Source: Yuukianura sp. NJ FZ-2021 (lineage: Eukaryota). Taken from it: 64,000 nucleotides of DNA. Shown piece by piece: positions 1-64,000 of the stretch (within the stretch, counting starts at the first letter, position 1; the number at the start of each line of letters is the position of its first letter). The position numbers and the translations under genes are program-made. Where the stretch lies: assembly GCA_046563655.1 (NCBI GenBank), contig CM102290.1:6014001-6078000 (forward strand), read 5' to 3'. Below the pieces are notes generated by a model. That model was not told the DNA's origin, searched no databases, and saw nothing but the letters and a program-made list of their open reading frames with translations.

Positions 1-1509
1 TTTTTAAATGTAAAACCGTATTAATATTACTGTTGATGTTAAAGAAGTTTAGCAAGCAAAAGCGGTGCATGCAGCGGTCACAAAAACTGGCTTAAAGCAC
101 ATGTATTAACTTCCTGTTACAGGTTCTAACGATTGTTATACGACAAGCGTGAATGTATATCGTTAATCGCGAAGTTTTGATTGGGCGCATAACAGCCGCC
201 ATTTTGCTTTCGAGCGGTGCTTAAAGTAATTAGCGGTACTTTAGCAATCCGGAAGAAAAAAAAATTTCAAAAATTAAGAAAAAAATTTTTTTTATCAAAA
301 ATTAATTATTTTTTAAATTTTATTAATTTTATTTAATTTATATTTAATCTGTTTTTCATCGATAACCTGTTAATGCAACACACTGTAAATTCGAGAAATT
401 GAGTATAGCCTCCAAAGGGTGGATATACAGAGTCGTACACGATAGTTTCGGACGATGATCATAATCTTAAATTCACTCATGTTTTTCTTAGTTAGGTAAC
501 CACTGTAGAACGTTAAGTAGCAAAAGTTAAGTACCTTGTTTATCCGCGTATAACTCGCGCGTTATCTATTGTTTTTCGGTCCCGGGATGAAACTGAAAAT
601 ACTAAAAATTTATTTCTAATCTTGGATTAGGATCTGGAAAACACTTTGTCGTATAGTATGAAAGCGAGAACTGGATCTTTTTATTCACTAATAAACCGGC
701 TGTAAATCGAAAATAATAATAATACCGTCCAGTCATTTACCAACAAGAAAAATCGGGTCTGACTATTCCCTGACCGTAAACAATTTTTTCCCTCCAATTC
801 TGTTTACGCCTTCTCCAGTTTTTTGTTTTAGAAAAAAACATTTTGTTTGTTGAACGTTGGGGGTGTGTATTGTGTACAGGTATAGGCTTCCTGCGACGAA
901 GTCGCGGTGTTATATTCTTTTTAAAGTTGGCAGTACTCATTACGTCCTCTTTTGTAGGGTTTCTCCCATCCTTAGTATTTGGTAAGATTTGCTCACTTCA
1001 GATTATAGTTATGTTTATGACGTTTACTCAACACGCATTTCTGAAAAAATTCTTTCAGAATCGTGTTCAGAATACTCTTAATTAGTCTAGAAACTGATTT
1101 ACGTGCAAACTTCGGGAATTTGTTTCTAAAAGGAAGTTTTTTTTTAAATCGGGCTTTTGATTTTTGGTAATTTTTTGTTAGTTATTCCTTCTGGATGGTC
1201 CATGCGGTAGTGTTTGCGGTGGCAAGGGGTGAATACGTAGCGATATCGTGATTTGAGTGAGTGGGAGCAAATATTACAACTTCTTAATTCATTAAGTTTA
1301 GGACGAGTTAGCGGTTGAATGGAATAGACTCCTCAATGTCCCATCGTGTCGTCGTATCTGTGGAATAGTGCCACTTCATTGTAAGAATCTCAATACCAGC
1401 CATCGGCACTTCTTCTAAAGATCTTTACGCTGCCGATCTTTTCATATAAGGCAACAATTCAATCTTAATCGTTCAATTTACAAAACTCCCAGTACTAACC
1501 GTTAATTAC

Positions 1510-2415
1510 TATACATGACAGAAATATTTACTAAAAACCAGTGGAATATTTATTTAATATTTACATTCAAAATGCCAAAATATTAATGCAAATATTTACG
1601 AAAAAAATGAATATTTAGATAATTATTGCGGGAATCGATGAGAGTTTTGTTTGAAATTGCTGATTCCAATTTCTTGAGTACTTTAGATCCATTTCCATTG
1701 TTGGTGGATATTCACTTTTTTAGCATTTCGTCCAGCATATATCCACTGGATAAATCCGGATGAAATGGTTCCAGGTAATTTGGTCGGAATTGGATTGGTC
1801 GAAAACGCAGAGGTCGGCAACCCTAACCTACCCCTTGCATTAGAAGGATTAACCAAACCTAACCTAAATCCCATATATACCTGCCGACCTCTGCCATTCC
1901 GACCAATTCACTTCCGACCAAATTACCTGCTACGGGATGAAATCCATTTTCCGATGAAAATTGAGTCTTGTCCGGAAGAAATCAAAAAAATCCGGATATA
2001 TCCACCACTTTCGAGGGGAGTGGAAGAAATTATTTATCCATCCACCAACACTGTCCGTTTCTTTAAATGTCAAGATTCTCAAATCACGACCTTGCAAAGT
2101 CAAAAAACTGCTAACCAATGAATTTAACAACTGAGTTGTGTGAAAACAATATCATCCTTTTCGAAAACGAAACAATGATACATCAAATTCAGAATTCGGA
2201 AAAACTTTGTTCATTTTTGCGTGAATTTCTTCAATTCTTTCAAAAAAGTGTTAGGAATTTCATTAGTTTTTAACACTTTTTCACAAAAAATCTCAAAATA
2301 TTTACTTAAATATTTAGTTTATTTGTAAATATTTTGTATTTTTGTTTTCTTCATAATATTTTTTTTATAAATATAAAAATATTTTTTATTTAAGAAAATA
2401 TTTCTGTCATGTATA
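1510..2415. mobile_element. Non-autonomous TIR element (hAT-like MITE) containing nested repeats
   Basis: TIRs TATACATGACAGAAATATTT / AAATATTTCTGTCATGTATA; 8-bp TSD TTAATTAC at 1502-1509 and 2416-2423; no transposase ORF. Confidence 0.7.
1767..1934. mobile_element. Foldback MITE (Mutator-like) nested in the previous element
   Basis: Imperfect long TIRs (CAGGTAATTTGGTCGGAA / TTCCGACCAAATTACCTG), central AACCT motifs, 9-bp TSD GGATGAAAT at 1758-1766 and 1935-1943. Confidence 0.65.
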
Positions 2416-2980
2416 TTAATTACTAATTTTCGCAATAGCTCAATTTTTACCGGTACTCCAAACTGAAATTTTGTCGGTTATTGTAGAAAACATCGGAAAA
2501 ATATTGTATTTTAGCAATTGTTGTGAGACGTTTCAGATATGACTGGAAAAAACTATTCTATAATCTAGCGTCAGCTTGTGAGTAGCTAGGAATTTTTTTT
2601 TTGGAAATTCCAAAATTCTACCAGCAGCTATTACTATTATCTCGATAATTTCAACTACAATCTCAAATAATTTAAGGAAAATAGGTCAATTTCCAATCCG
2701 GGGATTGAAAAGCGCCGAAGTATGCTCAAGATTCTATTTCTTCTCAAATAGGTTCAAAAGAAATGGTAATTTTAATTGTTCGGGCGTGGCGTGGCGAAAC
2801 CTGTCAGTAGCCTGGAAGTAACAGTATTATTTAGCCCGGATGGTCCGGACTCCGGACACTGTTTCTCGTGATGTTGAAAAGAAGCCTATGTTGACTCAAA
2901 ATTGTTGAGGCTAAGGACCTCCTTATCTTTCCTGCCTGCGTATTCAGTCATCAAACCATCGAATCCTCGGGATTCGGGAA

Positions 2981-4326
2981 ATGTTGTCCGTGAGCTTCGA
3001 TCCTGAGGTAAGCAAATACTTCCGTTTGCGAAAGTGCACTACTTGATTTACTTGCACTGATTTATTTGCAAACTCATTAGGTCTCAAGTTTTTTATGGGG
3101 ATTACTTGGAAAGTCAGAAGCAAATGTCACTGACAGTCTACCAGATACGGGTCATCTAAAACCGTCGCTCCAATTTATTCCGCTTCTTGGAAATACATCT
3201 TCTCAATTTCTTCAATTCTTGGTACTTCCAGCCTCATTGGACAATAATATCGGTTCCCGTATCCAGTATTCTGGTATGGAATGTCGGAATTCGTTCTTCA
3301 ATGCTTGCATCTCGGAAGTTGTCAATATGATTTGCTGTTATAGTAATCTCATTCTGAAATGCTCTCCTTGCCGTATGTATTACAGCTAAAACTGCAGGAG
3401 TGCTGGCTGCTGCTGCAGTTTCCTCTTACTGTGCCTATTCAGTACTCACCAAGGTCAGAACCAAATTAATTAAAAAGGACATCGTGGAATGCGACCGACA
3501 TTTTACTGCGACAATTCTACGTGCAGAATCCCCGTGCCCTAGTATTCCTTCTGACAGTTCACAAATAGTAGTACGGCCAAACTGGCTTCCATTGTCTCAA
3601 AATGTTTCAACAGCATTATCAAGTGGAAACTATTTACGTTTGGCTAAAAGACTGTTTAGCCATAATGAGAGTGTGATTCGAATCATTTCTGTGGAAGAAG
3701 GTCAAGTTGATGACGAAGAATACAATTTTGACGATTTACAGGTAACCTTGACCTCACAGTTAAGTAAGATACTAGAAAATTGTCTTCTTGTTCGCATCAT
3801 ATCCGAAGAATCAAAAGACTTATTGTTAGTTATAGAATAATAGTATATTTCTTTTAAACAGGCACATTATTTTGGTCCCCCACCTGGAGAGCTAAGCGAC
3901 GACGATGCAGCAGATGCACATGAAGATAACTACGTGTGGCTCCCCCCGTTGGTGGCTCCAGTTTCTCCTGCAGATTCAGCCTATACTTCAGAATACGTAT
4001 GTAGCTAGCGTTGTTGCTCCCCGGTTTTCGAAATTTTCATCTGCATTCTGAATTTGAGAGCGTGAAACTGAAACAAATCCAAATCCAGATCCAAAAACTC
4101 AAATCGAAAACAAAAAGCAAAATCGTGACGCTTGGCTCACAATGGCCAGTAGCTGTTGCGTCAGTAACGGAAATGCTGTAGATAAGTAGAGAATCGTAAC
4201 GTTATCAAACCTTACTGCCTTTTCGTTTTTGAGTTTTCGGATTTGAAGCTATTGGTCCAGCGAGTTGTTATTTAATTCCTCTCTTCTTGTAAACCTTTCC
4301 AGGAAAGCATTGCTCGCCCCGGCTAA
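2981..4326 (+). CDS. Predicted 5-exon gene of unknown function (~244 aa, acidic and proline-rich C-terminus)
   Basis: Exons 2981-3007, 3081-3273, 3386-3741, 3862-3996 and 4303-4326 all have GT-AG boundaries with compatible phases (0,1,0,0) and join into a stop-free 735-nt ORF (MLSVSFDPE...ESIARPG*). No recognisable domain. Confidence 0.55.
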
Positions 4327-4704
4327 GACAAGAAATATGGATTGTTAGCGAATCACACGTGAACGAGTATTCGTACTGCTTACACTGTGCTACGAATGGT
4401 CGCTACTGAAGAAGCTTCTACTGATTCCCGCCAATTAGGTCTTACAAAACTGCAGTCGGTTTTCTGTGTCACTTTGATGGATTCTCAGAGCTTCTAGTCG
4501 GTAATTAATTACGCTTACCACCTCACAAAGTCTAGTCGCTCTCAACGTCTACAATAAATTGCAGTTACTACACGTTTCGTATTAGGAAAACATCCCTGGC
4601 TCACTTACTCAGTATCTAGGACAACCTAAGCCTTGTTATGATTAAAACTTTCTTTCTGACTGTGAACGTAAAGGTCATGTCAAAAGAATAAAGAAGCCTC
4701 AATT

Positions 4705-5217
4705 ATTGGTTTATCTCTTCTTTTTTCATTTATTTATTTCATTTATTTCATATTTTTCATTCATTTATTTCTTCTTTTTTCAGTGAAAAGAATGACAGGC
4801 GTGGAATTTATTGTGCTGAAGTCGAACTTGACCTGTCATTAAGGAACTGCAGTAAAATGTGCTATTATTGATAGGATATTTTCAGGATTTGCTGGTTGCA
4901 GCCCTATTTTAGCAATCCTAAGTTGACGCTACTTTATTAAATAAAATAAAAGTAGGTGTACTTCTTGTTCTGGCTTCTTCAATTGGTTTATCTCTTCTTT
5001 TTTCATTTATTTCTTCTATTATTTCATTTATTTCATATTTTTCATTCATTTATTTCTTCTATTTTCAGTGAAAAGAATGACAGGCGTGGAATTTATTGTG
5101 CTGAAGTCGAACTTGACCTGTCATTAAGGAACTGCAGTAAAATGTGCTATTATTGATAGGATATTTTCAGGATTTGCTGGTTGCAGCCCTATTTTAGCAA
5201 TCCTAAGTTGACGCTAC
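4705..5217 (+). repeat. Near-identical ~230-bp direct duplication
   Basis: 4705-4932 and 4982-5217 share ATTGGTTTATCTCTTC...AGTTGACGCTAC almost identically. Confidence 0.85.
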
Positions 5218-6647
5218 CGCGCGAACTCTCCAAAGGCGAGCAACCCTAAGACGCGAATTCTTCAAACAGTTAACTCAAATCTTAAGCGTTTAAAATCAAT
5301 GAACTGCTATTTATTTTGAAAATTTACTGTAAGTCTGTAACTTACACAATACGCACATCAGCAGTGACTTTTCTCCCTTAATACTAACAATGTTTGATCT
5401 CCATAGATGAAATCATCGGTGAACTTCAAGGAAAATAGACAGACGCTTGTCCTTAGCAAAAATCTGATTGGTTTAATTGCTTGTAAATTATTTATTAATA
5501 GCTTTACTTAATTTATCAATAACCTAGTTTTTTTTTCACTTCTGACGGCGTGCTTTCCCTTTCTCTGGGACATTTCCGATCGATGTTAAGGAGGGTGTTA
5601 AGTTGGTACGTTGTTTTTAAAAACACGAAAGAACTGAACGCTTAACGGCCTCGACTTCTGATTGGCTGATGAGAGAGATGTTTCTTCTGCTATGATGTTG
5701 ATATCTTAGTTTTGCGCGGTGTTGTCACAAAAGTTCAATTTTGTCTTACGTAAACATATTCGGTTCGAACAATATGCTACAAGTCCATGGAACTAATATA
5801 TTATAAACTCATGAAATTGAACAATTGGTCGAGTTGGTGTGAAATTTTTAGCAAGTAGTACGAAATAAAAGGTTACATTACATATACTAAAAAGAACGAT
5901 TGTTTTCAGGCCTAGTATTAACTAATCAAATTTTAAACAGAATGAGCAGTTAAATGAAAAGCAGTTGAAAATGGTGTTAGCAATTGTGGATGTCATATGT
6001 CAACTATTGAGCGTACCAAAAAAATCACAAACACAAAATGGCTTTTAATAGCCCAAATTAAAACCATGAATTTGCCTGTGAATAACTTAACAACTTATTC
6101 AGAGTCTTAGAAAAATCGTTCCCGAGGATGCTTTTTAACATTTTCTCAACTCAACAACTTAACATCGACGGGAATTGGCCCTCTAGTAATTTAATCACTA
6201 TTCTTAAGATTAAAGTCCATGTTCTGCTTGGGTTTAGTTGTACGGCGGTGAGAAAATTCTGCGAAGACAAAACAATAATAATATAAAGAAGGAAGACTTA
6301 AAAAATACATATTTCATTAAATGTTTTTTCCAGTTCATAAATAATTATTAGATTTTTTACACAGTGGTTTTCATTTCAGAAGCATGAAAAAAGACAATTG
6401 ATTTAGCATTATTGAAGTGCTATATTAGTAACTTTAATACGTATTACACTAAAGTTACTAAGGTTATTGTAATAAAAGTATGTGTAGAGAACTAAAGCAC
6501 TTTTAGACAGTTGTTGACCTTGACTTTTTTTTTAAAACCATTTTAGTTATTCCCATTTTAACAGGGCCGTAAAACCCTATACAAGGTTAGGGTACCTTGG
6601 TATTAGGTTACCAAAATTTTGAAAAAAGAGAAACACTTCGATTCATC

Positions 6648-25000
<18,353 letters not shown>

Positions 25001-28000
25001 GTGGCATGGGAGGTCCTTCTTGTCCAAGAAGAAAACTCTTATCGGCTCTCCACTGTTCTGCTTCTGATGGGTCACTACAGGTTTCGTGCTCGTCACCGAC
25101 GACACCTCCGTTTCAACTTCCTTCCACTTGTCACCAATGATGAATCAGCCTTGCAGCGTTGAGCTTCTCTGCCCAGCTTCCTCCTTGTCTGTCACTTCAC
25201 TGATTATGACACCAAGAGCCGTCTACCTGTAATAAAGTAAATAAAAAGTCAAACACGAAATCAAACATTTGTCGCTGGTGATCAGCGGAGAATAATAAAC
25301 AATCAAAACAAGATTTAAATGTTTCAACGCACCGGAGGAGTAAAACAAATGAATTGTCAAGAATAACCTCCAGTCGTCCAGTTGGAGTCGTTAACGACAG
25401 GGAGAAAACGTATTTAGTAACTTAACTTACTTGGCACGACCTTCAGTTCTAACAAAACAGAAATCATTAATCACCTGGAAGTTAAACCGCTGAACTATCG
25501 ATGCGAGATGAAGACACGGAAGGGTAGGGTTTGCAAACTAATTTTCTTCTGGATTTGATTGTGACTCATTTGCTACACTTCTGGCACTACCACCAAGTTG
25601 TTGTTAGACTAACTTTCTAAAAGTGGTAGACAGTCCAATCGTACAGAACTGTGTTCCATTCCCGGAGAAGTTACTGGAGGAATTGTTGACCCGACAGGAG
25701 GATATTGCGAGAGCAGTGCTGACTTGTGGTTATGATGGAAGTTGATTCGGTGTATGTGAGCCGGGAGAGGAGAGGCTGACAACCTCAAGAGGGATTCCGC
25801 ACTTACTGGCCAATTTTCCGTGTAAAACCGGGCACTTGGAATGTAGAATGCGTACTTGAAGTTGTTCAGAACGTAGTAGTTAAGTCCAAATGGCAAGACC
25901 CTTCAGTGACTATGTGTCCGGGACTACTTGATTGCTTTCTGTTGGTAGCTCCTGTCTCCACTCTTGTCCCGGCCGTCTTCTACTACTAGAAGTGGTCCTC
26001 TACTTCTACTGTTCCTGTGTTGGGTGTCTGTCCGTCCCAGTCAAATGTACAAGAAGAGGAAGGAAATGTAAAGTGTCTCAGAGTCGGCATCGGTAAATGA
26101 GGAAAAAGTTCCTAGAGGAACTTGGTGGGTTCTCCTCTGGTTCTGGATCGCCTATACTGTCTGTCACACTCAGGGAGGCAGCACTGCACCGTATGCCTCC
26201 ACACTAAAAAAAAGGCCTATACTCTGGTACAGACACTGAGGCACTGCCTCGGAGGGCGATGGTGCGGATTGTTGTGTGTGCTTCAAAAGTAAGTGAGGTA
26301 CCGAAGTGGTCCGTTGTGGCCCGTTCGTCGTAATTCGGATCTTACCTTCTTTGCTCTCACTCACCACTTGACACTCTCCACTCTTTAGGTTTGGTTTACG
26401 TGATGGTCATGATGGCCCAACCCAAAGCATAGACTCTCCACAGCCACCCTATAAATAGAGGAGGAATACACAGACACAGGCTACGCTGATAGTGTAACAG
26501 GATGCTCCTGCACGTAATATTCTGCACCGTCATGTTTACTGTTATAATATTAACGTTACGTTTTGGACCTGGGTATACGGGGCACGGTTGAGTTCGTTTA
26601 CAAGTGCCCATTTCTAAAAAACTGGTCCATTTAGCGCAGGCGCAACATAAAACTCAATCGAGAACGCTCTGGAATCTGCTCAGACTCCTTTCAACATCAA
26701 AATCCACTTTCGAATCACCCGCCACTCCTATAACCCAGACAAGGAGCAGCACTCTCCCAAAACAAACATTACCCACCACTCATTCTTCGCAAAAACACCA
26801 AAGGTTATCAGGCATTTCTAATTTATTAGGCCCAAACATTCATTCCATTCAATTAATGTTAATGTTTATCTTTAATCATGCGCAACACCTTCATCCCCCA
26901 ACATTAACCAATAGGCAGGGTAAGCATTTTGCAATCTGAAATCTAGAGAGCGATTTTGTGATGTAGAGCGAGCGGGAGTTCAAATCTACATTGCAATTCT
27001 CTTTTTCCTAAAACTCGTCTCGGTTTTTGAATCTGAATCTAGAGTTCGGAGTTTTGCAAAAGAGAAGTGAGAAACTCTCGCGCGGCAAACCTCTAGATTC
27101 AAATTTACTCCTACATTTAAGAAAATTTTGCTTACCCTCACTCCTCTACATTACAATTTCTGGTTTTCAATGTACCTAGATTTCAGATTGAAAAACCTGC
27201 TTACCCTTACTAATAGCCCATAAACATCCTCTGATGAAATCAGTACTGATTTAGAAGGAATTTTTGAAAATCACTCAACATTAACGTTACCTTTAAACGG
27301 GATTTTAATTTTCTCGGGTTTGCGTTTCACCTTCTAATGTCTACTCATCATCTTAGCAGATTTTTTAAATGGTCGACTTGCCAGTCCCATACCTGACTAT
27401 TATTTTATGTGACTACATACTATTCTTATACTTTTATCAGTATTTATCATTATTTTTTTTATGTTAATAGTGAGCGGTAAAACATAGTGTGTCAAAAAAT
27501 ATCATTCATCAAACGTTTAGTTTAAAAAATGGCGCGCATTTAAAGCGGGCAAACTCGAATGGAATTCTTTCGTTTAGGTGCCGAATCGTATTTCGTGATT
27601 CTAAACATTCGTAAAGCATGAACTGATTATTGACAACGCTTCGTGTTCATTACTTATTTTTACCTACACCAATACAATTTACCCATATTTCCTAACTTAA
27701 AAGTTACAGACCTTTTTGAACTTTGGCGGGCAAGGTTTTTGATGAAGGGCAAGATGCGGAGCTTGTAAACTTACATATCTATTCTATTACAGTTGCACCC
27801 TATGGTTTACTTCATATGGATGAAAAACTGAACAACCGAAAAGGCCTGGTTAAACCTCGATTGGATTAATTGAGTTAATTGATGACTCTCATTTTGAATG
27901 TTGAGAACTGGCTCAAAAGGAAATGGCATGTCAGCAACAACGATTTGTAGAAGGCAGAACTGAAATACGCTTGTCCAGAAAGTTCCTCATAAAGTGTTCC

Positions 28001-28818
28001 TTCTTTCTTGTGCTTAATGGTCACGCTCCAGTCAAACCGCAAACATAACGGGTGAGACCACTGTAGCCACATATGTCCAGCAGACGACCGTTTGAATTTA
28101 GCGCCCTGCTTGCATGAATCCATTCGTTCCAATTATCATTCCAAGCTTCCGGATTTGTACTGCTGATGGCGTCACCTTAAAAAGGCGCTAATAAATAATG
28201 GTAAAACAAACGTAAGCGAGTGGTATTTCTGGGCAAATTTCTGGACAATCTCTTCGTCCCCTCTCCCCGCACAAGCACTAGGCCTTAAGCTGTGGAATAC
28301 GCAGCGTCAGCAGACACCTTAATGAAGGCAGACATAAGCGGTGGCAATAGTTATGGAAGGGGGTCAGCATGTGACCTGACCGCTAGTCTGACCACAAAAC
28401 GCCGAAACGGCTAATTATTCCTTGTCGAGAGCATTGGCAGCGCCATCAGTTGGCTGCCCATTGTTCTAATACACCAACGGCGGTAAATTTCGAAAAGAAC
28501 TTTGAAATCACTGTTTTGTTGTTCATCTTGGGAGCACACCTGTGCACGAGCCAAAATAACGATCCATGCTGAATCGCCGAACCGAGCTGGTTTTGCGCCG
28601 CTCTATAGAAGAGCGCTGCTCTTATAAAAGTCTGCCGCTCCGCTCCCAGAATGAAGAGCGGAGCGAAGACCTCAATGTCATTGTGGCGTTACATCGCTCG
28701 CAAAAGAGTGGCGCTCTCTCAATTAGCACCTATGGTGTTTTGATATTCTGTAGTTAGTTCACTTCGTAAACTTTATTTACTGCATACATATGTAATTTAT
28801 TTGTAAGTAAGGATAGGG

Positions 28819-29035
28819 GGGTCTCCCTAAAAGGCGGATCGCGGATTAGGCGGATTCAGCGGATTACCGCGCACTATATAGGCTAGGTTAGGTTAGGTTA
28901 CCTAACCTAATCTATATTTTTCGACGAGCATGGTTATTTTCCTCGTATAGTGCGCGGTAATCCGCCTTTTCCTTGTATAGTGCGCGGTAATCCGCTGAAT
29001 CCGCCTAATCCGCGATCCGCCTTTTAGGGAGACCC
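28819..29035. mobile_element. Mutator-like palindromic MITE just upstream of the MyD88 start codon
   Basis: ~60-bp perfect TIRs GGGTCTCCCTAAAAGGCGGATCGCGGATTAGG...; 9-bp TSD AGGATAGGG at 28810-28818 and 29036-29044. Confidence 0.85.
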
Positions 29036-29257
29036 AGGATAGGGTTGTTTTCTGTTTACTGTTGTTTTTCTGTTCTGTTTCAGTTTTGGACTAATTATTG
29101 TTACCTGCACTTAAGAACATGAAATCAATCATCTTGTCTATGTGTGAATTACCCAATTACCAGTAGGAAGAAAGTAGAAGTAGTAAGAGGAAACTTTTCC
29201 TGTTCAACCATCACAGGAATAAACGGATCAGAGTTCAGTCCAAATCTTACAAGCACA

Positions 29258-32200
29258 ATGGGTAAAGAAGACGAACATTAAAAATTTTGGCATGTATTTT
29301 AAGCGGTTTGTCTATTATTTGCTTTTTTTTTTAACTCCTAGATACAGCAATATGTTTATTCGGGGACTTGGAACTATTCGAAACACAAACACTGCAAGGA
29401 GATGCTGCTCAAGACGACACCAGGGACGGACCACTAACGATACTTCGCGCAACCACTATTAGCCTCTTATCAACAATGCTGAATCCTATAAAAGTTATTC
29501 CTACTGAATCAGGCCTACCAAGGTTACCTTTTACAGTTACTTTCGTGTGTCAATTTCAGTTACGATTATCAATATCACTATCAATCGACGCGAATACGCA
29601 GAATGCGACAGTACTTGCTTACTCTGGCTGATGTTCCACAATTACTGTAAATGTTTGAATAGGGATTGGAGAGGACTTGCTGAACTGGGGGGACTTACGG
29701 CAGAAAACATTACTTATTTGGATAGTAAATCAAACTCAACCCACGACCTTCTCAAATTACTACCAAGCGTTCCGAATTCAAGATTAAAAACTGTCAAAGA
29801 TCTCAAAGCGTTCTTGTGCATCATTGACCGCTACGATGTAGTCGATGAAGCCGAATCCGTTATGGGTAACATCTCCTTAAACTCCAAATAAACTAGCAGT
29901 TTAGGATGAATACATTAAGCAACTTTAATTTTATTACCTTTAATTATGATGTGGTAGTGGTGGTAGTTCTAATTGCTTATACTTGAACTTTTCAGAAACG
30001 GATATTCAGTTCTATCGTTCTCGACTCAGTCATCTTAAAATAAGCAAATCTCCCTCAGAGGTACACGTGAATACTAGCGATCAGGATCTTCTCACATACG
30101 GTTAGACATTTAAATGCAAGCTGCTTACTATCAGTATCAATATTCTATTTGCAATACTGTCTATTGACATAAGATCATTAATTAGATAATTATTAGATAC
30201 CTAACCGCTAAACGTAGAACGATTTTATTCTCGATAGGGGACATCGGCGGACAAACTGTCAGTTACGATGCATTTCTACTTAATGCGGACGAGGACAGCG
30301 AATTCGCCAACGAGGTGGTTCGGAGATTAGAAACGGATTATAATTTAAAGGTGACTTGAACACATTCCGGGCCCTGATAAACCACCCTGATTTGAAATTT
30401 TAATTAGCTGTCTAAAAGTTTCTACTGTATAGTAAGCGCCTGAACGGCCGCATCCACATCTTGAGCGTACGTTTTTTTTTTGTATTCGATCTATCTGCGG
30501 TAATTTCGAAAACTTTTAAAGTTCAAATTTAAACGTAAGTATTACAAGCGTGTGCTAATGCAACCTAAGCTAAAAGAATTGCACAGGATCAGAACATACG
30601 CTTTAGCAAGTACTTTCCTAAAGCAGGCCCTTTTCGATTACAGGGTTTCGATTACAGATTACAAGGATTACGATTACAGATTACTAATTTGTAATCGTAA
30701 TCGAACTCCCCCGTGTAATTGTAATCGAGAGTTGCAATGGATTACAAAAATTTTGGCCTGATAATCGTAATGGTAATCGAACTTCGCCTAGAAAATTTTC
30801 GATTACACGATTACAAAATTTAAGCCCCGAATGCATCAATAAACATTTCTAAACACGTTAAATATAAAAAATTAGCATCAGAATTGACGAAACCAATTGT
30901 TATTTAAAATTAAACTTGAGTTTATATGTTTTTGCAGGTTAATGGTAACGTTTTAAGAGAACATTGTGTGTTCGACATCCTTTGTGTTCATTTTCGGGCA
31001 AGTGAAATGTAATCGAACTGAGAGTAATCGAAACTCTAAAGGATTACGATTACGATTACAGATTAAAACTTTCGATTTCGATTACAGGCCCGAGTAATCG
31101 TAATCGAACATGGTAATCGATTACAGAATTTTGAATGTAATCAAGTAATCTGTAATCGATTACTTTTTTTGTGTAATCGAAAAGGGCCTGTCTTAAAGTC
31201 AGTCAGGAATGTGCAAAGTCAGTCTATTGCAGCCCCACATCCCTCTGTATGGGGGGAGATTTGATATTTTACTCTACGATTTTCTCAACTCCAGGATTGT
31301 ATAAACACAACCTATTCGTAACGATTCCAGGTCATAAGCGCCTAACCACAAAGAGCCTCTCAATAAGAGCCTAAAACATAATCGGCTCCACCCAAAAAAG
31401 CGCCCCCATCCGAAACGGCCTAATCAAAAAGCGCCTCCAGGCAAAAAGCACCTCCAATCAAAAAGCGCCTCTAACTCCATCTTAAACCAGGTTTATTTAA
31501 AACTACTATAAACTATAAAACTACTAGAAAACTGCGTATACCACCAGATTGACAGACTAACGTCAGAATTAATGAAATCAGGTATACAATGGACTGACGC
31601 GTACAACAGTTGCAACTCAGCCGTACTCTGCCCATTGTTGTTTTTTGGCAGTGTTTTTTGCTTCGAGTTGCTCCACCCCTGCTTCTTTTTAGTTCTCCAA
31701 GCACAGAAAAAAAAACACATTGGTTTCCCCATGTCATGTACTTTGGCTTGTTGTGACCAAATACAATTCCTCTGTATGTAGTAGATAACTGAGAGGTAAA
31801 TAAACCAACCTAACCTAGAATTGACAAAATGCTAACCAAACTTGAGGAGAAACACTTGAGACGCACTAAATATTGCGAATTTTAAAAAATCTAACCTAAC
31901 CAAACCAAACCTAAAACCTCGAAACGTAATCAGTATTGCGAACTTTAACCAAACCTAACACCGAGCCTTCGGAACCTGTAGACGCCTAACTAAATGACAC
32001 CAAATGAAGCAGGTTTTAATTGGAACTGGAGGCGCTTTTTGGTTAGGCCCTTTTGGATTGGGGGCGCTTTTGGGGTAGAGGCGCTTTTTGGATGGAGGTG
32101 GTTATTTCTTAGGCTCTTATTGAGAGGCGCTTAAGCCTCTTTCAGACTGAATACGCCGCAACAACTGTCTACGGCAGTTGTGCCGGCGTAACAAACTGCC

Positions 32201-35200
32201 GTAGATAGTTGTTGAAGGGTTTCACACTGCACCACCGGTTCTTCTTACGCCGTAAATTTTTTCTACGGAAAGTTTTACGCCGGTCTCGGTGTGATACAGC
32301 TTCATCTGGTCACAATTCTTGAAAGGCGCCTTTCAGTTTCATATGGGAAGACAAATGAAGTAAATGAATTGAAAACAACCAAATGATTACAATTATTGAG
32401 GTGTAATTCCTCTATTACCATGCTTTGGGAGGAGTATTACGTATTTCCCTATAGGGTGATGTATTAACACAAATTAATAGCTAATTAGCATAATTAGCTA
32501 TTAATTAACACTTAAACAATGTTATACTTTTGTTTTTCCTACTTCGGTACTGCTGATTACGTAGAAAGAAGGAGGGAAGGATGATCAGCTGGGATGAGAT
32601 GGGAACTGTTCGTCCGGAGTTGGTCCAAAAGTTGAAACTTTTCAACTTTTGGGGGTCCCATCTCCTCCTGTAGGAAGAGTTGACGGCGTAAAATGTGACG
32701 GCGGCAGCCGTGAGGCAATGTGAACACCTCACCCGTCTTCCGCCGTCAACTTTCTCTTCCGTCGTCCAACTCACCGGCGATGAGTTGGTTTGGTGTGAAT
32801 GGATACGCCGTCACAACTGCCGTCGGCAGTTGTTACGTCGTATCCGGTGTGAAAGAGGCTTTATTGGTGTGGCGTTTGGGAACAGTCCCACTCCCAACCG
32901 CCAAGGATAGAGGTGTATGGAATGGACAGTGCCTGTTATGGTAGCCTTCCGATTCTATCCTGTGCAAGTTGTGGCCTGATAGCTTAAGGGGTAGAGCTGT
33001 CTCCCCGGATTGGAGAAGGCGTGGGTTCGAATCCCACTCGGTCACTTATTTTTTCTGCACTGTCATTCTTTGTCTCTCAAGCTGTGAGCCCTGAACCTCA
33101 CATTGGAGAGGCGCATTTTGGTACGACTCCAACGAGCCATTTAAACGCGACTTCGCTGCGTGCTTTTCTTTTTATGATTTGAGATTTGTTTATTCCCACA
33201 CATCATGATTTCTTTGTATCATTTTTTTTTATTTATATCCATACCTCCCCCTGCGGGACCAAAGCCCATGGGGAGGGAGTTCGATTCGTACATTCGAAAT
33301 TTTGAAGGCTAAGACGTGGGCTCTAAATTACATTACTGATATGTAATTAATAACAGCTAGTGTGAAATCCGAATTTGAGATTCAGTATGTAAAGATTTTA
33401 GCTAGTTTGAATTGCTGTGCTAAATTACATTACAAGTACATCATAGTTAGGCGAATGATGAAGCGTTGGGTAGGCAGATTCGTGAGGAATGTTGCTGTAT
33501 TCGCTTGTCTGGGTCGCATTTCCAATGAGTTATCAACAATTAGTGGTTTTGTTGCAAGTTATTAAAGACTCCTTTCTTGTGATTCGTGTAACTGAAGATA
33601 ATTGCGGGTCCGAAGTCTAAGTGTTAAATTCGAAAGTCAAAATGCTCACTACTTTATAATGGAACAACAGAGCCACCAGCATCCACCTTAAATGATTTGC
33701 ATTGCTTTCTCACAGTCATTTTCAATGCTCCGTTTCAGATCTGAAATTTGGCACTGGGTTCATCTATCTGTAGGTTTTTTTTGGCCTCTCTCAAGATGCC
33801 TTCTCTCGTCCTGTCCAGCTTCGTTTTTTCTGGGTTGATGTAGATGGTCCTTAGGAATGGGTCCTCCCGTAATGCCGATTTTTGCTTCAGTAGGGTGAAT
33901 TTGTCTCGTTCCCGTACAAGTTTGACCTGTACTAGTCTTCCTTCCAAGTCGCCGACATTGACTAAAGTCCATCTTTGGCAATTGGAGCTTTTGGAGAACG
34001 TTTTGCACCTTGTAAAGATCTGTTACAGTTTCTGAGTTACTTTTCTGCAAGCCAGGGATCACGACGTTAGAAGCAATCACTTGTCTTTGGATTTGATTCA
34101 TTTCAGTTTCCATTGTCGAGATGCGTTGATTTAAGTCGATTGGGTCAATCATGTCGATTTTTTTAATTTCTCAATTACTGGTTGCCAATCCATAAATTGG
34201 CGAACCAGAAATCTCATTTGATCTTCCATAGTTCCGGTCAGTGGGTCACTTTCACTGGATTCCTCTTTGTTCCTTTTGTCTTCCTTTTGCAATGGAGATG
34301 AAGCGGTTCTTTTTCCGGTTAAGTTGGAATTAGATCTCGAGAACGAGGTTGTAGGAAGTAAAGTTGGAGATCTTAGTAATTTAGACATGGCTTGTGTGGT
34401 GGTTATTGTCAAACAAAATTGTTGGAGCTAGCTGTCAATCACACATCTGCTACTCACGAGGGTCAGAATCGAACTTCTTTCTTTTTATAATTTGAGATGT
34501 GTTTATTTCCAAATATCAGGATTTCTTTTTATGATTTGAGATGTATTTGTTTCCACCCATACGGATTTATGTTGTGTTTTAGTCTTCTGGAGACGCACGT
34601 CTACGACGTGCTGAAGAAGACTATTGATACGACTTTATCTGTCCGTCCGTCCGTCACACTTTTTAGGACCCTTTCCACTGAAACATTAGCCCCATCGCAG
34701 TCGGGGGGTTATGTATGGCTCAAGAGTTTTTAGTAGGTCTACATTGCACTCAAAGTCTTACATTAAAAACTTCAAAATATGCCGCTGCTTCGCGTTGCTG
34801 TTTGTTAAGTCGTCAAAATTTTGTGTTAGGTCTGCATTATACTCATATACTCATATATGCATATATGTTGATTTACGTTGTTACGTTGGTACTTGTTAGA
34901 GGGTAGAGAATATGGCTTAAATGTGTAATGTGTGAACAAGGCATGACAGGTTTAAATTTGCGTTCACAAGAAATTTTTATAATTTTGATTTTAAATAGCA
35001 ATATTCAACCCTGTAACTTATGCATTTAATAACAGAATGTGCATTTATTTGAACCGATTTTGATTTAGAAAAGCTGCAGTCGACCCCTGCCCCTCAACGT
35101 CAATTTGGTGCACACTTATCAGTAGATGCACATAAATGCCGAATTGCGCAGTATTTTGACGCAGGGTAATGGACGTTGTTATTTCAGAATTTGTGCATAC

Positions 35201-38200
35201 TGTAGAACAACTGCACATACATCTTTAGAATGGTGATTCTGATTACATCCGAATACTTGTGCATTCACATAAATAGATTTTAGGGCATTCTAATTTTGTG
35301 CACACTTGAGAACCATTCGATGTGAAAACATTGTGCATCAAAATAATTTTGAAGAGAATGAACACTGCTCAGAGCTCAAGTTGCACAACAATTTTATGAA
35401 AATGGTTTCTTTCACATTTTGGTGCAATTGTGCACAAGAAGGCCCCACATCTGCACTGGACATTATGAGCGACGTTTCGTTGCATAAACCTCGTGAAAAC
35501 GGTTTCTTAACGTTTTTCTTGAACGGGTTTGCGGACAGCCGGTTAAAAGCCGTATCAATTGCCACTCCCTCCAGAAGACCAATGCTCAACCCTTGAGCAT
35601 CGCCCTACCTTGTTTGGTATTTAAGATGTGTCGAATTCGATAAGGAAACGCAGATGTAATTTTGTGGTGGAATAGAGAGTTATCTGCAGCCCACGTATCT
35701 TGAAAACGTAAGCGTATCACGTATTATTTCGAAAAAGATATTTTTAACAGCTTGAGATACGTAAACGTAGCTACCTACGTTAACGTGAAAATCAAAAAGA
35801 TACGTGAGAGATACGGGAGACGTAAACGTATCTCAAATTCCAAATCACACTCGGTTCAAAGTGTGAATCCCTTTCCAAGTAAGTCTTGTATCTGTAAGAG
35901 GTGCAATTTGAAAATCACTCTTTTCGTCTTTCTTTTAGTCTTCTGGAGACGCACGTCTACGACGTGCTGAAGAAGACTATTGATACGACTTTGTCTGTCT
36001 GTCTGTCCGTTCGCTTTTTTAGGATCTTTTGCGTTGAAACATTAGCCCTATCGCAGTCGGGGGGTCATGTATGGCTCAAGTGTTTTCTCTACCTCTACAT
36101 TGCACTCAAAGTGATAAGTTAACAACGTCAAAGTATGCGGCTGCTTCGCGTTGCAGTTTCTTAAGTCCTCAAAATTTCTGTGTTAGGTCTGAATTATACT
36201 CCAAATATTTATTAACAACGAAGTTTTGATCTGGTCATTTTCTGGCAGTTAGTGTAATTACGTTGTTAAATTAAGACTGATCAGAGGGTAGAAAATCCAG
36301 CTTAAATGGTTACTATGTAAATTGTGAATGACAAGTGTCAAATTTGCATTTACTAGACATTTCTATAATTTCGATTTTAAGGAAACGATATTCGACACCT
36401 GCCACTCAACGTTCAATTTTGTGCATCATGCACACAAATGAAGGTTTGTGCAGGTTTGAGAACTACCTTGAGCATTGCCATGACAACATCGACAATACAT
36501 TATGTGCATCTGTTAGAATGGTGATTACATCCGAATACTTGTACATTCATATAAATAGATTTAAGGGCATTCTAATCTTGTGCACACTTGAGAACCATTC
36601 GATGTGAAAACATTGTGCATCAAAATAATTTTGAAGAGAATGAAAACTGCTCAGAGCTCAAGTTGCACAACAATTTTATGAAAACGGTTTTTTTCACATT
36701 TTGGTGCAATTGTGCGCAAGAAGGCCCCACATCTGCACTGAACATTATGAGCGACGCTTCGTTGCATAAACCTCGTGAAAACGGTTTCTTAACGTTGTTC
36801 TTGAACGCGTTTGCGGACAGACGGTTAAAAGCCGTATCAATTGCCAACTCCCTCCAGAAGACCAATGCTCAACCCTTGAGCATCGCCCTACCTTGTTTGT
36901 AAAACAAAACCAGACAGTTTCGGTTTTGTTTTTTATTTGTGATTTAGTTTTAGTCTTCTGGAGACGCACGTCTACGACGTGCTGAAGAAGACTATTGATA
37001 CGACTTTGTCCGTCCGTCTGTCCGTAACGTTTTTTAGTACCCATTCCACTGAAACATTAGCCCCATCGCAGTCGGGGGGTTATTTATAGCTCAAGTTTTT
37101 TCATTGCTTTTACATTGCACTCGTACTCGTACATTAACAACGTAGAAGTGGACGGCTACTTCACGTACCCGCTGTATCGTGGCTCCGCAAAACTGTTTTG
37201 GTTTTGATTGCACCCAAAGTATTTATAAACCACGGAGTTTTGATCTGGTCATTTTCTGACAGTTAGTTTAATTACGTTGTTAAATTAAGCCTGTTTAGAG
37301 GGTAGAAATTCTGACTTAAATTCGTAATATGTAAACAGAGTTTGGCAGAGTTCAAATTTGCCTTTGCATGAAATTATTATATACAAGCGATTTTCGGCTA
37401 ACTTATGCACTTAATTTAACACACTGTGCATCTTCATGAACCGTTTTCGATTTAAAAGAAGGCATATTCGACCCATCCTGCTCAGCGTTCAAATTTGTTG
37501 ATCATGCACAAATCTCAATTTCGATATCACCAAGGCAACTAAACAAAAAGACACAACCGCTTTATAAGGTAGTCTCACGAGCGGTTTTTTTAGTTTTTTT
37601 TGTGTAAATTTATAGTGGGGCGGTGCGCCCCAGTAACCAAGGGGATAAGAATTTTAAAAAATCGTGCAAAGGTTGGTTGAGGTAACAATTATGCGCTATT
37701 TGTAACCAATATGCGGTAGTTGTCACATATTGGACTTTTTGTTATGGAGTTGGATTGAATTCTTAGTAATTATAAGCGTTAGGCTTGTATATTCCATTTT
37801 CAATCCCAACACCAATATAAACAAACGGTCCCATGATTGGTAGCGTTGGGTGGTTACAATGGAGGTATTTGCATTGTACTTCATCCAATCATTTGGCGAC
37901 GGAAAACGTTGTTTGAGAAAAGTTAAACACAAACAATCCGCCCCACTAAAAAATTTCACAAAAAAACTTGAAAAAACCGCTCGTGAGACTACCTTAGTAA
38001 ATGCGGTGTGTCATTTTGTTTAGTTGCCTTGGATATCACTATTTTGATGCCGTTTGGTTTACGCTCTTTTCGCTAATAGTACATTGCCATGGCAACACCG
38101 ACAATACATTATGTGCATCTTGTTCAACAAATTAGGAACATCAATTCAGTGCACTATTTTGGGGCTCAAAACTGGAACATGATTTTGGTGCAATTTAATG

Positions 38201-41200
38201 GTAGAATTGCCAACCCAATTTTGGCGCAGCTCATGCACAAAATAGCACTTCACATCCACACTAAAATATTGAGCGACGTTTTGATGCATCAATTCCATGA
38301 AAACGGCCTCTCATTTATTCTATACTTTTGAGGCAAACCGGTTTAAAGTCGCATCAATTGTCAACTACCTCCAGAAGATCTATGCTCAACCCTTGAGCAT
38401 TGCCCTACCTTGTTTGTTTTTGCCAAAAACGTTGAGCAATTAATTTAGTTTTTGGCAATTCGGCATGTCAAAGGTCAAGCGGGCAGGTCAAATTGGACAA
38501 ATTTTCTAGTTAAAACCAAATTTGGACAAATAAATTACCGTAAATTTCTTAGTAGTACACCACACTTAAATAGTACTGAAGGTGTTTAGTTGAATTAAAT
38601 ACTCTTTCTTGGTAGGTTTTAAGAGTTTCAAAGTAATTCTACTGATTTCTACATTGGTTTAGAGGCTAGTTTCTAGTTTGCTATTTCCAATCAAAATTCG
38701 TATATCTCTAGGCGGTTTCAATGACCGATTTGTCGAAAATAATTCTTTTTGTTAAAAAAGAATTACAGTGCGGGAAAAAATTATAGGGACAAGCATATTT
38801 TTGTAGATAACTCTACTAATTGTCAACCTAAGTCAGCTAAAAAATTATATAATACGGGAATTTACAATATAAAACTATGGTGAAAGTTTCATTAAGATAT
38901 CTTGATCCGTTATTGAATTACACTAAAAAAACCGAAGTGAAAGTTGAAAAACCTGCAAAAAATTATAAGGACACTGTACTTTTTCGGTCCAAATAATTCA
39001 ACACTACAAATTTATTTGTTGCAGTAAATTATCCAAATTTTCAGGATAATTTTTTAAGTGTTTGAGGCAAATTTTAAGCTATTTTTCGAAAAAATCCGAA
39101 AAAACCGAAAATACCCGAATTCGGGTATTTTTCGGTTTTTCGATTACGATTACACCCTCCAGTAATCGTAATCGAACGATGTAATTGATTACACAATTTG
39201 GAGATGTAATCTGTAATCTGTAACCGATTACAATTTTTGTGTAATCGAAAAGGGCCTGCCTATTAGTACACCACCCCTGGAAGTCGAAAACAAAATTAGT
39301 ATACCGGGTGTATTATTTGGAAATTTACAGTATGTTTGAACAATAACAGACAAGAAAGATTCTAAAAGGATAAGGTTAGGATACCGTACCCCGAAGTAGG
39401 TAAGATTCGGAAATGGGTCGAACGTGCGATTTTTACGTTTAGCGCCATAACTTCGTTGTCATACGTCATAAATATTGACATACAGAGTACCCTCCAAGTT
39501 AGCAAATCGCTCCTATTGGTTAGATTCATAGAAAACTCCACCTTGTTATCGTAAAGTTCCAGCCTGAGGGTCACTCTTATCTTTACTCTTATCAGTTTGT
39601 GAACATAAAGTTTAAAAGGCAACCCTTTCCCCCCAAATTTTTGAACGGTTACGGTACCCACAAATGAGAAAAGAGAGAAAAAAATTTGCTAACTTGGAGG
39701 GTCCTCTGTATATACATTTTCTGAATCAGGAGGTCAAGCCCTTTGCAACGACATGCTACTTGCATTGGGTCGTCATATGATGACATGGTGACCTTTGACA
39801 CCCCTCTACACCTGACCTGTTGTTTCTGGGGGGCTGAAAATTTGCAAATATGATTCTAATATTGATCTGAACAACTGGTAAAAATTTCATTCGAATACCA
39901 CGGGGCCCACTTTTGATAGGGTTTTATCCGTTCTCCTTTCTTTTCGAAATTTACCGCCGTCTAGGGAATGCAAGTCCGGTCCACTTTTTGAAAGTCCGGA
40001 CTTCGAACCTAGCCGGACTCGAGTCCGCAAAGTCCGGACGGGTCCGGACTCGGACTTCGCTATACGAAAAACATGAAATATTACAAGGTTGCGGCGAAAC
40101 TATGCGTTTGTAGCATTGTCTCGCTGTAATTAAGTGCCGAGTGTCTTAAAACAATTTATTGAACGAATTGTAAGGATACGGGAGTGATGAAATTGTTAGA
40201 CTACAAAATGAATGAGTTTCACATGTGTTGTCAAAATTAAACGCCCTTTTAATTTTGTTATTGATGGATCTTTTTAAGCAATGTTGCTGATTTTTATTTG
40301 GTCAAAAGAAACTTCAGAAAAAGAATCTTAAGTTTTAATTAGGACAGTTTCCTAGAGAGAGACTTGAAAGAGACTAACTGACTTTCCGGACTCCCGGGTC
40401 CTTTTGTTAACTGGCTTAGAATTTTCGGGAAGTTTCCAGAATATTCTGGAAGCTTCAAGACCAAAGCAACTAGAAAGGTTTTGAGGGTCCCCTATGTAAT
40501 AACTTTGACCAGAAGTGTCATATTTGGTTCCCCCTCAGCTCAACTTGTCATCGTAATTCAGATGTGAGAATCAGTGGTTGAGTTAACCTGTCAGCTAACT
40601 TTATATGAGAAAAGGTCAAGTTTTGACCTCTAAACTCAACACTCTCCCTCAAAAATTGACTTTTCCTGAGTTATTCCTACTTTCAACGTTTTAGATTTGT
40701 AAAGAAGATGAACAGACAGTTATTCCAAGAGTAAAACTTAATTCTAATTAATTGTAAGTTAACCTCTCCCAAATCCATATCTTACAGTAGGGAAGTAACT
40801 ATCTATACAAAAATAGAATTAGTCTAATAATTCTGTTTTTCTTTTAAATTTTTCTCGTTGGAATCTTGTTCCTCAGTCTTCTTCCGTTTCTTTCTTGCTT
40901 TCACTGACAGCATCCTGAAGTTTTGCAGCAGTGATTTTGATAATCGGAACTCTTTCCTTCCGAGCTCTGTAGTAACAGATACCAAGCGCAATACAAATCG
41001 CGATCATTGACGTCATTAGGAATCCAATTACAATTCCTGTCCATGGATTTTCTGTAAAGTAGGCTTCATGGGTGATTTTTATTTTCTCCATATTTTCTTC
41101 TAGCTTCTTGTCTTCATCTAGAAGCCCATGAAGTTCTAGCAGATTGGTCATGTTTAGCTTGTGACCTAAGTGCCAGTTTGCTTTTGAGGTGAAAATCCGG

Positions 41201-44200
41201 TCCTGTCCCTGGATGTGTGTTCCCTCGAAGATTGAACCCTCGTACAAGTAGTCATTGATTTTTATGCTGACTTCCTTGGGAATAGGGAAAACGTGATCTG
41301 GACAATTTGTTGTCTTTCCCCCGATTGTAATTTGGTTTCCGTAACAGTAAATGTAGTTGTTTTCTCCTTGTTGTTTGAGCTGGACAAAATCCTTCTCATC
41401 TCCAGGGTGAGTGGGCAAACATTTCTCCACAGTGAAGTGTTTGGTCATTCCAGGAAGTTGTCCAGATGTACTACATCCAGCGTCTGGAGCGATGATGAGG
41501 ATGTCATCGGCTGGTTCTTTAAAGTTGGCTCCGTATACGCAGTCTTCGTGTAGTGAGACAATAGCTTTCTTCGGTCCAATGTATTTAATTTCACAAGTTT
41601 GATTCTTGGTTTTGTGCATCAAGGAGAAAGCATCAGCTTTTACTACTTTCAAATTTTGATCCAAGATTGGAACTTCAAAACGCATCTTCATGGCCATCTT
41701 GTCATAAGTCATGTGACATGACTTTGGAGTTCCGAGATCCAGTGGGCATGAACTTCCACATGGGAGTGAAAAATTCAAATAGTCCAGAAATGGTACGAAC
41801 AACTTTCTTTTCGTGTGCCACTGACGATTAGTCTCCTTCAGAATTTGATTTCCAATCAAAAGCCTTCCAGTGATGGAAGAAATCAAAAAAGTTGTGTCGA
41901 CTTGCTTTTCCTTAGACTCCAGGAAATCTCCAGCAAGTTTCTCCGTGAATTGTCTTAACTCGTCCAATGCTCTCCTATGGATATTTAAGCGTTTTTCGAT
42001 TTCTTCCAGTTTCTTCGTGTGTTCCTGTGCCAAGTTTCCAAGTTCAGCCAGTGTCACCTTGTTTCCTGCAGAAGAAATGACAGCAGCAGTCCCCAGTCCA
42101 ATGCTTGTAATCAGCGAAATGACAAGCGTACTGAGGATGATTCCGGTCAATATGAATCTTTTGTGACGGTGATGAATTTCTGTTGTTTCTTCTGTTGGAC
42201 ACATTTTTAGAATTTCTGAGGTAAAAAGTTTGCTATAAATCTCCTCGCATCTTTCCTTGGCCATTTGAACATTATCCTGGTGGACGCTGTTGATGTCCAG
42301 CATTTCACATGGAGAGGTGAATTTAATCAGCAAATGCACTTGATTTGAGCCTTTGGTGACTTGAGTGTCACTTTTCTTCCATAGAACTGGAGAAGCCACT
42401 TGGAAATCACCGGAAGCTCCATGAATAAGTCCAAAAATATCATCATCAGAAATCCAGCAGTGAACATGAGAGAAATGTTTTTGAATGTCCAATTGTTTGA
42501 AGTCTTTCTTTGTTCATGGAGAAAGTCATCGTTCCCACCAAAACACTTTCCCTTTGTCTTTTTCAAGAAATGATTTGGGTTTCCAAAGTCCGTTTCTTTC
42601 CTTTTTCGTTTTTCATTCTTCTGTGCATGTTGGTTCCACGGTGGCTCCTGTTTCCGTGGACCAGAATTGACAAGGTTCCTTCTCAAAAAATTTGAGTTTG
42701 GTGGAGCTGCCCTTGAGTAAAATCTTTTTTCTTGTGGACGAAGGACCTCAATGTAAGGATGGTTTGAGTGTCCACTTTTTCCGCTTTGACCTTTAACCTT
42801 GTTCCACTTCCCAAATTTTGAGTTTTCAAAAACTTGGGTAGTCACACTCCATTTAGGGTTTCTGTTTCTTCGGTTTTGCCCTTTTTCTTTCTTTGGGTTG
42901 AATTGACCCTTGTCAATTTCAGACTTTATGGCTTTTTGTTCTTTTTCAAAATTTTCAAACTGGACCTTCGGAGGGTCTATGTTCTGAAGGGTCTTCCCTC
43001 CTTCCTTTTGTGAGCGAATTGCCACTAGAGCCTTAGCATTGGGCTCTCCCTGAGTCTTCAATCCAAGCATTGAGCGACAAAATTCAAATCTCCCGCGATT
43101 CAAAGGTTTAGTCAATATGTCTGCCTTCTGATGTTCAGTTTGAACGTAGGTGACCTCCACTTATTTCTCTTCAATTAAGTTTCTTGTGAAGTGATATCTC
43201 AGTTCGATATGCTTCGTATTCTTATGAAACTGGTGGTTTTGGGTCAACTTAATGGCAGATTGATTGTCCACGTAAATTGGCGTTGGATTTGTCATTTTGA
43301 TTCCCAATTCTTCCACAAATCTCCGAATCCAGACAGCTTCCTTCGCTGCAGCAGCTAACGACACGTATTCGGCTTCACAACTGGATAATGCAATTGTGTT
43401 TTGTTTCTGACTCATCCAGCTTACCGGGCAGTCATTTATGAAAAAGACATATCCAGAAGTTGACCTTCTGGAACTTTGACATCCAGCAAAGTCCGAGTCG
43501 CAGTATCCAGCTACAGTGATTTTGTTTGATTTGGGGCTGGAAGGAAGACGTAGCTCCATGGATCCCTTGAGGTAGCGTGCCACGTTTTTGGCCATCTTCC
43601 AGTGACTTTCGTCGTATCCAGTCAAATGTTGTGAAAGTTTAGACACTGCAAAAGCAATGTCAGGTCTCGTGCATCTTGCAACAAAAAGTAAGCTTCCAAT
43701 CAATTCCCGGAATGGTATGCCTCCAGTTTCTCCAGCCAGTACCTGTAGAGTAGTGTTAGGTTGCATGGGGACGTTGACTGGCTTACTTTCTTCGAGGTGA
43801 AAGTTCCTCAATATCTTCTTGATTTGTCCAGTTTGTGCCAAGTTCCAGCTCCCATCTTCTCCGTTGTTTAGTTCCAATCCAATGAACACTGAGGGTTTGG
43901 AGAAAGTCAGTGGGAATTTGTTGTTTAATTCTCTGACGACTTTCTCCAGGTCTTCCAGTCTTGGGCCAAGAGCTAGGGCCTAATTTTTCCAGGTTCGGTG
44001 TCCATTTGAAATACTGATGGCTCACTCTCCAGCTGGAGAAAACCAAGACTTTGCAGTGCTTTCTTCAGTTTTTCAAACCACATCAGCGGAGACTGCTTGA
44101 GACCATAGATTGACTTCTGAAGGTGACAAATCAGCGACTTTCCCTTTTCAAATCCATGTGGCTGTGTCATAAACAATGTTTCTTTTAGATCTCCGTGGAG

Positions 44201-47200
44201 AAAGGCGGTCTTTACGTCGAATTGAATAATCTCGTAGTTCCATGCACTGGCAACTGCAAGAACGATCCTAACAGATTCGTATCTAGCAACTGAAGCATAA
44301 GTATCGTGAAAGTCCACTCCAGGACGCTGCCAAAATCCACGGCAAACTAAACGAGCTTTGTAACGATCGATTTCTCCATCTGGCTTTCTCTTCAGTGCGA
44401 AGACCCAACGGTTGTCCAGGACTCTTTTCTCTGGAGACCATTTAACCAGACTCCAGGTTTTGTTTTTCTCCAGACTGTTAATCTCATCTTCCATTGCTCT
44501 GATCCACTCTAACTTTTGCGGCGAAGCGAGAGCTTCTTCATAATTGTTCGGTTCCAGGATCTCCAGTCGAGCAACATTTGCATGATATCTGGAAGGAATT
44601 TTAATTCCTTCTCTTGGCCGGAAATTGTATCGCTCCAGAGCGTGTGCTGGAATCTGTGCAATGTAATCTCCAGCAGTAGTTGAAATGGTCAATTTCAAAT
44701 CATCCGTGCGTTGAACTTTCCAACTTTTTGGAGAAAGTGAGGATCCAGCTACATTTTCTTCATCCTGGCAGTTATGCTTTTCGGCATTGTCATCTTCTTT
44801 CTCCAGTAGTTTTTCTTTCTTCTCACTGGACTGACGATTTTCTTCATCTCCACTTTCTCCAGACTCCTCCTCAACCACTTCCGTAATTTTCACTTCCGGT
44901 TCTTTCTCCTCAAAAACAACATTAGTTGCAATCACTATGGAGGCGCTGTCTGGATCAAAAAGTCTAAATTTTTTCTCGCAGACACCATCATAACCCACCA
45001 AGTACATTTTTCTGGACTTTGGTGTCCAGACTGTACGTTTCGCTTCTGGAATGTGGGCATAAGCTTTACATCCGAAGACTCGAACATTTCCGAGGTTTGG
45101 TCGCCTCCCCATGATTTTCTGAAATGGCGTTTGCTCCGGTGAGATGCGACTTAAGGTGCGATTGTGAATGTAGACAGAAGTTGCAACGGCTTCCCCCCAT
45201 AGAAAGTCTGGAGTGGAGTAAGTCTGGAGCATCGCCCTTGAAGTATCTTTCAATGTCCTCATGGATCTCTCCACTCTCCCATTCATTTCTGGACAATAGG
45301 CTGCTGAAGTTTCGTGGATGATTCCATTTTCTTCAAAAAATTTGTTCAAGGTTGAATTCACAAATTCACCTCCGTTGTCACTCCTCACCCACTTCATCCT
45401 GTTTCCGGTTTGCCTCTCCATGAAATGAATGTATCCCTTGATCGCTTCTGCAGCTTCTGACTTTCTCTCCAGAAAGTAAACAGTGCGAAAGTTAGTTGCG
45501 TCGTCGATTAGAAGGAGAAAATAGCTGGCTCCTCCCAGTGACACGACGCTCATTTTTCCAGATAAATCCATGTGGGTTCCAGTTCCTGGTTCCGAATTTC
45601 TTTTTGGAACTGAGTTGAAAGTCTTCCTGGGTTGTTTACCGAATTGACAATTTTCACATGTTTCCCGGAGTTGACCTTTGACCTGCTCCGGTGGAATTCC
45701 GTAGACAGCTCCGCGTCTAACGCTGGCCTGAATGTATTCAGTGTTGATGTGAGCGAGACGGCGGTGCCAAACATCCAAGTTGACTTGTTTGAAAGCCAGA
45801 AGTGCTTTTGGCTGAACTTTCACCGGGAGAAAGTTCATGACGTACATACCTTTGCTCACATGGCATGTAGGTCCAGGACCTTGTTTGTGCGAAAAACGAG
45901 CTCCTTCGCTGTCTCTTTCAATCTTGTATCCGAGGTGAGTCATCTGGAGTTCTGAGAGGAGATTAACAGCTCCAGGAATAAACAAAACATTCTTGAGTGT
46001 TTTGTATTGCCATGTACCGTCAGTAAGTGCAAGTAACTGAACAGTTCCTTCTCCAAGGGCATCAACGGCGGTAGAGTTTAGTTGGTCAACTTTCTCTGGG
46101 TTTTGAAAATCTTTGTAATCCACAAACCAATCTTTGGAACCACAGATATGGTTTGACGCTCCAGAGTCAGCATACCAGGTGTCCTCCTGGCGTATTGGCC
46201 AAGGTTCGCTAGCCTGTCCAGGCCCTGGCGAACCACTTTTATTCCTTCTACGATCTTGACCAACAAAAGCCTTGGCATGGGGAAAGTCACTTTCTCCATC
46301 TCCAGACTTTTCACCTTCTTTCCGTTGTCCAAGGAAGCCATTCCTTGAAGCTTCTTTCTCCTTCCGCCCTCGAGAACCACCTCTCCCTTTCCCCTGCCCA
46401 TGGTGGGACTTCTTGGAGAAAGGCCTTGTGTTTTGCTGAGATTCTCCTGAGGAAGCCTCCGAGTTTCCTTGTCTCAGCTTCGGACAGTCACGTTTCCAGT
46501 GATCTTCCGATTTGCACAAGAAGCAACCAGATTTCTTTGAAGAGAAGCCCTTCTTCCGTTCCTTGGTGGGGCTACTTTCTCTCCCCCTTTTTCCCTGTTC
46601 AGAGAGTGCCTTGAAAGCACGGCTCCTTTCTTCTCTGGAAGCTCCTGCTGATTCTATGTTCGTTTGGTCAATTTGCTCCTTTTTCAACCGAGCAAAGAGA
46701 ATGCTCATTGTCTGAGACTCAGCTGGTACAGAGTCCCACGCCCTTTTCAGAGCCGTATAACGTGGCTCAGGAAGTGACGAGACAATTTTAGTCACAACTG
46801 TATCTTCCTCCATGTTAACACCGATTTCTTTTAAATTTCTCCAAATTTCCTCCATCTCCGTGTACGCCTCAACTAAGTTTTGCTTATTACTGACCTTAAA
46901 ATTGAAAAACGCGCTTAGAGTGTGCTGGCGGTTGATGATGCTTGAGTCCGAGTTAATGTCCTTTAGCTTGTCCAGGACTCCCTGGGCGGTGGTGCAGCCA
47001 ACAATGTGTGTCATTTGGCTTGCATTCAGAGTGGGTACAATCACTGCCTGAGCCTGGATGTCCTTCTCGTCCCACGTCGTTTGAGCCCCACTTTCGTCAG
47101 ACTCTGGACGCGGAGTTGTCCCTGAAGCAACATCCCACAACTTGACAGCCTTGAGGATCAATGTAATTTGCATCTTCCATCGGCTATAGTTCGTCCCATC

Positions 47201-50200
47201 TAGTTTAACCACGTGCTTCGTGTCAAACAATGGACGACTATCTCTGCTCGACATTTTGCAAACTTTCACTTTTTCCAAAACAAGTACAACCACAAGTTAG
47301 TCCGAGTCCAGAAAAATAAGTCCAACCACAAACTAGTTCAAGTCCAAAACCAAGTCCAAAACACACACTAGTCCAAGTCCAAAACAAAGTCCACTTTCAC
47401 TTGTTGTCAAAACCTAAGAAACAATTCCAGCAACGCAGAACCTCCCTCTGCTACCAAAGTTGTTGTCAAAATTAAACGCCCTTTTAATTTTGTTATTGAT
47501 GGATCTTTTTAAGCAATGTTGCTGATTTTTATTTGGTCAAAAGAAACTTCAGAAAAAGAATCTTAAGTTTTAATTAGGACAGTTTCCTAGAGAGAGACTT
47601 GAAAGAGACTAACTGACTTTCCGGACTCCCGGGTCCTTTTGTTAACTGGCTTAGAATTTTCGGGAAGTTTCCAGAATATTCTGGAAGCTTCAAGACAAAA
47701 GCAACTAGAAAGGTTTTGAGGGTCCCCTATGTAATAACTTTGACCAGAAGTGTCATATTTGGTTCCCCCTCAGCTCAACTTGTCATCGTAATTCAGATGT
47801 GAGAATCAGTGGTTGAGTTAACCTGTCAGCTAACTTTATATGAGAAAAGGTCAAGTTTTGACCTCTAAACTCAACAACATGATCAGCGTATTCCTGCAAT
47901 GTAATGCAAGGAAAACAACGTATCCGATTGAGATTGATTGATTTCGACTATTTCCTAATTAGTCGTAGTCGCATTAGATTGTATGTGAAAATGTGCTAAC
48001 CGATACACTGCACGCAGATATATTAACACTGGCGAATATTGTCACTGCTTTTTTGTATTAAGTTATTCTTTTAGAATAAACCTTGCCAGTAAAGATTTGC
48101 TTTTATAAATGAAAAATTCGTTAAGGTAAATTAAAACTAGGAACAATTTTCATTACAGCCATATAAATGTTAAACCTCGACCGTTGAGAGGGAAAATTAA
48201 AATCTGAAATAAAGAAATCTCGCCAAACAAAGCGTTTAGAAGTTCGTTTACCATAAAGTAATTTGGCTTAAACGGACTCCATTACAGTCCAATTTTGAAC
48301 TCCGAGTCCGGACTCGAGGCCAGATAAAGTCCGGTTTTGGACCCAAAATTCCAGACAAAAAGTCCGGACTCGTCCGGACTTGCATTCCCTACCGCCGTCG
48401 GTGTATTAGAACAATGGGGAGCTGCCAATGCTCTCGACAAGGAATAATTAGCCGTTTCGGCGTTTTGGAGTGGTGGGGTGACTTTTGATCCAATGCAATC
48501 CGTGACCTATCGTTTCTAGGGGGCTGAAAATTTGCAAGAATGATCCCTACATTGACTTTGACAAACGATATAAATTTCATTCGAATCGCAACAAGGCAAC
48601 TTTTCAATGGGCCTTGGCGCTTATCGTTTGAAACACAACGGACTTGCGCTAGAAGTTACGGTTTTTGGTGAAAGATGCTTGCAGAAAACTGGTGAAAAAG
48701 ATACGGGAAACGTATCACGTATCTCAAAAAACATACGTTACGTTACAACGTACGTTGCAAGATACGTGGTCTGCAGATATCTATCTAATATTGCCGATTT
48801 TATCCCCGAATGTTTCGTTTAATGTTATGTTTGATTCAGCGAAGCCTAATCAAACCGCGAAAGACGAGAATAAAAACTGATGATGATTTTGGTCATTTAC
48901 ACCTTTCAAATAGTTCCTATAGTATTCATGTATGTACATTTGATTTGTATTTTAGCTCTGTGTGAAAGAACGTGACCTTCTACCAGGTGTAATGTTTGAA
49001 TATGAAGCCATCGGAAAGCTGATTGAACAACGATGTAACAGGCTGCTTGTAATTTTGTCTCCCAGTTTTTTGGAAAGTGAAGGGAACAAGTTTCTCGTTT
49101 CGTTTACACAAGCATTAGCCTTAGGTAAGGATGTTTGTTATTCTTGAAAAACTAGGAATATTGTATATTTGGTTTAACGATTTCGGTTTGGTTACAGAAT
49201 CGAGAACACGCAAGATCATTCCGTTGTTGTATAAAAGATGTGAACTCCCATTAAGCGTACGCTACTCGTTCCATCTTGACTACAATAGGGCTGGGGTTGG
49301 AACCTTATGGAATTTCTGGGAGAAATTAAACAATTCTATTGTTAGTAGTCCTCAAGAAAATGCACCTACTAATCAACCAATACGAGTCCAACATGTTACC
49401 AATACGACTCCAACGAGCCATTTAAACTCGACTTCGCTGCCAGGTTAGGAATAATATGGCTATTCGGAGTTTCCCGAAGAAGTTCCTAGCCGGCTCACAG
49501 AGGGAAATTTGCCCGAAATTTAAGACAATCTCTTTCATAAAACAACTCTGCACTCTCTGTGTGTCCTCTCTACGGGGTCTGGCTAAAAGTCGGATCTCGG
49601 ATTCCTCAGATTTCTATGAGGGCGTACCCCAAGCCCCATACGAGGAACTCCTACCCCAAACTCGCGAAGTTTGTATAGTTGAGATAACTATCTCACTTAC
49701 TCTCAGTTTTTTACGCTGATTCCGAATCTGCAATCGGTTTTGACCGCTCTCGTCACTTTCGATCATAATTGTATTTTTGAATAATTAAAATGTCCGTGTG
49801 TGTGAGTTTCTGGGTTCCCCTCTCTACTAATGTATATGGCATATACATGTATATGGCAAATGGTATATGATATGTTAGTGGCATGTATATGGCAAATACG
49901 AGTTGAGACAGTAAACAGTGTCGCTCAGAATTTCAAAAGATACCAAGTCTGAAATCTTGAGAATGACTATTAGTACGAACTTTCCCAGCCGAAGATATTC
50001 GTCATGAATTGCTCAAGGGCGAAAAGGGAGGAGGTAGTATGCAACGGCGGCTAAAACAGAAGTTTTGTGAGACAGGTTAGCCTACTACCTTTCCTAACCC
50101 TAACCTACCCTGACAATAAAAACCTACAGACGTAGTCACTATTGTGTACTTTAACAAACCTAACGCCGCGCGTTCGGCGCGGTAACACAGGCTTAAGCTA

Positions 50201-52397
50201 TCCATCCTTTAATTACTAAGGTTTTGCGGGTGATGAAGGATCACAGAGCGATTGAATCTAATCCGTATTCTTAGTTTAAGTTCAACTTGCGCAGCACAAG
50301 AACTCTGGATCTCGGAGACGACTATTTTTTTAGAGCAACAAAAAACAGAAAACGATGAGAGCGGTCAAATCCGATTGCAGGTTCGGAATCAGCGTAAAAG
50401 AAGGTAGGGAGTGCTCAAGGGTTGAGCACAGGTCTTCTGGAGGTAGCTGACAATTGATGCGACTTAAACCGGCCTGCCTCAAAACTGTGGAAGAACTGAG
50501 AAACCGTTGCAATTGATACTCCAAAATGTCGCTGAAAATTTTCAATGCGGATGTGTGATCCTATTTTGTGTATGAGTCACAAAAATTGTGTTTGCAATTT
50601 TACGTTGAATCGCACCAAAGTCATGATCCAGCTTTGAGGCCTAAATTGCACTGAATTGATGCTATTAATTTGTTGAGCAAGATGCATATAATCCATTGTC
50701 TATGTTGCCATGCCAATGTACTATTACTCAACAACGTTAATATAACTGCATCAAAACAACGAAATCGAGCTATGAATTTGTTTTAAAATTATCACGATGT
50801 GCAATAATTGCAAAGATTTTAAAACAAAAAAAAAATTATTAACTAGATGCGACATTAGGACCATTTTAAACAAAATTTTTGAAGCAAATGTTTTGTGGCG
50901 TTTCTCCTGGCAGCTGACTCAATTTCATGAAAGTTAAGCCTGGTTCACTCAAGATTTTATTTCACGTCACAGAGTAAATTTGCGAATTCGATATACACTG
51001 AAGATAATACTACTGTCTGAAAATAAGTTTTGCAGTCATTATTAAAAATTAATGGGTGACATGAACTTGGTCGTTCCCTGTTGTCTAGGTATGTACCCCT
51101 AAAGGGTGGCTAATTTTTTCGTGTAAAAAAATAGTTTTTGCATTAAACCATGGTTTATTTGGCTTTTTCAAACCAACATTCCTACAAAAGCCCTACATTT
51201 CTCAGAAAATTACACTCGTTTTATGCCAACAGTATCTCCACGTTGTCAAAAGTAATCGTTATAACACGATTACCATTACTAATGCATATGACAATTAGGC
51301 AATTCGTTCAATTCCGTCATTTTCTGAAATTAAGGTGAAAATTAAAATTTAGCACTTTTTTATAGCTATCTATTGGGAAAATTCAAGAAACCCGATAAAA
51401 AATTGCTTGAAGTCCGAATTTCGATCTTTTCGGATAAAACACACCCAGGGTGATGTTTTTTCGCCACTTTGGTTCACAATTTGATGTAACCAATCCGTTT
51501 CTTCAAAAAAATGCAATACAAAGAAGTTGTCTAAAACGGGTAAATTTCCCTCTGTACTGCTTACCTATGCCAAACTCGCAAACCGATTTTGCCGAAGATA
51601 AGCCGGCTATTCTATGAATTAAATTGTTAGGATATTCATCGGATATTATATTTCATTATGCTGGATTCACATTACACCGCAACTCGCAGATTTCTGCTCG
51701 AATTCTGGGTGGTCTCTGCTGATTCGCGTTCACTGGAATTCATTGGAATGTACAGAAAATTTTATCAAAAGTTGCGGGCATCTTTTTCTGCCGAAAAGAG
51801 TTGCGGCTTTTGTTCACACTCACAAAACAGCGGCAGAAAAAATTGCTCCGAAAGGGTTGCGCAGACAAGATTTTGTGAGCTTCATCAAACGAAACTGAAA
51901 AGCAGAGAGTGCATGTCTTCCCCTTCCCGAAGTGAAAGGTTTTGACTTTTGCTGTGCCTCCTTTGAAGCGTCTGCCAGCAACTTTCCTTATCATTCGGGC
52001 GTCGAGAAAAGGTCCAGTGTGAACACGCAACTCACAGAAAGCAAAAAACTGTGACAACTTGCAACTAGCAGGAAGTCCGCGGGTTGCTTTGTCATGTGAA
52101 TCCAGCATTAGTTGTAAATTAGTTTGTGCGCGAATATTATATTTAACTTTAATTTTTTCTCTATTAGACTATTCTCATTGGGACTCTGAAAAATTGGCTG
52201 ACTTGACTTCGCCTCTGGAGCTGTTAACCGTATCAAATCCATCAAAGGAACCTCTATCATCATCAGTGCCACAGTATTCCTCGAAATCTTCATCGAAAAA
52301 ATGGTACAACAAAGTAATTGGTGGCGGAAAAAAAAAGAAGGGAACAAGCAAAAAGTCTTCAAAAAAAATGGCGGAAGTGGGAACTGCCGAAACCTGA
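29258..52397 (+). CDS. Myd88: MyD88 Toll-pathway adaptor (death domain, TIR domain, basic C-terminal extension), ~416 aa
   Basis: Exons 29258-29261, 29342-29522, 29663-29865, 29996-30100, 30238-30350, 48956-49124, 49198-49443 and 52168-52397; all GT-AG, in phase, 1251 nt. Death-domain motifs LNP..GLPRDWRGLAEL and IDRYDV; TIR box1 YDAFLLNADED, box2 LCVKERDLLPG, KIIPLLY, box3 NFWEKL; lysine-rich tail. The 4-nt first coding exon is the least certain part. Confidence 0.93.
30624..31190. mobile_element. hAT-like MITE with GATTAC subterminal repeats (partial second copy ~39140-39258)
   Basis: TIRs CAGGCCCTTTTCGATTAC / GTAATCGAAAAGGGCCTG; 8-bp TSD TCCTAAAG / TCTTAAAG. Confidence 0.8.
32134..32860. 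mobile_element. PIF/Harbinger-like MITE nested in another TIR repeat (~31335 onward)
   Basis: TIRs AGCCTCTTTCA / TGAAAGAGGCT; TTA TSD at 32131-32133 and 32861-32863. Confidence 0.7.
32972..33045 (+). pseudogene. tRNA-derived sequence (SINE-like head or pseudo-tRNA)
   Basis: A-box TAGCTTAAGGGG, B-box GGTTCGAATCC, stem TCTCC/GGAGA, downstream T-run. The anticodon loop CCGGATT lacks U33 and purine-37. Confidence 0.6.
33222..34474 (-). mobile_element. Non-autonomous LINE-like element encoding only a frameshifted ORF1 (coiled-coil/RRM type)
   Basis: 5' AGCAGATGTGT motif; ORF1 pieces 34412-34149, 34152-~33950 and 33947-33735 (NVVIPGL, CRRLG, RLVQVKL, IYINPEKTK); ~400-nt 3' UTR, 3' stem-loop, AATAAA and A-tail at 33222-33235. 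No endonuclease or RT visible. Confidence 0.65.
34578..38415 (+). mobile_element. Three tandem DINE-1/HINE-like (Helentron-associated) elements: 34578-35615, 35933-36898, 36948-38415
   Basis: Each starts TTTAGTCTTCTGGAGACGCACGTCTACG, has a (GTCC/GTCT)n microsatellite, an inverted subterminal copy CTCCAGAAGA, a 3' hairpin ATGCTCAACCCTTGAGCAT and ends in T-runs. A reversed partial copy lies near 50395-50760. Confidence 0.75.
37531..38031. mobile_element. P-element-like MITE inside the third HINE copy
   Basis: TIRs CAAGGCAACTAAACAAAA / TTTTGTTTAGTTGCCTTG; 8-bp TSD GATATCAC at 37523-37530 and 38032-38039. Confidence 0.8.
40226..40641 (-). repeat. 3' LTR of the copia element, preceded by the polypurine tract GAGGGAGAG (40642-40650)
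   Basis: Direct repeat of 47461-47876; purine run abuts it on the minus strand. Confidence 0.95.
40873..42492 (-). CDS. env: Envelope-like glycoprotein with class I fusion-protein architecture
   Basis: Furin site RHKR (42168-42157), then hydrophobic FILTGIILSTLVISLITSIGLGTAAVISS, a heptad-like helix (LAELGNLAQEHTKKLEEIEKRL..), a Cys-rich ectodomain, sequons NFS/NQT/NMT, TM WTGIVIGFLMTSMIAICIALGICYY and a short charged tail. Confidence 0.88.
   Translation of the reverse strand: MDIQKHFSHVHCWISDDDIFGLIHGASGDFQVASPVLWKKSDTQVTKGSNQVHLLIKFTSPCEMLDINSVHQDNVQMAKERCEEIYSKLFTSEILKMCPTEETTEIHHRHKRFILTGIILSTLVISLITSIGLGTAAVISSAGNKVTLAELGNLAQEHTKKLEEIEKRLNIHRRALDELRQFTEKLAGDFLESKEKQVDTTFLISSITGRLLIGNQILKETNRQWHTKRKLFVPFLDYLNFSLPCGSSCPLDLGTPKSCHMTYDKMAMKMRFEVPILDQNLKVVKADAFSLMHKTKNQTCEIKYIGPKKAIVSLHEDCVYGANFKEPADDILIIAPDAGCSTSGQLPGMTKHFTVEKCLPTHPGDEKDFVQLKQQGENNYIYCYGNQITIGGKTTNCPDHVFPIPKEVSIKINDYLYEGSIFEGTHIQGQDRIFTSKANWHLGHKLNMTNLLELHGLLDEDKKLEENMEKIKITHEAYFTENPWTGIVIGFLMTSMIAICIALGICYYRARKERVPIIKITAAKLQDAVSESKKETEED
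42433..47254 (-). pseudogene. copia gag-pol (disrupted) with a ~200-aa extension after RNase H
   Basis: ATG 47254; CCHC knuckle CFLCKSEDHWKRDC; protease WYADSGAS; integrase WHRRLAH..CENC, HMDLSG, RSDNGGEF, NGRVER; RT YKARLV, QFDVKTAFL, SIYGLKQS; RNase H YCDSDFAG, SCEAEY, VDNQSAI, KHIELRYHF, ADILTK. Frameshifting deletion at ~43980 removes YVDD; in-frame TAA at 43161-43163. Confidence 0.93.
47439..47456 (-). promoter_or_regulatory. Primer binding site complementary to the 3' end of initiator tRNA-Met
   Basis: TGGTAGCAGAGGGAGGTT, 4 nt downstream of the 5' LTR; TGGTAGCAGAG pairs with the ...CUCUGCUACCA end of metazoan tRNAiMet. Confidence 0.85.
47461..47876 (-). repeat. 5' LTR of the copia element
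   Basis: Matches 40226-40641; by eye I found one substitution (CAAGACAAAAG vs CAAGACCAAAG). Confidence 0.95.
51659..52107. mobile_element. PIF/Harbinger-like MITE in the last MyD88 intron
   Basis: TIRs TGCTGGATTCACAT / ATGTGAATCCAGCA; TTA TSD. Confidence 0.75.
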
Positions 52398-54080
52398 TCT
52401 ACCCTCACTTCAACCAGTACTAAGTGTAATCCAAACTGTGATTTCGTACAAGCGACAATCACCAATTGTGTAGTCCCAACGAAGAAGGGCGTACCTCGGA
52501 TTTTGAAATTTTTTTTTCCCTTGGAGACGAGAAAAGTAAATAAATTTCGCCAGAACTCGGAATTCGATTTCAAAAATGTAATTAGAAATCGCCTTAACAA
52601 AGTATCGATGGTGCAAGTAACTTTTTTCCCTTGAAAATTTTGTATTTAGCAAAGTAGCTAAAGTGCAGAGTATTTTTTCATTGTATTCACAAAAACTTTC
52701 GAAATTACTTAAATAGTTTGCGCACCCTCATTAAACTGTTGCAACTGCTTTGAAAATTTTCAGTTGACATTGACGAAAAGAACTGAAAATTATTTAATGG
52801 AAGCCAATAAGTCTAAAGTACACATCCAGCCTCACTAAACCTAGAGAAGGGCCAAAGTGGGGAAGGGGGCCCTTTCAGAAGTCACTGTCAACTTAATTCA
52901 GAGAACCAAAGTGTTTTCTGTGAGGTCAAAGTTTCGCACATCACTTTTCACAAGCGCCGAACTCATATAACTACAATTTTTTTTCAAAATTTTCGAATAT
53001 CTTTAATGATATTAAAAGATCAGTGAGACGTAAACCGACCGGAATTTAACCGTACAATATAATAATAGGTCAGCAATAAGGCGGTTTTCTAAAACAAACT
53101 CAATGTAACCTAGTAATCCCCGTTTTACGCGTTAATAGTGATCAAATCCTGGCCACGATATGTTCATTGGTGAAAACCGAAGCGAAATCATCCAGTAGTT
53201 TCTGAGTAGTGTGGCTGGTTTTTTCCAGCGTTGCTGTAAGCTTAAACGTCCAGTGGCTTAGTTGCCACTCTCACAGGATATCCACTGGAAGCAATACACC
53301 AAAAATGCAAACTTTTAGTGGAGGTACGAAATTAAAAATCTAGCGGGAAATTCAAAAAAAAAAAAAATAAAAATAAAATTTAAAATTACAAAATAACATC
53401 AAAAAGAGTTTCTTTCATCGTTAAATTTAATAATTTATTTAAAAATCATACGAAACCGTTATTTCCTTCGTCTCGTACGGTAATTTGAATTTGTTGGGGT
53501 GAATTGGGGCAAAAGCGCCAAGTTTAAAATTAGCATCACAAAACGAAAGATTTGTCGGTTAGCGCTTGAGGCTAACTTATAGCGTTGGTTTAATTTTAGC
53601 ATTTCTGGGTTTTCCGTTGGTATTGTGATGCACAGGCATAAGAATAAGCATAAGTTCAATTCCGTACTTCATAGGAGTAGGATCTAGAGATTAAGTCTCT
53701 CCAATTTCAATTCTCATAATTTAACTTTTAAGTCTTTCATTCAATTTTCATTTCTTTTAACTTTAATTATCCACTAAATAAACTTCAACTAAACAAAGAA
53801 CGAGTCAGTTGCTACAGGCCAGAGTTGACCGCTGATTTACAGTGGATTTACTGGATTCTACATATCAATCATTTCATGGTCCTTCGACAACCGTCTGTTC
53901 AACGACTGTAGCAACTCGTCATCATCATTGGGATTGGTAACCAGTGATAAACGATCACTGGCAGGTAACGTACTGTATCGTTCCTTCTGTCGTCTGCTAT
54001 TGGTAGTCACAGTATTGCCAAATTTCCCGATCTAAAGGTTGAGGTTTAGTTGGTCTTAGTAACTGACTAAAGGTACAGCC

Positions 54081-57000
54081 ATGGCTGACTTTATGAAGTT
54101 AGTGACTGTCAGAAATGCGATAAAAACGAAATTAACGAAAATTTTAAATGATTTAAAACAAAATGCTGCTGATATGACTCTTGTGGAATCAGGTTAAATT
54201 TAATGATGTGGACAAGCATCAGTCCAAGTTGGATTTCCTCGTCTCAAGAGACCATGTTCTCGATGTTGAATTCCGCGGAGGAGATAAACGTCCAAATCGA
54301 CGCAGGGAACGTCGTAGAGGAGGTCATCAAGGAGTGTACCATCCTCATCAAGCAGTCTCAGGCTAACATTATGGCAAAAGAGCGTGTGGATGTTCCTGTT
54401 GCTTCGACATCGGGTCGGATTCCGAAATCTGAACAAACCGAGTCAAATGTTAAGGCCAGACTGCCGAAACTGGAGTTACCGGATTTCGATGGAACTTTTG
54501 AAGACTGGATCAGCTTCAAGGATCAGTTTCAGTCCATGATCACGGACAATTCTTCACTTTCGGCCACTGACAAGATGCAGTACCTTAAATCCTGTCTAAA
54601 AGGAGAGGCAGAGAAGCTAATTGGTCACTTCACGATTTCTGCCAACAATTTTCAACCGGCATGGGATCTCTTGGTGAGACGGTATGGTAATGAAAGGGAA
54701 ATTATCTTTTCATTAATTAGGAAGTTGTTCAATTTGAGTAAGGTCAATGGTGGTGATAATGTCGCAACTCAGTTGCGAAAACTGTTAGATTCATTTTTAC
54801 AGATCACCAGCCAACTCAGAGTAATGGGGCGTAGAGTGGGGCAGTGGGATGACCTCCTTGTTGTCACAATGGTGGACAAACTTGACTCGGACACGAGGAA
54901 AGAGTGGGGCAAGGCACTGTCAGGCACTAATATGCCAACCGCTAAGGAACTGGAGGACTTTCTGGAAAATTATGTCAGGGGGATCCAGGCCTTTACGTCC
55001 AATGACAAGAACAACTCCAAATCTAAAGAACGACAGACTGAACAAAAGTCACATACCGTCAAGGCCAGAGAAATGTGTCATTATTGTCCAGAGTCACATC
55101 CGCTTTTCAGATGCGAAAAATTTGCCGCATTGAGAAGGGAGGATAAGGTAAAAGTTTTAAAGCAGTGTAAATTATGTTTTAATTGTCTTTCTAGTGGTCA
55201 TTGGACAAATAATTGCAAGTGGAAAGGAACTTGCAAAAAGTGCGGAGAGAAGCACAACACTCTTATCCATGACGGGGAAAGGAAGGAGAAGACTAAAACT
55301 GAGACAGCTGGTTTGAGCAGTGGGTCTAATGGATCCATTTCATCAAATTTCGTCAGCGGTGGGACTGTACTCCTGTCAACAGCCATTGTGGAGGTAACTG
55401 ATTCAGTTGGTTCCTCTCAAAAATGTCGCGTGTTCCTGGACAGTGGGTCAGAGGCTTCGTTCATGACGGAAAAATGCGCAACCAAATTGGGTCTCAAAAG
55501 ACGTAAGTGTAATGTCTCAATCAACGGAGTTGGGGCTAATGGAATTTGTAAGGCAAATGGGACTGTTAATTTCAAAATAAGGTCATGTGTATCTGAGTTT
55601 GAACTTAATGTTTGTGCCCTAGTGTTGTCTAAAGTTACAGGTGAACTTCCGTCCTTTCCTGTTGGTAGTAAGTGGAAGTCGTGGGAACATTTGGCTACTT
55701 TGAAGCTAGCTGACCCTCGATTCTATGAACCACGGGAAGTGGATATACTTTTGGGTGCTGACGTAGCAGAATACGTTTTCCTGGACCAGCGAGTGATTGG
55801 GAGAAGGAACGAGCCAATTGCCCGCTCCAGTCAACTCGGATGGATCATTTCAGGGCCTGTTACAAATGATGGTAGCAGTTCTGTTCTCTCGTCAGTCGTC
55901 ACTCTTCGCGTTCATTCGGCTCGGGTCGAGTGTGAGGAACTATTGCAGAAATTCTGGGAGTTAGAGCAAGTTCCAGATCACCCGAATTGGACAGCGGAAG
56001 AGACAGAAGCGGAAAAGCATTTTCTTGCTCACACCAAAAGGGAAAACGGAAGGTATGTTGTGTCACTTCCCATGAAATCTAACATTTCCAATTTAGGCAA
56101 ATCGAGGGACACAGCCCTCAAGAGACTCTTTGCAATTGAGAGAAAATTGGCAAAGGATGTCCAGCATCAACGTCAGTACAGGGACTTCATGTCGGAGTAC
56201 TTGACCCTTGGCCACATGGAGCCAGTACCAAAAGAGGCACTTGGTGAGACACTTGGTAAGACGTATTATTTGCCTCATCACTGCGTCTTGAAAGAAGACA
56301 GTGCCACGACCAAATTGCGGGTAGTATTTGATGGATCCTGCAAAACAAGTTCTAATCTGTCTTTGAACGATTGTATGATGGTAGGTCCAGTCGTTCAGCC
56401 AGATTTATTCACACATTTACTGAGATTTCGTATGTACACTGTGGCTCTAAAGTCTGACATCAAGAAGATGTACAGACAATTCTTAGTTTCTCCCGCAGAT
56501 AGAGATTTCCAAAGAATTCTATGGCGAGAGACCACTGATGAACCCGTTCGTGAGTTCCGATTGAAGACGGTGACTTACGGTACAGCCGCCGCTCCATTTT
56601 TAGCCACTCGTTTGCTAAATCAGTTGGCAGAAGACGAGGGAGCACGATTTCCATTAGCAGCTGTGGCCTTAAGGAAACATTTTTATGTTGATGATCACCA
56701 CGGAAGTTTCCCTTTGGAATCACTGGCAGCGGACACAAAGCTTCAATTGGAAGGAATTTTGAGTACAGTGGGACTGGAATTAAGTAAGTGGGCTTCTAAT
56801 TTTCAAAATGTGATTGGTAAGGAAATTGTGTCAAATGAAATGCCCAATTTAATCTCTTTAACCGATGAAAGTCAATCAAAGGCTTTAGGAGTTCAGTGGA
56901 ACTCCACAGAGGACAATTTTTCATTTCCAAGTTATAGGTGTGACAGACAGGAATTCTCCAGAAGACATTTGCTAAAAGAAATCGCCAGAGTCTTTGACCC

Positions 57001-59323
57001 GTTGGGATTCTTAGCACCCTTTACCATCGTCGGCAAGTTGATCTTCCAGCAACTTTGGGCCATTGACAGAGAAAGTGGTAAGAAAATGGACTGGGATGCT
57101 CCGATCCCAGAGTCCATTTTGGGGGAGTGGAATTCCTACCTAGACGGAATGAGTAAGTTGTCGGTAATTAAAATACCAAGGTTGATTAATTGTGAATGTA
57201 TCTCGGAACTGCACGGTTTCTCAGATGCGTCTGAGAAGGCCTATAGCGCAGTAGTTTATCTCCGTGCCTTTAGTTCTTCTATTTCAGTTCGTGTGGTTGC
57301 TGCAAAAACGAAAGTAGCACCGCTGAAGGCACAGAGTCTGCCACGACTTGAATTGTGTGGAGCCCTACTGCTAGCAAAACTGATGAATTCAGTTATCTCT
57401 GCAATGGATCTGCGGTCTCCAGTTCACTGTTGGACGGATAGTGAGATTGTTCTCAAGTGGATTTCGTCACCGTCTAGAAGATTTGTGACCTTTGTGGCCA
57501 ACAGAGTGTCCGAAATACAACAGTTAATACCTGGTGAGTCATTTCATTTTATTCCAGGAATCATCAATCCGGCAGATTGTGCCTCGAGGGGACTTCCGGT
57601 TGATGAATTGTCCTCATTCAATCTATGGTGGAATGGGCCAGATTTCCTACAGTGTCCTGGAATCCCGAATTTCCAATTTGAAAGGGAAATAGAACGGGAG
57701 AACTTGGAAGAACGTAAGGTGAAATTGGTCAATCATAATCAGTTGGTAGATTCGATTTTGAACAGGTACTCGTCTGCACCAAAGCTCTTCAGAGTCATTG
57801 GTTATGTACTTCGGTTTATTTCGAATGCCAAGGACAAGAAGGAAGGAAGACAAATTACGAAGTTGGACTTTCCATTGCTGTCAGTTGAAGATTTGGAACA
57901 GGCGATGCTCAAATGTGTTTGGTTGAGTCAGCGCCAGGATTTCCCGGAGGAGATCAAGCGTCTAAGTCGGGGCAAAATGGTAAAGGCATCAAGTCGAATT
58001 GTGTCGTTAACGCCTTTTCTAGATTCTCATGGCAACATAAGAGTCGGTGGAAGACTCGGGAAAGCAGAAGTACCAGATTCTGCTAAACATCAACTGATCT
58101 TGGATGGTAAATCTGCGTTTGCCAAATTGTTGGTTGAAAACCTCCATCGGAAGCTGCATCATGGAGGAGAGATGGTTCTACGCTCAGAACTTCAACAACG
58201 GTTTTGGATCTTACGCGTAAGGAATTGTGTGAAATTAGTTTTGAGAACTTGTGTCAGATGTAGGCGTGTCAGAGGAATAGCCATGAAGCAGCTCATGGGT
58301 GATTTACCGGCAGCCAGAGTAAGACCAGCAGCAGCGTTCGAGCGGACAGGAGTCGACTATGCTGGCCCGTATACGCTTCAGTCAGTTGGAGGCAGAGGAC
58401 GGAAGCCGTTTAAAGCATATATCGCACTGTTCATTTGCTTCGTTATTAAAGCCATTCACTTGGAAGTGGTAACTGATTTGACTACTGAAGGATTCTTGGG
58501 AGCCTTTAAGAGGTTCATTTCACGCCGTGGTAAGCCCTCTCACATGTATTCTGATTGCGGAACGAATTTCGTTGGTTTCGACAATGCCATCAGAGAGGTA
58601 ATATCATCGCCAGAGTTAAATGCTGACATACATGCAAATTTAGCAGAGGATGGTGTAGAGTGGCACTTCAATCCTCCGTCAGCTCCACACCAAGGTGGAT
58701 TGTGGGAATCGGCCGTGAAAAGAGTCAAATTTCATTTAAAAACTGTCATTGGCGAAGAGGTTCTAACATTATCTGAATTTAATACTATTTTGTGTCAAAT
58801 AGAAGCTGTCCTGAATTCGAGACCACTGGGTGCCCTATCAGAGGACCCAGATGACATGGAAGCCTTGACTCCTGGTCACTTCCTGGTTGGGCGGTCATTG
58901 GTGGCATTACCACAACCGGACTTTCAAGAAATCCGGATGAACCGACTCTCCAGATGGGAAAGACAGGAGCAAATTACCCAGAGATTCTGGAATCGGTGGT
59001 ACAAGGAATGTTTGTCCAGTCTTCAACAACGTGTGAAATGGCAGAGACCACTGGAGAATGTCAAAGTTGGAGATCTCGTGTCCATTGTTCAAGACAATTT
59101 ACCACCTCTCAAGTGGAGACTAGGACGTGTAATCGAGTTACACTCAGGAGACGAGGGATTGGTCAGAGTCGTGACAGTTAAGACTGCAAAAGGAGTCTAC
59201 AGTCGTCCCATTGTCAAAATAGTTCCACTACTTCATTGCAACAACTTGGAATCTGACGAAGAAGAATTTGAAGAGAATCAATTGTCAGTTCAAGAAGACG
59301 TAGAAGATGAGTCTAAGTTGTAA
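54081..59323 (+). CDS. BEL/Pao gag-pol polyprotein; long ORF 54203-59323, extreme 5' gag apparently frameshifted
   Basis: LPKLELPDFDG gag motif, three Cys/His knuckles, FLDSGSEASF protease, YLPHH..KLRVVFD, DIKKMYRQ, FYVDD RT, LHGFSDAS and PRLEL RNase H, VDYAGP / SDCGTNF / GGLWE integrase. The upstream ATG at 54081 hits TAA near 54196. Confidence 0.93.
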
Positions 59324-59498
59324 CTTACATTTCAATTATTCATTTCATAACTATTAACTTTTAGTTTAAGTACTATGGTTTAGTTTTATAAGTTTTATTT
59401 TCATTTACTTTCATTTATTTTCACTTATTCAGGTTGGTTTGTTTCAATTACCACACCATGCGGAGCCACTTTGATTTCTTTTCCAAAAAATAACGGTG

Positions 59499-59666
59499 GA
59501 TCTTGACAGTCATGCACATTGGGTTTCTCATCTTCTTGCTTAAGTGGAGGTTTTAGCAAATTGAGCCTGCCCTTAGTTTTGACGGGGAAGGGTCAGTTTC
59601 GCACTGCCCTATTGGCTCACCCGACCACTTAAGTCCCTTTCTTTTACTAGTGCTGGCGTCATGATC
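59499..59666 (+). ncRNA. Putative structured cis-acting RNA in the BEL 3' UTR
   Basis: Nested stems that are conserved, with compensatory changes, in the second BEL element (62881-63035, minus strand). Confidence 0.6.
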
Positions 59667-62207
59667 ATTTAACTAATTAATTGAATGACAGAGTAGATCT
59701 GTCATTGTGGGCCGGCATGTTGGGGTGAATTGGGGCAAAAGCGCCAAGTTTAAAATTAGCATCACAAAACGAAAGATTTGTCGGTTAGCGCTTGAGGCTA
59801 ACTTATAGCGTTGGTTTAATTTTAGCATTTCTGGGTTTTCCGTTGGTATTGTGATGCACAGGCATAAGAATAAGCATAAGTTCAATTCCGTACTTCATAG
59901 GAGTAGGATCTAGAGAAAGTCTCTCCAATTTCAATTCTCATAATTTAACTTTTAAGTCTTTCATTCAATTTTCATTTCTTTTAACTTTAATTATCCACTA
60001 AATAAACTTCAACTAAACAAAGAACGAGTCAGTTGCTACAGGCCAGAGTTGACCGCTGATTTACAGTGGATTTACTGGATTCTACATATCAATCATTTCA
60101 GAATTGTTTAGGCTTTTTGTATCTAATTAATGTAAACCCTTAGGGCAACGCTACGCCGCTTTGGGTTAATCCATTTTGTGCATTTCTTCCACTGGATATA
60201 CAGCCGTGGACGAAACCTTGCAAAAGTGGATTTTTAACAACACCGGTTTTTAAAAATAAAACAAAAAATATCTGGTTTTTGGTTAAAGCCATGATTTATT
60301 TGGGTTTTCTCGGCTTAAACCAACATGTCCACAAAAACTCGATATTTCTCAGAAAATGAATTTATACTTTAGAACTATTGAATTTTATTCAAAAACAAGA
60401 CTTTTCTGTTAATTAAGTATCCCTTTTTCCCATTTACGCAAGTTGGCTTAAACATAATAAATGTGAATAAAAACCGCTCGGTTTAAATCGTGGTTTAAAC
60501 CATGGTTTAGATCATTTCTCCTAAACCAAAGCCACCCTGTTTCTAATAATTAATCCGGACAGACAGACAGGCAGACATGAATAATATTATAATAATAGCG
60601 ACGCAATTACAATAATCTTAACAGCCTAACGAACATTACAACACAGCTTGCCCAAACAGAATGACACACAGACAGACACCCCAATATCATAACATGAATC
60701 TTTTGAAAAAATTTTTGGAGATGAATTCGGTAATTTTGTTGCCGACTCTTGTTAAATTTTGTTTACATTTTTTCTTGGCAACGCAAGTCGTCATCGCGTT
60801 TTGAGGTACGCCATTCTTCGTCGGAGCTATAGAATTGTTCCTTAGGTTAGGTTCCCTACGTCACTCTAGGCGAATAAATTCTGAAATAAATCTTAGCCTA
60901 AAGTAATAGGGCAGCAATGCCTTGTAATTGTTAGTTTATCTTAAGTATAACCTAAAGTTGAGAAAACTAAGCTCAGGAATGGTCAAATACTGATAAGTTC
61001 AGGAATTCGGGTCGAAAATTTCGGTTCAACTTGGGATTTGGTTTTGTACGCCAGGGATTGCTGGAAGCAGGCTGTGTACCGTACTCGTATGTTGTTAAAC
61101 TTGCGTGAGTTAGGTTTATCCAGAGAAGGTTATCCAGATAGAGAAGTTTATCCAGTTTATTACCTGGGACGGTCCTTGCGACTGCAAGCGTGCGGGCTTT
61201 TATTTGTAAATTCTGCAGATAGCGGGTGTGTGTGCCAGACTACTGCAGGCGCCTGCGGTTGGCCTGCAGGGTGAGCCACGTGTTGTTTTAGTATTTTCGT
61301 TACAAGTTTAGTAAACAAACAGTGAAAGTATGAGCTACTTTGTTTTTCCCGAGTCTGTGTGTCCGTCCGCTTGCCGGTCAAGCGGGTGTTGCTTTGATAC
61401 CGCTGATTTTCAATCCGTATTAGCAGATGTACTTTACATAGTTCAGGGATGGTTATTCTGTTTTCGGTTTACCTGAAGTGGACAACCTTTACCGGGTCAA
61501 CGGTAACGTCAAGTAAATTTGTGATTGAAATCAGAAAAATGACCTCTACAAAAGTTGTTAATCTCATTAAGGGAAACAACTTCCATTTTTTTGATTAAAA
61601 ACTCCCCGAAAAGTCATTCTGGGCTATCTGAGAAGTCAAAATTGCAAACCGATACTATGCTTCTGAAAGCCCGTCTGAAGTGTTCCAGTCTCAATTTTTC
61701 TGCGAAAATTCCATTTGTTTCATTAAAAACTCCCCAAAAAGTCATTCGGGCTATGTTAGGCCTCGAAATTCCAAACCGAAATTATGCTTCTGAAAGCCAA
61801 TCTGAAGTGTACCAATCTCAAATTTTCCAAGAATCCATATCTATCCATGGAAAAAAATCCATCGCTTTCCCCAAAATCTGGCGTGAAAGAGTCAAAATTT
61901 TATCCATGCACTGGACGTCCAGTGGACGGAAAATCCATCCAGAGCTCCGGTGTGAAACCGCCTTATATGTATGGAGAAACACTCCTCCTTCCTTACACCA
62001 GTAGTAATGCTAAAAGCGTTGACTGTTACACACGAAAGATTGAGAGAGCGGTACCTTTGTCATACACATACTATCCCTTCTCTAGTGCGCAAGTCAGTAG
62101 TACAATAGTACTATTTTCACATTAAAGTAAACGCTAACCCTTTCCCTTTGATTCTCTTTTCCACACAAGTGGATTAATTTAACTCTTTCTTTGTTTCTTT
62201 CTTTTAA

Positions 62208-62459
62208 CTCTTCGAAGAACCAATCTTTGATGTTAGTCTCGCATCAACCTCAGCTACGGAATTCCATTCAATCAACTCACTTTCAGACAATCAAGCCCCT
62301 ATGGAATTTTTTGTACAAGGAAATCAAACTGAACTAATCGACTTGTCTGAAACGAAACTTTATTTAAAAGTTAAAATTGTAAAGTCGAACGGCACGGATT
62401 TGGATGACAACAGCATTGTTGCTCCAGCCAACAATTTCCTTCACTCGCTATTTCTACAG
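62208..62459 (+). pseudogene. N-terminal fragment of a Polinton/Maverick (adintovirus) major capsid protein, cut by a BEL LTR
   Basis: Translates as LFEEPIFDVSLASTSATEFHSINSLSDNQAPMEFFVQGNQTELIDLSETKLYLKVKIVKSNGTDLDDNSIVAPANNFLHSLFLQ, matching the PxEF..IDL..T.L..K.KI..NNFLHSLF pattern of Polinton capsid proteins. In-frame TAA just upstream. Confidence 0.75.
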
Positions 62460-64000
62460 TGAAATGATTTGAGCGCTGGTTCTGATTGGGTCCGAAGATG
62501 ATTTAAGTTTTACTAGTTTATTTACATAATTAATCGAATACTTGAGTGGAAAGGAAAATTCTATCTTAGATTGTGGTCTGAAACCAAAAGAGACGCAGCA
62601 AAGACTTATGAATGAATGAATACTACTAAAAGACAAAAAGTACACACAACTTCTTTTCCCCTAAGAACTAATGTAAAAGTGTATTGTTGTTGTTCGGGCT
62701 TGAGTCGGAGGCCAGTTCGGAAGCATTCGATGATGCTATTTTAAATCAGAAAGAAAAAACCGCTTCCTCACTGGGATCATCTCAACCTGACACAACGGTA
62801 TCAGAATGAAACTATCAATTCACCCAAACATGCCGGCCACCATGACAGATCTCTGTCATCAAATTAAACACTAAGAGACTCTTGACACCCTGATAAGGAA
62901 CAGAGAGGGACAGTGATCGGATGAGCCAATCGAGCAGCGCTAGGCCTACTCTTCCCCGTCAAAACTAAGGGTAGGCTCAATTTACTTGACCTCCACTGAA
63001 GCAAGAAGAAAATGAAAGTGATCAGCAGCGTCAAGGTCACGTTATCTCCCAACGAAGTAAAAATCCAAATGAAAAGACACGGCATGTGGCAAATGACAAC
63101 TTCCATCTGATCTGAAATTAAAGAATAAAATGAAATTAACCTAAAGTTAAACCAATGTTGAAATGTAAAATTGAAAAGTAAAATTATGACTTAACTAATG
63201 AAATAGCCTATCATTAAACTCGAAATCATGCAAATTAAAAAACTGAGTAGATGACGTATTGTTTGTAGAAGAGTTATGTAATGACGATTGACTTGATTAG
63301 AGGTTCAGCTTCATCTTCCAATTCTTCTCGTTGTAACAATGGAGCGATCTTCACAACAGGACGAGTGAATGAGCCAGTTTCTGTCTTGACGGTAACTACT
63401 CGAACGTAACCGTCGTCACCAGGATGAGTTTCCGTCACTCGAGCCAATCTCCACTTCAACGGTGGTTGGTTATCTTCGATCATGGTGACCAAATCTCCGG
63501 TTTTGATGTTATTAGCAGGATTTCGCCATTTCTGCCGTTCTTGGAGTCCGGCCAAGTACTCCTTGGACCACCTAGTCCAAAACGTTTGACAAATCTTCTG
63601 CTGCCTCTCCCATCTGGCCAATCTGTTAATTGGAACTTCCACGACGTTAGGTTGTGGCAATGCAACCAATGATCTCCCAATCAGAAAATGAGCCGGAGTC
63701 AATGCTTCTAGGTCATCGAGTCCATCTGTCAACTCGCAAAGTGGCCTAGAATTCAAAATTGCCTCAATCTGGCACAACACAGTTATGAACTCCGATAATG
63801 TTAAAATGTCAATACCAATGATAGTTTTAAGATGAAACTTTACGCTTTTTACCGCTACTTCCCATAACCCACCCTGATGAGGTGCTGCAGGAGGATTGAA
63901 ATGCCATTCAATCCCATCAGCAGCCAAATTGGAGTAAATGTCAGCGTTAAATGATTCGGACAAAATGATCTCCCGTAGTTCATTGTCCAAACCGACGAAA
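62460..64000 (-). mobile_element. Second, divergent BEL/Pao element (3' end): integrase C-terminus 63990-63274, 3' UTR, 3' LTR 62830-62460
   Basis: WHFNPPAAPHQGGLWE, LNSRPL, LTPAHFLIG, PPLKWRLARV motifs; LTR begins TGTTTGGGTGAATT and ends AATCATTTCA like the first element; runs off the window. Confidence 0.92.

What the first reader, a model, noticed from the sequence alone, without database searches (positions are those of the whole stretch)
59499..59666. Covarying structured RNA shared by the 3' UTRs of two divergent BEL/Pao elements
Seen: 59499-59666 (+) and 63035-62881 (-) share an almost invariant core AAATTGAGCCTRCCCTTAGTTTTGACGGGGAAG although the LTR interiors differ. Both fold into the same nested stems. 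Outer stem: GATCTTGAC..GTCATGATC versus CTTGAC..GTCAAG. Next: TAAGTGG/CCACTTA versus CAGTGG/TCACTG, with an A-T to C-G compensatory change. Then TGAGCC/GGCTCA closes a three-way junction with a CCC..GGG hairpin and a sequence-variable hairpin (AGGGTCAGT/ACTGCCCT versus GAGTAG/CTGCTC). Inference: a cis-acting RNA, possibly for export, packaging or nuclease resistance. It has no hammerhead CUGANGA/GAAA core.
Basis: partly seen in the sequence, partly recalled or inferred. Interest (0 to 1): 0.72.

Follow-up and report, generated by a model that had tools for sequence, protein, structure and literature searches.

The report
RNA module shared by unrelated retrotransposons
A folded RNA element in the untranslated tail of one group of jumping genes keeps its shape while its letters change, and parts of it recur in two unrelated kinds of jumping gene in the same animal, which suggests a docking site for a host protein that has not been described.

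Summary
Real, and larger than reported. The motif lies in the 3' UTR of one BEL/Pao clade (12 of 35 sampled families, plus a 13th found later) whose integrases are 51-78% identical. Fourfold-degenerate sites of the window's two elements are near saturation (22 of 64 identical), the core is not (78 of 94). Stems covary in sequence-only alignments (14 of 27 and 12 of 20 pairs with double changes). One Ty3/Gypsy family holds the bulge plus a capped hairpin, and one LINE family holds an 18-letter loop hairpin in a similar junction, both in sense 3' UTRs. Best reading: a cis-acting docking site for a host mRNA-handling factor (export, stability or germline transport), about 50%; function is untested. 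No Rfam match; CTE, ENE, Egl-type signal, xrRNA and known ribozyme features were not met. Seen in this one genome only. The scan's earlier notes held no look-alike sequence.

The parts
53492..60100 (+). BEL/Pao element E1: LTRs 53492-53876 and 59718-60100, 5-bp target-site duplication, primer-binding site 53877-53887, long reading frame 54173-59323 (frame interrupted near its 5' end)
   Evidence: LTRs 99.5% identical
59437..59469 (+). 5' arm of long-range helix P0
59499..59517 (+). outer stem, 5' strand (pairs with 59650-59666)
59539..59547 (+). helix P1, 5' strand (pairs with 59625-59633); most strongly covarying helix
59549..59561 (+). module X: GG of a 2-3 bp helix followed by the conserved A-rich bulge (GGUY-N-GYAAA); its partner CC-GA lies at 59620-59624
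59562..59567 (+). helix P2, 5' strand (pairs with 59614-59619), closes the three-way junction
59570..59586 (+). module Z: hairpin P3 with the near-invariant loop; same 18-letter pattern in one LINE family
59590..59609 (+). hairpin P4 (group-1 form; group-2 BEL and the Gypsy family carry module Y here)
59614..59666 (+). 3' strands of P2, module X, P1, a pyrimidine-rich loop and the outer stem
59684..59706 (+). hairpin directly before the polypurine tract
59707..59739 (+). polypurine tract (59707-59717) and first 22 letters of the 3' LTR = 3' arm of P0
63274..64000 (-). BEL/Pao element E2, end of the integrase frame (runs off the window)
63079..63103 (-). E2: 5' arm of P0
62881..63035 (-). E2: outer stem (63021-63035 with 62881-62894), P1 (62993-62998 with 62911-62916), module X (62980-62991), P3 (62955-62971), P4 (62932-62951)
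62808..62859 (-). E2: hairpin before the polypurine tract (62842-62859) and 3' arm of P0 (62808-62838)
62460..62830 (-). E2: 3' LTR (end read from the sequence; same last ten letters as E1's LTR)

Best explanation
The whole 3' UTR of this BEL/Pao clade folds, on the sense transcript, into one domain of about 300 nt. A long-range helix (P0) clamps an upstream arm onto the end of the polypurine tract and the first ~22 nt of U3; inside it a long irregular stem lifts a compact head made of a conserved A-rich bulge (module X) and a three-way junction carrying one of two conserved capped hairpins (modules Y or Z). Shown here: the helices, by covariation; the conserved unpaired letters; the sharing of X+Y with a Gypsy family and of Z with a LINE family. 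Inferred: the fixed unpaired letters form a binding surface, and because three element classes with unrelated proteins and different reverse-transcription chemistry keep it on the sense strand after their last reading frame, the ligand is most likely a host mRNA-handling factor that licenses the full-length transcript for nuclear export or shields it from decay (working like the CTE or avian DR elements), with transport into the oocyte (like the I-factor signal) as the next candidate. P0 is BEL-specific scaffolding that fixes the domain and may also keep the plus-strand primer region paired until reverse transcriptase arrives. That it is a selected sense-strand RNA structure: about 0.9. That its ligand is a host factor: about 0.5.
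For: Covariation on MAFFT sequence-only alignments: group 1 (10 rows, 7 families) 93.7% of cells paired, 14 of 27 pairs with a change on both sides, 0 of 500 shuffles, slid controls 34-50%; group 2 (8 rows, 5 families) 92.4%, 12 of 20 pairs, slid controls 27-53%. A model built on group 1 alone ranks group-2 cores at the top (25.4, 17.5, 15.0 bits; background up to 10.6). P0: each family's arm prefers its own PPT end and LTR start, mean -26.7 against -18.4 kcal/mol for permuted partners, 0 of 20,000 permutations; sense duplex stronger than antisense, -26.7 against -20.9. Gypsy: 6 of 23 exact matches to the 19-letter module-Y pattern lie in one Gypsy family (control with up to one mismatch: 2; protein identified); all 6 also carry module X, which was not in the pattern (chance about 0.0014 per site); a model built on BEL group 2 scores two of four tested copies 22.2 and 20.2 bits through X and P1 alone, unrelated sequence at most 12.0; among the 6 copies the bulge varies only at the places that vary in BEL. 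LINE: 3 of 26 exact matches to the 18-letter module-Z pattern (control 3 with up to one mismatch); 24.7 bits with the group-1 model against at most 8.7 for nine chance loci holding the same 13-letter word. Precedents read as passages: CTE and DR elements export unspliced RNA through host factors (PMC3856414; PMC4338338); unrelated Drosophila retrotransposons share a transport stem-loop (PMC6719617).
Against: No function, ligand or transcript was observed. Single-sequence folds do not give the junction; forcing it costs 0.2-8.4 kcal/mol per family. The shuffle control ignores relatedness, and R-scape was not available. The P0 search window was chosen after seeing the folds; the unrestricted test is weaker (8 of 12 families at most 4 of 100 shuffles, three of them through another part of the UTR), and one family (L030) has only 13 bp. 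One family inside the clade (L017) lacks the core, so it is dispensable for some elements; most BEL families and the 12 Gypsy loci at 55-61% identity lack it. Within the Gypsy family only 1 of 24 pairs has a double change, not beyond shuffles (89 of 500), and two copies scored only through module Y. The LINE form lacks the GG/CC helix of module X, is one family, and one copy has a change in the loop; capture without function is possible there. None of 80 metagenome BEL loci carried the core.
Confidence: 0.5

Rival explanations
1. Packaging or dimerisation signal read by the element's own Gag zinc knuckles; the Gypsy and LINE copies were captured from BEL RNA and either use their own nucleocapsid-like protein or ride in BEL particles.
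For: Purine-rich internal loops and exposed G residues are what retroviral nucleocapsid proteins bind (recalled). The core is clade-restricted like an element-specific signal. Other notes of this scan propose hairpin arrays as packaging signals in this genome (unchecked).
Against: The Gypsy family has its own complete gag-pol frame and the LINE does not use particles; no self-complementary loop is conserved in all families; known signals of this kind lie mostly near the 5' end (Ty1 and Ty3 passages).
Confidence: 0.2
2. The domain serves reverse transcription: P0 and the adjacent hairpin hold the polypurine tract and U3 start in a set conformation, pausing the polymerase or sharpening plus-strand primer selection; the head is a structural cap.
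For: P0 spans the PPT/U3 border in 12 of 12 families and coevolves with each LTR start. The Ty3 PPT also lies in a paired region (PMC11381356, passage). The Gypsy carrier pairs its PPT with a nearby pyrimidine tract in predicted folds.
Against: It explains P0 but not the invariant unpaired letters, nor their presence in a LINE, which has no PPT. Plus-strand priming happens on an RNA/DNA hybrid, where the fold is already undone (established knowledge).
Confidence: 0.12
3. An unknown catalytic or nuclease-blocking RNA: short invariant loops joined by tertiary contacts, as in small self-cleaving ribozymes, which do spread among unrelated retroelements.
For: Architecture of helix, conserved internal loop, helix, junction with conserved loops; ribozymes have conserved unpaired letters and occur in many retrotransposons (PMC6765202, passages). 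A 4-bp alternative pairing between X and Y is compatible with 32 of 32 cells in group 2. One LINE copy begins at the first base of P1.
Against: No Rfam family matches the cores at E up to 10 or 5. A cut between the reading frame and the PPT would sever the template from its 3' LTR (inference). The alternative pairing has no double change. No conserved loop-to-downstream pairing. Two other LINE insertions start 117 nt upstream or further.
Confidence: 0.1
4. RRE-like target of a Rev-like protein made by the BEL clade from a spliced RNA, borrowed in trans by the Gypsy and LINE families.
For: A long stem presenting a branched head of about 300 nt resembles the RRE plan (recalled); the nematode LTR element Cer1 exports its RNA with a protein from a spliced mRNA (PMC10309623, abstract).
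Against: No extra reading frame of 150 residues or more lies in E1 after the polyprotein; splice-acceptor-like sites are not at a constant place across the 13 families.
Confidence: 0.06
5. No function: inherited sequence between related elements and chance folding.
For: Weak single-sequence z-scores.
Against: Saturated synonymous sites (27-40% identity in 11 family pairs) against invariant loop letters; compensatory changes; family-specific P0.
Confidence: 0.02

Closest known systems
Constitutive transport element (MPMV/SRV CTE, NXF1 intron CTE) and avian retrovirus DR elements
   Same: Structured cis-acting RNA in the untranslated 3' part of a retroelement, with fixed loop letters on variable stems; read by a host factor in the known cases (passages).
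   Different: The viral CTE is a stem with two near-identical loops; this element has single-copy, dissimilar modules on a branched head and a helix with the PPT and U3. No ligand is known here.
Egl-BicD localisation signals (I-factor ILS, gurken GLS, K10 TLS; similar loops in G2 and jockey)
   Same: Precedent for unrelated retrotransposons sharing one RNA structure to use a host machine (PMC6719617 passage).
   Different: Those signals are unbranched, need two helices of at least 6 bp with 3'-strand bulges and have little fixed loop sequence (PMC13186709 section 8); here the conserved bulge is on the 5' strand, the head is branched and the loop letters are fixed.
ENE triple-helix elements of transposons (Evade/Copia93)
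   Same: Structured element near the 3' end of an LTR-retrotransposon RNA that raises its stability (PMC12501189, search listing); several families here have a pyrimidine-rich loop below P1.
   Different: The loops here mix C and U, are missing in four group-1 families, and are not the conserved part.
HIV RRE with Rev; Cer1 with CERV
   Same: Long stem presenting a branched head (RRE plan recalled); export of unspliced RNA by an LTR element.
   Different: No element-encoded partner identified; located after the reading frame, not in it.
Paired PPT regions of yeast Ty1 and Ty3 RNA
   Same: PPT lies in a structured or paired region (passages).
   Different: There the pairing is low-probability or not tied to a coevolving partner in the passages read; here a ~24-bp arm 225-290 nt upstream tracks each family's LTR start.

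Membership tests
BEL/Pao LTR retrotransposon (host element E1) | Single gag-pol frame with DUF1759, Pao peptidase A17 region, integrase with DUF5641; LTRs, target-site duplication, PBS, PPT | tested here: met
Any Rfam 15 family (including the self-cleaving ribozyme families held there) | Covariance-model match at or near the family's gathering score | tested here: not met
   6 weak matches at E up to 10 in 59300-63400, best 22.3 bits, all far below gathering; one (SNORD82, 17.7 bits against 43, E 7.5) touches the core on the opposite strand; 1 weak match in 10 loci, outside the core
Self-cleaving ribozymes | Site-specific self-cleavage | not testable with these tools
   needs an in vitro assay
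CTE (MPMV/NXF1 type) | Unbranched stem with one or two near-identical NXF1-binding internal loops | tested here: not met
   branched head, single-copy dissimilar modules; CTE plan
CTE (MPMV/NXF1 type) | Loop letters matching the CTE core | tested here: inconclusive
   no tool returned the CTE sequence (one search found nothing relevant); a likeness of a few letters is recalled only
CTE (MPMV/NXF1 type) | Export of intron-bearing reporter RNA | not testable with these tools
   needs cells
Egl-BicD localisation signals | Unbranched stem-loop, two helices of at least 6 bp, bulges on the 3' strand, U-A pairs at two sites | tested here: not met
   conserved bulge on the 5' strand; the 3'-bulged hairpin of group 2 has only 2 bp above its bulge (definition). 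The long outer stems were not examined for such sites
ENE | U-rich internal loop on both strands, conserved across carriers | tested here: not met
   read from folds: mixed C/U loops in some families, continuous stems in L008, L028, L030, L031; U-runs were not counted by script
xrRNA class 1 | Three-way junction | tested here: met
xrRNA class 1 | Pseudoknot between the P3 loop and downstream sequence (definition recalled) | tested here: not met
   best complements 4-6 letters at scattered places (-24 to -79 from the LTR) in 8 of 8 group-1 families
xrRNA class 1 | Blocks Xrn1 | not testable with these tools
   needs an in vitro assay
RRE-type element | Element-encoded binding protein from a spliced RNA | tested here: inconclusive
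   no further long frame, no constant acceptor-like site; transcripts not seen

The most novel reading that the evidence does not exclude
A portable, modular RNA fold (bulge X combined with capped hairpin Y or Z) has spread by capture or convergence among BEL/Pao, Ty3/Gypsy and LINE retrotransposons of one arthropod because it engages one host machine, for instance an invertebrate export or germline-transport receptor; it would be an invertebrate counterpart of the CTE shared across LTR and non-LTR elements, and would point to a host RNA of the same fold.
Probability: 0.35. Interest if true: 0.85.

Novelty: new variant of a known kind. Interest (0 to 1): 0.68.

Why it matters
BEL/Pao elements are widespread in animals, yet the paper searches made here returned no description of a structured cis-acting RNA in their 3' UTR. 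This gives a covariation-backed model that can be probed directly. Sharing across three retrotransposon classes makes a host ligand findable by pull-down and bears on how invertebrate retroelements get full-length RNA out of the nucleus or into the egg. The P0 helix shows the internal region coevolving with the LTR start, which should limit LTR exchange between families.

Tried and rejected
Rfam scans of the window region and ten carrier loci: nothing near a gathering score. RNA sequencing runs: no RNA holder listed, so no reads were laid. Pattern scans: 0 and 1 matches in viral contigs, 1 in prokaryote genomes; neither match has the fold. Related LINE loci (20 fetched) had no group-1 model match. 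Of 17 non-assigned module-Y matches fetched, 6 were Gypsy, 4 BEL and 7 lacked module X. Three one-mismatch sites: one decayed BEL copy, two chance. Splice-acceptor idea: acceptor-like sites precede P0 in some families but at no constant place. Alternative X-Y pairing: compatible but without covariation. A count of 187 G-U pairs against 8 A-C mismatches in the folds is biased by folding the sense strand and is not used. Sense versus antisense energy of the core alone is undecided (sense lower in 9 of 13). Not done: a descriptor scan for individual ribozyme cores, a scripted count of U-runs, and the P0 shuffle test for the 13th family; these stay open. R-scape was not available. Supplements were not read; a supplement of a transposon or RNA-motif survey could hold this motif.

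Full report
Observation. The window holds a full BEL/Pao element, E1 (LTRs 53492-53876 and 59718-60100, 99.5% identical, 5-bp target-site duplication; Pfam domains), and the 3' part of a second, E2, on the minus strand. Their integrases are 66% identical over 232 residues. Neutral divergence cannot explain it: 78 of 94 core letters agree against 22 of 64 fourfold-degenerate sites. Folding each copy alone is unconvincing (z -1.70 and -1.24; neither gives the junction), so the case rests on comparison.

Distribution in BEL. The genome has at least 150 DUF5641 matches. I fetched 77 of them besides 16 loci from a DNA search, and grouped those with an integrase match into 35 families at 85% identity. 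Twelve carry the core; they form two sister groups of 7 and 5 families inside a 13-row branch (support 93/92, not starred) whose remaining row, L017, lacks it. Carrier integrases are 51-78% identical and fourfold sites 27-40% in 11 pairs. A 13th carrier (L180/L193) turned up by pattern; I assign it to BEL by its 3' end, not by protein.

The fold. On sequence-only alignments, group 1 (10 rows, 7 families) has 93.7% of cells paired and 14 of 27 pairs with a change on both sides; no shuffle of 500 reaches this and slid controls give 34-50%. Group 2 (8 rows, 5 families) gives 92.4% and 12 of 20 pairs (3 of 500 shuffles reach the pair count, none the other main measures; slid controls 27-53%; I added P2 and the two distal pairs of P4 by hand). 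The shuffles ignore relatedness. Common to all families is module X: a 2-3 bp GG/CC helix above a small purine-rich loop, then an 8-11 nt bulge on the 5' strand ending in GYAAA. Above it, P2 closes a three-way junction. Group 1 fixes the loop of P3 (module Z); group 2 fixes the cap of P4, a triloop over two pairs and a four-letter 3' bulge (module Y). A model built on group 1 alone finds group-2 cores at 25.4, 17.5, 15.0 and 10.7 bits (the last at background; L047 missed) and nothing at L017 or L020.

In 12 of 12 families the predicted fold pairs an arm upstream of the outer stem with the end of the PPT and the first ~22 nt of the LTR. Arms prefer their own family's partner: best in 7 of 12 rows and 9 of 12 columns, mean -26.7 against -18.4 kcal/mol, 0 of 20,000 permutations; 9 of 12 beat all but at most 1 of 200 shuffles; L030 is weak. 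The window for this test was chosen after seeing the folds. The unrestricted test is weaker (8 of 12 at most 4 of 100 shuffles, three through another partner), and 2 of 17 testable non-carrier families pass it, both with partners 63-73 nt from the LTR. With P0 included the window's two domains fold at z -2.49 and -3.08.

Carriers outside BEL. (a) A Ty3/Gypsy family (gag, protease, RT, RNase H, integrase): a module-Y pattern gave 48 matches (control 5); of 17 fetched, 6 lie in the 3' UTR of this family, and all 6 carry module X and P1, which were not in the pattern. A stricter 19-letter pattern has 23 exact matches, 17 BEL and these 6 (control 2). The 5' part of X occurs by chance in a 30-nt window with probability about 0.0014. 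A model built on BEL group 2 scores two of four tested copies 22.2 and 20.2 bits through X and P1 alone; the other two score 15.3 through Y; unrelated sequence reaches 12.0. Among the copies 99.3% of cells pair but only one pair shows a double change, not beyond shuffles; the bulge varies just where it varies in BEL. The head is unbranched here, nothing else in the UTR resembles BEL, and 12 related Gypsy loci at 55-61% identity lack the pair of modules. (b) A LINE family: an internally deleted copy with ORF1, the two ends of ORF2, a third frame, a short-repeat tail and a 13-bp duplication, plus two truncated insertions. Its 3' UTR matches the 18-letter module-Z pattern exactly (3 of 26 matches, two of them one duplicated locus; control 3) and scores 24.7 bits with the group-1 model, against at most 8.7 for nine chance loci that hold the same 13-letter word. 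It folds into the same junction at a cost of 1.4 kcal/mol but lacks the GG/CC helix. Twenty related LINE loci gave no match. All carriers have the modules on the sense strand after the last frame.

How it most likely works. Shown: helices, fixed unpaired letters, sharing. Inferred: fixed bulge and loop letters on exchangeable stems are a binding surface. The three classes share no proteins and prime reverse transcription differently, but all need a full-length polymerase II transcript to leave the nucleus, survive with a long 3' UTR and reach the germ line. A host mRNA-handling factor is therefore the simplest ligand (0.5). Simple retroviruses do this with the CTE and DR elements (PMC3856414 and PMC4338338, passages), and unrelated Drosophila retrotransposons share a transport stem-loop (PMC6719617, passage). 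Rivals: Gag packaging signal (0.2), a role in reverse transcription, best suited to P0 (0.12; the Ty3 PPT is also paired, PMC11381356 passage; Ty1, PMC7969010 passages), an unknown ribozyme or nuclease block (0.1; PMC6765202 passages), an RRE-like target (0.06; PMC10309623 abstract). Whether the Gypsy and LINE forms arose by capture or convergence is open; the patchy distribution and the exact 18-19 letter matches favour capture from BEL followed by remodelling (inference).

Comparison with known kinds. No Rfam family matches. The CTE plan, the Egl-BicD geometry (PMC13186709, passages and section 8 part 1), a conserved U-rich ENE loop (PMC12501189, search listing only) and the xrRNA pseudoknot (definition recalled) are not met. 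It may work like a CTE without being one. SPRE of mammalian endogenous retroviruses (PMC8579622, abstract) is a further analogue that I did not compare; PMC10746203 was searched for five terms and held none. Paper searches returned no description of this element; the library lacks most subscription journals and no supplement was read. The scan's own notes hold no look-alike sequence and no finding with these words; three notes on repeated hairpins in non-coding LTR elements of this genome are on a related theme and were not checked.

Limits. One genome; 80 metagenome BEL loci lack the core; the closest named relatives of the protein include springtail and other arthropod elements at 50-56% identity, whose DNA I could not read. 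No transcript, probing or ligand data.

Verdict. A real, undescribed, covarying 3' UTR RNA domain of a BEL/Pao clade, with modules shared by a Gypsy family (well supported) and a LINE family (moderately supported). New variant of a known kind; interest 0.68.

Noticed in passing
L097, L098, L100-L104, L109, first 250 nt after the stop codon: BEL elements from metagenome contigs (49-56% integrase identity to E1) carry one to three copies of a different small hairpin with a fixed internal loop in their 3' UTR; no Rfam match. It recalls the NXF1-binding loop of the CTE (from memory, untested) and deserves its own study.
   Followed up: partly
L122, L132, L145, L148, L153, after the polyprotein stop: By eye, an acceptor-like site followed by a short frame with cysteine/histidine knuckles in several metagenome BEL loci: possibly a second, spliced gene.
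   Followed up: no
L187 5207-5701 (-) and L224 6124-6711 (+): Two LINE families carry a third frame after ORF2, with hydrophobic stretches at the start and near the end and visible similarity to each other; no Pfam match.
   Followed up: partly
L205, L208, L210, L211: Short elements that hold only a LINE ORF1, a 3' UTR ending in a shared G/C-rich hairpin and an A-tail: non-autonomous LINE derivatives keeping ORF1.
   Followed up: no
window 33699-34316 (-): Decayed relative of that LINE ORF1 (28% identity, 7 stops).
   Followed up: no
window 35527-35617, 36810-36900, 38327-38417, 50412-50485: Dispersed repeat family; a copy elsewhere is the insertion site of the truncated LINE in L096.
   Followed up: partly
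window 40226-47760 (-): Copia element with near-identical LTRs and several frame breaks; neither RNA model matches in it.
   Followed up: partly
window 62292-62459 (+): Short frame cut by E2's LTR that recalls a Polinton-type capsid protein (from memory); Pfam gave no match.
   Followed up: partly
L058, L062, L069, L071, L079 and others, just before the PPT: A hairpin directly before the polypurine tract is also seen in many BEL families that lack the core (read).
   Followed up: no
window 62911-62916 (-): E2 lacks three letters of the P1 3' strand that its relative L003 has: copy-specific decay that shortens P1.
   Followed up: yes
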